DNA from: Anaerolineae bacterium
GTDB lineage: Bacteria > Chloroflexota > Anaerolineae > Aggregatilineales > Phototrophicaceae
Direction: 5' to 3'
DNA length: 64,000 nucleotides
NCBI GenBank assembly: GCA_034420635.1
Contig: DAOULD010000136.1
Span: 14,372-78,371 of the forward strand
Shown: positions 1 through 64,000 of the stretch, piece by piece
Numbering within the stretch: the stretch's first letter is position 1
Layout of the letters: the number at the start of each line of letters is the position of its first letter
The notes under the pieces: model-generated
Databases searched by the model: none
What the model saw: only the letters and a program-made list of their open reading frames with translations
What the model was told of the DNA's origin: nothing
Translations under genes and position numbers: made by a program

Positions 1-587
1 ATGGACCTTGCGGCTAGCGCCTGCTGCTTGACTTCTTCGATTTGGCCATAATGACCGACCTCGTGCGAAAGGCCAAAGAGGAAGGCGGCCGGCGCATTCA
101 TGTTGCCAAATCGCGCGGCAAAACGCTCTGAAACGACGCGATGCACATCAAGAAAGGGTGAATCCGGCCAGGTCTCGAGGTAGGCGTTGCGCAAGCGCCG
201 GCTTTCCTCGAGCCGCTGACGGACTTTGGCGACTGTTGTCATATCGCGCCAGGGCGTCTCGTAACGCGGCCGTTCGGAAGCGGCAACGCCACGAGCTAGC
301 AGGGAACTGAACGCGGCCGCTTCTTCGGTGCTGGCGGTGACGTGCGCAATGAGATGTCCGAAAGTCCAGCCGATGCTCTCTTCGCCATCAACCGCGTAGG
401 GATCATCGGCTTCCGGATCTTCGGGCGTGTTCACGATATCAGCGTCGGTCAATCCGTCCAGCAGCGAGAGCAAGTAGTCAATGCTTTTGTCGCTAAATTC
501 GCGTAGCGCCGCTGCGTCGATATTTTCACGCTCTGCGTAGTCCAGGTAGGTTATTTCGCCGTTTTGCATCGGTGCAAAATCTATCAT
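1..587 (-). CDS. DinB-family (DinB_2-like) protein; 3' end lies outside the window
   Basis: Not in the ORF track because it runs off the window edge. Hand translation of the minus strand from ATG 587..585 gives MIDFAPMQNGEITYLDYAEREN...IGWTFGHLIAHVTASTEEAA...LFGLSHEVGHYGQIEEVKQQ. The GHLxxH ... HExGHxGQI histidine pattern is typical of DinB/YfiT-like helical bundles. Confidence 0.55.
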   Translation of the reverse strand, partial: MIDFAPMQNGEITYLDYAERENIDAAALREFSDKSIDYLLSLLDGLTDADIVNTPEDPEADDPYAVDGEESIGWTFGHLIAHVTASTEEAAAFSSLLARGVAASERPRYETPWRDMTTVAKVRQRLEESRRLRNAYLETWPDSPFLDVHRVVSERFAARFGNMNAPAAFLFGLSHEVGHYGQIEEVKQQALAARS

Positions 588-761
588 TGCGCACACTCCC
601 GTTATAGTTGTGCCGAAGCCTATTCACATTACGGATGATCTTAACGTTATCAAACTTACTTGCCTCTCCATCTGGTTGGTGAAAGATACTAGCGATGGTA
701 AACTGAATTCGGGCGTTGCTGGCGCGCAGGCTCAGATCATTCATGAAATGGAAACTTATGC

Positions 762-2783
762 ATGTTGACGGACGTTGAGAAACTGCTTTTTGTTCTTCTG
801 GCGGCATTCTCCATTGGCGCGGCTTACTCCGGATTCGCTGAAATGGCGGGCATCATTCAACGAGGTCGGGGTCAATTGCAACTTGACAGACTGTGGCGGC
901 GGATGTTGCGGGCGCTGGTTGTTTACCTGTTTCAGCGGACGACGCTAAGGACTCGACGGGCAACTGGCCTCTTTCATTGGGGCATCGTCTTGGGCTTCAC
1001 TTACTACTTTCTTGTCAACGTTGTGGACCTGGCGATTGGCTTCGCGCCGGACTTTGAGTTGACGTTATCTGGTTGGGGAGCATGGTTTGATTTGTTTCGT
1101 TTGCTAGGGGACGTCTTGAGCATTGTGGTGCTGTTGGGAATCTGCTATTTCATCGCCCGTCGGTTCTATTTGCCGAGCAGGCGCGCGCTACATTTCAATG
1201 ACAATATTCTGCTTCATCCCAGCGTGCGAGATGGCGCTATAAATCGTGATTCACTGATTGTCGCGGCTTTCATCCTGCTGCATGTCGGCGCGCGTTTTCT
1301 TGGCGAATCCATTACAGTGGCGCAACACGGTCACGACCCTTTCATGCCCTTTGCTTCGGCGGTTGCGCCACTTTGGCAATATCTAAATGTCGACTCGCTG
1401 TTAGCATTGCGGCACCTGTGGTGGTGGATCGCATTGGGCGGCATTCTGGTTTTCTTGCCATATTTCCCGTCTACAAAGCATGCGCATCTTTTCATGGCGC
1501 CGCTGAATTTCTTGACTCGGCCCGAGCGCAGTTCACTTGGGGAGTTAGAACCACTTGACTTTGAAGATGACGCGATCAAACAGTTTGGCGCCGCTCGACT
1601 GGAAGACCTTCATCAGACGCATATCTTCGATGGTTTCGCCTGTATCATGTGCAATCGGTGCCAAGATGTTTGCCCGGCTTATGTGACCGGCAAGGAACTG
1701 TCGCCGGCTGCGCTTGAAGTTAATAAACGTTTCCATATCAAGGATGATTGGGAGTCGCTGGCAAAGGGTCAGGAGTCTGAGCGGGCTTTAGGCGGCTTGC
1801 TCCTGAGCGAGTCGGCGCTTTGGGCATGTACAGCTTGTGGCGCCTGCGTCGACATTTGCCCGGTCGGCAACGAGCCGATGTTCGACATAATGGACATTCG
1901 GCGCGACGCCGTGCTCATGCAGAGCGAGTTCCCCAAGGAATTGCTGGGCGCCTTCAACGGAATGGAACGGCAAGGGAACCCCTGGCAAATAGCCGAATCT
2001 CGCCTCGGCTGGACACAGGGGCTGGAGTTTCCGGTGCCAACGGTAGAAGAGAACCCTGATTTTGAAATCTTGTATTGGACGGGTTGCGCAGTCAGCTACG
2101 ACCCCAGAGCCCAGCAAACGGCTCGGGCGCTGGTGAAAGTCTTGCACGCTGCCGGTGTCAACTTCGCAATCCTTGGCGAGCAAGAGCGCTGTACGGGGGA
2201 CATCGCGCGCCGCGCCGGCAATGAATACTTGTATTATGAATTGGCGAAGGCCAATGTCGAAACGTTAAGCGCCTTGTCCCCCAAGAGGATTGTGGTCACC
2301 TGCCCTCATTGTTTGCACAATATCGGCAAGGAATACCACCAGTTTGGCGGATCCTTCGAGGTCGTTCATCACAGTGAACTGATCGACGAGTTGATCGGTT
2401 CGGGTCAATTGCCGGTTGCGGCCAAGGCCTCGCGCTGGAGCAACGTCACCTTTCACGATCCCTGTTATCTGGGTCGTCACAACGATGTTTTCGACCCGCC
2501 GCGCGATGCTTTGGGGGCGATAGATGTTGGCATCATAGAAATGCCGCGCAATCGCAGAAACTCATTTTGCTGCGGCGCGGGCGGCGCGCAATTCTGGAAG
2601 GAAGAAGAACCCGGCGAAAAGAAAGTCAGTGTTGAGCGCATTCAAGAAGCGAAAGCGACAGGCGCGGAGGCTATCGCAGTCGCGTGTCCTTTTTGCATGC
2701 GCATGTTTGAGGACGCCGGCAAGGAACTTGGCGAGAAAACCGACGTGGTGGATATCGCTGAGATCGTCGCCGACAGATTATGA
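762..2783 (+). CDS. Membrane-anchored Fe-S oxidoreductase, HdrD/GlpC-like (multi-TM N-terminus, 2x[4Fe-4S] ferredoxin motifs, two cysteine-rich CCG domains)
   Basis: 673-aa ORF with a hydrophobic N-terminal ~250 aa. Ferredoxin-type CxxCxxCxxxCP motifs: CIMCNRCQDVCP and CTACGACVDICP. C-terminal CCG-type cysteine motifs: TGCAVSYD, CPHCLHN, HDPCYLGRH, SFCCGAGG, ACPFCMRM. Confidence 0.8.
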   Translation: MLTDVEKLLFVLLAAFSIGAAYSGFAEMAGIIQRGRGQLQLDRLWRRMLRALVVYLFQRTTLRTRRATGLFHWGIVLGFTYYFLVNVVDLAIGFAPDFELTLSGWGAWFDLFRLLGDVLSIVVLLGICYFIARRFYLPSRRALHFNDNILLHPSVRDGAINRDSLIVAAFILLHVGARFLGESITVAQHGHDPFMPFASAVAPLWQYLNVDSLLALRHLWWWIALGGILVFLPYFPSTKHAHLFMAPLNFLTRPERSSLGELEPLDFEDDAIKQFGAARLEDLHQTHIFDGFACIMCNRCQDVCPAYVTGKELSPAALEVNKRFHIKDDWESLAKGQESERALGGLLLSESALWACTACGACVDICPVGNEPMFDIMDIRRDAVLMQSEFPKELLGAFNGMERQGNPWQIAESRLGWTQGLEFPVPTVEENPDFEILYWTGCAVSYDPRAQQTARALVKVLHAAGVNFAILGEQERCTGDIARRAGNEYLYYELAKANVETLSALSPKRIVVTCPHCLHNIGKEYHQFGGSFEVVHHSELIDELIGSGQLPVAAKASRWSNVTFHDPCYLGRHNDVFDPPRDALGAIDVGIIEMPRNRRNSFCCGAGGAQFWKEEEPGEKKVSVERIQEAKATGAEAIAVACPFCMRMFEDAGKELGEKTDVVDIAEIVADRL

Positions 2784-2855
2784 CGTTCGCTTGCGAAGTC
2801 GAAGCAAAGCGCTTTGTGAACCTATCGATCAAGAGCCTGTCGGCAGCGGGAGAGC

Positions 2856-3479
2856 GTGACCTTGGCTTTCGACTTTGAAGAGACGCCGGTACTGGAGACC
2901 GAGCGGCTTCGCTTGCGGCGCATCCAGCCCAGCGACCTGGCTGCCTGGGCGGAGATCTGGCAGTGCGTAAGCGTGAGGCAATACTTGCTTGAATTTGAAG
3001 AGGTCCCCGATGATTCGGCGGTATGGTCCATCATGGAATGGGCGGGCCGCATTTTCAAGCGGAAGACGGGCATTCGCTGGGCGATCACGCTGAAACCGAA
3101 GGATCGTATGATAGGCTCCTGCGGTTTCCATCTGTACGATGCGGGCAACAGGCGGCTGGAGATCGGCTACGAGTTGCATAAGGCTTACTGGCGAAGGGGA
3201 ATCATGACTGAGGCGGTTGCTGAAGTTTTGCGCTTCTGTTTTGATTGCCTGAATGTTCATCGCGTCGAAGCCGATGTAACCGAAGGCAACGTCGCGTCGG
3301 CTGCCTTGCTGCGAAAGCTGGGTTTTGTTTTGGAAGGCCTTTGGCGCGAGCGCGTCTATTCGCGCGGCGCCTATCATGGCATGTGGCAATTTGGCCTGCT
3401 CGAACAGGAATATTATCGGAATATGGAAGATGCGAGATGTGTCCCACTTGTAAAGCGCCCTCATCTGCCACATAGCTGA
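2856..3479 (+). CDS. GNAT family N-acetyltransferase (RimJ/RimL-like)
   Basis: 207-aa ORF with a GTG start. N-terminal ETERLRLRRIQPSDL and the core AYWRRGIMTEAV...VHRVEADVTEGNVASAALLRKLGF are typical of the Acetyltransf_3/RimL type. It ends 33 nt upstream of GT-C paralog 1. Confidence 0.8.
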   Translation: MTLAFDFEETPVLETERLRLRRIQPSDLAAWAEIWQCVSVRQYLLEFEEVPDDSAVWSIMEWAGRIFKRKTGIRWAITLKPKDRMIGSCGFHLYDAGNRRLEIGYELHKAYWRRGIMTEAVAEVLRFCFDCLNVHRVEADVTEGNVASAALLRKLGFVLEGLWRERVYSRGAYHGMWQFGLLEQEYYRNMEDARCVPLVKRPHLPHS

Positions 3480-3512
3480 TTTGAGTTGAACGGCGGTACC
3501 TAGGGAGCTTCC

Positions 3513-5399
3513 ATGAACTTCCGAAGCCACGCATGTCTATTTTTGATGGTTTTCATCCTTCTCCTGGCGTTTTTTCTTGGCGCGCGCGAACTGAATAGAT
3601 TTCCCGTTTGGGGTGACGAACTCTCCACTTTGACAAACATTGGAGCATTCGACCCGCCATATACGCCGTCGGCTGTTGTGAAATCGCTTCTGCATTATAC
3701 GCCGCTTGAAATGCCAGCATTCTTGGTTGTCAGCGCGTTATGGGCCCAGTTGGCTGGATGGTCGCAGTTTGTATTGCGTCTTCTGTCGCTGTTTGCCGGA
3801 TTGGCGTTTGTCGCCTTCGTTTATCGCTTCGCCGCGGAAAACTTTGGCAAGAACAGCGGCCTGTTTGCCGCGTTACTTCTTAGCACGAATGCGTTCGTTT
3901 TGGTTTTCTTTTCGGAGTTTCGCACTTACACGCTTTTGCTGCTAACTTTCATGGTACACCTATGGCTATATGCCAGGCTCTGGCGATGCCGCAAACCGAC
4001 CACAGCAGGCGTTCTGCTCTTCGCACTGTCTGGTTCGATGATGCTATACACACATCTTGTTTCCGTTGTCATGATTGTTGCTCTTGTCTTCGTCCACATT
4101 ATTTCACAGCCAAAGAACCATCGATGGCGGCAAATCCTTGTTGCGTGGACTATAAGCTTTCTGCTGTTTTTGCCATACGCTCTTGGACTGCTGCGCGAAA
4201 TATCGGAAAAGACAAACGATCCTGGCGCTGCATCAACTCTTGAGCTATTGATCGCCATCGCAGACATCGCGTCAAATGGACTGCTTTGGCTGATGCTCCC
4301 CTTGTTGGGCTCGTTAGTTTACCTAATGCTGCGCAGGCGCAGATGGATAGCGCAGTATATCTTTCTCGTTGCCATTGCTTCATTTCTTGTCCTGCTCTTT
4401 CTCAATATGGTATTCAATGTAATAGTCATAAACAGAATGCGATACTTTCTTCCGGTAATCTCTTTGATGCTCATTCTTTTCTCGGCAGGTCTGGCTTCTA
4501 TAGCAAGGCGGCGCGTCTTTGGCGTTGCTGTTCTGGTGATATCCTGTGTTGCTGGCGTCGGGCTTGCAGGCTCGAACGAAAGCGTCGTGTACGCTGGGTT
4601 AATTGTCAAATCACGAGAATTTCCTCCATTAAACCGATATGTTTATCACCTTCGCGACAAACTGGGCGGCGACGAATTTGTTCTGGGATTCACTAAGCAT
4701 GAAGTGATCAATGAGCCTGAACGCTTCAGTTCCCACAGCTTTGTCGATTACTACCTGCAGGCGCAACTCGGTATTGACGGCGTATTCCTGCACACAAATC
4801 GCAAACGCTATCGGTTGGAGCAAGATGTCCGGTCGATTCTCAGAGCCCATCCTCACGTTCTACTTGCGCACGACCCTTCGAACGTGCCGCTCAACTATGC
4901 TCGAACGCTTGCAATCATTGAAGAAGCTTACCTAGCGTACGCATCGTTGGTGGAGGAGCCGGCGCTGCGAATCCGCAAATATGCGCATCCGGTTATGGGC
5001 TGCGACCGTGAACCGGCATCAATTCAGTACGAAAATGGCGCGCGCTTGTTGGACCGCGCCATTGAATTCGATATTGACGACCAGCGAATAGACGCATTGA
5101 CCTGGTGGAATGTGCCAGACGAAGCCATGCTGGACGAATACAACATTTCCTTACAAATCATCTCATCAGAAGGGAAGAATGTCCGACAAACCGATCGTCA
5201 TCTTTATGACAATATCGTGCCATGGTCTGTGATCGATTTGTCGACAGAAGAGTTGCCTGCCGATGACTATGAGCTTGTCTTGATATTGTACAGACGTGAT
5301 TCGGGGTCGAAAGTTGTCGGAGTGGATCAATCAACTGAGGAGTTTGGCAGTATACTTCCCTTGCTGGGCTTCACCAGGCGCCTGGAAGATGCGGAATGA
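3513..5399 (+). CDS. GT-C fold membrane glycosyltransferase (PMT_2/ArnT-like, GT39/83-like) with C-terminal extracytoplasmic domain; paralog 1 of 8 (subgroup A)
   Basis: 628 aa with about 10-12 hydrophobic segments in the first ~360 aa. Acidic loop-1 motif VWGDELSTL follows TM1. Shared paralog motifs: FSEFRTYTLL, MLYTHLVS, LPYA, RMRYFLP. C-terminal domain motifs: HPHVLLAHDPSNVPLNYARTL, MGCDREPASIQYENG, YNISLQ, DDYELVLILY. Confidence 0.8.
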   Translation: MNFRSHACLFLMVFILLLAFFLGARELNRFPVWGDELSTLTNIGAFDPPYTPSAVVKSLLHYTPLEMPAFLVVSALWAQLAGWSQFVLRLLSLFAGLAFVAFVYRFAAENFGKNSGLFAALLLSTNAFVLVFFSEFRTYTLLLLTFMVHLWLYARLWRCRKPTTAGVLLFALSGSMMLYTHLVSVVMIVALVFVHIISQPKNHRWRQILVAWTISFLLFLPYALGLLREISEKTNDPGAASTLELLIAIADIASNGLLWLMLPLLGSLVYLMLRRRRWIAQYIFLVAIASFLVLLFLNMVFNVIVINRMRYFLPVISLMLILFSAGLASIARRRVFGVAVLVISCVAGVGLAGSNESVVYAGLIVKSREFPPLNRYVYHLRDKLGGDEFVLGFTKHEVINEPERFSSHSFVDYYLQAQLGIDGVFLHTNRKRYRLEQDVRSILRAHPHVLLAHDPSNVPLNYARTLAIIEEAYLAYASLVEEPALRIRKYAHPVMGCDREPASIQYENGARLLDRAIEFDIDDQRIDALTWWNVPDEAMLDEYNISLQIISSEGKNVRQTDRHLYDNIVPWSVIDLSTEELPADDYELVLILYRRDSGSKVVGVDQSTEEFGSILPLLGFTRRLEDAE

Positions 5400-5460
5400 T
5401 GCGCGTTCTCGTGATAGCTTGATATCACACATTGTGAGTTTATTCTGAAACTACAGACAG

Positions 5461-7377
5461 ATGAAACCTGCGGACAAATCTGAAGCCACGATCCAAAGAA
5501 ATCGCCTGGTAGCGATTGCCGCCATGACGTGCATATTGCTGCTGGCATTCGCGCAGGGCGCTCACGGCTTGAATCTGGATCCGATATGGGCGGACGAGTT
5601 GTACTCATTGACAAGCATGGGAGCCTTTGAGTCCCCCTACACTCTTGGTGAAGTAGTGCAATCTTTGCGTCGATACAACCCTGATCACGTTCCGCTCTAC
5701 TTTTATATAGGAGCGCTTTGGGCAAGAATAGCCGGCTGGTCTCAGTTGTCTATGCGACTAATATCGCTGCTTTTCGGCATGCTTACAGCAGCGACGCTAT
5801 ATCGCTTTGGAGCGCAGGTCGTAAGCCAACGAACAGCGCTGGTTGCTGCCTTTTTGACCGTCACAAGCGCTTTTGTGATTTTGTATTTTCATGATCTGCG
5901 CATGTATACAATGCTAATGTGGCTTGGTATCCTTCACACTTGGCTTTACTGGCGAATTGCGCATGGACATCATGTTTCGCGGCTGACTTGGGTATTGTTC
6001 TACGGATCCGCCATTTCCCTGTTTTATACGCACAATTTTTCAACGTTAGTATTTGCTGGGCTAGCCTTCTATCATCTGCTGTTTATAAAGAAGTCACTTT
6101 GCTGGCTTAAGATCGTTGTCGCGTGGTGCATCTGCGCCCTAGTGTTTTTGCCTTATGCGCCTTTTGTGATTGACGGTATTCTGCTGCATCAAGAATTCGA
6201 CCGAAACCCCTTAGATACCTTGGCCGTGATAGATACGTTTGCCTTGCTATTGGCCAATGGTCAGATCATCCTATGGCTGCCCATTCTGTTGACGGTCGGA
6301 TACGCGCTTGCGCGTCGCCAAAGCGGCTCGATTCTGCGGATCCTTGCTGTCGCAAGTTCTATGGTCGTCGTACTTCTTGCCGTACATACGGCATTTCACC
6401 TTATTACTATTACCCGTCTGCGATATCTGCTCGTCCCATGGTTACTTATAAACGTTGTCATTGCATTCGGCATTGCGGAAATCCCGAAACACGCATGGAT
6501 CGCTCATCTGTTGATTCTTGCCTGGCTGATTGCGGGTTACCGATTTACGAGTTCAGGAGATATTCTCAACTACGCCGGGCTGATGTCAAGAACGGAGAAC
6601 TTTCCGCCATTGCACCAATATGAACGTCATTTGAGGGACAGCGTGGCATCAACGGATTTTCTGGTGGGTTTTGACGAATCAGGCGTAGTGAGTCAGGTGC
6701 ATCGTGAGTATTACAGCGCAAACAGCATCAGTGATTACTACTTGCAGACAATGCTTGGGATAGACGGCACATTTCTCCATCCAAGCAAGAAACGCTATCG
6801 CCTTGAGCGAGATGTACGCGAAATTCTACAATCACATCCTCACGTTCTACTTGCGCACGACCCTTCGAACGTGCCGCTCAACTATGCTCGAACGCTTGCG
6901 ATCATTGAAGAAGCTTACGTACCGTGTACATCGTTGGTGGAGGAGCCGGCGTTGCGGATTCGCAAATACACGCATCCTGTCATGGGCTGCGACCGTGAAC
7001 CGGCATCAATTCAGTACGAAAATGGCGCGCGCTTGTTGGATCGCGCCATTGAATTCGATATTGACGACCAGCGAATAGACGCATTGACCTGGTGGGATAT
7101 CCCGGACGACGAAATGCTGAACCAATACAATATTTCCTTGCAAATAATCACCTCGGATTGGCAAAACATTCGGCAAGTTGATCGCCATCTTCATGATGAT
7201 TTGGTCCCTTGGGGTGTCAGCGAGCTGTCGACTGCAGACCTGCCCTCTGGGGACTATCGGCTGATGTTGATAGTATACGATAGATTTACCGGTGTAAAAT
7301 TGGGCGGCATCGACTTGATAAGCAGTCAGTCTGGGGAAATCTTACCACTGTTAAGTTTCGAAATAGACTCACAGTGA
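5461..7377 (+). CDS. GT-C fold membrane glycosyltransferase with C-terminal domain; paralog 2 of 8 (subgroup A)
   Basis: 638 aa. Motifs: IWADELYSL, NPDHVPLYFYI (HPPLY-like), FHDLRMYTML, WLYWRIAHG, LFYTHNFS, RLRYLL. The C-terminal domain is near-identical to paralog 1 over 6835-7095 and to paralog 4 over 7084-7212. Confidence 0.8.
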   Translation: MKPADKSEATIQRNRLVAIAAMTCILLLAFAQGAHGLNLDPIWADELYSLTSMGAFESPYTLGEVVQSLRRYNPDHVPLYFYIGALWARIAGWSQLSMRLISLLFGMLTAATLYRFGAQVVSQRTALVAAFLTVTSAFVILYFHDLRMYTMLMWLGILHTWLYWRIAHGHHVSRLTWVLFYGSAISLFYTHNFSTLVFAGLAFYHLLFIKKSLCWLKIVVAWCICALVFLPYAPFVIDGILLHQEFDRNPLDTLAVIDTFALLLANGQIILWLPILLTVGYALARRQSGSILRILAVASSMVVVLLAVHTAFHLITITRLRYLLVPWLLINVVIAFGIAEIPKHAWIAHLLILAWLIAGYRFTSSGDILNYAGLMSRTENFPPLHQYERHLRDSVASTDFLVGFDESGVVSQVHREYYSANSISDYYLQTMLGIDGTFLHPSKKRYRLERDVREILQSHPHVLLAHDPSNVPLNYARTLAIIEEAYVPCTSLVEEPALRIRKYTHPVMGCDREPASIQYENGARLLDRAIEFDIDDQRIDALTWWDIPDDEMLNQYNISLQIITSDWQNIRQVDRHLHDDLVPWGVSELSTADLPSGDYRLMLIVYDRFTGVKLGGIDLISSQSGEILPLLSFEIDSQ

Positions 7378-9296
7378 AGCAAAACTCAACAGACGATACT
7401 TCTGAATTCAAAGGCGCTGCCGGCGACGTATCGACGCTAGCAAGCATAGTCGTCGTATTGCTGCTTGCTTTTGCCTTGGGCGCCTATGGTCTTGATCGAG
7501 ATTCGCTTATCGGGGATGAACTCAACTCGCTGTCAATCATGGGCGCTTTCGATCAGGCGCATTCGCCGGCCGATGTCGTGGCGCTCTTAAAACAATACGC
7601 TCCGGATCACCAACCGCTTTATTTCGTTCTTGGCTGGGCCTGGGCCCAGTTGACCGGCCTGTCGCAATTTACCATGCGGCTGCATGCCTTGCTGATTGGC
7701 ATGTTGATGTTTGCCTGGCACTATCGCCTGGCAACGGACCTGGCAGGCCGGCGCGTCGCGGTTTTGGCCGCGTTGCTCGTGAGCGCAAACGCCTTGGTCA
7801 TCACAAATCTTCACCACATTCGAATGTACAGTTTGGTCATGCTGTTTGCAGTCATACACTTTTGGCTCTATTGGCGGCTGGTTCACGGGCCTGGCAAGGG
7901 ACGTTTAACATGGAGTCTTTTTGTCGCGTCATGTACCGCCTTTATGTATACCCACAATTATTCTCTTGTATTCTTCGCCGCGCTGGGCATTTATCATTTG
8001 CTCTTCATTGCGCGATCAAGTCAATGGCTTCGGGTAATGGCGGCTTGGGCGCTGGGTTTCGCACTGTTTCTTCCCGGTCTTTGGCTTACTCTGGCTGGGA
8101 TATCTTTCCAATTCGAATACGCAAGGAATCATCCGCTGCTTACACACGAGCTGATTGCGGCTCTGGCGCTGGACTTCAGCAATCATCTTGCCGCGCTTTG
8201 GCTCCCGATGGTTGTTGCCCTCGGTTTGTCGCTATACCGCTGCAGAACGGGGGTCGTTGCGAGGTTGGCGTTTATTGGTCTTGCTATGTTTGTCATTATG
8301 GCTTCAATAAACGCTGTGACGCAAAGCATAGATTGGACAAGAACGCGCTACTTCCTGATGATGTGGCCCCTGTTCGTGATCAGTTTTTCCGCCGCTCTCT
8401 ATTCCTTGCCGCTGAAACGCGTATTATTACCCTTATTCATTTTGCTTTGGGCTGTTTCTGGATATCGAGTCGCGTACACCGATGTTGTCTTCCAATACGC
8501 GTTCGTTTTCTATCCGAACAAAGCGTATCCACCGCTTCACAGATACGTGCAGCACTTGAGGGGAAAGGTCCGCGCAGACGATTATGTGCTCGGCTTTAGA
8601 ACATCGGACGAGATATTTGCGCGTTGGTCCACTGTTGGAGGAACCTTTATCGATTTTTATCTTGGCAACCGATTGGGTATCGACGGCGCTTTCTTGCACG
8701 CCAGCCTCAAACGCTACCGGCTTTCGGAAGACACGCGCGACATTCTCTCGGCTCATCCCCATTTATTGCTGGCTCACGATCCGAGCAATGTCCCGCTCAA
8801 CTACGCGAAAACACTGGAAGTCGTTCAGGAAGTTCTCATGCCATGTGACAAGTTGGCAGATGAACCTGCGTTGTCAATCCGCAGATACGCGCATCCCGTT
8901 ATGGGCTGCGACCATGAACCCGCATCAATTCATTACGAAAACGGCGCGCGCTTGTTGGATCGCGCAGCGCGCTACGATGCAGCCGGGCAGCGAATAGCGG
9001 CATTGACCTGGTGGGAAATCCCGGATGACGAAATGCTGGACTTGTACAATGTTTCACTGCAAATTATCACCCCGGATTGGCAGAATCTGCGCCAAGTCGA
9101 TCGTCACCTTTATCGTCGAATGGTCCCTTGGAGCGTCATTGAGCTGTCTACTGCGGGGCTGCCCGAGGGCGAGTACCGGCTGATGTTGATTCTGTACAGT
9201 CGCGAAACGGGCGAGAGAGTTGGCGCTACAGATTTGTCGAGTGGCGAGTCAGGGTTTATGCTGCCGCTGCTATCTTTCAACATACGCGCTAAATGA
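7374..9296 (+). CDS. GT-C fold membrane glycosyltransferase with C-terminal domain; paralog 3 of 8 (subgroup A)
   Basis: 640 aa. The GTG start overlaps the paralog-2 stop (GTGA). Motifs: LIGDELNSL, APDHQPLYFVL, LHHIRMYSLV, WLYWRLVHG, FMYTHNYS, HPHLLLAHDPSNVPLNYAKTL, MGCDHEPASIHYENG, YNVSLQ, GEYRLMLILY. Confidence 0.8.
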   Translation: MKQNSTDDTSEFKGAAGDVSTLASIVVVLLLAFALGAYGLDRDSLIGDELNSLSIMGAFDQAHSPADVVALLKQYAPDHQPLYFVLGWAWAQLTGLSQFTMRLHALLIGMLMFAWHYRLATDLAGRRVAVLAALLVSANALVITNLHHIRMYSLVMLFAVIHFWLYWRLVHGPGKGRLTWSLFVASCTAFMYTHNYSLVFFAALGIYHLLFIARSSQWLRVMAAWALGFALFLPGLWLTLAGISFQFEYARNHPLLTHELIAALALDFSNHLAALWLPMVVALGLSLYRCRTGVVARLAFIGLAMFVIMASINAVTQSIDWTRTRYFLMMWPLFVISFSAALYSLPLKRVLLPLFILLWAVSGYRVAYTDVVFQYAFVFYPNKAYPPLHRYVQHLRGKVRADDYVLGFRTSDEIFARWSTVGGTFIDFYLGNRLGIDGAFLHASLKRYRLSEDTRDILSAHPHLLLAHDPSNVPLNYAKTLEVVQEVLMPCDKLADEPALSIRRYAHPVMGCDHEPASIHYENGARLLDRAARYDAAGQRIAALTWWEIPDDEMLDLYNVSLQIITPDWQNLRQVDRHLYRRMVPWSVIELSTAGLPEGEYRLMLILYSRETGERVGATDLSSGESGFMLPLLSFNIRAK

Positions 9297-11212
9297 AAGC
9301 AATGCGCGCCGATACTGCAAACGCCAGGAACAGGGATCTCAGCCATTTGTCCCTGCTCGCTCTAACGGTTGTTATATTGCTTTTCTCTTTTGCTGTTGGC
9401 GCGCGCGGGTTGAACGCGGACCTGGTGTGGAATGATGAATTGGCGTCGCTCACCAACTTCGGCGCCTTCAATAGGACACTGACCCTGCAAGGCGTGATCG
9501 AATTAATGCAGCAGTATAGTCCTGCGGATGTACCTGTTTTCCCCTGGATCGGCTACATATGGGCGCGACTAGCTGGATGGTCGCAATTTGCCCTGCGGTC
9601 GCTGTCTCTTTTTGCCGGTGTATTAATGATCGCCCAATTGAATAGCTTTGCGTCCAGAGTTTTCGATCGGCGGGTAGCCGTCGTTGCCTCGTATCTTATC
9701 GGGAGCAGTTCTTTCGTATTGCTTTACTTTCACGAGCTGCGAACCTATACGATTTTCATGCTCTTTGTCACTATCTATTTGACAGCCTATTGGGAGCTTG
9801 CTTTCGCTGCTCGCGCGACGTTTTTTCCCAGGCTGCTTATTCCAATATGTACGGTTGTCCTTCTCTATACGACAATTATTTCGTTAGTCTTTTTCGCGAC
9901 GCTTGCGATAATTCATGTCTTGTTCGCTCCAAAAAGGCGGCAGTGGATAGAGATCGTGTTGAGTTGGGTGCTTGGCGCGATGTTCATGCTTCCGTTCGCA
10001 GCATCGCACGCGCAAGGGGTGGGGCTGGTTACAAATGATGGGTTGGCCGCTTCCGCTCCCGAAGTTCTTTGTGCCTTCTTGCGTCTTGCCGTCAACGGCC
10101 TGGACTTTTTGTGGGCTCCGCTTATAGCTGTTGTGTGCTACGCGCTGTGGAAGACAGCCAATCGCGACCTGCTGCGATTAATCGCGTTTGCGGCGATCAC
10201 GGTCGCGCTCCTGCTGTTGGCGAACGACCAGTTCGCGCTAATTGCTGTAACGCGGATTCGTTATTTCCTGCTCGCCTGGATCCTACTTGTCGTCATTTTC
10301 GCATGCGGCTTGGTCTCATTGCCCCGTTGGAAGTTGCCTACGGTCGTTCTACTGGCGATATGGTTCGTGGCGGGCAGCCAGTTCGGACAATCTGCAGACT
10401 TCTCAACATATTATGCTGGCGCGAAAGCATCCGCGCCGGATGCGCCCCCGCTATCGCAAATTGTAACCCGCCTTCGAGGAAGGGCAGGACCTCAAGACTT
10501 CTTGCTTGGGTTTTATGAATCTTACGATCCGAACTATGTTTGGCAGGTCCACAGCGCCGGAAGCGTCGCCGACTACTACTTGAATACTCAACTGGGCATT
10601 GACGGCGTGTTTCTTCATGCGAATCGCAAACGCTATCGGCTGGAGGAAGACGTCCGGTCGATTCTCAGATCCCATCCTCACGTTCTGCTTGCCCACGACC
10701 CATTGAAAGTCCCGCTGAACTATGCCAGAACGCTTGCGATCATTGAAGAAGATTACCTAGCGTGCGCATCGTTGGTGGAGGAGCCGGCGCTGCGAATCCG
10801 CAAATATGCGCATCCCGTTATGGGCTGCAATCACCAACCCGCTCCCATTGATTACGACAATGACATACGATTAATTGACCGCGCCGCGCGTTACGATACC
10901 GACGCAGAGGTTGTTCAAGCGTTGACCTGGTGGGATGTCCCGGACGGCGAAATGCTGAACCAATACAATATTTCCTTGCAAATCATCACCTCGGATTGGC
11001 AAAACATTCGACAAATTGATCGCCATCTTTATGACGGATTGGTCCCTTGGAGTGTCATTGAACTGTCCACGGCAGATCTCCCCCTCGACGACTACCGGAT
11101 CATGTTGATCTTGTACAATCGAGAGAACGGGTCCAAAGTCCCAGGCGTCGATGAACTCAGCGGCGAATCGGCCGGTATTCTTCCGATTGCGTCTTTTTCC
11201 ATCGACACCTAG
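9293..11212 (+). CDS. GT-C fold membrane glycosyltransferase with C-terminal domain; paralog 4 of 8 (subgroup A)
   Basis: 639 aa. The ATG start overlaps the paralog-3 stop (ATGA). Motifs: VWNDELASL, SPADVPVFPWI, FHELRTYTIF, LLYTTIIS, HPHVLLAHDPLKVPLNYARTL, MGCNHQPAPIDYDND, YNISLQ, DDYRIMLILY. Confidence 0.8.
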   Translation: MKAMRADTANARNRDLSHLSLLALTVVILLFSFAVGARGLNADLVWNDELASLTNFGAFNRTLTLQGVIELMQQYSPADVPVFPWIGYIWARLAGWSQFALRSLSLFAGVLMIAQLNSFASRVFDRRVAVVASYLIGSSSFVLLYFHELRTYTIFMLFVTIYLTAYWELAFAARATFFPRLLIPICTVVLLYTTIISLVFFATLAIIHVLFAPKRRQWIEIVLSWVLGAMFMLPFAASHAQGVGLVTNDGLAASAPEVLCAFLRLAVNGLDFLWAPLIAVVCYALWKTANRDLLRLIAFAAITVALLLLANDQFALIAVTRIRYFLLAWILLVVIFACGLVSLPRWKLPTVVLLAIWFVAGSQFGQSADFSTYYAGAKASAPDAPPLSQIVTRLRGRAGPQDFLLGFYESYDPNYVWQVHSAGSVADYYLNTQLGIDGVFLHANRKRYRLEEDVRSILRSHPHVLLAHDPLKVPLNYARTLAIIEEDYLACASLVEEPALRIRKYAHPVMGCNHQPAPIDYDNDIRLIDRAARYDTDAEVVQALTWWDVPDGEMLNQYNISLQIITSDWQNIRQIDRHLYDGLVPWSVIELSTADLPLDDYRIMLILYNRENGSKVPGVDELSGESAGILPIASFSIDT

Positions 11213-11260
11213 AACCATTTGTGGTACGACGAGACCTTCTGAAAACTCTTCTGCGGCTCA

Positions 11261-13198
11261 ATGGATATGAAGCGCAAAGCCATCGCATCGCGTTCGACGA
11301 ACGCCACAGAAAACGCCCTCATCAGTTGCGGCAGCCTTGCAACTATGGTCGCTGTTTTTTTGCTAGTGTTTGCCATCAGCGTGAGCGGAGCGAATGGCTA
11401 TATCTTCCGCACCGACGAACTGTTTTCTGTCTCCAATATGGGCGGGTTTGATCCGCTTTACGGTCCTGCCGAGATTATTCACTCGATTTCGCAATTCAGC
11501 CCGGATCATGCCCCGCTGTTTTTCTTACTTGGCGCCGGCTGGGCGAGTGTCGCGGGCTGGACACAGTTCGCCTTGCGCATGTTTGCTGTTTTGACGGCGA
11601 TTGTGATGATCGCCTGTTTGTACCGTTATGCGACCGATGCTTTCGATTACCGAACCGGCCTGCTTTCATCGATCTTGATGGGCGCGTCCGCATACTTGGT
11701 TCTGCACTTTCACGACTTTCGCATGTATCCACTGCTGCTTTTGCTTGCGATCGTTCACAGTTGGCTCTATTGGCGGCTGGAGAGCGGACGGGCGGCCAAT
11801 CGGCGGCACTGGACCCTATTTGTTTTCTCGGCGATATCGCTGCTTTATACGCATACGTTTTCGGTCATACTATTTGCCGGACTGGCGGCTTTTCACCTGA
11901 TTCTTGCGCGCAAATCAAATCACTTTATGAAGATTTGGGCGGGATGGGCGATAGCCGCGATTGCTTATTTGCCATACTTTCCGACAACTCTGGCTGCGCT
12001 GGAACAAGCGGCTCAAATCGAAAAAGTGACGGCGGCCGCCGCGAGTATCGGAGAACTGATTGGGACTTTCTCGCATCTGTTGACGAATGGCGCTGACTGG
12101 CTTCTGGTTCCCTTTGGCGCAGCAGTCGTATATGGCGTACTTCGCCTTCGCGACCGCGCCTCTTCGAGGCTGCTGTTTCTTGCGCTTGGGATGCTCATCG
12201 TCCCGCTCGCGCTTAACGAGTTGGTGGGTTTGATTCCGCTCTCGAGGATGCGCTATTTCCTGATACTTTGGTTTCCCTTCCTGTTGCTTTTTGCCCGCGG
12301 GATCACGCTAGCGCCGCGCTGGGCATGGCTGGCGCCGATTCTTGTGATTGCCTGGTCGGTTGCCGCGTATCAATACTATCATTCTGAGGATGTGCTACTC
12401 TACATAGGGGGCATGTCCAAGACGCGCAACTATCCCGCTCTGGACGACTATGTGAGACAGTTGCGCAACAAAGTTCGGTCGGAAGACTTCCTGCTCGGTT
12501 TCGCCCGCAATTACTACCTCAATCACGATCACAAACACGGCAAGAGCGTGTCCGACTATTATACGCAGTTACAATTGGGCATCGACGGCGCATTCGTTCG
12601 CAGCCGGGCGGTCGGTCCTTGGCTCGTCGAGGAGATGGACGAATTGATTGACGGGCATCCGTATCTGTTATTCGCCTATGAGCCGCAGAACGCGCCTGAC
12701 GGACTTGAAGGCGCCATACACGTGATGCACAGCAGGTATAAAGCCTGCGACGTCTTGGTTGATTCCAGTACGCTCTATGTGCAAAGATTCGTCGATCCCT
12801 TGCTGCATTGCGATCGAGCTTCTCTGCGTATCGAATACGAAAATGGTATTGCAATTGCCGATCGCTATGTTGAGTTCCAGCCGGATGCCGCTCTTTTGAC
12901 GTTACTGATCGGCTGGGATGTACCCAACCAGCGTTTGTTGAATGCTTTCAGTTTCTCGCTCCAGGTTCATACGCCACAAGGGGAAAAGGTCGCGGAGGGA
13001 CATAGCGACTTTTATCTGCATCAGTTTTCGCGAAAGTGGAACACGCTTAAACTGCCTATCGCCGGCATCGCTCCTGGTGAGTATCGTCTGGTTGTCATTC
13101 TGTATAATACCGAGAGCGGGAAGAAAGTCGGGGGAGTCGATATTTCCACAGGCGAGACGGGCACGATTCTTCCGATTCTTTCCTTTACTGTAGAATAG
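11261..13198 (+). CDS. GT-C fold membrane glycosyltransferase with C-terminal domain; paralog 5 of 8 (subgroup B)
   Basis: 645 aa. Motifs: IFRTDELFSV, SPDHAPLFFLL, FHDFRMYPLL, WLYWRLESG, LLYTHTFS, RMRYFLILW, HPYLLFAYEPQNAP, LHCDRASLRIEYENG, GEYRLVVILY. Confidence 0.8.
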   Translation: MDMKRKAIASRSTNATENALISCGSLATMVAVFLLVFAISVSGANGYIFRTDELFSVSNMGGFDPLYGPAEIIHSISQFSPDHAPLFFLLGAGWASVAGWTQFALRMFAVLTAIVMIACLYRYATDAFDYRTGLLSSILMGASAYLVLHFHDFRMYPLLLLLAIVHSWLYWRLESGRAANRRHWTLFVFSAISLLYTHTFSVILFAGLAAFHLILARKSNHFMKIWAGWAIAAIAYLPYFPTTLAALEQAAQIEKVTAAAASIGELIGTFSHLLTNGADWLLVPFGAAVVYGVLRLRDRASSRLLFLALGMLIVPLALNELVGLIPLSRMRYFLILWFPFLLLFARGITLAPRWAWLAPILVIAWSVAAYQYYHSEDVLLYIGGMSKTRNYPALDDYVRQLRNKVRSEDFLLGFARNYYLNHDHKHGKSVSDYYTQLQLGIDGAFVRSRAVGPWLVEEMDELIDGHPYLLFAYEPQNAPDGLEGAIHVMHSRYKACDVLVDSSTLYVQRFVDPLLHCDRASLRIEYENGIAIADRYVEFQPDAALLTLLIGWDVPNQRLLNAFSFSLQVHTPQGEKVAEGHSDFYLHQFSRKWNTLKLPIAGIAPGEYRLVVILYNTESGKKVGGVDISTGETGTILPILSFTVE

Positions 13199-13236
13199 AG
13201 TTAGCGCTTCAATCTCATCGTGGGAAGAAGTCGCAA

Positions 13237-15192
13237 TTGGCAACTTTTCCCGACTGGGGAGACTTCGTCTTGCAGTTCCGCAGCATCTTCTCCGACAAAC
13301 ATGATACTATCGGCAAGGACGCGTCATCTTTGCTGATGGTCTTCGTTCTCCTCTGCGTTTTTGTGTTTGGCGCCAATGGCTTGAATACCGACTCCATCTG
13401 GACCGATGAGCTATACGCCATTACCAACATGGGTGGATTCGACGGACCTTATTCGCCGGCGGAAGTTGTCAATTCAGTAGCCGAGAACTTCCCCGATCAC
13501 GTGCCGCTCTTCTTCTTGCTTGGCGCCGGCTGGGCAAACTTCGTGGGATGGACGCAATTCGCCCTGCGCTTGTTGCCGGTATTCGCGGGCGTACTCATGA
13601 TTGCCTGGACGTATCGCCTGGCGAGCGACATGTTTGATCGTTTTGCTGGCTTGGCTGCCGCAAGTCTCTTGGCTACCTCGGCCTACATGGTCCTGTATAT
13701 CCATGACTTCCGTATGTATTCACTGTTTCTCACGCTCGCTATTGTACATTTGTGGCTTTATTGGAAACTGATGGAGCGCAAATCAATAGATGGCCGTCCG
13801 ACATTTGTGGCTTTCGTGTTGTCGGCGGTTGCGCTGATTTACACGCACTTCTTCTCGATCATCTTTTTCACAGGGCTTGGCGCATATCATCTCCTAATCT
13901 TGCGGAAGTCTCGCCGTTGGTGGCAAACGTTGCTAGGCTGGGCGATTGCCGCAACGCTCTTCTTGCCCTATCTGCCGGTCTTGATTGCTGGCGTTCAGCG
14001 CGCTGCGGACAAGCCAAATGTCACTAGCAGAGCGGCTTCGGCTCCCGAATTGCTTTCCACGTTTCTCTGGCTGCTGACAAACGGGGCGCCCTGGCTGCTG
14101 GTTCTCCTGACTCTGCTTGTGGCTATCGGCTTTCGTCGCCGGCGCGATCATAAGGCTGCAAAATTCACGCTGATCCCGCTGACGATGGTGATCTTGATCA
14201 TCGTCGCCAATGAGTGGATTGGTCTCATCCCCTTGACCAGGATGCGATATTTCTTGATTGTCTGGATTCCGATGTTCCTCATCATAGCTTATGGCTTGAG
14301 TGCTTTGCCGAGCCGGCGCGCCGTGACAACGCTCATCATGCTGATGTGGTGTCTGTCTGGCTTTCAGTTTTATCGGTCAGAAGAGATCATGAACCATGTA
14401 GGCAGTATGGTGTTTACCAGGCTCTATCCGCCACTGCCTGATTATGTCTGGCATTTGACGGGAAAACTGCGCTCGGAGGATTATCTGCTGGGATTCTCCA
14501 AGAGCAGCCATGTGAACAAAGTCCTGACACTGGGGAAGAGTGTGGCGGATTATTACACGCAGGAGCAACTGGGTATCAATGGCGCCTTTATCCGTCGTGG
14601 CGCCTATGGAGAATGGCTGGAAGGTGAGATCAGGCAATGGATGGGAAATCAGCCCTATCTATTATTCGCGTTTGATCCTCAAGATTTGCCAAACAGTTAT
14701 CAGCGAGTGCGCGAAGTCATCGAAAGCAAGTATTTGCAATGCGAAGTCGTGGTGGAAGAACCGCAACTTTTTGTCCAGCGCTATGTCAATTTACGTCTGG
14801 GCTGTGACCGCGAATACCGGCCGATAGCCTATGAAAATGGCGTGACGCTGGTCGACCGTTTCGCCCAATATGCTCCGGAAGAGCAGAAAGTCTACATCCT
14901 TACCGGTTGGGAAGTGGAGAACGAAGAGGCGCTATATGAGTATAATTTGTCCTTGCAATTCATCACGCCGGATTGGCAACGACTGGGAGCGCAAATCGAC
15001 CGCCATCTTTATGATAATATTCTCCCGTGGTTTACGGCCGAATTGTCTACCGAGGATCTGCCGCCCGGCGATTATCGCCTGATGGTCATCCTCTACGATC
15101 GCGAATCGCGGAAGAAAGTGGGGGGAGTCGTCCTGGCCAGCGGGTGGGAAGACAGTATCTTCCCGATAGTCTCGTTTACCGTAGAAGCCTGA
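13237..15192 (+). CDS. GT-C fold membrane glycosyltransferase with C-terminal domain; paralog 6 of 8 (subgroup B)
   Basis: 651 aa; the longest ORF starts at TTG, so the true start is uncertain. Motifs: IWTDELYAI, FPDHVPLFFLL, IHDFRMYSLF, WLYWKLMER, LIYTHFFS, RMRYFLIVW, QPYLLFAFDPQDLP, LGCDREYRPIAYENG, YNLSLQ, GDYRLMVILY. Confidence 0.8.
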   Translation: MATFPDWGDFVLQFRSIFSDKHDTIGKDASSLLMVFVLLCVFVFGANGLNTDSIWTDELYAITNMGGFDGPYSPAEVVNSVAENFPDHVPLFFLLGAGWANFVGWTQFALRLLPVFAGVLMIAWTYRLASDMFDRFAGLAAASLLATSAYMVLYIHDFRMYSLFLTLAIVHLWLYWKLMERKSIDGRPTFVAFVLSAVALIYTHFFSIIFFTGLGAYHLLILRKSRRWWQTLLGWAIAATLFLPYLPVLIAGVQRAADKPNVTSRAASAPELLSTFLWLLTNGAPWLLVLLTLLVAIGFRRRRDHKAAKFTLIPLTMVILIIVANEWIGLIPLTRMRYFLIVWIPMFLIIAYGLSALPSRRAVTTLIMLMWCLSGFQFYRSEEIMNHVGSMVFTRLYPPLPDYVWHLTGKLRSEDYLLGFSKSSHVNKVLTLGKSVADYYTQEQLGINGAFIRRGAYGEWLEGEIRQWMGNQPYLLFAFDPQDLPNSYQRVREVIESKYLQCEVVVEEPQLFVQRYVNLRLGCDREYRPIAYENGVTLVDRFAQYAPEEQKVYILTGWEVENEEALYEYNLSLQFITPDWQRLGAQIDRHLYDNILPWFTAELSTEDLPPGDYRLMVILYDRESRKKVGGVVLASGWEDSIFPIVSFTVEA

Positions 15193-15245
15193 GCGCTAAT
15201 TGATCAAGCTCTGCCGTCGCAGATCTACAGGTACGGAATCAAGCC

Positions 15246-17195
15246 ATGCGCGCTGCACAATCCAGTAGCTCAAAGCAAAAGCGAAATACGGAACAGGACG
15301 CAAACGGTTGGGAGATCGGCCGCGGAAGCGCGCTGGCCTTGCTGACTATCATAATGTTGATGGCTTTTGCTTTCGGCGCCAATGGACTGAATACCGAACC
15401 GATTTGGGCGGATGAATTGTATTCTCTGACCAATATGGGTGTTTTCGATCCACCCTATAGCCCACAACAGATCATCAATTCGATTACAACCTATAGTTCG
15501 GATCATGTACCGCTGTATTACCTGCTGGGATCGGTATGGGCGCAATTAGTCGGATGGTCCCAGGTTTCCATGCGCATGTTTTCGGTGCTGTCCGGGGTGC
15601 TTATGATTGCATGGCTTTATCGCCTGTCAACGGAAGTATTCTGCCAGCGGACAGGTTTGATTGCGGCGCTGCTCATGACCACATCGGCTTACGTAATTGT
15701 CTTCTTCCACGATATCCGCATGTATACGATGCTGTTATTGCTGTTCGCCATGCAGGCCTGGTTCTATTGGCGAATTGCTCACACACAGCAAGTGTCCCGC
15801 CTGTACTGGGTCGCATTCTTCTTATCTGCCTTGGCTCTACTTTATACACATGTATTCTCGCTGCTGGTTTTCACACTGCTCGGCTTATACCACCTGTTAT
15901 TTGCGCCACGGTCGGCGCGCTGGCTTCGTTTGCTGACTGTTTGGGGACTAACCGGGCTGCTGTTTTTGCCGTATTTACCAACATTGTTTACCGCCATTGC
16001 TTTGGCCGCGGAAAACGTAAAGGTGACGACTGCCGCGGCGTCTATCCCGGAATTGATCTACAATTTTGCTTTCCTGCTCTTCAATGGTCAGGATTTGTTG
16101 ATCCCGCTGTTTGCAGGGATTGTGATTTACTCCTTATGGCGCACCCGTTCCAGCGTCGCCTGGAAATTCGCGCTGGTGTCGCTGGCGGTATTGCTGCTGA
16201 TCACTTTGCTCAACGAGCTTGTGGGCATCATCCCGGTAAAGCGCATGCGATATTTCCTCATCTTGTGGATCCCCTTCGTCATGATCTGCGCCTTTGGCCT
16301 TACATCAATGCCGCGTTGGCGCCGCGCCACTTTTTTGTTCGCGCTGATTTGGATATCTGCGGGTTACCAATTCTATCGCTCACAACAACTGTTAGACTAT
16401 ATTGGCGGTATGCAGAAGGCGCGTCTTCACCCGCCAATACACGAATACGCGGACGCGCTGCTTGGCAAGGTTCGGTCGGAAGACTTCCTGCTGGGGTTTT
16501 CCTTCGTTGATTATGTGAACAATGTCTACAAGTTTGGCGATAACGTGATTGACTATTATACCGGCGCGCAGTTGGGTATCGACGGCGCTTTTATTCCCTG
16601 GCGCTGGAGTGGGGAACGTTTGATGATCGATCTCGTTCGCAAGATCGATCGACATCCCTATATCTTGCTCGCCTACCATCCAAATGACCTCAAAAAGAAT
16701 CACGAAGACGTGTACGAGTACATCGCGGCCCGCTACGATAGTTGCGAGGCGATCATTGATAGAGAAGACCTGTTTGTTCAGCGTTTCGTGAATCCCCTAG
16801 CGGGTTGCCAGCACGAATACCTGCCCATTCATTTCGAAAACGGAATCATCATCGTCGACCGATTCGGCGAGTACGATGCGACGAAGGACCTGTTTCGGAT
16901 CGTCACCGGTTGGGAAGTCGCGTCCGATCAGCAGCTTGACCAATACAATATCTCGATACAGTTGCTGGATTCTGAATGGGAGAAATACTGGCAAGGCGAT
17001 TGGCATCTCTACAATCGCATCTTGAAATGGCACGAATTGGAATTCCAGCCGACTCGCCAACTCACTCCAGGCGTTTACCGCCTCGTGGTTATCCTATACG
17101 ATCGCGAAACTGGCGAGAGAGTCGCGGGCGTAGACTTAAGCAGTGGCGAAACCGGCCAGCTTCTGCCGCTCTTGACCATCTCTGTCGAAGCCTAG
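15246..17195 (+). CDS. GT-C fold membrane glycosyltransferase with C-terminal domain; paralog 7 of 8 (subgroup B)
   Basis: 649 aa. Motifs: IWADELYSL, SSDHVPLYYLL, FHDIRMYTML, WFYWRIAHT, LLYTHVFS, RMRYFLILW, HPYILLAYHPNDL, AGCQHEYLPIHFENG, YNISIQ, GVYRLVVILY. Confidence 0.8.
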   Translation: MRAAQSSSSKQKRNTEQDANGWEIGRGSALALLTIIMLMAFAFGANGLNTEPIWADELYSLTNMGVFDPPYSPQQIINSITTYSSDHVPLYYLLGSVWAQLVGWSQVSMRMFSVLSGVLMIAWLYRLSTEVFCQRTGLIAALLMTTSAYVIVFFHDIRMYTMLLLLFAMQAWFYWRIAHTQQVSRLYWVAFFLSALALLYTHVFSLLVFTLLGLYHLLFAPRSARWLRLLTVWGLTGLLFLPYLPTLFTAIALAAENVKVTTAAASIPELIYNFAFLLFNGQDLLIPLFAGIVIYSLWRTRSSVAWKFALVSLAVLLLITLLNELVGIIPVKRMRYFLILWIPFVMICAFGLTSMPRWRRATFLFALIWISAGYQFYRSQQLLDYIGGMQKARLHPPIHEYADALLGKVRSEDFLLGFSFVDYVNNVYKFGDNVIDYYTGAQLGIDGAFIPWRWSGERLMIDLVRKIDRHPYILLAYHPNDLKKNHEDVYEYIAARYDSCEAIIDREDLFVQRFVNPLAGCQHEYLPIHFENGIIIVDRFGEYDATKDLFRIVTGWEVASDQQLDQYNISIQLLDSEWEKYWQGDWHLYNRILKWHELEFQPTRQLTPGVYRLVVILYDRETGERVAGVDLSSGETGQLLPLLTISVEA

Positions 17196-17201
17196 ACGCT
17201 C

Positions 17202-19112
17202 ATGCTAGATCCAGCCCCAGGCAAACGTCACCTATTCCAGGCTTTTCCTCGCTGGTGGCGGATGCTGCCGATATTACTGCTGGTAACGCTGCTGGCGGCG
17301 GGTGGGATTAACGCCGATGTCATCTGGTACGATGAACTGACTTCAATCGGCCATGCTGGCGGCTTGACGGGACCCTTTTCGCCGCTGGACGTGCTTCACT
17401 CGATCAGCACGCACAGCCCCAAACATGGTCCCTTGTTCTTTGAATTGCTGGCGGGTTGGGGCGCGCTTGTGGGGTGGCATCATGTTGTCTTGCGCTGCTT
17501 GCCACTCTTCTTTGGCGTTCTGACGGTCGCCTGGGTATACCGTATTGGGCAGGATTTTCTGGGTTGGCGCGCGGGACTATGGGCCAGCGCTTTCCTGGGG
17601 CTGAACGTCTTCTGGTTGGAGTACTTTCACGAAATCCGAATGTACACCGCGCAAGCGGCTATGCTCGTAGCGATGCTTTGGCATTACTTGCACATCGTGC
17701 AATCAAAGTCGACTATTGGCAAAGTACGTTGGTTCGGGCTGATCCTCACGGCATCGTTGTCACTATATGCCCAGCCTTTTTCACTCTTTGTTTTCCTGGC
17801 TGTCGGCTTCTATCACCTGGTATTCGTTCCCAAAACGAAGCGCTGGATTCATACTGCTCTGGCGTTTTTGCTTGTCGGCGTACTATACCTGCCTTGGCTT
17901 CCAGTAACTTACGTAGGGTTGACAACAAAGTTTGACGCTTGGGGAGAAATGCCCTTTGAGCAGGCGGTGGACGTCTTTCTCCAACTGCTGTCTAACGGAA
18001 ACTGGTTGGTGATTCTGATCGCGCTTGCTGCGGCTGCCTTGCACCTGCGGAAGCGCGAGAACTTGAAAAAAGCCTTGCCGTTTTGGGTGCTTGCCTTTGT
18101 CATCCTGGCGCTTCTATTGTCGGTGAATGAAGCTGTTAGACTTATTCCTTTACGCCGGTCTCGCTATTTCTTTGTCGTCTTTTACCCCGCCGCGCTAATC
18201 GTTGGCAGTGGCTTGGCATGGATACGACCGCGTCCGCTACCGATAATCCTCCTGGCGCTGTATATCGGTTCGGGGTTTGTCTTGCGCGGCAGGGACGATT
18301 ATGTCAATTATCAAGGTACGATTCGCGCCATCCAGAGTTATCCTCCCATTTACGACTACGTTCTGGCATTGCGGGATCTTGTCTCCGAAGAAGACTTCGT
18401 GGTCGGATTCTCCAACATCAATTTCATCATACGTCGAGGCAAAGTTGGCAAGAGCACGGCGGATTATTATTTTGAAACGCTGATGGGCATCGATGGAACC
18501 TTTATTCGAACGAACCTTGATAACGCTCAACTTGAGGAGGATATACCAGACAAGCTGGAAGACCATCCCTATCTTCTCTTTACCTACAATCCCTTGGACA
18601 AACCGGCGATCTTCGACCGAACCAGGTCAATCATCGAGAGAGATTATGCGCCTTGCGAACTTGTTTTAGACGAAGCGGAACTCCGCGTAGAGCGCTATGT
18701 CTACCGTACTCTGGACTGTGACCGCAAATATCAGCCGATTCGCTACGACAATGGCATCTCCATCGTTGACAAATTCGCTGATTTCATTCCCGATCGCGAT
18801 GTCCTGCGCGTCGTGACCGGATGGGAAGTGGCCGACAAAGCGCTTCTGGACCAATACAATATATCGATTCAGATCCATTCGCTGGACGGGCAAAAGGTCG
18901 CTCAAATCAACCCGGATCGTCACCTTTACCATGATGTCCTGAAGTGGTTCGTTGTGGAGTTGTCCACGTCAGATCTGTCGCCTGGCGACTATAGGGTTGT
19001 AGTCCTGGTCTATGACCGATATCCTCCGCACGCGAAGGTCTTCGGCAGCGACATCGAATCCGGCGAGTACGGGAAGATATTGCCCATACAGTCCTTCAGC
19101 ATTCCGGGATAG
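17202..19112 (+). CDS. GT-C fold membrane glycosyltransferase with C-terminal domain; paralog 8 of 8 (subgroup B, most divergent)
   Basis: 636 aa, starting 6 nt after the paralog-7 stop. Motifs: IWYDELTSI, SPKHGPLFFEL, FHEIRMYTAQ, SLYAQPFS, RSRYFFVVF, HPYLLFTYNPLDKP, LDCDRKYQPIRYDNG, YNISIQ, GDYRVVVLVY. Confidence 0.8.
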   Translation: MLDPAPGKRHLFQAFPRWWRMLPILLLVTLLAAGGINADVIWYDELTSIGHAGGLTGPFSPLDVLHSISTHSPKHGPLFFELLAGWGALVGWHHVVLRCLPLFFGVLTVAWVYRIGQDFLGWRAGLWASAFLGLNVFWLEYFHEIRMYTAQAAMLVAMLWHYLHIVQSKSTIGKVRWFGLILTASLSLYAQPFSLFVFLAVGFYHLVFVPKTKRWIHTALAFLLVGVLYLPWLPVTYVGLTTKFDAWGEMPFEQAVDVFLQLLSNGNWLVILIALAAAALHLRKRENLKKALPFWVLAFVILALLLSVNEAVRLIPLRRSRYFFVVFYPAALIVGSGLAWIRPRPLPIILLALYIGSGFVLRGRDDYVNYQGTIRAIQSYPPIYDYVLALRDLVSEEDFVVGFSNINFIIRRGKVGKSTADYYFETLMGIDGTFIRTNLDNAQLEEDIPDKLEDHPYLLFTYNPLDKPAIFDRTRSIIERDYAPCELVLDEAELRVERYVYRTLDCDRKYQPIRYDNGISIVDKFADFIPDRDVLRVVTGWEVADKALLDQYNISIQIHSLDGQKVAQINPDRHLYHDVLKWFVVELSTSDLSPGDYRVVVLVYDRYPPHAKVFGSDIESGEYGKILPIQSFSIPG

Positions 19113-19122
19113 GTATTCTGAT

Positions 19123-19797
19123 ATGAATCCAGTCAAGCGTCTGCTGAGGCCGCTCTACGCGCCGCTCGTTCGCAAGTATCGCAATCGCGCGAAATTGAAA
19201 AACCAGCAAGGGCTTATCCGCGCGGGCATCAAAGAATGCACAGGAACCGGAAAGCCGCTCAAAGTCATCATTGGCGCGGGAGATACGCGTTACGAAAACT
19301 GGATCGCGACTGATATTCCCGCATTCCACGTTCTCAAACACGAGCATTGGGCGCTGCTTTTCCAGCCCGCGTCAATCGATAGAATGTTGGCTGAACATGT
19401 CTTTGAGCACTTGACAGTTGATGAGTTGAGCCAGTTTCTCCGTTTGGCGCGTCTCTACATGTCCAAGAGCGGGCGCATTCGACTGGCTGTGCCGGACGGA
19501 AACCATCCGGATGCAGAATACATTGAACATGTGCGCCCGGGCGGCATAGGCGAGGGGGCTGCCGATCACAAGGTGCTCTACACTAGCGAAAAGATCGCAA
19601 ATGTCTTGCGAGAGTGCGGCTACGAATTCCAACTCCTGGAATACTTTGACGCCTCGGGTGAATTTCACCGGGAGCCCTGGCATGCGGAGGACGGATTTAT
19701 CGGTCGATCGGCTGCGCATGACGAGCGAAATGTCGACGGCAAATTGATTTATACCAGCTTGATCGTCGACTGTTGGCCGCGTCAAACCGTCGAGTAG
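19123..19797 (+). CDS. Small SAM-dependent methyltransferase-like protein (COG4627-like)
   Basis: The ORF track gives 19012..19797, but its first 37 codons overlap paralog 8. ATG 19123 (MNPVKRLL) lies 10 nt after the paralog-8 stop. Motifs: VIIGAGDTRYENWIATDI (Gly-rich motif I-like) and MLAEHVFEHL (typical of Methyltransf_11/23-type proteins). Confidence 0.55.
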   Translation: MNPVKRLLRPLYAPLVRKYRNRAKLKNQQGLIRAGIKECTGTGKPLKVIIGAGDTRYENWIATDIPAFHVLKHEHWALLFQPASIDRMLAEHVFEHLTVDELSQFLRLARLYMSKSGRIRLAVPDGNHPDAEYIEHVRPGGIGEGAADHKVLYTSEKIANVLRECGYEFQLLEYFDASGEFHREPWHAEDGFIGRSAAHDERNVDGKLIYTSLIVDCWPRQTVE

Positions 19798-19813
19798 AGA
19801 TGAACCCCCGCCA

Positions 19814-21211
19814 TCAGATGTTGAGGAAGCGGCCTTGCAAACCGTGCGCCACCTCTTTTATCGCTTCGCTCAAGGTGGGGTGGGCGTGTACGTTGCGCGC
19901 GATCTCGGCCGCGGTCAATTCGGCAGAGCGAGCCAAAGTCAGTTCGGGCAGCAGTTCCGTAACATCGTGGCCGATCATATGGGCGCCAAGGATTTCGCCA
20001 TAGCGCTTGTCGCTGATCACCTTGACGAAGCCGCTGGCGTCACCCATGCCCCGCGCCTTGGCATTGGCTTGAAAGGGGAATTTGGCAACCGCCACTTCGT
20101 AACCGCGCGCTTTCGCCTGATCTTCGGTGTATCCAAAGCTGGCGACCTGCGGCTGACAATAGGTGGCGCGCGGCATCATATCGAAATCGAGGGCAACGGT
20201 TGCTGCGCCCGCGATATTCTCCGCAGCGACCACACCCATGGCCTCGGCTACGTGGGCGAGCATCAATTTGGCGGTGACATCACCGATGGCGTAAATGTGC
20301 GGGATATTGGTCCGCATCTCTTCGTTGATCTCTATGGCGCCCCCGGCGTCGAGCGAAACTCCTGTGTTTTCCAGCCCGTATCCGGTCGTGCGCGGCTGGA
20401 AACCAATCGCCTGAAGAACGCGTTCGGCACGGAGTTGTTCTTGCTCGCCATCGTCAGTTGATACGTCGACGGTGACGCCACTGGCGTCTTCAACGATGGC
20501 CTCGACCCGTGCGCCAGTCATGATTTTGATGCCCATCTTCGCGTAGATCTTGCCGAGTTCCTTGCTCACCTCGGGATCTTCTAGGGGCAGGATACGATCC
20601 AGGAATTCGACCATGGTGACTTCGACGCCATAGTTGCGCATGATATAGGCGAATTCGACGCCAATTGCGCCAGCGCCGGCGATAATCACGCTGCCCGGCA
20701 GATTGTCTTCCATAATCTGTTCTTCGTAGGTGACAACGCGCTCGCTCAACGCTGTGCCTGGGATCAGACGTGTTGTGGCGCCGGTGGCGATAATGAGGTG
20801 CTTGAAGTTGATCGTTTCTTCGGAGCCGTCATTCAGTGATACAGCCATATTGTTGGCGTCCACGAGCGTCGCCCAGCCTTCAAAGGTCGAAATCTTGTTC
20901 TTGCGCATCAGAAACTGCACACCTTTGGTCAAGCCGTTGGCGACACGGCGACTACGCTTAAAGGCTTTGGCGTAGTCCAGGCTGAAGTCGCCGCTGATGC
21001 CAAAGGTGTCGGCCTCATTGTTAAGGATATATGCCAGCTCGGCGTTATGCAGCAATGCTTTGGAAGGAATACAGCCGACATTCAGGCATATGCCGCCCCA
21101 GTATTTCTTCTCGACGATCGCGGTATTCAGCCCAAGTTGGCTGGCGCGGATAGCGGCGATGTAACCGCCGGGTCCGGCGCCCAGCACAACCAGATCAAAT
21201 TCCTTAGCCAT
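19814..21211 (-). CDS. lpdA: Dihydrolipoyl dehydrogenase (E3)
   Basis: 465 aa. N-terminal FAD motif [13 protein letters not shown], redox-active disulfide [19 protein letters not shown] motif [13 protein letters not shown], and C-terminal dimerisation HAHPTLSE. Confidence 0.92.
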
Positions 21212-21300
21212 GGCGTTCTTGCTCCCGTTCGTTGATGAATGCGCAATTCGCCTAGTCTAGCGCAGGCGCGGCGCAAATTGAAGTGGGGCTGGCGCGAACC

Positions 21301-22052
21301 CCAGGGCAATCGCTGCAAATTGTTTCTTAGCGCCGAGTAGACCGAGGGTCGCGTAGACACTGACGGCCGACACTGACCGTCGGTCGCGTGGACACCCGCT
21401 AAGCCACCGGCACAGAGTTTTATATTAGCTAGCGAAGTTATCATGCAGTCAGCGGGCAGCCACTCCTAGAGAGTATTTGTTTTCGGTTTGTTTATTATCC
21501 GGCTTTGTCCGTTTCGGACAATAAAATATATTTTTCGGACAGTAGACGCGGTTTTCTGACCGAAACGGAGGAAAGGCAGGCGGCTGACGGTATGAATTTG
21601 GTTTGCCGGCGCGCCCGCCGCCATAAAGGTGGCTTCTGCTCCTGACATGCCCCTGACATGCCTCTGAACTGCCTCTAGCTGTCCCGCTAAATTCCGCAAG
21701 TGTATAGACACCGTATAGATACAGTCTGTTTTTTCGGGGGATACTTTTTAGAGTCTGGTGGTGGAGGGAGGAATAGGCGGATTGCATCGGCTGGGGACCG
21801 AGATTGAGAGCTTGCGATAATTGATCCATAGGGGGAGTGTATCATGATTCTGAGTAGAAATAAAGAACAAATGTTCAAGGTTTTTCGAGGTTGCCAAAAA
21901 TCGATTTCGGGCCTCTAGCAGGGTGGCGTTGGTCACGTAGATATTGATCTTCGACACAGCCCGCCGACATTGACCCTCAACACGCTCGGCGGCGAAATAG
22001 AGTTTGAATGTTATCTTCGCGGCAGATGTCAATTTTGATGCGATTGCCCTGG
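21301..22052. mobile_element. 752-bp non-autonomous (MITE-like) element or decayed IS, with no intact transposase ORF
   Basis: Perfect 13-bp terminal inverted repeats: CCAGGGCAATCGC at 21301-21313 and its reverse complement GCGATTGCCCTGG at 22040-22052. Weaker similarity continues about 12 bp inward. The ends are flanked directly by an 8-bp direct repeat CGCGAACC (21293-21300 and 22053-22060), consistent with a target-site duplication. Confidence 0.55.
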
Positions 22053-22159
22053 CGCGAACCCGATGTGCGGACTGCCCGGGTGTATTTCAATATTTTGGGA
22101 GGATGCTCCAGGAACTACAAAAGCGCATCGCCCTTTGGCGGGTTCTACGTACGGATTCA

Positions 22160-22223
22160 CCACAGAGGCACAGAGCGCACAGAGATTTTAAGAAAAAACT
22201 TCGTGTTCTTCGTGCCTTTGTGG
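22160..22223 (+). repeat. Long imperfect hairpin repeat (25-nt arms, 14-nt A-rich loop)
   Basis: 5' arm CCACAGAGGCACAGAGCGCACAGAG (22160-22184), 3' arm CTTCGTGTTCTTCGTGCCTTTGTGG (22199-22223). On the + strand this gives 18 Watson-Crick pairs, 4 G:U pairs and 3 mismatches. The G:U pairs become C-A mismatches on the other strand. Confidence 0.5.
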
Positions 22224-22349
22224 TTAATTTTGCTTTTGAACGGCAAAGCCATGTAATTTGCCAATAATCTGAAATGCACCCCTCTGCCTCACGCGCTGTT
22301 CATTGAGCAAGATTCCATGCTACAATAGCGTCAGGCGGAGGACAGAAGA

Positions 22350-22625
22350 ATGACCATCGACATCCCAGAAGACGTCGCCCTGCGTTTGGAACGGCTCGCG
22401 GAGCAGCGCGATACCAGCCCGGGCGAGTTGCTGCGCGACATGATTGAGCGCTATGCCAAAGATCAAACTGCGGATGACAAGCCCTGGGCGACATTGGCGG
22501 ACTTGGCGCGTCATGCGAAGCTAATGAACATGGCGTCGCCTGAACCGGTAAACACTGCCGAGCGCAGCCGCGAAATCTTGAATACAGAATACGCCGATTA
22601 TCTGAAGAGCCGCATTGATCCTTGA
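22350..22625 (+). CDS. vapB: Ribbon-helix-helix (CopG/VapB-type) antitoxin
   Basis: 91 aa. The N-terminal MTIDIPEDVALRLERLAEQRDTSPGELLRDMIERY fits an RHH fold pattern. Its stop overlaps the start of the downstream PIN gene (TTGA). Confidence 0.7.
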   Translation: MTIDIPEDVALRLERLAEQRDTSPGELLRDMIERYAKDQTADDKPWATLADLARHAKLMNMASPEPVNTAERSREILNTEYADYLKSRIDP

Positions 22626-23036
22626 CGCTCATCACCGATAGCAGCTTCTTAGTTGCGCTGTATGACAGCAGCGAAATACATCACGCGAAAGCAAACGATT
22701 TCTCAGCGAATCGGTCGGAGTCGATACTCGTGCCGGATCTTGTATTGCCGGAAGTAGGTTTCTTGCTCCGACGCAACTTGGGATATGCAAACAGCTTTAA
22801 TTTCTTTGATTTCTTCAACTATAGCTTTGTTAGACTTATACCTGCATTTGAGGAAGACTTGGCAAGGGTCTACGAGATTTCCCGTCAATATGACAGCGCC
22901 CAATTTGACATCGTGGACTAGCTGCATCATGGTCATCGCGGAGCGGCTGAACATCACGCGTATCGTGACCTTCGACCGGCGCGATTTCAGCGTGTTTCGT
23001 CCCAGTCACTGCGAGTATTTCGAACTGTTGCCTTGA
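22622..23036 (+). pseudogene. vapC: PIN-domain toxin VapC, disrupted by a +1 frameshift near 22919
   Basis: Frame 1 (22622..22921) encodes MTLITDSSFLVALYD...LVLPEV...QFDIVD then TAG. The canonical PIN C-terminus SCIMVIAERLNITRIVTFDRRDF continues in the +1 frame (ORF 22785..23036). Skipping the single base T22919 joins the two parts. Confidence 0.7.
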
Positions 23037-23188
23037 TCTATTAGTATCCCATTCCAAACCTAGCGCGTGCCTGCGAGTCGCAGCGGTCCAATGCCCCGCT
23101 CGGCGCTCTCGGTGTCCTCGGCGGTTAAGAAAAATCTGCTGCGATTGCTATAGTCGCGTCTGCGAAGGGCTTGTGGCTGGATGTGGAG

Positions 23189-23980
23189 TCAGGGCCCGGG
23201 ATGGCAAGCGCCCTGCAGCCTCTGACGCTTTGCCTCGAAGAGAATGACGGCCGCGGCGGAAGCAACATTGAGCGATTCGGCTTCATGCGACATGGGGACA
23301 GATACGCTTGATCGGGAAATCCGCCGCGCGTCCGAACTAATGCCGCGCGCTTCGTTGCCCACAACCAGCGCCCAGGGCGGACCCCAATCTACCTCGGTAT
23401 AGATCGCCTCTCCTCCAGCGTCCGCGCTGTACACTGCCAAGCCAGCGCAATAGGCGCGGATCTCGCGCCAATTCGCCTCGGCAACGGGCAGGCGAAAATG
23501 GACGCCCATACCGGCGCGCAAGACTTTGGAACTGTAAGGATCGACGCAACCCGGCGCTAAAATGGCGATGTCAACGCCCGCGGCAGCGGCGCTGCGCAAG
23601 ATTGTTCCCATATTGCCCGGCTCGCGGACCGTGTCCAGGATTAACACCCGCTCAGCTTGAATCGGCATTGGCGGCTTGGGGATCTGGAAAATGACCAGGA
23701 TGCCCGGCGTCCGCTTTGTATCGCTGATGTGCGACAGGACGCCGTCGCTGACGGGGAGGAGCTCGCAATTGCGATTCTGCAAGGTAGCGATTAGCTCATA
23801 GTCGGCGGACTCCGGCGAATAAAGCGCGAGATCGGGCCTGCCGCCGCTATTCAAGGCGTCCTTGATCAATCGGTCGCCTTCGAGGATCAGTTTTTTTTCG
23901 CTGCGCCGCAGGCGTCCCTTGGTCTGCAAGGATTTGACGTATTTGACACGCTTGTTTTGTGTGCTGGTGATGATGTCCAT
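23189..23980 (-). CDS. TrmH/SpoU family RNA 2'-O-methyltransferase
   Basis: Motifs: LILDTVREPGNMGTILRSAAAAG, VVGNEARGIS, and SLNVASAAAVILFE (SpoU motifs). The ORF track starts at TTG 23995; ATG 23980 (MDIITSTQNKRV) is preferred because it clears the upstream terminator. Confidence 0.8.
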   Translation of the reverse strand: MDIITSTQNKRVKYVKSLQTKGRLRRSEKKLILEGDRLIKDALNSGGRPDLALYSPESADYELIATLQNRNCELLPVSDGVLSHISDTKRTPGILVIFQIPKPPMPIQAERVLILDTVREPGNMGTILRSAAAAGVDIAILAPGCVDPYSSKVLRAGMGVHFRLPVAEANWREIRAYCAGLAVYSADAGGEAIYTEVDWGPPWALVVGNEARGISSDARRISRSSVSVPMSHEAESLNVASAAAVILFEAKRQRLQGACHPGP

Positions 23981-23993
23981 GGTTGGCTTCGCC

Positions 23994-24026
23994 AATTAAA
24001 AAAGGGTCGCTATTGTGACCCTTTTC
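23994..24026 (-). terminator. Rho-independent terminator after rplT
   Basis: On the minus strand, stem AAAAGGGTC / GACCCTTTT (24017-24025 pairing with 24000-24008) has an 8-nt loop and is followed by TTAATT, giving a U-rich run. It lies 27 nt downstream of the rplT stop. Confidence 0.6.
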
Positions 24027-24052
24027 AATGTTACGGTCGATTGTAGCGGCTA

Positions 24053-24406
24053 TTACAGGCTTTGCTTCGCCACAGACACGACCTTGCTGAAGGTATCCGC
24101 ATCATGAACTGCCAAATGCGCCAGACTCTTGCGATCAAGCTCAACACCCGCCAGCTTCAAACCATGGATCAACTGGCTGTACTTCATGCCGTTCATACGA
24201 GCGGCTGCATTAATGCGTTGAATCCAAAGACGACGCAACTGGCGGCGGCGCTGTCGTCTGTCACGATAGGCATACCACAGGCTGCGCATCATGGCTTCGT
24301 TAGCGCGCTTGAATAGCTTGCTGCGCGTGCCCCATTGTCCTTTGGTGAGCTTGAGGACTTTTTTGTGTCGTCTGCGTCTGACGAATCCCGTTTTTGTTCT
24401 TGCCAT
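24053..24406 (-). CDS. rplT: 50S ribosomal protein L20
   Basis: 117 aa. [26 protein letters not shown]...[26 protein letters not shown] is canonical L20. Confidence 0.95.
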
Positions 24407-24426
24407 GTTTCTTCTCCGTAGTTACA

Positions 24427-24454
24427 TCGTCCCGTGTATGAAAGGGCGGGACGA
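24427..24454 (-). promoter_or_regulatory. Intercistronic 8-bp hairpin between rpmI and rplT
   Basis: TCGTCCCG (24427-24434) pairs with CGGGACGA (24447-24454) around a 12-nt loop. On the mRNA it sits about 20 nt upstream of the rplT GGAG ribosome-binding site and start. Function is unproven. Confidence 0.3.
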
Positions 24455-24477
24455 CCGATTGGCGTAGTTCGGCGGTC

Positions 24478-24729
24478 CTAAGCCGGCGGATTCGCCTTGT
24501 ACTTGCCGAGATAGGGCGCCAGGCGCCGGATGCGGCGTCGCATTGCAACTTCACCGACCTCCATGCGTTTGTCCCACTGCCGCTTAACGCGCTTTGCCGA
24601 ACGTCGCCGAAGATGACTCTTGCCGCCCTTGGTACGGACGATCTTTCCTGTGCCGGTCATACGAAAGCGCTTGGCCGTTGCCTTGTGCGTTTTGAGTTTG
24701 TACTTTGTCGTCTTCTTCTTGCGTGGCAC
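24478..24729 (-). CDS. rpmI: 50S ribosomal protein L35
   Basis: 83 aa. KLKTHKATAKRFRMTGTGKIVRTKGGKSHL matches the L35 core (KTHxxAAKRF). It lies between infC and rplT, as in the conserved operon. Confidence 0.9.
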   Translation of the reverse strand: MPRKKKTTKYKLKTHKATAKRFRMTGTGKIVRTKGGKSHLRRRSAKRVKRQWDKRMEVGEVAMRRRIRRLAPYLGKYKANPPA

Positions 24730-24745
24730 TACTAACTCTCCAATT

Positions 24746-25279
24746 TCATTTGCTTTCCTTGTTTGGCGCCAAGATCATCAGCATGTCACGACCTTCCATA
24801 TTCGGGCGCTGTTCTACGACGCCAACTTCTTGCAAGGCTGCTTCGATTTTCGCCAGGCGATCGCGTCCGATGTGCTGATGTGTGATTTCTCTACCGCGAA
24901 ACCGTACACGGAACTTGACTTTTTTCCCTTCTTGCAGCCACTTTGTCGCACGTTTGATGTCGAATTGAAGGTGATATTCGTCCGTCTTTGGTCGCAGTTG
25001 TATCTCCTTGATCGTGACTTTAACCTGGTTCTTTTTGGACTTGCGTTCTTTACGGCGTTGCTCGTATTGAAACTTACCGTAATCCATTATGCGGCAAACC
25101 GGCGGCTGAGCCTTAGGCGCTACCTCGACCAGGTCTAGTCCTACATCGTCCGCGCGTTCCTGCGCATAACGAATGTTGACAACACCAATATTGGTATTGG
25201 TATCGTCAATAAGCCGGACTTCGCGTACGCCGCGAATATCTCGATTGATTCGATGTGGTGAACTCGCTATCTCGACCAT
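24746..25279 (-). CDS. infC: Translation initiation factor IF-3
   Basis: 177 aa. Motifs: INRDIRGVREVRLIDD, LDLVEVAPKAQPPVCRIMDYGKFQYE, KEIQLRPKTDEYHLQ. The longest ORF begins with ATG 25279. Confidence 0.92.
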   Translation of the reverse strand: MVEIASSPHRINRDIRGVREVRLIDDTNTNIGVVNIRYAQERADDVGLDLVEVAPKAQPPVCRIMDYGKFQYEQRRKERKSKKNQVKVTIKEIQLRPKTDEYHLQFDIKRATKWLQEGKKVKFRVRFRGREITHQHIGRDRLAKIEAALQEVGVVEQRPNMEGRDMLMILAPNKESK

Positions 25280-25337
25280 TCCCTTCGGTTAAATCGGTCA
25301 AACTAAAAAATGCGTAGCTCACTGAACTACGGGCGCG

Positions 25338-25368
25338 TAGTGTAACACAGGCGCGAATCGCTTGTCAA
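25338..25368 (-). promoter_or_regulatory. Candidate sigma-70-type promoter for infC-rpmI-rplT
   Basis: The minus strand reads TTGACA (25368-25363), an 18-nt spacer, then TACACT (25344-25339), about 60 nt upstream of the infC start. Confidence 0.35.
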
Positions 25369-25402
25369 TTATGAGTACTCGGCGAAGAATCGCGCAGGCA
25401 CG

Positions 25403-25726
25403 CTATTTGTCATAGCTCAACTGCAAGGCTTGAAAATGGGAAAGCGACGATTCATACATCTCTATGAGTTCTTCATCGCTGCCTTTGAATCGCCGCAAGG
25501 TCTGTTGCGCGCAGGCCGTGCAACCTCTCATCGCCCGATAACTGTCCGTTTCACAAGCGAGGCAACCATTGAGCTCGATCATAACAGACATCAAGGCGAT
25601 AACCTCAACACTGGTCTCATTTTTGCGGGACAATTTGTCTATGAGATTCATCCATTTGGGGCCGCGCGTGTGCCGAAGCGCCGGAATGGCATAGTGCGGG
25701 AATAAGATTTCGTTGTCGGCGTACAT
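25403..25726 (-). CDS. Hypothetical small Cys-rich protein (CxxC-x11-CxxC)
   Basis: The ORF track gives 25403..25762. An internal ATG at 25726 (MYADNEILFPHY) gives 107 aa. It contains NGCLACETDSYRAMRGCTACAQQ. I recognise no family. Confidence 0.4.
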   Translation of the reverse strand: MYADNEILFPHYAIPALRHTRGPKWMNLIDKLSRKNETSVEVIALMSVMIELNGCLACETDSYRAMRGCTACAQQTLRRFKGSDEELIEMYESSLSHFQALQLSYDK

Positions 25727-25857
25727 ATTTTCCGATCTAGCTCCTGAGCGGCAAACAGGCAACTCCGTACATCACACCATGATATGCGCTTTTGCGGTTG
25801 ATGGCAAACCCAACATTGATGATTCTAGGGCAGAATTGAGAGTCCGCAATGATTCGC

Positions 25858-26958
25858 TCATTTCAGACGTCGGTAATGACGCATTAAGTCCTGAAGTTGG
25901 TCATGCGGCAAGGCGCGCAAAGTGTTCCCGTCTCTGCCAACTGTGGTTTTCGCCGCAACCAGCGCGTTGTACACGGATTCTTCGACACACTCGACCACCG
26001 CGCGAAATAACTGATCGATCAACGTTCCCGCGAGGAAGGGCGCTTCTTCGTTAATCGCGCGGGCCTCGCTGACAAGTTCTGTGGCTCCATGTGCGCGGCG
26101 GTTACAAGTCGAGAAGGCGATAACGAAGTCGCCGCTGCCGCTGTGGCAGATGGTCCCGGTACGCCCGAGCCCGAATGCCGCGCGTTTTGCCATGCGCTCA
26201 AGTTGTCGGGCGTCGAGTGGCGCGTCGGTGGCGATGACGATCATCACCGATCCTGGCGGCGAATCAAAGTTATCTTCGGGGACGTGTTGCCCGACTGGCA
26301 CTCCCAGCATCTGTAATTCATGACGCTGGCCGAAGTTGGTCTGCAGCAGCGCGGCGACTGTATAGGCGCCGTCGATCACGAGGCGCGAGGCGGTGCCGAT
26401 TCCGCCTTTGAAGCCGTAGCAGAGTGTCCCGGCGCCCGCTCCTACGCAGCCTTCAGCTACGGGGCCTGTGCTGGCGCCGTCGATTGCGCGCAGCACGTCA
26501 GCTTGGCCGATATGCCGTCCTTGTCCATCGTTGAGGAAATTATCGTTGCATTCCCCAACAACCGGACTGACATTGCTTGTTGTGATCGCAATGTCGGGAT
26601 TCTCCCTGATCGAGTAGCTGACGACTGCGTCCCAGACCTTGCCCACATTGAGCGTATTGGTCAGGCAGATGGGCGTTTCAATGACGCCGAGATCGCGGAT
26701 CTGCTCGAACCCGGTTGCCTTGCCGTAGCCATTGATGGTGTAGACCGCGGCCGGCGTCTTCTCGCGAAAGACATTGCCGGAGTGGGGCAGAACGGCAGTG
26801 AGGCCGGTGCGGATCGGTCCCCGGCCCGGCGCTAGCTTTCCTTCGCCTTCATTTCTTGTGACATGCCCGACACGGAGGCCGGGGACGTCGGTAATTCCAT
26901 TGAGCGAGCCCGTAGGCAGGTGGTTTGCTATTGGAATAAGGTCGCGAAATCTTGTCAT
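25858..26958 (-). CDS. DmpA/S58 (P1) family aminopeptidase
   Basis: 366 aa. Motifs: NGITDVPGLRVGHVT, GPIRTGLTAVLP, and FKGGIGTASRLV (the self-processing Gly-Ser/Thr region of the DmpA/BapA family). Confidence 0.8.
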   Translation of the reverse strand: MTRFRDLIPIANHLPTGSLNGITDVPGLRVGHVTRNEGEGKLAPGRGPIRTGLTAVLPHSGNVFREKTPAAVYTINGYGKATGFEQIRDLGVIETPICLTNTLNVGKVWDAVVSYSIRENPDIAITTSNVSPVVGECNDNFLNDGQGRHIGQADVLRAIDGASTGPVAEGCVGAGAGTLCYGFKGGIGTASRLVIDGAYTVAALLQTNFGQRHELQMLGVPVGQHVPEDNFDSPPGSVMIVIATDAPLDARQLERMAKRAAFGLGRTGTICHSGSGDFVIAFSTCNRRAHGATELVSEARAINEEAPFLAGTLIDQLFRAVVECVEESVYNALVAAKTTVGRDGNTLRALPHDQLQDLMRHYRRLK

Positions 26959-26967
26959 AAGTCGCGA

Positions 26968-27747
26968 TCACCGCAGGGCTCGAATAAGGGACAGCGTGGC
27001 TGCAAGCGCGCGATCGCCGCCCTTTAGAGTTCCGTTCCACAGGCTGAAGAGAATGCCCACGGTGTCGCTTTTGGCCAGAATCTGCTGGAGTGAATTGATG
27101 CTTTCCTCCAACGAAGGTCCGTCTGGTTCGGGATAACTCATCGCGGGCATGTCTTCACAGTCGACGACATCGGTATCGAAGTGGATGTATAGCGGCTTTT
27201 GGGGCAGCGTGGCTTGATTGAGCGCGTCCAGGGTCTCGTAAATCGTCACTTGGCTTGCGCGCAGCATGATCTCTTCTTCGGGATCGAGATTGCGCACATC
27301 GCTAACAATCACATTGGATTCGGCGATGGGCTCGAGGTCGATGCCCCGCATGAGATGTTGATTGCCGCGCCCGACCAGCGCCGCCAGAGGCATGCCGCCA
27401 AGGAACCCGCTGGGCGTCGTTTCCGGCGTATTGAAGTCGCCATGCGAATCATACCAGAGGACGGCGGGCGCGCGTCTTTCCAGACCCTTGACCATGCCCA
27501 GGCAACTCGTGCAGTCGTTGGCGAATACGACCGGGACCTTGTCTGGAAAAGCCTTGATGGTATCCGCGAGCGCGCGATTGACAGCCACAACCGGGTCGTC
27601 AGAGGCTTGAAAATCGGGTTGAATGTCCACCCAATCCGCGTCCAATTCATCAGCGACGCCCGCCCCGCGCAGCGCTTGAACTTCAGTGCGATCGCGTCTC
27701 TTTTCGCCCAGATAGTAGGGCACGCCGATACAGATGTAATTCGACAT
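26968..27747 (-). CDS. Arginase/ureohydrolase-fold protein (atypical first metal motif)
   Basis: 259 aa. WYDSHGDFNTPETT matches the DAHxDxxxP motif and IHFDTDVVDCEDMP matches DxDxxDP. Where GGDHS is expected, the sequence reads ANDCTS. Confidence 0.6.
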   Translation of the reverse strand: MSNYICIGVPYYLGEKRRDRTEVQALRGAGVADELDADWVDIQPDFQASDDPVVAVNRALADTIKAFPDKVPVVFANDCTSCLGMVKGLERRAPAVLWYDSHGDFNTPETTPSGFLGGMPLAALVGRGNQHLMRGIDLEPIAESNVIVSDVRNLDPEEEIMLRASQVTIYETLDALNQATLPQKPLYIHFDTDVVDCEDMPAMSYPEPDGPSLEESINSLQQILAKSDTVGILFSLWNGTLKGGDRALAATLSLIRALR

Positions 27748-27757
27748 TGCACCGCTC

Positions 27758-28759
27758 CTATTGAATAATCAAGACTTGCCCAACATAAATGAGGTTGGGA
27801 TTTAGCAGGCCATTGGCAGCGGCAATATCCCACATGTCGCGCCCGTAGATGTTAGCGATGCTCGCCAGCGTCTCGCCGCGACGCACAACGTGACTCTGCG
27901 CATCAGTTGGCAGGTCGCGGGAGCCCCCGCTCAAGCCCGTCCCCAGCGGGAGTACGAAGATCTCGCCGGCGTACAAGCGACTTTCGCCCCGTAGATTGTT
28001 CAAGTCCATGAGGTCTTGCAAAGGCACGGCGTAGCGCTGCGCCAAGCCTTCGACCGTGTCGCCCGGCTGCACGACGCGTATGCGATATAGCAGTTTAGGA
28101 AAAGCCCGCAGAGGAGTCGGAACAACGGTTGGCGTAGACGCAGGAATCACAGCCGCAGCTTCGGGAGTCGCCGTATCGGCGGCTTGGTCCTCAAATGCTG
28201 GCGCCTTAAGAACCTGACCGGCGTAGATCAGATTCGGATTGGCGAGATTGTTGACCCTTGCCAGCGTCTGCCAATCCAATCCATAGCGCTGGGCTATCTG
28301 GTTTAGCGCTTCGCCCGGCTGAACGACATGACTGCCCTCGAAACCGTCCAGCGCGCCTTCCGGCAGATAAAGCGTTTGTCCTGGAATGAGGTGGTTCTCT
28401 TGTTGGATATTGTTGGCTGTCATCAAGTCAGCTACGGTGACGCCAAAACGGGCAGCGATCGATCGAATACTATCGTCCGGTTCCACTTGATGGCTGAGTA
28501 GTTGGATCTCTGGCGCGGGAATGCGCAGTATCTGCCCACGCGCAAGGAACTCTTCGTCGCTCAGATTGTTGCGTTCCAGCAGCGCCGCTACCGACACTTG
28601 AAAATATGCCGCGATTGATTCGAAACTGTCGCCCGTTTGCACCGTGTACCATTCATCGTCGGTTGACGCGCTGAAAACGCTCCAAAGCAGAACAGCGGTT
28701 GTTATCGCCACGTAACAGATCTTTCGAGGCAAAGCGCGCATGCCTATGTTCCTCTTCAA
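27758..28759 (-). CDS. Secreted or membrane-anchored protein with five LysM peptidoglycan-binding repeats
   Basis: 333 aa. An N-terminal hydrophobic anchor is followed by five ~44-aa LysM units, for example YTVQTGDSFESIAAYFQVSVAALLERNNL and HVVRRGETLASIANIYGRDMWDIAAANGL. No catalytic domain is recognisable. Confidence 0.85.
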   Translation of the reverse strand: MKRNIGMRALPRKICYVAITTAVLLWSVFSASTDDEWYTVQTGDSFESIAAYFQVSVAALLERNNLSDEEFLARGQILRIPAPEIQLLSHQVEPDDSIRSIAARFGVTVADLMTANNIQQENHLIPGQTLYLPEGALDGFEGSHVVQPGEALNQIAQRYGLDWQTLARVNNLANPNLIYAGQVLKAPAFEDQAADTATPEAAAVIPASTPTVVPTPLRAFPKLLYRIRVVQPGDTVEGLAQRYAVPLQDLMDLNNLRGESRLYAGEIFVLPLGTGLSGGSRDLPTDAQSHVVRRGETLASIANIYGRDMWDIAAANGLLNPNLIYVGQVLIIQ

Positions 28760-28905
28760 CCGTATCCAACAAGCGAAATGAAATTTGAATTCGCCCGGTT
28801 GTGCGCAGCGTCGGCAACTAGAACATATTTGAGATTATAAACCCATGCTGCGATTCGCGCGCGGACCATACCCTGTAGAGCGGTGATCGCGCTGGCGCGT
28901 CGGGG

Positions 28906-29559
28906 TTAAAGCCCGCTCAAATGCGTGACAGGCAAGTTGAGCGCTTCCTTTAGGATCTGCCAGTGGAATGCCAGAAACTCTCGCAGCAGCGAATGAGGAT
29001 AGGAGTGCGGATGATGAATGCGCTCCGCGGGAACGGGACTGGCATATGTTTCGACGTCGCGCTGAGTAAAGAGCCAGCCGGCGCGCAGCATGTGATAACT
29101 GTCGCTGACCAGCACGGCGCTTGTCCAACCGCGTTCCGCCATTAGTCGGCTGCTGAAGAGGGCGTTTTCCTCGGTGCTGCGGCTTTTGTCTTCCAGCAGG
29201 ATCGCGGATGGCGGTAAACCATGATTTCGCTGGATTTCGCGGCAGGCATCGGCTTCGCTGCGCGGGAAAGACTCGGCTTGGCCGCCGGCGCAGATGACGG
29301 CTGGCGCGATGCCCTCGCGCCACAGATCAGCGGCTCGCAAGCTGCGTCGGGTTAGAGCCGGTCCTGGTCTGCCGTCACGGCGCAGGCCCGCGCCCAGCAC
29401 GATGATGACTTCAGCGGGGCGGGTATTGTCTTGCGTACCGGCGACGTGAATGGCAGTTATAAATGCGGCGAAGTAGATAATCGCGGCTAGCAGACAAAAC
29501 AGCATGATGCGCTTGAGAATTTGTCGACTTTTGGTCTTTTGATGAGACTTGTTTACCAT
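28906..29559 (-). CDS. DUF218 / YdcF (ElyC/SanA-like) family protein
   Basis: 217 aa. An N-terminal TM segment is followed by VIIVLGAGLRRDGRPGPALTRRSLRAADLW...VICAGGQ, typical of DUF218. Confidence 0.75.
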   Translation of the reverse strand: MVNKSHQKTKSRQILKRIMLFCLLAAIIYFAAFITAIHVAGTQDNTRPAEVIIVLGAGLRRDGRPGPALTRRSLRAADLWREGIAPAVICAGGQAESFPRSEADACREIQRNHGLPPSAILLEDKSRSTEENALFSSRLMAERGWTSAVLVSDSYHMLRAGWLFTQRDVETYASPVPAERIHHPHSYPHSLLREFLAFHWQILKEALNLPVTHLSGL

Positions 29560-29798
29560 GCGCAGATTTTTCTTTGTTTGTCAGCGCGAGCCCCAGGGGA
29601 CAGCTAAGGGTTGGTTGGCGAATATATCTTGCTGCGATTTGCCTTCGCGGTCGATCGGTGTCGGTTTGTGACGCTTCGTTGGCCTAAGTATAGGACAATG
29701 TGTCAGCAAGTGGACGCCTTAAAACAGATCGCTCCCCGTCGTGACGAGGAGCGGAAGAATAGCGGTTCAAAATCTCTCGAATTTTTCGGCGACAATCG

Positions 29799-32345
29799 TC
29801 AGCACTCGCTGTAGCCGCAAGTGAGGCATCTGCGGCAGTTCTCCGCCCGGATCAATGCGATCGTGCCGCATTCGGGGCAGATATCGGCGCCGGAGACGGC
29901 GCCGTTGGCGCCCAAATTGTCAGCGTCGCTTCCTGATGCCTCCTCTTCGTCCATGGGCAGGTCCAGTTGCAAGGGCTGATCTTCGGGGAAGAATTCCATC
30001 TGCAGGACCCGGGCCACGGCATCGGGCAGCGAAAGCACGCGCTTGGGACCAAAACCGATGGGGCGCGCTCCGCCGATATCTTGCAGTTGCTCGATGATCA
30101 GCCTGAGCATCTCGCGCCGGTTCTGTGGAGCGGTGGTACGCAACTGAAGCGAGATCATTCTGCCCAGGCTTTCGGCATCGGCCTGGATGTCCGTGCCCGC
30201 CTTGCCGATGGCGATGAATACCTCGAAGGGGTTGCCGCGGTCGTCGCGGTTGATGGTGATGTAGGCTTTGCCAAAGGGCGTTTGCGTCTTGACCGTCAAT
30301 CCCTGAAGACTATCCGGACGCGGATAGACGCGATGCGGCGTGGATGCCGGCTCGGCGTCGTCGCCGGATTCCGCTTTGGCTGAGGGCTTCAAGTCTTCCA
30401 TTTCGTTCTCTGCTCGTTCGTCGCCCTTGAGCATCAGCACCTGTTCGTCTCGGCTGCCATCGCGATAGATGGTGCCGCCCTTACAGCCCAGTTCATACAT
30501 TTTGCGATAGAGATCGCTGACCTGTTCGACGCTGTACTCATTGGGCACGTTGCAAGTCTTGCTGATGGCGCTGTCAATCCAGCGCTGGAAAGCGCCCTGC
30601 ACCTTGACGTGCTCTTCCGGCGAGAGGTCCATGGCGGTGACGAAATAGTCCGGCAACTCGTTGGCATCGGGATGCGCCTCGTACCAATCCTTGACAATCG
30701 GCACCTTTTCTTCGTGCAAGCCCAGGCGGCTCTTGCGATAGTAAACCCAGGAGAAAAACGGCTCCACGCCCGTTGAGGTATTGACCATGGTGCCAGTGGT
30801 GCCGGTTGGCGCTTGCGTGAGCAGGGTGACATTGCGGATGCCGTCGCGACGGATTTTCTGACGCAGATTCTCCGGCATGGCTTGCATATAGCCGCTTTCG
30901 ATGAACTTCTCGGCATCGAATTGGGCGAAGGCGCCTTTCTCCAGCGCCAAATCGCTCGATGTTTCATAGGCGGCGATGGCTATCGTCTTGTAGATTTGGT
31001 CGATCAATTCTACCGACTCGTCGCTGCCGTAACGCACGCCGAGCTTCAGCATCAATTCGGCGATGCCCATTGTTCCCAAGCCAACGCGCCGTTCAGCCAT
31101 TTGCACACGTTCGTTTTCTTCGAAGAAATAGGGCGTCGTGTCGATGACATTGTCCAGGAAGCGCGTCGAATACGCGACTGTCTTGCGCAAATCATCCCAG
31201 GCGACATCGCGATTGTTTTCGTCGTAGAAGCGCGACAAGTTGATCGCGCCCAGATTACAGACTGAAAAGGCGCCTAGCGGCTGTTCGCCACAGGGATTGG
31301 TCGAAATCAGCGGATTGAAATACCAACTGTTCGCCATCTTGTTGCTGCGCTCGTTAAACCAGATCCCTGGTTCCGCGCTGGCCCAGGCGCTCTCGACGAT
31401 GGCATGCCAGAGCTCGCGCGCTTTTACCGTTTTGTATTGAATGACCTTGCGCCCGGACGCGACCCAGGTGTTGAGGTCGCCGTCCCAAAACGCGTCGTAA
31501 TCGGGATCGCGCGTGTCCGGGAAAATCAGGGGCCAGTCGTCGTCCGCGGCAACGGCTTCCATCAAGCGGTCGGAGACACCGACGCTGATATTGGCGTTGG
31601 TGATCTGGCCCGCTTGACGTTTGCTGTTGATAAAGTTGAAGATATCGGGATGCCAGTCGTTGAGGATGAGCATCAGCGCGCCGCGCCGGCTGCCGCCTTG
31701 CTCAATAAGTCCGGTGACAAAGCTGTACAAAGCGCCCCAAGACACCGCGCCGCTGGAACGTCCGTTAACCCCTTTGACATAAGAATGGCGCGGACGCAAG
31801 GTCGACAAATTGATGCCGACGCCACCGCCTCGCGACATGATCTCGGTCATTTGGGTCAGCGTCGTCATGATCCCTTCGCGAGAATCATCAGGCGACGGAA
31901 TCACATAACAATTGTAATAAGTCAGATCTTGATCAGTGCCAGCCGCTGTGAGGATACGGCCGCCGGGCACGAACTTCCAGTCGTCCAGCAGCCAGCGGAA
32001 CTTCTCCGACCATTCATCCTGCTTGGCCGGGTTCGCTTCTGTCGCGGCGACGCCGCGCGCCACCCGGTCCATCATCTGCGCCGGCTCGGTCTCGGTCGGT
32101 TTGTCGACGTGTTCCAGGTCGCGCGCCACCACCTCGCCATCGAGCAGGGTGACAGTCACTTGCGGCAAGTTTATCTCGGTGACCGTACCAATCTCGCGCT
32201 GGCCGGTTTTGGCGTTGATGACCACAATCACCTTGTCGCCGATGCTCAGGGTACTGCGGGTCATATCTTTCTGCGCGTAACGATCCAGGAATATCTTGTA
32301 TCCAAGTTCGTGCAAGGCGCTTCGTGTGGCGTGAGTCTGGACCAT
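29799..32345 (-). CDS. nrdJ: Class II (adenosylcobalamin-dependent) ribonucleotide reductase
   Basis: 848 aa. Motifs: LDRYAQKD, the active-site region NPCGEQPL, and TGTTGTMVNTSTGVEPFF. The C-terminal Cys-rich tail is CPECG...CRRCLTCGYSEC. Confidence 0.9.
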   Translation of the reverse strand: MVQTHATRSALHELGYKIFLDRYAQKDMTRSTLSIGDKVIVVINAKTGQREIGTVTEINLPQVTVTLLDGEVVARDLEHVDKPTETEPAQMMDRVARGVAATEANPAKQDEWSEKFRWLLDDWKFVPGGRILTAAGTDQDLTYYNCYVIPSPDDSREGIMTTLTQMTEIMSRGGGVGINLSTLRPRHSYVKGVNGRSSGAVSWGALYSFVTGLIEQGGSRRGALMLILNDWHPDIFNFINSKRQAGQITNANISVGVSDRLMEAVAADDDWPLIFPDTRDPDYDAFWDGDLNTWVASGRKVIQYKTVKARELWHAIVESAWASAEPGIWFNERSNKMANSWYFNPLISTNPCGEQPLGAFSVCNLGAINLSRFYDENNRDVAWDDLRKTVAYSTRFLDNVIDTTPYFFEENERVQMAERRVGLGTMGIAELMLKLGVRYGSDESVELIDQIYKTIAIAAYETSSDLALEKGAFAQFDAEKFIESGYMQAMPENLRQKIRRDGIRNVTLLTQAPTGTTGTMVNTSTGVEPFFSWVYYRKSRLGLHEEKVPIVKDWYEAHPDANELPDYFVTAMDLSPEEHVKVQGAFQRWIDSAISKTCNVPNEYSVEQVSDLYRKMYELGCKGGTIYRDGSRDEQVLMLKGDERAENEMEDLKPSAKAESGDDAEPASTPHRVYPRPDSLQGLTVKTQTPFGKAYITINRDDRGNPFEVFIAIGKAGTDIQADAESLGRMISLQLRTTAPQNRREMLRLIIEQLQDIGGARPIGFGPKRVLSLPDAVARVLQMEFFPEDQPLQLDLPMDEEEASGSDADNLGANGAVSGADICPECGTIALIRAENCRRCLTCGYSEC

Positions 32346-32581
32346 GAGAAGGCTATCCTAAACAGAATCGTTCAAACCAGGGCATTTAGGATTTCATGAC
32401 TAGCGCGCCTCGTATCTCAGTCAATCGCTGGCGCAATGAAGACGTCAGAGGCGTTTTCGGAATGGACTACTTGTAGTGAAAAGGATTTCTCTTTTATAGC
32501 ATGGAAGGCATTGATTGTCGAACAGAAACGACAGAAAAATGAGTCGGATTTCTTGCAAATTGACGCGCATTTCGAGAAACC

Positions 32582-32695
32582 CTTGTAATATCAAACGACG
32601 CGGCTTTTGTTCGAAAAACACAACAGTATAGATGGAAGTATATCATGCAGGATCGAGTCGAAAAAAGTCTATTTTCTGTGACATGATATTACAAG
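32582..32695 (-). promoter_or_regulatory. Candidate operator or RNA helix in the nrdJ leader (12-bp inverted repeat)
   Basis: CTTGTAATATCA (32582-32593) and its exact reverse complement TGATATTACAAG (32684-32695) are separated by 90 nt. A third related copy, GTATATCA, lies at 32638-32645. The repeats sit 240-350 nt upstream of the nrdJ start. Confidence 0.3.
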
Positions 32696-32970
32696 ACTCG
32701 CCTTTGTAAAGGCGGCTAGTGAGGCGCGACAAGCGCTGTGCGCCAGAGCGTGCCCATGATGAAATGTTGGCGCAATCGGATTCCTGGGCGAGTCGCCATA
32801 AACAGATACAACACCCTCGGGGGCTGAGGAGAGGATATGTTTGAGGTAACGCGCTACGATAGCAACGGGTCAGCGACCGGCGTAGGTCAGTGTCTACGCG
32901 ACCTGACCGCTACAGGCGCCATTCATATTTGAAAACCTGTCATATCCTCAACTCTAAGACTATTGTCACC

Positions 32971-33001
32971 GAAATCAAAAAGTGGGCTATATTAGCCCAC
33001 T
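32971..33001 (-). terminator. Rho-independent terminator after ftsZ
   Basis: An 8-bp stem AGTGGGCT / AGCCCACT (32981-32988 and 32994-33001) with a 5-nt loop is followed on the minus strand by TTTTGATTT. It lies 27 nt downstream of the ftsZ stop. Confidence 0.6.
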
Positions 33002-33027
33002 CTTGTCTCGTTTTGGTTGTGGCGAAT

Positions 33028-34260
33028 CTATTCTCTGCGATTCCGCTTGCGCAAGAACGCTGGCAAATCGGTGTTTTTCGGATCGATATTATCGTAGGTG
33101 CGCGGATCTTCCTGCGGCGATGACGCGGGTCCCATCTGTTGGCGCTGGAAGGATGATCCGCCGCCACTGGACATCGACTCCCCAGGCGACGGCGCCTCGA
33201 TTTCAACATCCTCGTATATGGGGCGCTGCACCGGCGTTGGATGCGGCACCGGCGTCGGTTGGCGGATCGGCAGTGTGCCCGCTTCTTTCATGCTGGCCTC
33301 GAGCCGGCTCCGCTCAAACCCGGTCGCGATCACAGTGATGTGGACCTCATCGCCCATGCTTTCGTCAATATGGGCGCCAAAGATCAGGTTACATTCCGGA
33401 TGCGCACTGTCTTTGATAATGGCCGCCGCCTCGTTGACCTCGAATAGCGTCAGATCGCTGCCACCGGTGATCGAGAACAGAATACCTCGCGCGCCGTCGA
33501 TGGTGACGTCCAGCAAGCCGCTGGTGATCGCTTGTTCTGCGGCTGCGCGAGCCCGGTCGTCGCCGGCCGCGCGCCCTACCGCCATCAGCGCCGCGCCGCC
33601 TTCGGACATAATCGTGCGGACATCAGCAAAATCGAGATTGATCAAGCCGGGCACGGTGATCAACTCGGATATGCCCTGGATGCCTTGACGCAAAACATCA
33701 TCGGCTAGCGAGAAAGCCTGCTGCAGGGTGGAGCGCTTGTCCGCCATCTGCAAGAGGCGATCGTTCGGGATAACGATCAGGGTATCTACCTGGCTCTTCA
33801 AGCCTTCAATGCCCGTTTTGGCAAGCTGAGCGCGGCGCGTTCCTTCAAAGGTGAAGGGACGGGTCACGACGCCGATGGTCAAAGCGCCCAGCTCTTTGGC
33901 GATCTGCGCGATGACTGGCGAAGCCCCGGTGCCGGTGCCGCCGCCCATACCGCAGGCAACAAAGATCATATCGGAGCCGCGCAATACCTCGAGCAGGTCT
34001 TCCGAACTCTCTTCAGCCGCTTTTCGTCCGATCTCTGGATTGCCGCCGGCGCCCAGTCCGCGCGTCAATTTGTCCCCAATACGCACACGCGTTTTGGCTT
34101 TGGAAAGCATCAGAGCCTGGTTGTCCGTGTTGACCGCGATGAATTCGACGCCCCCAAGGCCCTCGTTGATCATGCGATTCACGGCGTTACCACCGCCACC
34201 GCCGACACCAACGACTTTTATCTGCGCGAAATTCTCACCCGTTATAAGATCGTTGACCAT
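33028..34260 (-). CDS. ftsZ: Cell division GTPase FtsZ
   Basis: 410 aa. Motifs: [15 protein letters not shown] and the tubulin signature [15 protein letters not shown], with a disordered Pro/Gly-rich C-terminal linker. Confidence 0.95.
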
Positions 34261-34393
34261 TGTGACTTTCCTTTGAAATCAACGCGTTTACGCAACGCAA
34301 ATGCCAGATTACTGTCCTTAATTGTACGCCCAATCATAACGGGCGCAAATCGAATTTGAAGCAAAAATTAAAATAAAAAACAACGATGTTTTC

Positions 34394-35629
34394 TTAGTCG
34401 TCCTGGGGCAAAAAACGACGCAAAAAGTCGTTCATTACTCGTCCCCAGCGCGACACCGGCAAGCCAACATTATCGTCGGTTTCCGGCTCCGTCACGCTGT
34501 CCATTTCCAAGCCCAGACGCAGCAAACCAACACTGGTGCTGTAGGACGGATTCTTGAGCGTGTCGGCGATACCCGTGATGTTCTCCGGTTGCGCCAAACG
34601 AACCGGTACGTTGAGTATGCGCGAGGCGAGTTCCCGGTAGCCCGGGAGTTGCGAACTGCCGCCGGTGATCACGGCGCCGGCTCGTAATAGACCGGCATAA
34701 CCGGAGCGTTTGATCTCTTTTTCAGCCAGATCAAAGATCTCTTCAAATCGCGCTTCGATTACCATTGCCAGGTCGCGGCGCTTCACCTGTAATATGTCGC
34801 CGCCGAAGGGCTCCACCGGGAAGACTTCGCTTTCTTCTACGGCATCCATATCCGCGTGGCCTCGCTGCATCTTCACTTGTTCCGCCAGTTCGAATGGCAC
34901 GCGCATCCAGTAAGTGATGTCTTGCGTCACGTGATTGCCGCCGACGGGAATGATGGCAGTATGCCAAACCGTGCCGTCAATGAAGATCGCGAGATCGGTA
35001 GTCCCGCCTCCAATGTCGATAATCACCGCGCCCATATCGCGTTCGTGGCTTGTCAGCACGGCATCGCCCGCCGCCAGCGGATTCAGGATGAAACGATCGA
35101 CCAAAACGCCTGCTGTTTCCACGGCGTCTTCCAGGTTGGCCAAGCTGGTGGTGGAAGCGGTAATGATATGCGCGTCAACCTCGAGCCGGAAGCAGTGCAT
35201 GCCGATTGGGCTGCGAATCCCTTCCTGGCCATCCAGCGTGTAACTGCGCGGAACCACGTGCAACACTTCGCGATTGTGCGGGATGGCGATTCCCCGCGCA
35301 ACCGCCATTGCTTTTTCAAGATCTTCCGCTTGTACGCTGCGCGGACCGACAATCGTGGTGATGCCGCGGCTGGTCAACGAGGAAATATGACTGCCCGCTA
35401 CGCTGACAAAAGCGCGGTTGATATCGTAGCCGCTCGACTTTTCCGCTTTGCGAATGGACTTGCCAATCGCCGCGGACAAGGCGTTAACATCGTTGACCAC
35501 GCCTTTTTTCATGCCGGCGCTCGGCTCAATACCCAATCCGACGACGTAGATATCCTCCGGGCGCACTTCGCCGACCAGCGTGCAGATCTTGTGTGTACCT
35601 ACATCAATTCCTACTACCAGATCACCCAT
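34394..35629 (-). CDS. ftsA: Cell division protein FtsA (actin-like ATPase)
   Basis: 411 aa. Motifs: VVGIDVGTHKICTLVGE, VIIDIGGGTTDLAIF, VITGGSSQLPG. Confidence 0.9.
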   Translation of the reverse strand: MGDLVVGIDVGTHKICTLVGEVRPEDIYVVGLGIEPSAGMKKGVVNDVNALSAAIGKSIRKAEKSSGYDINRAFVSVAGSHISSLTSRGITTIVGPRSVQAEDLEKAMAVARGIAIPHNREVLHVVPRSYTLDGQEGIRSPIGMHCFRLEVDAHIITASTTSLANLEDAVETAGVLVDRFILNPLAAGDAVLTSHERDMGAVIIDIGGGTTDLAIFIDGTVWHTAIIPVGGNHVTQDITYWMRVPFELAEQVKMQRGHADMDAVEESEVFPVEPFGGDILQVKRRDLAMVIEARFEEIFDLAEKEIKRSGYAGLLRAGAVITGGSSQLPGYRELASRILNVPVRLAQPENITGIADTLKNPSYSTSVGLLRLGLEMDSVTEPETDDNVGLPVSRWGRVMNDFLRRFLPQDD

Positions 35630-35635
35630 AAGGAT

Positions 35636-36478
35636 CTAACGCCCCCATAAAATCTTGTAAAAAGGCGCATCAGGATTCGCGATGTTCAATTCGGTAATCT
35701 CTATGCCTCGACTGTTCAGGTTGTTAACATACGCCTGATATTCGTTGATTTTCCTGCTCATGCCCGCGCTTGAATCTATCCCCATCCAAATCTGCCAACC
35801 TTGATCGTTGGTCCAACCCAGTCCATTGACCGGGTCGTAGTCGAGATCGGTACCGGGCGGCAGGAACTCCTGCAAGCGCAACGCGCCGAGTACGACATCC
35901 TTGTCCAGCCTCTTGAGATCCGTCAGCGTCGCGGACGGACCCTTGAATGCGTCGACCGCCACGTTGACTCGTATCACGTCAGGCATAGCGGCGCGCGCGG
36001 GCATAATTCGTCCTTGTATATCAATCCAGGTTTCATTTCCCGCTTCCGACCAGACGATGGCGGGTTGACGCTCTTGCACCAACATCGTAATCAGGTTTGG
36101 GGGCCAACCTAGCTCCACAGTCACATCGGCAATGGACGAAGAGCGCAGCACGTTGCGACGAATCTCTTCGGGATCCAGCCAAAACATGTGAAAATCGGCG
36201 ATGCTGGAAAAGGCGAAGACCTCCTCGCGCGCCAAAAAATCGTTGCCTCGAACCTGCACAGAACGCACATAAAACAAGTCACTGGAAAAGAACAACACCA
36301 AGACGACGCCAAACATCAGGAAAAGGACGCCACTCGTGATGCGCCAGCGCAAATGCGTCTGCGCTCGTTCGTTGCGTATCGCGGTCTGTCGTTCTGGCTT
36401 GGCGCCCGGTGACGCGCGATGAAGCACTCCTGGCCTGCGATCGGGCTGCCGTTTGCGAATCTGAACGTGACTGACCAC
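35636..36478 (-). CDS. ftsQ: Cell division protein FtsQ/DivIB-like (POTRA)
   Basis: 280 aa. A basic N-terminus and a single TM segment are followed by a POTRA-like FYVRSVQVRGNDFLAREEV. Its position between murB and ftsA also supports the call. Confidence 0.7.
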   Translation of the reverse strand: MVSHVQIRKRQPDRRPGVLHRASPGAKPERQTAIRNERAQTHLRWRITSGVLFLMFGVVLVLFFSSDLFYVRSVQVRGNDFLAREEVFAFSSIADFHMFWLDPEEIRRNVLRSSSIADVTVELGWPPNLITMLVQERQPAIVWSEAGNETWIDIQGRIMPARAAMPDVIRVNVAVDAFKGPSATLTDLKRLDKDVVLGALRLQEFLPPGTDLDYDPVNGLGWTNDQGWQIWMGIDSSAGMSRKINEYQAYVNNLNSRGIEITELNIANPDAPFYKILWGR

Positions 36479-36575
36479 CGACGATCTTCCGGGTATGCTT
36501 GAATCTCATCGCGACTTGGCTCGCATTTAGTTTACTATTGCTCGAAATACGGCGCAATCAAAGAGGCGGGCAATA

Positions 36576-37493
36576 TCAAGCCCATTCGCCGAGGGTCTGA
36601 ATCTCGAGTTCCAATCGCGTTCCAAAGATGTCTTCGACGCGTCCGCGCACCGCTTCGATTAGCCGGTAGTAATCGCTGGCGCTGGCGTTTTCGCCTATGT
36701 TGACAAAGAAGTTGGCGTGGACCGGGGACACCTGAACATCGCCAATGCGAAAGCCCTTGAGATTTGCAGCCTCGATCAGCCGCCCGGCGTAATCGCCCGG
36801 TGGATTCTTAAAGATGCTGCCGAGGCTGGCTCCCGGCGGCTGTGTACGTTTTCGATAGTCGCTGAACTCGTTCATCCGTCGCAGTATGGCAGCCGGCTGC
36901 GCTTTTTTCAGTTGAAAAATCGCCTTCATGACAAAGAATCTCGTGTCGGCGCGCGCCTTGAGTTCCGAGTATCGGTACGCGTAGTTTAGCTCTTCCAGGT
37001 CATACCAGGTTTTGCCCTGCCCCGATTCAAATATCAGTGCTTTGCGAAGGGTGTTCGCCATATCGCCCCCGTGGGCGCCGGCATTGTTGACGACTGCTCC
37101 GCCCACGGTTCCGGGTACGGCAATTGCCCATTCCATGCCTTCGAAGCCGCGTTCCTGGCAATAGCGGACCAGACGAATCAAATTGGCGCCGCTACTTGCG
37201 GAAACATGAATGTCGCTGCCGCATGTCTCGTGGGAGATTTGCGTAGCGCGGTTGATAACCGTGAGTCCACGGATGCCCTTGTCGGCAACAAGCACATTGG
37301 CTCCGCCACCGATGACGGCAACCGGCAAACCGTGTGACCAAGCTATCCGCAAGACGGCGAGGGTCTCGCGGAAACCAGGATCTTTGGCGATATAGAGATA
37401 ATCCGCCGGACCCCCCAGTCGAGCGGCGGTGAATCTTGCCAGCGGCTGATGGCGCAGAACTTGCTCTGGGAAGGGCGGTTCGGGCGCGGTCAT
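36576..37493 (-). CDS. murB: UDP-N-acetylenolpyruvoylglucosamine reductase
   Basis: 305 aa. It has an FAD-binding region ([17 protein letters not shown]) and C-terminal [17 protein letters not shown]. Confidence 0.9.
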
Positions 37494-37495
37494 AT

Positions 37496-38881
37496 CTATC
37501 GATCGTTGGATTCAAGATAGAGATCGGCTATACGGTTCGCGTCTCCGGCGCTGCAAATGAGCACCACCGTCGGACCCGCGATATCCCGGCGCAGGCAAGC
37601 GACGGCGTCCTCAAAGCTGGGCGCAAATCGCGCGCTGGGATGATCCGCCATGGATTCCACCAGCATCGGGCTAGAGATACCCGGGATCGGGTCCTCGCGC
37701 GCGGCGTAAATCGGCGTGATCAATACCTGATCGGCAGCGTCAAAAGCCGAAAGGAAATCCGGCAAGAATTGACGGACCCGGCTATAGGTATGCGGCTGCC
37801 AAATTGCCCAAATCTGATGTCGCGGATAGCGCGCGCGAGCGGCGTGGATGTTTACCCTGATCTCAGTGGGATGGTGCGCATAATCGTCGACAATGATCAC
37901 ATCGTCCCGAATCCCGCGTATCTCAAAGCGGCGTTCGGTATTCTTAAAGCTGGCCAAGGCGGCCGCGCTTTCTTCAAAACCGACGCCTTCCAGGTCGGCG
38001 ACGATCATGGCTGCCAGCGCATTGACAACATTGTGGGCGCCCGGAACCCTCAGAGCCAAGCTGCCCAGAAAAACCCCATTTTTAAGGATGCGGGCGCTAG
38101 TCTCGTTTTCGGAAAAAGCGAGCTCGGTCGCGCGCCAATCGGCGCTCGCATCGTCGATGGCATAGCTGAGTGCGGGAAGCTCTTGCTCTTTTCGCATATT
38201 CAACAGACTGACGGCGCCGCTGTCATCGCTGCAAGCCACCAGCGTGCCGGACGCGGGTACAAGCTCGGCGAATTTGGCGAATGCGCTCAACTGGTCCTCT
38301 GCCGTCAGGAAATAGTCGGGATGGTCATGCTCGACGTTTGTGACTACCGCGATTTGCGGCTGCAGTCCATGGAACATATTGTCATATTCGTCGGCTTCGA
38401 TCACGAAACTTTGTCCCGCGCCGACCCCCGCGTTCTTGCCGGTATTGCCCATGGTTCCGCCGACAATATAACTGGGATCCGCGCCGGCCTGCCGCAGGAT
38501 ATGCACGATCATCGAGGTGGTGGTAGTTTTCCCATGCGTGCCCGCCACGGCAATCGTCCGCTGTCCTTCCAAGAGCGGCGCCATGAAGGGGTTTCGTTTG
38601 ACAATCGGTATGCCCTTTGACTGGGCGGCGCGCACCTCGACATGCTCCGCCGCGACCGCCGAAGACATCAGCACCAAATCGGCGCCGTCGACAAAGTCGG
38701 CATGGTGACCGCGATAAACGCGAGCGCCTTCATTCTGCAAGGCGGCGGTGATTCCGCTCGGGCGGAGATCTGAACCGCTGACGGTAAAGCCGCGCTGCAG
38801 GAGAATGCGCGCAATGGCGGACAAACCCGCGCCACCGATGCCAATTAGATGTATGTGCTGCCCGGGCGTCAATTTGAGCAT
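37496..38881 (-). CDS. murC: UDP-N-acetylmuramate--L-alanine ligase
   Basis: 461 aa. Motifs: HIHLIGIGGAGLSAIA, the P-loop AVAGTHGKTTTTSMI, and DDYAHHPTEI. Confidence 0.9.
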   Translation of the reverse strand: MLKLTPGQHIHLIGIGGAGLSAIARILLQRGFTVSGSDLRPSGITAALQNEGARVYRGHHADFVDGADLVLMSSAVAAEHVEVRAAQSKGIPIVKRNPFMAPLLEGQRTIAVAGTHGKTTTTSMIVHILRQAGADPSYIVGGTMGNTGKNAGVGAGQSFVIEADEYDNMFHGLQPQIAVVTNVEHDHPDYFLTAEDQLSAFAKFAELVPASGTLVACSDDSGAVSLLNMRKEQELPALSYAIDDASADWRATELAFSENETSARILKNGVFLGSLALRVPGAHNVVNALAAMIVADLEGVGFEESAAALASFKNTERRFEIRGIRDDVIIVDDYAHHPTEIRVNIHAARARYPRHQIWAIWQPHTYSRVRQFLPDFLSAFDAADQVLITPIYAAREDPIPGISSPMLVESMADHPSARFAPSFEDAVACLRRDIAGPTVVLICSAGDANRIADLYLESNDR

Positions 38882-39003
38882 GGGTCATCACAGCCCCAAT
38901 TTTTTGGAAATGATCTTTAAGCGCTTCCGCATCTGCCAAGGTATACCCAAGCGAGCGACTGTCGGAAAGATTTCTGCTATGGCATAGGCAGCCGATAGCC
39001 AGG

Positions 39004-39531
39004 TCACACGATCAGAATGACAATCGCGAGCAGAACCAAGATAGTCAGAGCCAAGAGATCTCCGCTACCGGTCAAGCCTCCGCCCAATAAGATCGCTGGC
39101 ATGGATCCCAGACCTAGATAGCTCACGCTGCCTTCCGCGGGAGCCGACAAAAGCTGCGGAAACGGATAACGGTTGATATCGAGAAAATACCAGACGGACC
39201 CAGCCAGGAAATAGCCATTGACGCAACCGGCTGCCGCGCCCAACAACCCGTTTCGAATGCGGCCTATTCTGCCTTCGGGATTGATGACTGCCTCGTTGCG
39301 GTAAGCGAATACGACAATCGCCGAAAAGACGCAAAGCTGCAACAAGAAGATCTGTCCATTCGTCAGAAGCATATACAGGCTGCCACGCAGCAAACTGTCA
39401 AATTGGAAGATGGCAAAAAATCCCAGCAGCATGGCAGTTGTGGCGATCAACTGGCGTTGCCATCCCTGGAGCGCGCCGATCAGGGCGAAGAAGATCGCCG
39501 TCCCCCACATTAACGATGCGAAACTAATCAA
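39004..39531 (-). CDS. CvpA-like small integral membrane protein (paralog b)
   Basis: 175 aa, about 4-5 TM segments. The N-terminal LIGALQGWQRQLIATTAMLLGFF resembles the GxxRGxxxE start of the CvpA family. It is clearly paralogous to 39596..40156 (NGYFLAGSVWYF versus NGYLLSGSIWYF). Confidence 0.5.
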   Translation of the reverse strand: MISFASLMWGTAIFFALIGALQGWQRQLIATTAMLLGFFAIFQFDSLLRGSLYMLLTNGQIFLLQLCVFSAIVVFAYRNEAVINPEGRIGRIRNGLLGAAAGCVNGYFLAGSVWYFLDINRYPFPQLLSAPAEGSVSYLGLGSMPAILLGGGLTGSGDLLALTILVLLAIVILIV

Positions 39532-39595
39532 GTTGCTCTATCCCATTTAAGTCACAGGAAAACCAGAATGCCGTACCGCCTCAATAAATACAGCG

Positions 39596-40156
39596 TCAAA
39601 TCAGGACCAGCACCACCACAAACAGAACGATGACCATCAACGAAAGAAGATCGCCCGAGGAGCCGGGTCCACCCGCCAGGACATAGAGCGGCAAATTCGC
39701 GATCGAGTGAGAGCTGAGCGAGCCATCTGCTGGCGCTTCCAGATACGGGGACAATGGGTAGTCGTTGATGTGCATGAAGTACCAGATTGAGCCGCTCAGG
39801 AGATAGCCGTTGGCAGCGCCAACAATGCCGCCCAGCACTTTGGACTGGGCCGGGTCTCGTCCTTCGCCGCCGGTCGCTTCGCGGGCGTCGCTGCCGATCA
39901 ACGCTCGAGTTTGGTAAGCGAAGAAGGCTATGGCCAAAAAGATGCCGACCTGGAAAAGAAACTTTTGCCCGGCTGCGAAGGGGGCCAGAAGTTGCTGTCG
40001 CAAGGCAGCATCGAATTGGTGAAGCGCAAAGAGGCCCAAAGTAATGCCGGCCATGGCGATGATCTCTTTGGTCCAGCCTCGTTGCAAGCCGACGAAAGCG
40101 AAACAGGCGACGAAGACCCACATCAACGCGACTAACTCCAGCATCTCAAGCTCCAC
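39596..40156 (-). CDS. CvpA-like small integral membrane protein (paralog a)
   Basis: 186 aa. Motifs: FVGLQRGWTKEIIAMAGITLGLF...ANGYLLSGSIWYF. An alternative ATG at 40144 would start 2 nt after the murG stop. Confidence 0.5.
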   Translation of the reverse strand: MELEMLELVALMWVFVACFAFVGLQRGWTKEIIAMAGITLGLFALHQFDAALRQQLLAPFAAGQKFLFQVGIFLAIAFFAYQTRALIGSDAREATGGEGRDPAQSKVLGGIVGAANGYLLSGSIWYFMHINDYPLSPYLEAPADGSLSSHSIANLPLYVLAGGPGSSGDLLSLMVIVLFVVVLVLI

Positions 40157-41249
40157 CGACTTCGATAAGCAAGTCCGCGAGGCGACGCGCGCCTTCGGCG
40201 TTTGCCAAGGCTCGAGAGTTTGCTCGCATCTCCTCCAATCGCGCGTCGTCGCGGATTAGCGATATGATCCTGTGGAACAATGATGATGCCATGTCCTCGT
40301 CGTTCAGGCGCAGCGCAGCGCCACGATCGCTCAGGTAATCCGCGTTGACGCTTTGGTAGCGCCAGGCATAGGGATAGGGGACGAGGATAGCTGGCAAAGC
40401 AAATAGAGGCAATTCCGCCAGGGTACTCGCGCCCGCTCGACAGACTGCCAGGTCCGCGGCTGCAAAAGCCAATCCCATATCCTCATGAAGATAAGGGAAG
40501 GGCCGATACTGCGGATGCCGCCTATACGCTTCCACCTGGGACATGCTCCGTTCCCAATCGAAGTCGCCGGTGATGTGTATGATCTGCAATCCCTCGTCCA
40601 GCAGCCGAGGCAGGCAGTCGCCAAGCGCGATATTGATGCTGCGAGCGCCGCGACTGCCCCCGAAAACCAGTAGCGTTTTGCCGGAGGGGTCCAGCTTAAA
40701 TCTCGTTATCGCTTGTTCCCGCGTCGCTTGCAAGCGATTTCCCTGCAAGGGATAACCGGTGACTACCGACCTTCCCGCAGGAAAATATTTGGCGGATTCG
40801 CTGACCGTAATCGCGATTCGCGATGCGAAGCGTTGCAAAGCCTTGATCGTCAATCCGGGTTCAATATCGGGCAAATAGATGACGATCGGTATGCTCAGCA
40901 TACGCGCCCCAAGCGCTAGCGGCAAGTTTGCCCAGCCACCTGTCAAGAGCGCGACGCCTGGTCGAAGGCTGCGTAGCCTGTTGAAGGCTTGCAGGGCGCC
41001 CAGGCTCAGTTTCGCGGCGCTGGAAACGACCGTCAATGAATCGACGCCGTGCAAGGGACCGGCGTGAAGCTCGTGGTAGGCTGCAAAAGGGATTCCCGAC
41101 TCCTGCACCAGCTTTCGTTCCATACCGCCCACCGCGCCGACAAAGAAAAGTTGATGTTCGCTATTGCCGTCGGCCAATAGCGCCCGGGCGGTTGCCAGCG
41201 CGGGATAGACGTGACCGCCGGTTCCCCCAGCCCCGATCAGTATTCGCAA
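40146..41249 (-). CDS. murG: Lipid II-forming UDP-GlcNAc transferase MurG
   Basis: 367 aa. A TTG start is preceded by GGAG. Motifs: ILIGAGGTGGHVYPALA, and C-terminal CRAGASTLAEL. Confidence 0.9.
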   Translation of the reverse strand: MRILIGAGGTGGHVYPALATARALLADGNSEHQLFFVGAVGGMERKLVQESGIPFAAYHELHAGPLHGVDSLTVVSSAAKLSLGALQAFNRLRSLRPGVALLTGGWANLPLALGARMLSIPIVIYLPDIEPGLTIKALQRFASRIAITVSESAKYFPAGRSVVTGYPLQGNRLQATREQAITRFKLDPSGKTLLVFGGSRGARSINIALGDCLPRLLDEGLQIIHITGDFDWERSMSQVEAYRRHPQYRPFPYLHEDMGLAFAAADLAVCRAGASTLAELPLFALPAILVPYPYAWRYQSVNADYLSDRGAALRLNDEDMASSLFHRIISLIRDDARLEEMRANSRALANAEGARRLADLLIEVGGA

Positions 41250-42486
41250 ACTCGTTTCTCCGTTCGGAAGCGCGCTTCCGCCACAATGCCACTCGCTGTA
41301 CGCTCAACATCAGGCCGATACCGATCATCACCACCATCAACGAAGATCCACCGAAGCTGATGAAGGGCAGGGGCACGCCCGTAGACGGTACGGCGTTTGT
41401 CATCACCGCGATGTTCAGCAAAGCCTGGACGATCACCCACGATGTGAAGCCGACGCAAAGCAGCGAGCCAAAGGTATCGCGCGCGTGCCGCGCCATCCGG
41501 AATCCCCGTATCGCCAAGGCGACGTAGAGCGCAACGACGACTGCGGCGCCCAAGACGCCAAACTCCTCGCCGATGACCGCAAAAATGCTATCGGTATGCG
41601 GCGCTGGCAAGGCGCCGAATTTCTGCGCTGATTGTCCCAATCCCACGCCAGTCCAGCCGCCCTTCATAAACGCGGCGATCGCCTGTTGGGTATGGTAGTT
41701 CGTCAAGGTCAGATCGTTGAGTCCCGCCAGAAAGTCGATAATACGGTTCTGCGCGTAGCCCAGCCCCGCGATCAACACATATGCAACAGCGCCAAGTAGT
41801 CCGCCCATCGCTATGATATGGAGCAGGTTCGCGCCGGCGACAAAAAACATGATGCCGGCCGTCAAGGCGACGATTGCCGCCGAACTCAGGTCCGGCTGTT
41901 GCGTAATCAAGAAGGCAATGACGCCAACGACCATTATGAAAGGCAGAAATCCAAAGAAAAAACTGCCGACCCGAGCATTCTTTGAACCGAGCCAAGCCGC
42001 CAAATAAACGACGATCGCGAATTCCGCCAGTTCGCCCGGCTGAAAGCGGCCCCCAACCAGGGAACGACGAGCGCCAAACTTGTCATCGCCCACCAGCAGC
42101 ACAGCGATCAGAGCGCCGATCGTGAAGAGCAGCAGCCATACCGAGAAGCGCTTCCAAAACCGATAGTCAACTGCCGCGAAGAATATGAGCGCAATACTGG
42201 AGAAGAAAACGTTACGCAGGTGCTCCTCCACGAAGAAGCCCGTAGCGGTCCCGTAAGTATTATTGCTCCAGTCAAACGTGGAACTGTAAACCATGAGCGA
42301 GCCGATTATCAAAAGCAGGATGACGATGGCGAGCAGCGGCTTGTCCAGCGTAGCGAAAAAACTGCGATTGACCGGCGCTAGTGGGCGAGCGCTATCGTCG
42401 CCGACAATTGTCAAGCCGGGACTGCGACTCAACCGCCGCCGAAACCGACGACGCCCGGTATCATTGTGGATGGCTTGTTCCGTCAT
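41161..42486 (-). CDS. ftsW: SEDS-family peptidoglycan glycosyltransferase FtsW
   Basis: The ORF track gives 41161..42627. ATG 42486 (MTEQAIHND) is the first start downstream of the murD stop (42524). It has 9-10 TM segments with QPGELAEF, PDLSSA and LPFISFGGSSL motifs. The 3' end overlaps murG by 89 nt. Confidence 0.85.
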   Translation of the reverse strand: MTEQAIHNDTGRRRFRRRLSRSPGLTIVGDDSARPLAPVNRSFFATLDKPLLAIVILLLIIGSLMVYSSTFDWSNNTYGTATGFFVEEHLRNVFFSSIALIFFAAVDYRFWKRFSVWLLLFTIGALIAVLLVGDDKFGARRSLVGGRFQPGELAEFAIVVYLAAWLGSKNARVGSFFFGFLPFIMVVGVIAFLITQQPDLSSAAIVALTAGIMFFVAGANLLHIIAMGGLLGAVAYVLIAGLGYAQNRIIDFLAGLNDLTLTNYHTQQAIAAFMKGGWTGVGLGQSAQKFGALPAPHTDSIFAVIGEEFGVLGAAVVVALYVALAIRGFRMARHARDTFGSLLCVGFTSWVIVQALLNIAVMTNAVPSTGVPLPFISFGGSSLMVVMIGIGLMLSVQRVALWRKRASERRNEFANTDRGWGNRRSRLSRAGNRPGAIGRRQ

Positions 42487-42523
42487 AGGACTCGCTCTTT
42501 GTCCGCCCACATGCGTAAATCCA

Positions 42524-43945
42524 TTATAGTGCAGATACCAATTGGCGAAAGTGATCTCCGCGCTCGGCAAAGTCGGCATAGGCATCGTAGCTCGTTCCGC
42601 CGGGCGACAAGAGCACAACATCACCATCTTGCGCGACTTCAGATGCGCGATGCACAGCCTCTTCCAGCGTCTGCGCCCGCAATACCTGATCGTCGCGGAC
42701 AGACATCAGCGAAAGCAGCTTCATGACCTTGATGGCGACCTGTTTCTCGCCCTCCTTGCCGAAGATGATGACATGGCGCGCTTTTGCCAGCGCCAACTGA
42801 ATCGCGCCTTCCCAAGGCAAGTCTTTGTCCGCGCCACCGATCAGCAATATCAGTGGTTCGTCGTAGCTTTGCAAGGCGGCAATCAGGCGTTCCGGCGCGG
42901 TAGCGATACTGTCATTCACGTATGTGACGCCGGCGATTCGGCGCACTGTCTCTAGTCGATGCTCCACCGGGCGAAAGGCGCGAATCGCCTCGCGCATCGC
43001 CTCGGGCATGACGCCGGGACGATCGATGGCTAATCCCATCGAACCGCTTATCGCGCAAGCCGCTAGGACATTCGCCGCATTATGATCGCCGCGCAGGGGG
43101 ATCTCGTCCCGCGGGCAGACAACATGCGGCGTCGAATCGTAACTGGCGGATCCTGCCACAAAAACACGATTACCTAATAGAAACGCGCCATCGGGCACCA
43201 GATCATAGGCGCTGAACGCCGACAGTTCGCCGCGAACAAGCTGCTCCATCGCGCGGCTGCCGGGGTCATCCCAGCCAAGCACGGCGACGTCTGTTTGCTT
43301 CTGGTATCGGATGATGTTGGCTTTGGCAGCGGCATAACGCTCCAGTGTGCCGTGCCGGTCAAGATGATTGGGCGTCAAGTTGAGCAGGGCAGCGACTTGC
43401 GGGCTGTTGCTCATCAACTCCAGTTGAAAACTGGAAAGCTCCATGACAACCACATCGTTTTTCGTGATTTTGGGAAGGTTTTCAACAAGCGGGTTTCCGA
43501 TATTGCCCCCCAGCCAGACCGTGTAGCCGGCTGCCCCCAGTATCTTTGCCACCAGGGCGGCGGTCGTTGTCTTCCCGGCGCTGCCGGTGATGCCAATGAC
43601 GGGGGCTGGGCACCGCTCGATAAACAATTGCGCGTCGTTGGTAAAGGGAATATTGCGCTTGCGCGCCAAGTCAAATATCGGCAGGTCCAGCGGAACCCCG
43701 CCGGAAACACAGATGGCTTTTGCGCCGATCAATACTTCTTCCGGATGTCCGCGCAGAAAGAAACGCGCACCGGGATATTGTGAGCGGCGGATGCCCAACT
43801 CTTTCGCGCCGCGACTATCTGTGACCACAACCTCGGCGCCGATGGTTGGCAACCAGCGCGCTAAGGCTCTTCCTTGCCGTCCAAAGCCGAATATGACAAT
43901 TCGTTTACCGGACAAGTAGTCTCGTGCTGGCATTAGTCGAGGCAA
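42524..43945 (-). CDS. murD: UDP-N-acetylmuramoylalanine--D-glutamate ligase
   Basis: 473 aa. Motifs: VIFGFGRQGRALARWL, the P-loop IGITGSAGKTTTAALV, and NDSIATAPER. Confidence 0.9.
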   Translation of the reverse strand: MPRLMPARDYLSGKRIVIFGFGRQGRALARWLPTIGAEVVVTDSRGAKELGIRRSQYPGARFFLRGHPEEVLIGAKAICVSGGVPLDLPIFDLARKRNIPFTNDAQLFIERCPAPVIGITGSAGKTTTAALVAKILGAAGYTVWLGGNIGNPLVENLPKITKNDVVVMELSSFQLELMSNSPQVAALLNLTPNHLDRHGTLERYAAAKANIIRYQKQTDVAVLGWDDPGSRAMEQLVRGELSAFSAYDLVPDGAFLLGNRVFVAGSASYDSTPHVVCPRDEIPLRGDHNAANVLAACAISGSMGLAIDRPGVMPEAMREAIRAFRPVEHRLETVRRIAGVTYVNDSIATAPERLIAALQSYDEPLILLIGGADKDLPWEGAIQLALAKARHVIIFGKEGEKQVAIKVMKLLSLMSVRDDQVLRAQTLEEAVHRASEVAQDGDVVLLSPGGTSYDAYADFAERGDHFRQLVSAL

Positions 43946-43956
43946 TCCTGAACCAG

Positions 43957-44037
43957 CGCTGCTCGGCGCGTAACCGGCGAAAAGATTCCAGGAATGTCGC
44001 GCTCGCGCAAAATAGCAAGTCTGCTTGTCGCACGAGC
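43957..44037 (-). repeat. ~80-nt interspersed intergenic repeat, copy D (forward on the minus strand)
   Basis: The minus strand reads GCTCGTGCGAC-22nt-GAGCGCGACATTCCTGGAATCTTTTCGCCGGTTACGCGCCGAGCA. The 45-nt core has 5 mismatches and no gaps against copy A. The copy fills most of the mraY-murD spacer. Confidence 0.8.
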
Positions 44038-44072
44038 GCCGCAGTCTACATAAACAGGTGGGAGCGCGCGCA

Positions 44073-45122
44073 TCAAAGCGGTCCGAGCGCGCGCTGCCGC
44101 AGCAGCGCCAATGCCACGCCGATGAATGCGCAAAGAATGCTGATCAGCCAAAAGCGCTGTACGATTTGCGTCTCGCTCCAGCCGCCCAATTCAAAGTGAT
44201 GATGTATTGGCGTGCGGCGAAAGGGCCGGATATCCACGCCGTAAAAGCGTCGGCTCAACTTGGCGGAAGCCACTTGCAAAATCACGCTCAAAATCTCCAT
44301 AACGGGCACGATCGCGATAATCGGCAACAAGAGCCACTGACCGGTCATAACCGCGACCGTGCCGAGCGTCGCGCCCAGAGCCAGGGAGCCCGTATCTCCC
44401 ATAAACAACTGTGCGGGATGCGCGTTGTACCAGAGAAATGCGAAACAAGCGCCGACGACTATGAAACAAAGGTCAATCAAGAAAATCTGATTCTGCAAAT
44501 AGGCGATAACGCCGTAAGCGCCGAAGGCGCTCGCGGTCACTATACCGGCAAGACCATCCAATCCATCGGTGAAATTGGTCGCGTTGGAACTGCCGATGAT
44601 GATAAAGGTGCTGATCGCGATAAAGATTAACGGATGCAATGGGATTTCTACCGGTATCAGCGGAAGCGGCATGGAGTTGGCGTAGGAAAAGCCAACCTGT
44701 GACATGATGGTGGATGCGATCAAAGCCAAGACAATCTGTCCCAGAAACTTCACTTTGCCGGACAAGCCTTCGCCGACGCTGCCCCGCGATGTCTGTATTC
44801 CTTCCCAATCGTCGATCAAGCCCAACAGAGCGAACCCAATCAATACCGACAGCGGCAGCAAGATGCTGCGCCCTTCGCCTTCCTGAACAATCCGTGAGAT
44901 ATTGAGAGCGAGCGTGATGGCAATTGTTGGCAGGATGATCATGATCCCGCCCATCGTTGGTGTGCCGACTTTCTTCACATGCGCGCTGTCCATCAACTCT
45001 GCGCGGATCTGCTTGCCGAGCTTGAAGCGGTGCAGGATCTCTACAAAGGGACCACCCCAGATAACACCCAGTAAGAATGTCGCCCCACCTACGCTTAATG
45101 CCAGCGGTAGTTTCGCCTCCAT
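44073..45122 (-). CDS. mraY: Phospho-N-acetylmuramoyl-pentapeptide transferase
   Basis: The ORF track gives 44073..45197. ATG 45122 (MEAKLPLAL) follows the ftsI stop by 13 nt. Motifs: GTPTMGG, LIDDW, NATNFTDGLDGLA, and the polytopic HHHFEL. Confidence 0.9.
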   Translation of the reverse strand: MEAKLPLALSVGGATFLLGVIWGGPFVEILHRFKLGKQIRAELMDSAHVKKVGTPTMGGIMIILPTIAITLALNISRIVQEGEGRSILLPLSVLIGFALLGLIDDWEGIQTSRGSVGEGLSGKVKFLGQIVLALIASTIMSQVGFSYANSMPLPLIPVEIPLHPLIFIAISTFIIIGSSNATNFTDGLDGLAGIVTASAFGAYGVIAYLQNQIFLIDLCFIVVGACFAFLWYNAHPAQLFMGDTGSLALGATLGTVAVMTGQWLLLPIIAIVPVMEILSVILQVASAKLSRRFYGVDIRPFRRTPIHHHFELGGWSETQIVQRFWLISILCAFIGVALALLRQRALGPL

Positions 45123-45135
45123 CTGCAGCGGGTCC

Positions 45136-46884
45136 TCAGCTTCCGACCGAACTGATATTGCGCGTGGAGCGCGCCAGGTTGTGCCGTACCTCGTCAACCG
45201 GTATCTCCAGCAAGATCACCAGTCGATCGGCCAGACGCCGGAATACCGGCGCGGCGACTTCGTAGCCGTAGTAATCATCAGGCCGATCCAACTTGACCAT
45301 GACGACGACTTGCGGATCGTCTGCCGGTAAAAATCCAATAAACGTCACGATGGATGAATTGCGGCCCACTTCATAGTCCAGGGCGGTTGCGATGCGCGCG
45401 GTGCCGGCCTTCCCGGCGATAGTATAGCCGGGCAGTTGCGCCGCTGGCGCCCCTTCGGCGACCGATTGCACCAATAGATCGGTGACAATACTGGCGGTCT
45501 CCTCGGAAATGACGCGGCGTATGGTGATCGCCTGCGCGTTTTGCACGCCATCTTCGGTGATCGCCTGGCGCACGATGCGGGGCTGACGCATGATGCCGTT
45601 GTTGGCGATTGCCGCAAAAGCCGTAATCATTTGCAGGGGCGTGGCCTTCATGCGCTGCCCATAGCTGTTCAGTCCCAGATAGCTTTCCGACCAATTGCTA
45701 TCGCCGGGCGTCTTGAGTTCGCCGCTTTCTTCCGCGAACAGATCGACGCCGGTAATCTGTCCCAAACCAAATGCGCGCATCATGCTGTAGAAATTGTCCA
45801 TGCCCATCTCGAGAGCGATGGTGGCGGCGCCAACATTGACGGAACGAACAAGTATTTGAGCGACGTCTATGGCGCCGTGGGTTTGGAAGCGCCGGTTCCA
45901 AATCTTGTAGCCGCCTACGTCAAGGTTTCCCTCGTCATTGTAAGTCCAGTACGGTGTGATGGCGCCTGTTTCCAAGCCTGCGGCAACCGTCAGCGCTTGC
46001 ACGATAGATCCAGGCTCAAAGTCTTCGTTGATGGACGGATTTAGCAAGAGATTAGGGTCTTCGATTTCCAAGAAGGTGTTGGGGTCCAGTTTAGGATCGT
46101 TGGCCATGGCGAGAATATCGCCGTTACGCGGATCCATGACAATGGCAGAGCCTCGGAACGCGCCCGATTCCAGAACCGCTCTTTCTAATTCTGATTCCAC
46201 CCAGAACTGGACATCCCGATCCAAGGTTAGCAGGATGTCTTGGCCTCGCTGATCGGTCGGTACATCCTCCGGCAAGTCAATCGGAACATTGCTGATGGAA
46301 AGATCCAGAACACGGCCGGCCAAGGTGTCGTTGTAGGCGCCTTCGACGCCCATCGCGCCTTTAAGCTGCTCGTCAACAACGAAGCCGATCACATGGCCCG
46401 CCAAGGGACCCTGTGGATAAAAGCGCTTCGGTATCCTTTCCAGATCAACGGAAATCTCGTCGAGGGCGGCAATTGCCTGTCCTTGGTCCGCCGAAATGGG
46501 ACCGGCGACGAACTCCCAGAGATTCTCGCTGGTGGCGCGACGATGTATCTCGAACTCATCGATATCGAGGATAAGCGCGAGTTGCCTGCTGAGGCCTAAA
46601 GCATCAGCTACCAGGCTAGGGCTGACGCCAACACGATACTGCAATGCGTTAAAGGCGAGGGGTTCGCCGTCTCGGTCATAAATCAGGCCGCGTTCCGCGG
46701 GTATCCTGCGCGTCGAACTGGTGATGGCGCTCCCTCGCCGTTCCATCTCCTGTCGGACCGAGCGCGGGAAAAACTGGAAGTTTGCCAGGTTTATCACCAG
46801 GTAACCAGCCATCACGATGAGAAAGATGATCACGAAAGGCAGTCGTGAATGGATTGTTGTCTGCTGGGAGGAAGGTCCTTGCAT
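45136..46884 (-). CDS. ftsI: Class B penicillin-binding protein (FtsI/PBP2-type) with non-canonical active-site motifs
   Basis: 582 aa with an N-terminal TM anchor, a dimerisation domain and a transpeptidase domain. FEPGSIVQALTVAAGLE sits where (Y/F)EPGSxxK is expected, RSVNVG provides SxN, and AGKAGTA sits where KTGT is expected. The dcw position between ftsL and mraY supports the call. Confidence 0.8.
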   Translation of the reverse strand: MQGPSSQQTTIHSRLPFVIIFLIVMAGYLVINLANFQFFPRSVRQEMERRGSAITSSTRRIPAERGLIYDRDGEPLAFNALQYRVGVSPSLVADALGLSRQLALILDIDEFEIHRRATSENLWEFVAGPISADQGQAIAALDEISVDLERIPKRFYPQGPLAGHVIGFVVDEQLKGAMGVEGAYNDTLAGRVLDLSISNVPIDLPEDVPTDQRGQDILLTLDRDVQFWVESELERAVLESGAFRGSAIVMDPRNGDILAMANDPKLDPNTFLEIEDPNLLLNPSINEDFEPGSIVQALTVAAGLETGAITPYWTYNDEGNLDVGGYKIWNRRFQTHGAIDVAQILVRSVNVGAATIALEMGMDNFYSMMRAFGLGQITGVDLFAEESGELKTPGDSNWSESYLGLNSYGQRMKATPLQMITAFAAIANNGIMRQPRIVRQAITEDGVQNAQAITIRRVISEETASIVTDLLVQSVAEGAPAAQLPGYTIAGKAGTARIATALDYEVGRNSSIVTFIGFLPADDPQVVVMVKLDRPDDYYGYEVAAPVFRRLADRLVILLEIPVDEVRHNLARSTRNISSVGS

Positions 46885-46901
46885 AAAAAGGGCTTCTCGC
46901 G

Positions 46902-47408
46902 CTAGCTGCCAAAGGCTTCGATTTGTTCTCGCAAAGTCGCTAGTTGCCGCTGTATCCAGCCATTGAATGTCTCATCATAGACCGGACTTGGATCCTGGTT
47001 AGCGCGCGCGCTCGCCGCTTCCGCAAAGGAATTTCTGCGCGTCGGGCTGTAGCCCTCGATCACCACATAATCTATTTCATCGTTGGTCGCCGGGCGAAAA
47101 CCGATATCTTGGGCGCGCAGTGTCAAGCGCGGGACCGTACGAAACCGGGCAATCTCTGCGATTAACTGTTCATTTGTGTATTTGAGTTCGTCACGCTGGA
47201 CAATCAAGTCTTCAATGGTTCGGTTGGTGATGGCGAAGGACGCGACCTGTGAGAGATAGATGCTGCCAAGCGCGAGCAAAATAGCGGTGCCGAGGATCGC
47301 AAGCATCGCCGCTTGATTGCGGGCATAGAAGCGTTTGCGGCTAAGCGTATGTTGAAACCAATTCTGTGCCATCTTACTCTTTTTTGATTTGCTCCCTTGC
47401 TCATGCAA
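46902..47408 (-). CDS. ftsL: FtsL-like cell division protein (single TM plus coiled coil)
   Basis: 168 aa. A basic N-terminus and the TM segment AMLAILGTAILLALGSIYL are followed by a coiled-coil-like TNRTIEDLIVQRDELKYTNEQLIAEIA. The TTG start at 47408 lies inside repeat copy A, so ATG 47372 (MAQNWFQ) is a plausible true start. Confidence 0.5.
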   Translation of the reverse strand: MHEQGSKSKKSKMAQNWFQHTLSRKRFYARNQAAMLAILGTAILLALGSIYLSQVASFAITNRTIEDLIVQRDELKYTNEQLIAEIARFRTVPRLTLRAQDIGFRPATNDEIDYVVIEGYSPTRRNSFAEAASARANQDPSPVYDETFNGWIQRQLATLREQIEAFGS

Positions 47409-47476
47409 GTAGTGTGATTACTATTTCATATGAGCGCGACATTCCTGGGACCCTTTCGCCGGTTACGCGCCCAGCG
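47399..47476 (+). repeat. ~80-nt interspersed intergenic repeat, copy A (forward on the plus strand)
   Basis: GCTCATGCAAG-22nt-GAGCGCGACATTCCTGGGACCCTTTCGCCGGTTACGCGCCCAGCG. It lies in the rsmH-ftsL spacer, antisense to the dcw transcript. Confidence 0.8.
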
Positions 47477-47593
47477 ACTATTGATTGGTCTTTCCGAACA
47501 GTTGCTCAGCCGACTGTAAGTCCAGGGTCTTGCTAAAGCCGGCGCAAACATAGTTACAAATTTATCAAAAACGCGATATTTCGCAACAGAGGT

Positions 47594-48592
47594 TCAATCG
47601 AACTTCAACTTTTCGACGACCCTCAGCTTGGCGCTACGGCTCCGCGGGTTGCTACTTAGCTCTATATCACCGGGCACGATCGGTTTTCGATTGACGAGCC
47701 TGACCAGCGCTCGCTTTTCTTCAATTGACGCCATGCCCGGCGGAGCGACAACCTCCTGCGCCAGGTCCCGGAAGCTCCGCTTGACGATACGGTCTTCCAG
47801 GCTGTGAAAGGCGATCACTGCCAGTCTCCCGCCGGGACGCAACAAGTCGACGGCGATCGGCAGCGCCTTTTCCAGGGATTCCAATTCCCGGTTAACTGCG
47901 ATGCGCAGCGCTTGAAACACCTTGGTAGCCGGGTGAATCTTCGTCATTCGCCGCCGCTTGGGGACCACGGTTTTGACAAGGCTTGCCAACTCGCCTGTGC
48001 TTCGTATCGGTCTCTGAGCTACGATAGCGCCGGCGATCTTGCTGGCGGCCTTCTCTTCCCCCAATCGAAAGAAGAGGTCGGCAAGGTCTTTCTCTGGAAG
48101 GGAGTTAAGCAGTCTTTCCGCAGTGACGCTTTCGTTCAAAGCGTCGAAGCGCATGTCGAGCGGGCCCTCGTGTCGGAACGCGAAGCCGCGCCCGGGATCG
48201 TCCAGTTGCATGGACGAGAGGCCCAAGTCCAATATGATGGCGTCGACCGCGCGCCAGCCGCGCTGGAATGCCACAGCGCGCATATCGACATAACTAGCTT
48301 GCGCGACGGTCACGCGTTCAAGATACGGCGCCAGATTGCGGCGGGCGATCTCAATCGCGGTATCGTCAAGATCAAATGCCAATACTTCCCCGGCGCCCGC
48401 TTGCAGCATGGCGCGCGTGTGTCCGCCGGCTCCAAGCGTCCCGTCAATGACTCGGTTGAGCCTCCCGTCGGAGGGGGGCGTCAGTCGAAGCAATGGCTCA
48501 ACAAGCACTGGTATGTGCGCGCTCACAAGTTGTAATCCCTTCGCGCTTGGTGAATCCAATTGTAGCTTGTTTTGCGATGCGAGCCCCCTCAT
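47594..48592 (-). CDS. rsmH: 16S rRNA (cytosine1402-N4)-methyltransferase
   Basis: 332 aa. Motifs: HIPVLVEPLL, VIDGTLGAGGHT, ILDLGLSSMQLD, AVIAFHSLEDRIVK. The true start may be internal. Confidence 0.9.
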   Translation of the reverse strand: MRGLASQNKLQLDSPSAKGLQLVSAHIPVLVEPLLRLTPPSDGRLNRVIDGTLGAGGHTRAMLQAGAGEVLAFDLDDTAIEIARRNLAPYLERVTVAQASYVDMRAVAFQRGWRAVDAIILDLGLSSMQLDDPGRGFAFRHEGPLDMRFDALNESVTAERLLNSLPEKDLADLFFRLGEEKAASKIAGAIVAQRPIRSTGELASLVKTVVPKRRRMTKIHPATKVFQALRIAVNRELESLEKALPIAVDLLRPGGRLAVIAFHSLEDRIVKRSFRDLAQEVVAPPGMASIEEKRALVRLVNRKPIVPGDIELSSNPRSRSAKLRVVEKLKFD

Positions 48593-48627
48593 TTTGCCCG
48601 CTATGTCGTTCTCCGCAACAGCGTATC

Positions 48628-50565
48628 ATGATAAAATGGTTCATGTCCCAATCGCTTGCCAATATCAGCCAAGCGCTAATGGAATACCAGAAACCACAGC
48701 ACATCGAGACCATTCTCAAGAATCTGCCCGCCAAGCCCGGCGTTTATCTTCTGAAGAACAGCAAGGGCCGGATCATCTATGTGGGCAAAGCCAAGCGCCT
48801 GCGCAATCGCGTCCGCAGTTACTTTACGACTGTCGCCGATGGCAATAGCAAGACGCTGCGCATGCGCGCGGAGGTCGATGACATTGACTTCATCATTACG
48901 GAAAGCGAAGTCAAGGCGCTGATCCTGGAAGAAACCCTGATCAAAAAGCACAAACCGCGTTTCAACATCGAGCTCAAAGATGACAAGCGATATCCCTATA
49001 TCCGCGTCAGTTGGGCTGATGCCTTCCCGAAAGTGGAAACCACCAGGCGCATTCTCAACGACGGCTCGCGCTACTTCGGTCCCTATACAGCCATGTGGGT
49101 GGTTCAGAAAACGCTAAGCGACCTGCGCAAAGCCTTTCCTTATTTGACCTGCGACCGGGACATCGACGGTCAGGACGAGCGCGCCTGCCTTTTCCACGAC
49201 ATCAAGCTTTGCAACGCGCCCTGTATCGGCGCCGTCAGCCGCGATGAATACCGCGAGATGATTCAAGAACTAATGGACGTGCTTAGCGGCAAGGCTGAGT
49301 GCGTGCAGAAACGCCTGATGCATGAAATGTTGGGCGCGTCCGAGCAACTCAACTTCGAAAAAGCCGCCGGCATCCGTGACCAGTTGAAGGCGATAGACTA
49401 CATCACCAACAAGCATAAAGCCGTTGGCAAGAACATGACCGATCACGATGTCATCGCCCTGGCTCGCGACGAGCGCGACGCCACCGTACAGATCATGTTC
49501 ATCCGCAACGGCAAGCTGATCGGCAGCGATTCGCGCGCGGTAAACAATACGGAAGGCGAATCGGACGCGGCCGTGCTGGAACAGTTCATCAGCCAGTTTT
49601 ACGCCACCAGCAGCAACATCCCGCGCGAATTGATATTGCCCAACGCAGTCGAGGAAGCGCGTATCCTGGAGCGTTGGCTCAGCGACAAACGCGCCAGCTC
49701 GAAAGTATCAATTCATGTGCCGCAGCGTGGCGACAAACGCAAATTAGTCGCGCTGGCGCAGGAGAACGCGCTGGAAAGCCTGCAAATGATGCGGGCTCAA
49801 TACGAGGCCGATACCACCAAGCACGAACAAGCGTTGGCGCAACTGCACGAAGCTTTGCGACTCCCGCGTATACCCAACCGCATCGAATGTTACGACATCA
49901 GCACGACGCAGGGCACCGCGATCGTCGCCAGCCGGGTGGTCTTTGCCCGTGGCGTGGCCCGCAAAAGCGAATATCGCCGTTTCAATATTCGTTCGGTTTC
50001 CCACGGTGGATCGGACGATTATCAATCCATGCGCGAGGCTTTGACACGGCGCTTCTTGCGTTGGAGAGACGCGGTTGAGTCGGGGCTCTCGCTGACGCCG
50101 GACGGGGTGGACAAGGCTGAAACCTGGCGCCTGCTGCCGGACCTGCTTTTGATTGACGGCGGCAAAGGACAGCTCAATGTCGCCTGGAGCGTATTAGCCG
50201 AATTTGGCTTGCGGGACCGGGTGCCGGTCGCGGCTTTGGCGAAACGCATTGAAGAAGTCTTCCTGCCCGAACAATCGCAGTCAGTGCTGCTGCCCCGCCG
50301 CAGCGAAGCGCTCTATCTTGTTCAGCGCGTGCGTGACGAAGCGCATCGCTTCGCCATCACCAGCCATCGCAAGCGTCGGCGCAAGATGAGCCTCGCCAGC
50401 CGCCTGGAGACAATACCGGGTGTGGGACCCAAACGCCGCAAGGTCTTGCTCAAACACTTTGAAAACTCGATTGACGCCATCAGAAGCGCCAGCATCAACG
50501 AACTGGCGGAGGTCAATGGCATTAACAAGGAAGTCGCTTTGGCGATCAAGAGCCATCTGGATTGA
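48628..50565 (+). CDS. uvrC: Excinuclease ABC subunit C
   Basis: The ORF track starts at 48493, which overlaps rsmH. ATG 48628 or 48643 is preferred. It has the GIY-YIG motif PGVYLLKNSKGRIIYVGKAKRLRNRV, a UvrBC-interaction region, and a C-terminal (HhH)2 domain (IPGVGPKRRKVLLKHF). Confidence 0.9.
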   Translation: MIKWFMSQSLANISQALMEYQKPQHIETILKNLPAKPGVYLLKNSKGRIIYVGKAKRLRNRVRSYFTTVADGNSKTLRMRAEVDDIDFIITESEVKALILEETLIKKHKPRFNIELKDDKRYPYIRVSWADAFPKVETTRRILNDGSRYFGPYTAMWVVQKTLSDLRKAFPYLTCDRDIDGQDERACLFHDIKLCNAPCIGAVSRDEYREMIQELMDVLSGKAECVQKRLMHEMLGASEQLNFEKAAGIRDQLKAIDYITNKHKAVGKNMTDHDVIALARDERDATVQIMFIRNGKLIGSDSRAVNNTEGESDAAVLEQFISQFYATSSNIPRELILPNAVEEARILERWLSDKRASSKVSIHVPQRGDKRKLVALAQENALESLQMMRAQYEADTTKHEQALAQLHEALRLPRIPNRIECYDISTTQGTAIVASRVVFARGVARKSEYRRFNIRSVSHGGSDDYQSMREALTRRFLRWRDAVESGLSLTPDGVDKAETWRLLPDLLLIDGGKGQLNVAWSVLAEFGLRDRVPVAALAKRIEEVFLPEQSQSVLLPRRSEALYLVQRVRDEAHRFAITSHRKRRRKMSLASRLETIPGVGPKRRKVLLKHFENSIDAIRSASINELAEVNGINKEVALAIKSHLD

Positions 50566-50574
50566 AGATTGCGG

Positions 50575-50946
50575 TCACTCCTGCGCGGAGCAATCAAAGT
50601 TTTCGGCCGCAAGAATGGCTTCCAACTGGGCGATCAGCGGACTTATATGGTTCTGTACAACGTTCCAAAGCGTGTCGAGATTAATATCGAAATAAGCGTG
50701 CGCCAGCCAATTGCGTATGGCCTTCATGCTTGACCAAGGCAGGTCGGGTTACCTGGCGCGACACTCGGGCGACACGGAACCGACGGCCTCTCCCAGAATC
50801 TCCAGCAACCTGGCCAGGATTAATTGCAAGCCTTCGTCCTTCGAAAGCGACGCTCGTGTGTGTCCCTGTGCGAATCTCTGAGCCTTCTGAGCGGCTTCAA
50901 GCGCGTGGCACAGCCTTGCGCGGTCATTCTCCCGGCTGGATTTCAA
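50575..50946 (-). pseudogene. hepT: HepT (DUF86/HEPN) toxin interrupted by one in-frame TAA
   Basis: ORF 50749..50946 ends ...LEILGEAVGSVSPECRAR-TAA (stop at 50749-50751). The same frame continues PDLPWSSMKAIRNWLAHAYFDINLDTLWNVV... to TGA 50575-50577. RNWLAHAY is the HEPN Rx4HxY motif. Confidence 0.7.
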
Positions 50947-51238
50947 AGATCAGTCTTGCTTCCTCACATACCGATTGTCGGAAATAGCGACTCAAATCTT
51001 CCGGAGTTCGCAAGTCAACTTCTCGGCCGATAATTCGGCTTAGGTCAACCATGTGTTGGAAGAAGGCCATACCCACCTGGGCCCCAGCTACATACTCCAC
51101 CAGCAAGTCTATGTCGCTTTCGGAGCGCAAATCCCCACGAAGCGCCGAACCGAAGACGGACAAACGCCGAATCGGCTGACTTGCGCAGTATTTGCGAATG
51201 GCGTCCAGGGGCAGGCCCATCGCCGTTTCAGGATTCAA
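50924..51238 (-). CDS. mntA: MNT-type nucleotidyltransferase antitoxin
   Basis: 104 aa. VFGSALRGDLRSESDIDLLVEY is the GSxxRGx(n)DxD minimal nucleotidyltransferase motif. It overlaps the hepT start by 23 nt. Confidence 0.75.
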   Translation of the reverse strand: MNPETAMGLPLDAIRKYCASQPIRRLSVFGSALRGDLRSESDIDLLVEYVAGAQVGMAFFQHMVDLSRIIGREVDLRTPEDLSRYFRQSVCEEARLIFEIQPGE

Positions 51239-51284
51239 AGCGTACCTCTCGATAACGTTATATATAGTTTAACGCAAATCGCGC

Positions 51285-52874
51285 CTATATATACAACTGA
51301 TGCACGTGACGAATGAAGTCCTGCCCCCGCAGTATCTCCATCAAGGACTCGGGAAGCGCCTCGTCAAAATTAAGCACGGTCAGCGTATTGCCGCCCGGTT
51401 CGGCGCGCCCGGTATGCCAACTGGCGATGTTGATGCCGTTTTCCGCCATCAGGGTGCCGACTCGGCCGATCACGCCGGGCTTGTCATAACTGCCCATGAT
51501 AAGCAGATGTCCGCGCGGCTCGAAGTGGATACGGTAGCTGTTAATCTGCAGGATATAGGGCTTCTGCCGGTCCAGCAGGGTCCCGGCGATGCTGATCTCC
51601 TCGCTGTCATCCAGCGTAATCTGGCAGGTGATGACATTGCTGTATTCGCTGATTTTGATGCCTTTGGCCTGCGTGATCCGCCAGCCATGCTCGGTCGCCA
51701 AAACAGGGGCGTTGACATAGCTCACCTTTTCGCCGTGTATCGGCGTTAGCAACCCCTTCAAAATGCCGACTGTCATCGGCTTGATCAGCCCGTTCATGTC
51801 CTCGCCAATGATCTCGATGGCGATGCGCCGAATGGGACCGCGAGCCAAAATGTGCTGCAAGCTGCCGATGCTTTCCGACAATTGCATATAAGGACGGGCG
51901 TCGCTGTAATTCAAGCCCGGCAGCAGCGGCATGTTGACGACATTGCGGTAGTCGCGGTCGTCCAGCGCGTCAATCACTTGCTTGACGATCTGAATGGACA
52001 GATCTTGCCGGGCTTCCGCGGTATTGTCGCCGATATGCGGCGTATGAATCACCTTATCCAAACCGATCAGGGGGCTGTTGAAGGGAGGCTCTTCGTTCCA
52101 GACGTCCAGGGCGACGCCGCCCAGGCGCCCGTCCTTTAGCGCGTCCGCCAACAGCGCTTCCTTGATGACGCCGCCGTGCGCAGTATTAATGAAGCAGGCG
52201 CCGGGTTTCATCTGGTCCAGCATGTCCGCCGTGAAGAAGTCGACGGTCTCGTCCGTGGCCGGCACATGCAGACTGACATAGTCCGCCGACCCCAGCAATT
52301 CGCGCAAGCCGACCAATTGAATGCGTTTGTCATTGACCTGCTCTTCGCGGATATAGGGATCGTTTGACAAAACGCGCATGCCGAAGGCTAAACAGAGATG
52401 CGCGACGCGCTGCCCGACCCGACCCAAACCGATGATGCCGACCGTTTTGCCATGCAATTGTTTACCGACTTGCGGTCCCCGGTCAAAAAGCCACCAGCCT
52501 TCGCGCAGGCTGTCATGGATATCGGGCAGATTGCGATTGAGCGCCAACATCAAGGTCAGCGTATGTTCGGCGGCGGCGATGGCGCTGACGCCGGGGATAT
52601 TCATGACCAGGATGCCGCGTTCTGTGGCATGATCGATGTCGATCCCGGTCAAGCCGGCGGACATACGCGCGATCAGTTTCAGGTTAGGCGCGTGTTCCAG
52701 CAGCGGCGCGTCCAATTTGAAATCGGAACGCGTGATGATGGCGGTGGCGTCGCCCAGCGCCGCGCGCACGTTGGAGGTTTTTGGCGGGACGATGATTACA
52801 TCGACATCGTCGGTCGCCTCCAGCAGGGCGATGCTCTCGGCTGTGAGGTCTGTCGCGACCAAAATCCGCCGCAT
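51285..52874 (-). CDS. serA: D-3-phosphoglycerate dehydrogenase (long form with ASB and ACT domains)
   Basis: The ORF track starts at 52967; ATG 52874 (MRRILVATD) fits the family N-terminus. It has the NAD motif GKTVGIIGLGRVGQRVA and a C-terminal ACT domain (LIMGSYDKPGVIGRVGTLMAENGINI). Confidence 0.85.
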   Translation of the reverse strand: MRRILVATDLTAESIALLEATDDVDVIIVPPKTSNVRAALGDATAIITRSDFKLDAPLLEHAPNLKLIARMSAGLTGIDIDHATERGILVMNIPGVSAIAAAEHTLTLMLALNRNLPDIHDSLREGWWLFDRGPQVGKQLHGKTVGIIGLGRVGQRVAHLCLAFGMRVLSNDPYIREEQVNDKRIQLVGLRELLGSADYVSLHVPATDETVDFFTADMLDQMKPGACFINTAHGGVIKEALLADALKDGRLGGVALDVWNEEPPFNSPLIGLDKVIHTPHIGDNTAEARQDLSIQIVKQVIDALDDRDYRNVVNMPLLPGLNYSDARPYMQLSESIGSLQHILARGPIRRIAIEIIGEDMNGLIKPMTVGILKGLLTPIHGEKVSYVNAPVLATEHGWRITQAKGIKISEYSNVITCQITLDDSEEISIAGTLLDRQKPYILQINSYRIHFEPRGHLLIMGSYDKPGVIGRVGTLMAENGINIASWHTGRAEPGGNTLTVLNFDEALPESLMEILRGQDFIRHVHQLYI

Positions 52875-52963
52875 GTGCTTCACAGCGCCAACTGCCCGGG
52901 TCGAGGCAGCTTGATCTCTTGTCTGGGCGCGGCAGTTCTGGTCGCTGCCGCCGAGCGGCTGGC

Positions 52964-53632
52964 TCAAGCGAACAAACCTTTCCTTTCGAATTCCGCCAAT
53001 ATGTCGTAGAGGCTCTCGTAAACGCGTTTGTTGATTCCGGCGAAGTCATCAAGAGTGGAATGCGACAGGTCGGGCACGGAATAACAGGTCATGCCCGCCG
53101 CCAATGCCGACAGAGTCCCGGCCGGGCTATCCTCTAGCGCCAGGCAGCGCGCGGGCGCGTAGCCCAGCTGCTCGGCGGCGTAAAGATAAATATCGGGCGC
53201 CGGTTTGCCTCGCGCCATATGCTGCGCTGAATAACGCTGCGGGATCAACCCGTCCCAACCAAGCAGATCCACAAAATGGTCGATAACGCAATCCCAGGAG
53301 CTTGAGGCGATTGCCCGAGGGATCTCTCGCTCGGCGACAAATCGGATGATTGCTTCCGCGCCCGGGCGGGGCTGAATCTTCTCCAGAGGCATCCCTAAAA
53401 TGCGCCCGGTAATCTCTTCAATGATCGCCTCGGGCGATTCGCCCACCTTGGGATAATGGCGGTGGATGATGCGCGCGAACTCATCCACGCGAACGCCGAT
53501 CGTTTGCTCGCGCACATCTTCGGCATAGGTATAGCCAGCGCCTTCAATCATTTCGATCTCCGCCTCGTGCCAAAGCGGTTCCGAATCGACCAGCAGCCCG
53601 TCCATATCGAAGATTATCGCGTCGAAACTCAT
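52964..53632 (-). CDS. HAD-IA family hydrolase (beta-phosphoglucomutase or sugar-phosphatase-like)
   Basis: 222 aa. Motif I is IIFDMDGLLVDSE, motif II is IASSS, and motif III is KPAPDIY...LEDSPAG. Its start overlaps the upstream gene's stop (ATGA). Confidence 0.75.
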   Translation of the reverse strand: MSFDAIIFDMDGLLVDSEPLWHEAEIEMIEGAGYTYAEDVREQTIGVRVDEFARIIHRHYPKVGESPEAIIEEITGRILGMPLEKIQPRPGAEAIIRFVAEREIPRAIASSSWDCVIDHFVDLLGWDGLIPQRYSAQHMARGKPAPDIYLYAAEQLGYAPARCLALEDSPAGTLSALAAGMTCYSVPDLSHSTLDDFAGINKRVYESLYDILAEFERKGLFA

Positions 53633-54486
53633 GTCGTATGTATGCCTTCAAATGCCTGAATAAACTGGTCAAGTCGCTTACTTGCTTGGAAGCTGACCGC
53701 CTCCGAATCACGCGCCAGACCGATGCCCTTGAGATAGAGCGATTCGAATGCGCCGCCCGCCACAGTTTGCCAGCCGGCGCGTCCAGCTGCAATTGGCAGA
53801 ATCGGCGCCAGTGAACAGGCGCTCACAAAGACTTCGGACTCCGCTTTCACCTTGTCCCGCGCCAACACGCCGCCATAACCAATGAAGAGATCGACCTGTT
53901 CTTTGGTGGCAAGATCGCTTGCGCCGTCGCCGATCATGATGCGCCGCCCGGGAGTATCACCCGCCAGCTCGCTGATAATCTGCGACTTGCCTTTTGATAC
54001 CGTCAGCGGACCTTGATCGAAATCCAGATAGGTCTGCGCATGTTGGATCTGTGGCTCGTGATAGCGCCACCACTGCCCGGATAGTTCGTTGTATTCCAAT
54101 TCGACAGCGCGGATACGCGCGGCATCCACCCCCAGTCGCCGGCCGAAACCTTTCACGGCATCGATCAATCCGCCGCTGATGATGAAAACCTGCTTGCCCA
54201 GGTAATGGAGCGCCGCGATCACTTCGGCCGCGTCCTCGACCATGGTTTCCCAGTAGCGTTCCTCAATCGCCTTGAGTTGGGCGCGCGTGGGACGGATGGC
54301 GCGCAAACGTTTGCCATACACTTCGGCGAGATCAAGCTCGCCGTCCATGGCCTTGTTGGTCAGCAGGCCGACGCGGCCCCCCTTGCCTTTGAAGCGAGCC
54401 AGCTCGTCAATGCCCTCGATCCCCGACAAGGTGCTGTCGCAGTCGAAGAAGATCAGGTCGTAACTTTGCCAACCGGCGTCGGGCAT
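53629..54486 (-). CDS. HAD-IB family phosphatase (phosphoserine-phosphatase-like)
   Basis: 285 aa. Motif I is LIFFDCDSTLS, motif II is IISGG, and motif III is KGK...MIGDGASD. Its proximity to serA fits a phosphoserine phosphatase (SerB)-like role, which is an inference. Confidence 0.6.
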   Translation of the reverse strand: MPDAGWQSYDLIFFDCDSTLSGIEGIDELARFKGKGGRVGLLTNKAMDGELDLAEVYGKRLRAIRPTRAQLKAIEERYWETMVEDAAEVIAALHYLGKQVFIISGGLIDAVKGFGRRLGVDAARIRAVELEYNELSGQWWRYHEPQIQHAQTYLDFDQGPLTVSKGKSQIISELAGDTPGRRIMIGDGASDLATKEQVDLFIGYGGVLARDKVKAESEVFVSACSLAPILPIAAGRAGWQTVAGGAFESLYLKGIGLARDSEAVSFQASKRLDQFIQAFEGIHTT

Positions 54487-54631
54487 ATTTCAATCCTCAG
54501 CAGCCGCCAGAACACCATCATTATATCCGCGAGAACAGATATATGAACAGCGCTATACCAGGTATCTTGATCCGATTTGATCAGCCATAGCGCTAGCCTG
54601 TTGTCCGGAACTTAAGGACTTGTAACCCCGC

Positions 54632-54693
54632 TTGAATCCCGCCCCTGTCTGTCCTATAATCGACCGCTAGTTTTGGACGTTCCTGTATCCAAA
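54632..54693 (+). promoter_or_regulatory. Near-consensus promoter plus palindromic candidate TetR operator
   Basis: TTGAAT (54632-54637), a 17-nt spacer, then TATAAT (54655-54660). Immediately downstream lies the 6-10-6 inverted repeat TTTGGA-N10-TCCAAA (54672-54693). Confidence 0.5.
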
Positions 54694-55383
54694 TGCGGAA
54701 GAAGGAGCCAACGTTTGGCGCGGAAACCTGCGGACCAATCTGTAGATCGCGAGGATATTCTTTGGGCAGCGGCTGAAGTGCTGCGGCGCAAGGGTTACGA
54801 TGCCACGACCATGAAAGATATCGCTGCCCAGGTAAATCTAACCGCCGCCAGCTTATATCATCATTTCAAGAACAAAGATTTCTTGCTCCTGAGCGTGCTG
54901 GAGGTCGGGCATGAATTGGCGACGGCAAGGCTGGAGCGCATCGTCGACTCGGATATGTCTCCCAGCGAAAAGTTCGCTGCCATGGTTCGCTCGCATATCG
55001 TCAGCATCAGCGAGAACGTCGCCGTTAGCGCGGCAATGGTCTTTGAGATACGGGCGCTGCTCAATGTGAATCAAGGTACCAGGAATGGCAAACGCAAGTT
55101 TCATGAAGAATATGTCGAGCGGCGCAACCATTTCTTTGAGCGCCGCGACTATTTTGAGAGTTTGTTTCACGATACGTTGGCTGCTGGTATTGAAGCTGGG
55201 GAGTTTCGTCCGGTCGATGCGGCAATCGTAACCAAGACCATCCTGGGCGCGCACAACTGGATCGGCGTCTGGTACCGCGAGGGCGGGCGGCTCACTGGCG
55301 ACGAAGTGGCGGATGTGATGGCCGACTTTTTTATGTCGGCGTTGCGCCGCGAGGTAAGCAAGTCAAGTCCCCTTGGCGAATAG
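54673..55383 (+). CDS. TetR/AcrR family transcriptional regulator (likely fatty-acid degradation repressor)
   Basis: It has an HTH region, ILWAAAEVLRRKGYDATTMKDIAAQVNLTAASLYHHFKNKD. The longest ORF starts at TTG 54673. TTG 54715, preceded by GAAGGAG, is an alternative start. Confidence 0.8.
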   Translation: MDVPVSKCGRRSQRLARKPADQSVDREDILWAAAEVLRRKGYDATTMKDIAAQVNLTAASLYHHFKNKDFLLLSVLEVGHELATARLERIVDSDMSPSEKFAAMVRSHIVSISENVAVSAAMVFEIRALLNVNQGTRNGKRKFHEEYVERRNHFFERRDYFESLFHDTLAAGIEAGEFRPVDAAIVTKTILGAHNWIGVWYREGGRLTGDEVADVMADFFMSALRREVSKSSPLGE

Positions 55384-55426
55384 CTCGGTTTGGCCGTTTT
55401 CCCGACCATCAGAAAGAAGGCAACAG

Positions 55427-56131
55427 GTGCAAAGAATCCTCATCACAGGCTCGAATCGAGGCATTGGCCTTGAATTAGTTCGCCAATACGTGGGTGACGG
55501 CGATGTCCGCTTGTTTGCTACCTGCCGCAATCCGGACAAGGCGCAGCAACTGCAAGAATTGGCAGATCTTTATGCTGGCCTGCTCCACGTCCTGCAAATG
55601 GATATTACTGATGAAAACTCGATCGCGGCCGCCGCGGCCGCTGTTGCGGCAAAGGTTGACGGACTGGACCTGCTCATCAACAACGCTGGCATTGGCGGCG
55701 ACGACCACGCCCGAATCATGGGGCAACTGACGGCATCTGAGGTTGGCAGAGTCATCACGACGAATGCCGTGAGTCCGCTGATTGTCACGCAGGCTTTTCG
55801 CGGTTTATTGAAGCGCGGATTGAACCCGCGCGTCGTGATGATCTCCTCCGGCATGGGCTCGCTGCAGCGGGCGGACGGCCGTTCGTACGCCTATCGCATG
55901 AGCAAGGCGGCGATGAACATGGCGGCAAGAGTCCTGGCATTTGATGACGCGCTGGCCGGCGTCACGTCGGCGTCCGTCAATCCTGGCTGGGTTCAAACGG
56001 ACATGGGCGGACCAAAGGCCGCGCTCACACCGGAAGAGTCGGCGAGCGCGTTGCGCGCCCTGTTCAAACGGTTGACGCCCGCCGACAATGGCAAGTTCTT
56101 TCAGTACGACGGCAGCGAGCTGCCTTGGTAA
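55427..56131 (+). CDS. Short-chain dehydrogenase/reductase (SDR)
   Basis: The ORF track starts at TTG 55373. GTG 55427 (VQRILITGSNRGIG) is preceded by AGAAGG. Motifs: TGxxxGIG, NNAG, and YxxxK (YRMSKAA). Confidence 0.8.
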   Translation: MQRILITGSNRGIGLELVRQYVGDGDVRLFATCRNPDKAQQLQELADLYAGLLHVLQMDITDENSIAAAAAAVAAKVDGLDLLINNAGIGGDDHARIMGQLTASEVGRVITTNAVSPLIVTQAFRGLLKRGLNPRVVMISSGMGSLQRADGRSYAYRMSKAAMNMAARVLAFDDALAGVTSASVNPGWVQTDMGGPKAALTPEESASALRALFKRLTPADNGKFFQYDGSELPW

Positions 56132-56185
56132 GCGTTGCCGCTGCAAAGCGAGAGCGGGAATCAGGATCGAAAGGCGATAGCGTAA

Positions 56186-58573
56186 ATGGGACGGCAAATC
56201 AAGAAGGCGGCGGTCATCGGTTCCGGCACGATGGGCGGCGGTATTGCAGCGCTTCTCGCGGGCGTCGGCATTGAAACGCTGCTGCTGGATATCCCGCCGG
56301 GTGACAGCTCGCCCGAGGACAGCGCAAGGGTCCGCAACGCGATTGTCAACGGGAATTTGAAATCATTACAGAAAATGCGCCCGGCGCAGCTCTACAGCCC
56401 GGCTGATCTGGCGAACATTCGCGTCGGCAACATCGAGGACGATCTGGAAAAGGTGGCTAACGCCGACTGGGTAGTCGAAGCGATCGTCGAAGTCCTCGAC
56501 ATCAAGCGCATGCTCATGGCGCGTCTGGTCGAATGCGTCAAGGACGATGCGGTCGTCAGCAGCAATACCTCCGGCATTCCCATTCACCAAATCGTCGCGG
56601 GTTTGCCGGGGGGCTTCGCGCGGCGCTTCCTGGGAACGCATTTCTTCAATCCCCCGCGTTACCTGCGGCTGCTGGAAATCATCCCGCACGCCGGTACCGA
56701 TCCCGCCATCGTCGACTTCATGATGCGCTTCGGCGCTGATGTTTTGGGCAAGGGCACGGTCCGCTGCAAGGATACCCCCAACTTCATCGGCAATCGCTTC
56801 ATGTCGCTTTCGGGCATGCAAGCGACCAATTACGCGCTGGATCACGGCTATACCGTCGAAGAAGTGGATGCCTTGACTGGTCCGCTGATCGGTCGCCCAA
56901 AGACCGCCACCTTCAATCTGAACGATCTGGTGGGCTTTGACATCGCGGTGGGGGTGGCGCGCAATCTTTATGAAGCCATTCCCGATGATCCGGCGCGGGA
57001 GATATTGACGCACCGAAAGAATGCCGAACTTTCGGACAAGCTGCTGGAACGCGGATGGCTGGGACGTAAGACCGGCAGAGGCTTTTATCACATGCGGCGC
57101 GACGGCGGCAAAAAGGAATTGTGGGCGCTCAACCTCGATACGCTGGAATACGAGCCGCCCAGCAAGCCGCGATTCGATAGCGTAGGTCAGTACCGCAAAG
57201 TTGAGCCGCTGGGCGAACGCATACGGCTGCTGATCAACGCCGATGACCGCGCGGGAAAGTACCTCTATCATTTGCACGCCTTTTTGCTGGCGTATGCCTC
57301 GCAGCGCGTGCCGGAAATCACCGACACCATTGTCAACATTGACAACGCGCAGAAATGGGGTTTCGCGCACCAAATGGGCCCCTTCGAAATCTGGGACGCC
57401 ATCGGCGTCGCCTCAACCGTCGATCGCTTTGAGACCGACGGTTATCCGGTGGCGGATTGGGTCAGGGACATGCTCGCCGCCGGCCACGCCAGCTTTTATC
57501 AACGAGACGACGGCGGGAAAATTATCGGCTATTACAGTCCGCAGGTTCGCACTTATCAGCCACTCCTCAAAGATCCGCGGGAGATCACCGTTGCCGACTT
57601 GCGCGCGTCCGGCGCCGAAGTTTACAGCAATGGCGACGGAAACATCTACGACATGGGCGACGGCGCTTTACTCTGGGAATTCAACACCAAGCAGAACAGC
57701 ATCACCCCCGGCTTGATCGAATCGGGCTGGAAGGCGTTGGACCTGCTGGATTCGCCCCAATACCGAGCCTTGGTCATTGGCAATGACGGCGAGCGCTTTT
57801 CCATCGGCGCCAACCTTGATCCATCGGCTTTAATGGCTGGACTTGAAGGCATCGAAAAAGCGCTGGTCTCCCTGCAAGATCTGACGAATGCGCTTCGCTA
57901 TGCGCCCAAGCCGGTCGTTGTAGCAGCGCATAATATGGCGCTGGGCGGTGGCGCGGAACTGGTGATGTCCGGCAGCGCGGTCGTGGCGTATGTCGAGCTT
58001 TACATGGGACTGGTCGAGGTTGGCGTCGGCTTGGTTCCGGCGGGCGGCGGCTGCAAGGAGTTGGTTCGACGGCTGGTGAATCCGCTGGCGACTGCCGGCT
58101 CGGACGATGTCTTGGCGGGCTTGCAGAAAGCCTTCGAGACCATCGCCACCGCCAAGGTCAGCGGCAGCGCCAAAGAAGCGCAATCGCTCGGCTTCCTGGC
58201 AGCATCTGATAAGATTGTCATGAACAGATCGCATTTGCTGGGCGAAGCGAAGGCGCTGGCGCTGGCATTGAGCGAGACCTATCGGCAGCGCAAGCCGGAA
58301 GCGGTCTATGCCGCGGGGCGTGACGCCTACGCGGCGCTCTTGCTCGGCGTGGCGGGTTTCCAGGAAGCCGGATATGCCAGCGAACACGACGCCTTGATCG
58401 CGCGCAAGCTGGCGTACATTCTTACCGGCGGGGCTTTGGCCGAGCCGCAGTGGGTCGCTCAGCAGTACCTGTTGAATTTGGAGCGTGAGGCTTTTTTGAG
58501 CTTGATCATGGAGACGAAGACGCAGGAGCGCATCATGCACATGCTGCAGACGAATAAACCCTTGCGGAATTGA
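56186..58573 (+). CDS. fadN: Bifunctional 3-hydroxyacyl-CoA dehydrogenase / enoyl-CoA hydratase (FadN-type)
   Basis: 795 aa. The N-terminal NAD motif is AAVIGSGTMGGGIAALLA, with GTHFFNPP. The C-terminal crotonase-like region reads ALVIGNDGERFSIGANLD...GGGAELV. Confidence 0.85.
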   Translation: MGRQIKKAAVIGSGTMGGGIAALLAGVGIETLLLDIPPGDSSPEDSARVRNAIVNGNLKSLQKMRPAQLYSPADLANIRVGNIEDDLEKVANADWVVEAIVEVLDIKRMLMARLVECVKDDAVVSSNTSGIPIHQIVAGLPGGFARRFLGTHFFNPPRYLRLLEIIPHAGTDPAIVDFMMRFGADVLGKGTVRCKDTPNFIGNRFMSLSGMQATNYALDHGYTVEEVDALTGPLIGRPKTATFNLNDLVGFDIAVGVARNLYEAIPDDPAREILTHRKNAELSDKLLERGWLGRKTGRGFYHMRRDGGKKELWALNLDTLEYEPPSKPRFDSVGQYRKVEPLGERIRLLINADDRAGKYLYHLHAFLLAYASQRVPEITDTIVNIDNAQKWGFAHQMGPFEIWDAIGVASTVDRFETDGYPVADWVRDMLAAGHASFYQRDDGGKIIGYYSPQVRTYQPLLKDPREITVADLRASGAEVYSNGDGNIYDMGDGALLWEFNTKQNSITPGLIESGWKALDLLDSPQYRALVIGNDGERFSIGANLDPSALMAGLEGIEKALVSLQDLTNALRYAPKPVVVAAHNMALGGGAELVMSGSAVVAYVELYMGLVEVGVGLVPAGGGCKELVRRLVNPLATAGSDDVLAGLQKAFETIATAKVSGSAKEAQSLGFLAASDKIVMNRSHLLGEAKALALALSETYRQRKPEAVYAAGRDAYAALLLGVAGFQEAGYASEHDALIARKLAYILTGGALAEPQWVAQQYLLNLEREAFLSLIMETKTQERIMHMLQTNKPLRN

Positions 58574-58594
58574 GCTAGCAAGAAAGGATTTACC

Positions 58595-59779
58595 ATGCGC
58601 CAGGCAGTCATAGTCGCAACTTCACGCACAGCGGTCGGCAAGGCGCTGCGCGGCAGCACCAAGAACGCCCGTTCGGACGACATGGCGGCGACGGTCATCG
58701 CCGACCTGCTCGACAAGACCGAAGGCAAGCTTGATCCTGCCGATATCGACGACGTGATCATGGGTTGCGCCATGCCGGAGGGATCGCAGGGCATGAACTT
58801 CGCGCGCGTGATCGCCTTGCGCGCCGGATTGCCGGTCGATACTCCCGGGCAAACAGTCAATCGCTTCTGCTCCAGCGGTTTGCAGACTATCGCCCTGGCT
58901 GCCAACAGCATCATCGCCGACCAGGCGGATGTTGTGATCGCGGGCGGCGCCGAATCGATGTCCTCCGTGCCGATGACCGGGCATCACTTAAGCCCGAATC
59001 CTCACATGGCGGAAAACGATCCCAATGTCTATATGAGCATGGGGCTGACCGCTGAGCGGGTCGTCAGCGAATTCGGCATTGATCGCGAAGACATGGATCG
59101 ATTCGCATACGAAAGTCATCGCAAGGCAGCCGCCGCTACCGACGCGGGAATTTTCGCCGAAGAGATCGTGCCCTTCGCCTGGGAAGAGACCGTCGTCGGC
59201 GACGATGGTATGCCCGCCACAATAACCAAAGTCCTTGACCAAGACGAACATCTTCGCCGCGAAACCACAATGGAAGCGCTTGCCGGACTCAAGCCGGTCT
59301 TCAAAGCGAAGGGATCGGTGACCGCCGGCAATTCCAGCCCCTTGAGCGACGGCGCGGCCGCGGTAGTCGTCATGGACAGGGAAAAGGCCGAAAACTTGGG
59401 TTTGAGGCCCCTGGCTCGATTTGTAGGATTCTCAGTCGCTGGCGTCCGGCCGGAGATCATGGGCGTTGGTCCCATCAAAGCGGTGCCAAAGGCGCTGAAA
59501 CGATGTGGCATGACGCTCGACGATATTGATGTTATCGAGCTGAACGAAGCATTTGCTTCGCAGTCGCTGGCGGTCATGCGCGAATTGGAACTGAATCCGG
59601 AAATCGTCAACGTCAATGGCGGGGCGATCGCTCTCGGTCATCCTCTGGGATGTACCGGCGCCAAGCTGACGGTGCAGCTCATCAACGAGATGAAACGGCG
59701 CGGTAGCAACTATGGCATGGTCACGATGTGCATTGGCGGTGGCATGGGCGCGGCCGGCATCTTCCAGAACCTCAACTAG
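58595..59779 (+). CDS. fadA: Acetyl-CoA C-acyltransferase (3-ketoacyl-CoA thiolase)
   Basis: 394 aa. The active-site Cys region is VNRFCSSGLQ, with NEAFASQ, GAIALGHPLGCTGAKL and CIGGGMG. Confidence 0.9.
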   Translation: MRQAVIVATSRTAVGKALRGSTKNARSDDMAATVIADLLDKTEGKLDPADIDDVIMGCAMPEGSQGMNFARVIALRAGLPVDTPGQTVNRFCSSGLQTIALAANSIIADQADVVIAGGAESMSSVPMTGHHLSPNPHMAENDPNVYMSMGLTAERVVSEFGIDREDMDRFAYESHRKAAAATDAGIFAEEIVPFAWEETVVGDDGMPATITKVLDQDEHLRRETTMEALAGLKPVFKAKGSVTAGNSSPLSDGAAAVVVMDREKAENLGLRPLARFVGFSVAGVRPEIMGVGPIKAVPKALKRCGMTLDDIDVIELNEAFASQSLAVMRELELNPEIVNVNGGAIALGHPLGCTGAKLTVQLINEMKRRGSNYGMVTMCIGGGMGAAGIFQNLN

Positions 59780-59787
59780 CGGCAGCT

Positions 59788-60045
59788 TTACGGCAGCATG
59801 TTGGCCGCCGGCAAGGGCAATCTGAATTCTACAGTTGTCCCGCGTCCAAGTCCCTCGCTTTTGACGTCAATAGCGCCGCCATGCGCTTCAATGATCGCGC
59901 GGACGATATCTAGTCCCAATCCTCTTCCGCGACTGCGGGATTGATCTGTCCGGTAGAATCGCTTGAAGATATGCGGCAAATCAGCCGGATCAATTCCCAG
60001 GCCATCATCCTTTTGCTCATTTGAAACAGTACCAGTATAACCCAA
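59788..60045 (-). pseudogene. Remnant of a sensor histidine kinase (HATPase_c C-terminal ~85 aa only)
   Basis: The G1/F/G2 boxes are present: DDGLGIDPADLPHIFKRFYRTD...GLGLDIVRAIIEAHGG. There is no HisKA H-box or N-box. An in-frame stop lies 8 codons upstream of the TTG start (60070-60072), and no recognisable kinase sequence appears in 60046-60440. Confidence 0.6.
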
Positions 60046-60443
60046 GCCTATACACTTAGCGGGTTTGGTTCAAGGTTGGAGGAAGACTCGGTTAGCGCCC
60101 TTGATCTCCCTCAGCCGCCGCTGTGACTCACTGCTTGCGCCCCCTGCTTCGGACGTTTCGGACTCCCGCCCAAATACGGGTCCGACTGTATGCGCCGATC
60201 ATGGCGATGCTGGCGCTCCCGAGTTTGTTCTTCTTCATGTCTGCACCTCAACTTTCTGAACTTGTTCGGTTTTGCTGAGGAATTATCTCCTCATTACCCG
60301 CAGGCTAGCGATGAAATGTCGCAGAATTATCTCAGTTCCCGAGCAATTCGCCGGCGCTTCGGACGTATCGTTATTTTCTTTATGGGTCTACACTGGAGGG
60401 CATAGCTTTTCGAGCGCATTGATAGGGTTACCCGGGGCGGAGA

Positions 60444-61211
60444 ATGTCAGCGTTTTATACGAGAGTGGCGCGCTTCTACGATGCGGAGAACAGTGACAAA
60501 ACGGATGATTTGCAACTCTATAGCGAACTCGCCGAGGAGAACAAAGGCGATATCCTTGATGTCGGCTGTGGCACCGGTCGCGTACTGTTTCACCTGGCGC
60601 AGCAAGGGCATCGAGTCCATGGCATCGATAATGATCGCGCCATGCTGGACCGGCTTGAACGCAACCTGGAACAGGCGGCGCTGCTTGATGAAAAGATCAG
60701 CGCCATCCATGCTGATGTCTTGAAACATGAGTATCAATCGCGTTTCGCCTTGATCCTGTTGACCTATAACGTACTGATGCACTTTCACGAGCAAGACCAG
60801 CAGATCGCGCTGCTAGGCAAGCTGCGTCGCTGGCTTGCGGACGATGGCTTGTTGATCATTGATCTGCCCAACGCGGGTCCCGCATTCGCATCGCCAGATA
60901 CCGAGGCGCCCACGTTGGAACGAACCTTTCTGGATCCGGAAACGGGCCACATGATTATGCTGCAATCTGTCAGCTTCATCGACCGCGCGCAGCAACTGCT
61001 GCATGTCGACTGGATCTACGACATAATCGATGGCGATGGCAGCGTTAAGAGGCTGTTCGCGCCACACAAACTTCGCTACTTTTTCCTGGCTGAACTCAAA
61101 CTGCTTTTGGAACGCTGCGGTCTTGGGCTGGCGGCAGTCTACGGCGATACCGGCCGCGGAGATTACACATCCGAAAGCGAACGAATGATCGTCTTTGCCA
61201 ATGCAGTCTGA
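60444..61211 (+). CDS. Class I SAM-dependent methyltransferase
   Basis: 255 aa. Motif I is ILDVGCGTGRVLFHLAQQG, followed by HGIDND, with an acidic post-I region and LIIDLPN. Confidence 0.8.
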   Translation: MSAFYTRVARFYDAENSDKTDDLQLYSELAEENKGDILDVGCGTGRVLFHLAQQGHRVHGIDNDRAMLDRLERNLEQAALLDEKISAIHADVLKHEYQSRFALILLTYNVLMHFHEQDQQIALLGKLRRWLADDGLLIIDLPNAGPAFASPDTEAPTLERTFLDPETGHMIMLQSVSFIDRAQQLLHVDWIYDIIDGDGSVKRLFAPHKLRYFFLAELKLLLERCGLGLAAVYGDTGRGDYTSESERMIVFANAV

Positions 61212-61221
61212 GCGCCTCGCG

Positions 61222-62085
61222 ATGATATCGTTAACTCGCCAGGGATCCTCCCTTTGCCGTTGTTTTCTATTTCTCTGTATCACGGCACTGGTTGCAGGAT
61301 GCATGCTGACGGAGGTCAATCCAAGAAGATCTGCGCCGACGGCAATGCCTTTACCGCCGCGGCCAGTTGCCGAACCGACGACCGAGATATTATCGTCTGA
61401 AGAACTTTATAGGGACGACGCGAGCGTCATTGGACGCACGGACCCGAGTTTCGCCTCCTTGCCTGTCGACGCGGTACTTCCGCCAGCGCCTTTAGGGGAT
61501 TCCACGCGTCGCGTCAAGGTCGTTTTGGAAGACGGCTCCGTTTTAGAAGGCGAACGCTACGGTTTCAGCGTGTTGCGCCAGCCGGGAATACTGATATTGA
61601 GTCGGGACGTTTCCAATTGGCGTCCGCTGACCAAACGCTTGGCGGAGCGGGGGTTTGTCGTCTTGGTCCTCGAAACCGGCGGTTGGTTGGAAGCGCATCA
61701 CCTGACGACAATATTGCGCTCCCTGACCGCCATCAGCAAGGTAGACGCGGGCTGGATTGCCATTATTGGCGCGGAACGCTCCGCCGACCTGGCGCTGCTC
61801 GGCTGCGCTGTCAACGAATTGTGCGACGCTGCCGCGCTCCTCAGCCCCTTGTCCCGGGATACATTGCTGAACATGCTGTTGAGCTATGGCGCGCGACCGC
61901 TCTGGCTGGCTGCGGCAAGGGACGATGCCGAAGCCCATGCCGCGGCTCGGGCGCTGGCGCGCTCCGCCTCTGGCGAGGCGCAGCTACTCGAATTCGATCG
62001 GGGCAGAGGTGTAGAATTGCTGGTCAATCAACCCGAAATCGTGGACCAACTGGCGGAGTGGCTGTCATTGAATCTTGGCGGCTGA
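61222..62085 (+). CDS. Putative lipoprotein with an alpha/beta-hydrolase-like fold and no clear nucleophile elbow
   Basis: The ORF track starts at 61195. ATG 61222 gives a signal peptide with the lipobox LVAGC. FVVLVLETGG...IAIIGAERSADLAL...LWLAAARDD resembles a dienelactone-hydrolase-like topology, but GxSxG is absent. Confidence 0.4.
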   Translation: MISLTRQGSSLCRCFLFLCITALVAGCMLTEVNPRRSAPTAMPLPPRPVAEPTTEILSSEELYRDDASVIGRTDPSFASLPVDAVLPPAPLGDSTRRVKVVLEDGSVLEGERYGFSVLRQPGILILSRDVSNWRPLTKRLAERGFVVLVLETGGWLEAHHLTTILRSLTAISKVDAGWIAIIGAERSADLALLGCAVNELCDAAALLSPLSRDTLLNMLLSYGARPLWLAAARDDAEAHAAARALARSASGEAQLLEFDRGRGVELLVNQPEIVDQLAEWLSLNLGG

Positions 62086-62137
62086 AGCCGATTAAAGGGG
62101 CAGCCGGTTGGCTGTCTCTCATCTAATAGATCGCGTC

Positions 62138-62215
62138 GCTCATGCAAGGAAAGGACTTGTTATTTTGCGTGAGCGCGACATTCTTGTGGACAATTCGCCG
62201 GTTACGCGCCGAGCG
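62138..62215 (+). repeat. ~80-nt interspersed intergenic repeat, copy B (forward on the plus strand)
   Basis: GCTCATGCAAG-22nt-GAGCGCGACATTCTTGTGGACAATTCGCCGGTTACGCGCCGAGCG. It ends 15 nt before the probable M20 start codon. Confidence 0.8.
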
Positions 62216-62230
62216 GCTGAAAGGGGAAAG

Positions 62231-63370
62231 ATGTCGGAATTGCTCAATTATTTCGCAGATCGTACAGAATCCATGCTAGACGCGCTGACGGAGATGGTCA
62301 GGCGCGAGTCCTTCACGCGCGAGAAGGCGCAGGTCGACCGGCTCGTCGACTGGATGGGTGAGCGGTTCCAAGCCATGAAGGCCGATTCGATCCTCCGCTA
62401 TCCGCAGGAAACATGCGGCGACTTTTTGCTGGCCAAGTGGAACGCGGACGCGCCCGGCAAGCCATTCCTTTTCTTGGTCCACGTCGATACCGTGCATCCG
62501 ATCGGATCGCTGGAAACCATGCCGATCAAGATCGAGGACGGACGCTATTATGGTCCCGGCTCACTTGATATGAAGGGCGGCACGGTCATTGCTCTGGAGG
62601 CCATCGACGGTTTGAGGAAGCGAAGCCAGTTGCCGGCTCGTCCTATTCTCTTTTTGGTGACCACGGAAGAAGAAATCGGCAGCCCCGTTTCCGAACCGCT
62701 GATCAAGCGACTGGCAGCGCATAGCGAACTTGTGCTAGTGATGGAGCCAGCAACCAAAGAAGGCACGATCAAAACCTGGCGCAAGGGCGGCGGCAAATAC
62801 GAGTTGATCGTGAAAGGGAGGGCGGCGCACGCCGGCATCGCGCCACAGGAAGGCATTAACGCCATCATTGAATTTGCGCAGCAGGCTCTGGAAATCAATC
62901 GGCTGAACGATCTCAAGTATGGCACATCAGTCTCGATTACTGTGGTAGAGGGAGGCTCCGCCGGCAACGTGATTCCGGCGCGGGTCGAAGCTCATATTGA
63001 TACGCGCGTCATGACCATCGACGCGATGAATAGCCTGCACGACGCGCTTACCAGTCTCTATCCCAAGATGCCCGGCGCAAAGGTGATTTGCAGGCGGCAC
63101 GGGCATCGCCCGCCCATGGAACGTCGCTCGGGCTTGTTTGAAAAGGCGAGGTCCATTGGCGACAAGCACGGGATAACAATATTCGAAGGCGGAACCGGCG
63201 GTGGCTCGGACGGCAATTTCACTGCGGCCATGGGCGTTCCCACGCTGGATGGCTTGGGCGCGCATGGCGATGGCGCGCATGCGCCCCACGAACACGTCAT
63301 TATCAGCAGCTTGCCGCGCCAGGCGGCATTGATCGCGGCGCTGCTCCTGGAGTGGAACGCCGAAGGCTGA
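62231..63370 (+). CDS. M20 family metallopeptidase (carboxypeptidase G2 / glutamate carboxypeptidase-like)
   Basis: The ORF track starts at 62108 and would read through repeat copy B. ATG 62231 (MSELLNYF) is preceded by GGGGAAAG. Motifs: LVHVDTVHP, GPGSLDMKGG, TTEEEIGS, and C-terminal GGGSDGNF. Confidence 0.8.
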   Translation: MSELLNYFADRTESMLDALTEMVRRESFTREKAQVDRLVDWMGERFQAMKADSILRYPQETCGDFLLAKWNADAPGKPFLFLVHVDTVHPIGSLETMPIKIEDGRYYGPGSLDMKGGTVIALEAIDGLRKRSQLPARPILFLVTTEEEIGSPVSEPLIKRLAAHSELVLVMEPATKEGTIKTWRKGGGKYELIVKGRAAHAGIAPQEGINAIIEFAQQALEINRLNDLKYGTSVSITVVEGGSAGNVIPARVEAHIDTRVMTIDAMNSLHDALTSLYPKMPGAKVICRRHGHRPPMERRSGLFEKARSIGDKHGITIFEGGTGGGSDGNFTAAMGVPTLDGLGAHGDGAHAPHEHVIISSLPRQAALIAALLLEWNAEG

Positions 63371-63513
63371 GCCTCATTGACCACATTTTGCGAGTCGTCA
63401 GTTGTTGCAATCGTACAAGGGACGTCGGCTATTCTTGGCGCATCTTCCCCGTTTTTGACGCGCGCGGCGACGCTAGAATTGCCGTGTTTATCAATTCAAA
63501 TTCTTTTCGCGCC

Positions 63514-64000
63514 ATGGAAGTCCTGTTCTTTTCCGCATTTGCGCTATCGCTAGCTTTTGCCGTCCAGCCCGGCGTCATCGGATTTGAAGCCTTGCGGCGC
63601 GGCATCGCCAGCGGTTGGAGCGCTGCCCTGCATGTCGAGTTGGGATCGCTGGTGGGCGACGCGGTCTGGGCGGCGCTGGCGCTATTGGGCGCGTCGGTAT
63701 TGTTTCAAAACCGTTTTGTGACTCTGCTGCTCGGGCTATTTGGCTCTGTGCTTATCTTGCGCTTCGCCTGGGATGCCTGGCGAGCCTCGCGCCAAGATGT
63801 AGAAATCGCCGCGGACGGGAACGCGCGGAGCAATCACTTTGTCGCCGGCGCCATGCTTTCTCTTTCCAATCCACAGAACATCACAGCCTGGCTAGGCATG
63901 AGCGGGACCATCATTGGCTTGGGATTCCTCAACCCGCAGCCGATTCATCTCTTGGTGTTCTTCTCGGGATTCATGATCGCGCAGGTCTGTTGGTGCTTCT
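63514..64000 (+). CDS. LysE/RhtB family amino-acid exporter; 3' end lies outside the window
   Basis: Not in the ORF track because it runs off the window edge. Hand translation from ATG 63514 gives MEVLFFSAFALSLAFAVQPGVIGFEALRRG...GAMLSLSNPQNITAWLG, matching the typical LysE N-terminal PGP-like and SNPxxxxxW motifs. An in-frame GTG at 63484 is an alternative start. Confidence 0.7.
   Translation, partial: MEVLFFSAFALSLAFAVQPGVIGFEALRRGIASGWSAALHVELGSLVGDAVWAALALLGASVLFQNRFVTLLLGLFGSVLILRFAWDAWRASRQDVEIAADGNARSNHFVAGAMLSLSNPQNITAWLGMSGTIIGLGFLNPQPIHLLVFFSGFMIAQVCWCF

Follow-up and report, generated by a model that had tools for sequence, protein, structure and literature searches.

The 64,000-nucleotide (nt) window analyzed here, from a contig of an Anaerolineae bacterium, contains three copies of an interspersed repeat, two of which lie inside the otherwise compact dcw cell division cluster. 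The positions and orientations that the initial annotation assigned to these copies are borne out by direct sequence inspection and by a 40-nt pattern (GAGCGCGACATTC-N10-TTCGCCGGTTACGCGCC), which has three exact matches in the window and none in 100 shuffles. The core mismatches reported there (5 of 45 positions between copies A and D and 7 of 45 between copies A and B) are right by direct sequence comparison. The unit length given as ~80 nt proved too short: alignment of ~90 copies from other genomes sets the ends of the unit, from a 5' CT to a 3' CT, and extends it to ~103 nt. The features of the three copies are as follows.

47377..47479, + strand: copy A, full unit, with its 5' CT at 47377-47378 and its 3' CT at 47478-47479, in the rsmH-ftsL spacer and antisense to the dcw genes
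47396..47409, + strand: H1 hairpin of copy A, CTTGC-TCAT-GCAAG
47422..47479, + strand: conserved 3' half of copy A, comprising a TATTT box, GAGCGCGACA, a hairpin-forming segment, TTCGCCGGTTACGCGCC, and a tail ending in AGCGA-CT
43957..44057, - strand: copy D, full unit, in the spacer between mraY and murD, sense to the dcw genes, with its 5' CT at 44057-44056
62116..62218, + strand: copy B, full unit, flanked on one side by a hairpin located just after the stop codon of the upstream gene and on the other by the ribosome-binding site (RBS) of an M20 peptidase gene, whose ATG is at 62231

The 3' CT of copy D is mutated to CG in the window but is retained in the ortholog from JAJEFB. An nhmmer model built from copies A, D, and B returned each of them at E = 1e-28 to 1e-29 and nothing else in the whole window better than E = 0.26. 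These values are circular, because the same three copies built the model, and independent support therefore comes from the 40-nt pattern and from the copies in other genomes. The degenerate relatives suspected near 28785 and 21243 are absent from the nhmmer search of the window even at E <= 100.

As had been noted, copies A, D, and B share an open reading phase (ERDI..SPVTR.A), and this frame yields false open reading frames (ORFs) and false N-terminal extensions. The TTG starts at 62108 for the M20 peptidase (ORF 62108..63370, extended in this way) and at 47408 for ftsL are both false, and knowledge of the family corrects them. The ATG at 47372, already preferred by the initial annotation, holds as the start of ftsL: initiation at the equivalent ATG gives an FtsL of 155-156 amino acids in four related genomes, including the repeat-free L044. 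Copy A starts 5 nt upstream of this ATG.

Distribution and turnover of the repeat

A scan of 185,579 species genomes with the exact pattern recovered 41 loci, all in ~6 Chloroflexota/Anaerolineae metagenome-assembled genomes (MAGs); the carrier assemblies are GCA_022820665.1 (JAJEFB01), JAPOOU01, WTGF01, JAPOWG01, JAPOVL01, and CBDBFY01. Within those 41 loci, each of 8 kb or less, nhmmer found 62 copies. A pattern for the short form of the repeat added 16 metagenome contigs, mostly from MKWU01, an assembly from the sponge Aplysina aerophoba (PMC5649159). In total, ~90 copies were recovered, and the family is restricted to a small number of closely related Anaerolineae MAGs and to contigs from sponge metagenomes. 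A scan of viral contigs returned no matches, and a phage origin was dropped on that account. The literature on sponge Chloroflexi yielded no described repeat of this kind.

Copies are intergenic in 56 of the 57 cases that could be scored, and in affected genomes they occur at a density of roughly one per 10-20 kb. They lie sense (14 copies) or antisense (17) between tandem genes, or between divergent (16) or convergent (9) genes, with no bias in strand relative to the neighboring genes or in the type of intergenic region among the scorable copies.

Each of the three window sites is empty in some close relatives whose neighboring genes are intact, showing that copies come and go. These empty sites come from genomes that are 10-20% diverged, which leaves base-level uncertainty in the junctions. 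The site of copy A holds an orthologous copy in JAJEFB (L042, 9405-9504) and a decayed one in L043, and it is empty in L044. Copy D is absent from both L044 and L045, where the mraY-murD spacer without the unit measures 40 and 50 nt, respectively, as opposed to 139 nt in the window and in L042. The site of copy B is empty in L047 (..GGCTGCCTT|TGAAAGGGGAAAGATG) and L049, carries a decayed copy in L048, and in JAJEFB (L046) holds two tandem copies of the short form. In one related genome (ERZ27276918 k141_72613), the copies at these sites (L043 and L048) are all decayed. Turnover is rapid, such that genomes that are ~95% identical already differ in it. The repeat could be of use in strain typing.

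At orthologous sites, the 3' half is 92-96% identical (0.94, 0.92, and 0.96) and the 5' half 76-91% (0.76, 0.91, and 0.83), an estimate inflated for the 3' half by the selection of several ortholog pairs through an exact match within it; copy A and its JAJEFB ortholog, for example, are 94% identical in the 3' half and 76% in the 5' half. The 3' half is also the most conserved part of the family as a whole, and several species keep the same core sequence despite a 5-11% difference in their flanks.

Unit ends and insertion targets

The CT dinucleotide brackets the unit at the 5' end in 63 of 68 copies and at the 3' end in 77 of 83. As read from the sequence, it could reflect duplication of 2 nt of the target, the core of a recombination site, or microhomology. 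The 5' end takes the form CT-GTTTACGTAAACC or CT-CTTTTTTAATAAACC, and the 3' end reads GCCGAGCGG-CT. The 59-copy alignment contains no terminal inverted repeats, in that the 5' end (CTGTTTATGTAAACC or CTCTTTTTTAATAAACC) does not match the reverse complement of the 3' end (AGCCGCTCGGCG). One candidate pair of inverted repeats, GTAAACCGCG and CGCCGGTTAC, was rejected as weak, without covariation, and not terminal. Copies frequently stand head to tail, and in L023, L027, L032, and L046, neighboring copies have a single CT in common.

Between these ends, the unit is modular, with a T-rich 5' end followed by hairpin H1, a conserved TATTTTGYGTGAGCGCG linker, a second hairpin position, a tail hairpin, and then CT. 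The sequence of H1 is variable and its pairing preserved; most other copies have GTCGC-TCAT-GCGAC at the position matching H1 of copy A. The second position is filled by at least three unrelated hairpins among copies. The tag preceding H1 is GTAA, ATAA, or GAAA in nearly all copies and GTAG only in copy D of the window, and the CGTC inside H1 is paired. H1 (GTCGC-TCAT-GCGAC) and the tail hairpin of the short form (GCCGC-CGA-GCGGC) are loosely alike.

Insertion at CT beside the hairpins of other repeat families is the main feature of the repeat, and it was missed by the initial annotation. Many copies are placed exactly between the 3' arm of a repetitive extragenic palindrome (REP) hairpin and its CTAC tag. 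The host REP is of the classical GTAG type (TGTAG-GGGCGAC-N7-GTCGCCC), and the arrangement GTCGCCC|CT..element..CT|ACA recurs at no fewer than 10 loci, in the vicinity of which REPs of matching types stand unoccupied. At least three types of REP unit are seen both occupied and unoccupied within the same contigs. In L058, an empty site (GTCGCCC|CTACAAATCGTTGC) and an occupied one (GTCGCCC|CTGTTTACG...GAGCGG|CTACAGATCGTTGC) have equal flanks.

A second target, GCCT-CT-GTGG (GCCT-CT-GTGGTGAAT), lies near the foot of a long palindrome, of which the window itself holds an example.

22155..22223, - strand: long imperfect palindrome that is an unoccupied target of the second type and contains no copy of the repeat, ACCACAAAGGCACGAAGAACACGAAG..CTCTGTGCGCTCTGTGCCT-CT-GTGGTGAAT

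The CT that is used in occupied targets of this type corresponds to 22165-22164 in the window. Occupied examples are found in L005 (at 1751) and L028 (at 7688), and other empty ones in L024, L041, L047, and L030. The 3' flank of a copy correlates with its 5' end: it is ACA in 12 of the 15 copies that start with CTGTTTAC and GTG in 9 of the 15 that start with CT(C)TTTTT. Flanking sequences fold more stably on the upstream side, with a mean energy of -7.4 kcal/mol for the 34 nt upstream versus -4.5 kcal/mol for the 34 nt downstream (Mann-Whitney test, p = 1.4e-4), and 16 of 68 upstream flanks reach -10 kcal/mol or lower, as opposed to 5 of 81 downstream flanks. Many copies have no obvious repeat target. 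Occupied REP units may also have spread in part as composites instead of through repeated insertion.

Origin of the repeat and alternative readings

The best reading of the repeat is as a new family within a well-known class of mobile repeats of bacteria, neither a gene nor an RNA switch. Copies A, D, and B are probably noncoding, nonautonomous, site-specific mobile DNA elements of ~103 nt that are mobilized in trans by an IS110-like or REP-associated Y1 transposase (RAYT)-like enzyme. The mobilizing enzyme would be an IS110-family bridge recombinase or a RAYT whose gene lies at another place in the genome; it would recognize the conserved ends of the element and join the element, in one orientation, to a target at a CT core beside a hairpin. 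The 3' end of the element, a hairpin followed by CT, may mimic the target, and such mimicry would account for the tandem arrays. A dedicated function for copies A, D, and B is improbable, and the effects of the element at these sites would be by-products: spurious ORFs, ~100 nt of extra hairpin-forming sequence in the dcw cluster, and a displaced ftsL upstream sequence.

A narrower version of this reading is possible, though we hold it doubtful: the repeat could be a natural recombinase-less cargo of an IS110-type, bridge RNA-guided recombinase, with donor ends around a CT core and mobilization in trans, in which two subfamilies would be directed to two families of palindromic repeats (GTCGCCC-CT-ACA and GCCT-CT-GTGG). 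We know of no nonautonomous IS110 derivatives of such a kind. That the variable hairpin loops themselves carry guide-like information is speculative.

The carrier loci examined contained no autonomous partner in which the 5' and 3' halves are split by a gene, and the first 41 loci had no long multicopy segments in common between nonorthologous positions. A tblastn search of 586 kb with IS200 and IS608 TnpA probes found no Y1 transposase. The only transposases in the sequence examined are a DDE enzyme of the IS1182/IS5 type (L063) and an IS3-type OrfA, neither of which is expected to mobilize the repeat in this way; the L063 enzyme was rejected as the mobilizer on account of its type. The 281-nt inverted repeats of L022 surround housekeeping genes rather than a transposase.

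Conservation of the 3' half, which would not obviously be expected of a purely selfish, decaying insertion, bears on whether the copies serve the host instead, as do the BIME/REP sites of Escherichia coli. The 3' half (GTGAGCGCGRCA..TTCGCYG..GCCGAGCGGCT) could be a binding site for a nucleoid-associated or regulatory protein, or transcription and mRNA decay could be punctuated by the hairpins, with selection keeping the copies at whatever site they reach. Such a role, which is compatible with transposition, would fit a 3' half that is conserved like the flanking, partly coding DNA, beside a less conserved 5' half, as well as the persistence of the same core among species with diverged flanks and the presence of two copies within the dcw cluster and of the third immediately upstream of an RBS. 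The conserved 3' half may bind a protein, but we regard a host-serving site as an unlikely account of the family: all three copies are missing from close relatives with intact neighboring genes, the related genome cited above retains only decayed copies at the same sites, orientation and intergenic type are unbiased, and the conservation estimate is inflated by the exact-match selection of several pairs. An RNA-level role, as a multicopy small RNA or a cis-regulatory leader acting via hairpins and single-stranded linkers, draws on the compensatory changes in H1 (GC in 37 copies and CG in 12 at one pair; CG in 32, UA in 10, and UG in 10 at another). Across 59 copies, H1 has 34 double-change cells versus 18.4 +/- 3.1 after shuffling, with 0 of 500 shuffles as high. 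The three unrelated hairpins at the second position and the sense orientation of copies B and D, directly upstream of genes, point the same way. Yet hairpins kept as hairpins are equally expected where a transposase recognizes single-stranded DNA, and the RNAalifold consensus of the 59 copies is nearly empty, with four invariant pairs and an energy of -2.3 kcal/mol. Folding z-scores are just -1.0 to -1.7. The long helix H2 (GCUCAUGC/GCGUGAGC) of single-sequence folds does not covary beyond shuffles and is often broken, and the short H1, which does covary, overlaps it. The family is absent from Rfam, which gave no match when the window was searched at gathering scores or copy D at E <= 10, and both orientations relative to neighboring genes are equally frequent. 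None of copies A, D, and B has a sigma-70-like promoter, and the one terminator-like match, in copy B, is weak and within chance. The cis-acting RNA that the initial annotation had offered as an option is accordingly poorly supported, and we consider a structured noncoding RNA very improbable.

The initial annotation had also named fragments of one duplicated protein-coding sequence as the explanation that would compete with a repeat family. The ERDI..SPVTR.A frame has no stop codon in 86 of 88 copies, the three of the window included, and it lengthens ORFs, real or spurious. However, the remaining frames are likewise open, in 78 and 72 of the 88; variability by codon position (0.106, 0.161, and 0.102) has no third-position excess; core-to-end lengths fall at 35-38, 42-44, and 47-49 nt, with differences that are not multiples of three; one-base indels separate copies; and copies are intergenic in both orientations. 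With this evidence, a coding origin has next to no chance of being right and is refuted for practical purposes. A promoter or terminator cassette was set aside, there being no sigma-70-like site in the three copies and terminator-like matches only at the chance level over the scanned region (25 versus 21 expected). Sigma-54 sites, integron attC sites, and group II introns were likewise rejected: in comparisons by eye, spacings and consensus positions did not fit, and the Rfam models of introns had no match.

This uncultured, sponge-associated Anaerolineae lineage has a set of interacting repeats, in which the element lands in both a GTAG REP and the second long palindrome. The repeat is a likely cause of broken assemblies of sponge symbiont MAGs. 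Should an IS110-type bridge recombinase or a RAYT prove to mobilize the repeat, the dozens of natural donor/target junctions in the family would allow the specificity of that enzyme to be deduced, and the family would exemplify the mobilization in trans of a short cargo in nature.

Comparison with known systems

The REP/MITE-like character proposed by the initial annotation stands in outline, the repeat being high copy, intergenic, noncoding, and variably present among close relatives, but the repeat is neither a classical miniature inverted-repeat transposable element (MITE) nor a classical REP. Classical MITEs and the Correia, RUP, BOX, and ERIC elements resemble it in size class, noncoding and intergenic nature, copy number, and lineage-specific expansion, and the pneumococcal BOX, built from A, B, and C segments, is similarly modular with interchangeable parts. 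These elements are set apart from the repeat, which has no terminal inverted repeats (including those of a parent insertion sequence [IS]), no TA-type duplication, and a precise insertion at the side of a hairpin. PATEs, which derive from IS200/IS605, likewise have no inverted ends, carry subterminal hairpins near both ends, and insert in a fixed orientation 3' of a short fixed sequence, a tetra- or pentanucleotide; their hairpins are recognized by a Y1 TnpA. In the repeat, by contrast, the hairpins at the two ends lack a clear likeness, nothing but CT is fixed at the junction, and the 586 kb searched with IS200 and IS608 probes contained no TnpA.

REPs are single palindromes of 20-40 nt with an unpaired GTAG or CGTC tag (PMC3733652), and the RAYT enzyme (TnpA-REP) cuts at C|T, CTAC being overlapped by one of its cleavage sites (PMC3333891). 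Like REPs and BIMEs, the repeat is intergenic, high copy, strain variable, and mosaic or tandem, with hairpins and conserved linkers. It also lies beside a classical GTAG REP, and the GTAA that precedes H1 is one base from GTAG. Unlike a REP, it is a composite that spans ~103 nt and has hairpins at two or three positions, its usual tag is neither GTAG nor an unpaired CGTC, and its best-conserved part is nonpalindromic.

IS110 elements encode a DEDD/serine recombinase (PF01548 and PF02371) and have a bridge RNA whose known size is 177 nt, whereas the repeat is only ~103 nt and has neither a recombinase nor a bridge RNA of that size, and no IS110-type gene with the ends of the repeat occurs in the loci examined. 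The second target type and the many copies without an obvious target suggest looser or multiple specificities. The likenesses to IS110 and IS621 lie in the junctions: CT on both sides without terminal inverted repeats, sequence-specific insertion into a REP in a fixed orientation to the hairpin, and a head-to-tail junction (right end-CT-left end) that resembles a circle junction. For IS621, a member of the IS110 family, a 22-bp donor is enough when the bridge RNA is given in trans, and its target in E. coli REPs is ATCAGGC-CT-AC, with a CT core (PMC11208160). The insertion point of the repeat is the same, with CT between the 3' arm of the REP hairpin and the rest of the CTAC tag, here GTCGCCC-CT-ACA.

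Extent and anatomy of the repeat family

The positions and orientations that the initial annotation gave for three repeat copies were confirmed on the window sequence, as was their gap-free alignment over 80 nt; its mismatch counts (5/45 and 7/45) and the open frame shared by the copies are correct by direct reading. Successive alignments of 43, 59, and then 92 copies lengthen the unit from the ~80 nt first proposed to ~103 nt (consensus, CCTGTTTATGTAAACCGCGTCGCTCATGCGACGAGAAGGCTTACTATTTTGCGTGAGCGCGACATTCCTGGGACCTTTTCGCCGGTTACGCGCCGAGCGGCTG), placing the window copies, all of the long form, as follows.

A: 47377-47479 (+), rsmH-ftsL spacer
D: 43957-44057 (-), mraY-murD spacer
B: 62116-62218 (+), upstream of the M20 peptidase gene

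The pattern of two conserved boxes 10 nt apart has three exact matches in the window (55% G+C) and none in 100 dinucleotide-preserving shuffles. An nhmmer model recovers A, B, and D each at an E value of ~1e-28, a circular score, the model having been built from the same three copies. No fourth match to this model in the 64-kb window is better than an E value of 0.26, ruling out two degenerate relatives that had been suspected.

Further copies exist in other genomes. Exact matching of the pattern against 185,579 species, each represented by one genome, gave 41 loci, which all belong to about six Chloroflexota/Anaerolineae MAGs; the window is 95% identical to one of these, JAJEFB01 (GCA_022820665.1), across 8 kb. 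Within the 41 loci, each of at most 8 kb, nhmmer finds 62 copies, indicating that many loci hold additional, unselected copies. The pattern scan found no match in viral contigs, and the short-form pattern matched 16 metagenome contigs, most from MKWU01, an assembly of the sponge Aplysina aerophoba (PMC5649159). The density in unselected sequence, 3 copies in the 64-kb window and 4 in ~43 kb of JAJEFB01 (L042 and L046), would extrapolate to a few hundred copies per genome, a projected rather than a counted figure. More distant relatives, with FtsI identities of 78 to 90% (L044 and L045) or M20 peptidase identities of 86 to 89% (L047 and L049), hold zero copies or only remnants within the 21-kb stretches read.

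Parts of the element
5' end: CT, then a T-rich, partly palindromic stretch, GTTTAC/GTAAAC or TTTTTTAATAAAC
Hairpin H1: pairing kept and sequence varying among subfamilies (GTCGC/GCGAC, CCTTGC/GCAAGG, CACATTG/CAATGTG, TCCGC-GCGA-GCGGA)
Linker: well conserved, TATTTTGYGTGAGCGCG
Second hairpin, long form: GCGCG..CTGG(GACCTTTTCG)CCGG..CGCGC
Second hairpin, short form: GCGGCAG(ACCTTTTCG)CTGCCGC
Second hairpin, others: CTGATA-CTTC-TATCAG; GCTGC-TGT-GCAGC
Tail: GCCGAGCGG-CT; the short form folds as GCCGC-CGA-GCGGC

The count of double-change cells in hairpin H1 is 34, a value that none of 500 shuffles reached (18.4 ± 3.1), and at least three unrelated hairpins occupy the second position. Terminal inverted repeats are absent from the alignment of 59 copies.

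A protein-coding reading was rejected on frames, codon-position variability, and copy lengths: the frame noted initially is open in 86 of 88 copies and the other two in 78 and 72, variability per codon position is flat (0.106 / 0.161 / 0.102), and copies differ in length by non-multiples of three. The cis-acting RNA considered in the initial annotation has little support. There is no Rfam match, which eliminates a known RNA family; the RNAalifold consensus is nearly empty, covariation support is absent for the long helix of single-sequence folds, folding z-scores are only -1.0 to -1.7, and the behavior of the element does not fit a structured RNA. No sigma-70-like promoter was found in the copies, and terminator-like matches across the region scanned are about as frequent as expected by chance. 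Of 57 scorable copies, 56 are intergenic according to a simple codon-usage gene caller whose output was checked against the gene calls of L042; they lie between tandem genes (14 sense, 17 antisense), divergent genes (16), or convergent genes (9). The element faces either way relative to its neighbors, a distribution that speaks against its being a leader, a riboswitch, or a promoter cassette.

Presence and absence at orthologous sites

Orthologous loci were retrieved via homologs of FtsI (sites A and D) and of the M20 peptidase (site B).

State of sites A, D, and B in related loci
Window: A, long form; D, long form, spacer 139 nt; B, long form
JAJEFB01, L042: A, orthologous copy; D, orthologous copy, spacer 139 nt
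JAJEFB01, L046: B, two tandem short-form copies and ~900 bp of other DNA
ERZ27276918 k141_72613 (L043, L048): A, decayed; D, strongly diverged, short-form-like; B, decayed
L044: A, empty; D, empty, spacer 40 nt
L045: A, short-form remnant elsewhere in the spacer; D, empty, spacer 50 nt
L047, L049: B, empty, ..GGCTGCCTT / TGAAAGGGGAAAGATG

Such a pattern is typical of DNA that is mobile or at least turns over rapidly. The main rival is that selection could be maintaining the 3' half at its sites, one possibility being a putative protein-binding site like E. coli BIMEs. At orthologous sites the 3' half is 92 to 96% identical and the 5' half down to 76 to 91%, and at one site the 5' half has been replaced outright. 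Such conservation could instead reflect homogenization between copies, or the fact that loci were chosen through exact matches to the 3' half; that one related genome carries decayed copies argues that retention is not universal.

FtsL is called at 155 to 156 aa from the same ATG in four relatives, including one in which site A is empty, supporting the start at 47372 favored initially. The dcw cluster (window ~39500-48600 [-]; L042 8503-21749) runs rsmH, ftsL, ftsI, mraY, murD, ftsW, murG, two CvpA-like genes, an unannotated 175-aa ORF, murC, murB, ftsQ, and ftsA; murE and murF are absent between ftsI and mraY, and mraZ is absent upstream of rsmH, where uvrC lies on the opposite strand. Between a serA-like gene and uvrC, L043 (5653-6316) carries a nucleotidyltransferase/HepT-like (MNT-HEPN) toxin-antitoxin pair, L042 an unannotated 207-aa ORF, and L044 and L045 nothing.

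The ~900 bp of extra DNA in L046 (8940-9815, orthologous to window ~62085-62116) lies upstream of the tandem copies, is missing from the window and L047-L049, and contains internal repeats (two copies each of CGGTCAGTGTCCACGCGACC and GGTATTTCAAGGG) as well as a 167-aa ORF without a Pfam match. Relative to window 646-662, L034 (960-1248) has a 290-bp insertion holding a truncated copy, 5' part only, with an imperfect direct repeat of ~25 nt on either side (GGTTATCAAACTTACTTGTCCC / GGTTATCAAAGTTACTTGCCCC). Window segments ~4727-5963, 6755-7212, 8658-9211, and 10592-11139 all match the same L034 stretches at 67 to 79% identity, which points to a family of paralogous genes in tandem at ~4700-11150.

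Insertion sites

The element starts with CT in 63 of 68 copies and ends with CT in 77 of 83. In about one-quarter of copies, a strong G+C-rich hairpin ends right at the 5' border: the mean folding energy of 34-nt flanks is -7.4 kcal/mol upstream versus -4.5 kcal/mol downstream (P = 1.4e-4), and 16 of 68 upstream versus 5 of 81 downstream flanks reach -10 kcal/mol or lower.

Tracing the most frequent of these hairpins revealed that related genomes carry a classical GTAG-tagged REP, GGGCGAC-N7-GTCGCCC-CTACA (other strand, TGTAG-GGGCGAC...), with ~30 sites in the loci and none in the window. The family has variable loops and a few recurring flank types, and is abundant in related MAGs and A. aerophoba contigs.

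Sites of the two target families
REP: L004 6717; L006 93; L017 101, 7575, 7714; L022 633, 807, 5279, 5453; L028 896; L037 4749; L054-L065 (many)
REP in L058, unoccupied: GTCGCCC / CTACAAATCGTTGC
REP in L058, occupied: GTCGCCC / CTGTTTACG...GAGCGG / CTACAGATCGTTGC
Second palindrome, window: 22155-22223 (-), unoccupied
Second palindrome, other loci: L024 ~2311; L041 ~2798 (-); L047 2752, 13981, 18892; L030 1

At least ten loci have the element precisely at the junction of GTCGCCC and CTACA, and the same contigs hold unoccupied REP units with identical left and right flanks; at least three REP unit types occur both with and without the element. The second target, a long imperfect palindrome whose end reads ..GTGCCT-CT-GTGGTGAAT, belongs to a family rich in CTCTGTG units (ACCACAAAGGCACGAAG..CTCTGTGCGCTCTGTGCCTCTGTGGTGAAT) that is occupied elsewhere at GCCT-CT-GTGG; it too occurs in both states (L030:1 versus L028:7688; L024, L041, and L047 versus L005). 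ACA follows 12 of 15 copies starting CTGTTTAC, and GTG follows 9 of 15 starting CT(C)TTTTT. Tandem copies have a single CT in common (L023, L027, L032, L046), indicating that the tail, a hairpin plus CT, resembles the element's own target.

In L022, two 281-nt arms built of REP clusters (566-846 and 5260-5540; 98% complementary) flank 4.4 kb of ordinary genes (asparagine synthase, M42 peptidase) and could be an inversion substrate.

Proposed mobilization and comparison with known repeats

As aligned, the element is a CT-bracketed noncoding unit without inverted ends that varies between close relatives and is prone to head-to-tail arrays; comparison of occupied and unoccupied sites places its insertion, in one orientation, at a CT by the 3' foot of other families' hairpins. 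We consider it moderately probable that it is a non-autonomous site-specific mobile element. It would be mobilized in trans by a site-specific enzyme, the candidates being an IS110-family bridge recombinase and a REP-associated Y1 transposase; both types would fit, and we give the IS110-like route slightly more weight. IS110-family bridge recombinases target REPs and act through excised circles that recombine at a short core sequence, which is CT in IS621, and no inverted ends are left; the natural IS621 target is ATCAGGC-CT-AC, and a 22-bp donor is enough when the RNA is supplied in trans (PMC11208160). This target lies between a hairpin arm and a CTAC tag, the same position as that of the element. 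REP-associated Y1 transposases bind GTAG-tagged REPs on single-stranded DNA and cut and rejoin between C and T, and one of their cleavage sites overlaps CTAC; they have been proposed to generate REP arrays of mosaic and tandem form (PMC3333891). Hairpin H1 is preceded by GTAA, one base off GTAG.

No parent element was found in the 586 kb of sequence covered. A 549-aa IS1182/IS5-like DDE transposase (DDE_Tnp_1_6, DUF772; L063 1628-3277 [-]) lies between REP units ~200 nt from a copy; an enzyme of this type would not be expected to mobilize the element.

The element is useful in annotating and assembling the genomes that carry it and may be of value as a natural archive of some site-specific recombinase's specificity. 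Of the REP/MITE-like repeat suggested initially, the interspersed, intergenic, and turning-over character stands and the classical definitions do not: lacking inverted ends, the element is no classical MITE, and it is too long, composite, and without the GTAG or CGTC tag of a REP (PMC3733652). Its junctions and targets match those of an IS110-type insertion, without gene and RNA, and a literature search found no published description. We therefore class it as a previously undescribed variant of a familiar kind: an interspersed repeat of sponge-associated Anaerolineae that is short, bounded by CT, and targeted to hairpins. On present evidence it does not constitute a new biological category. 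Functionally, it is similar to modular repeats of the BIME, BOX, and ERIC type.
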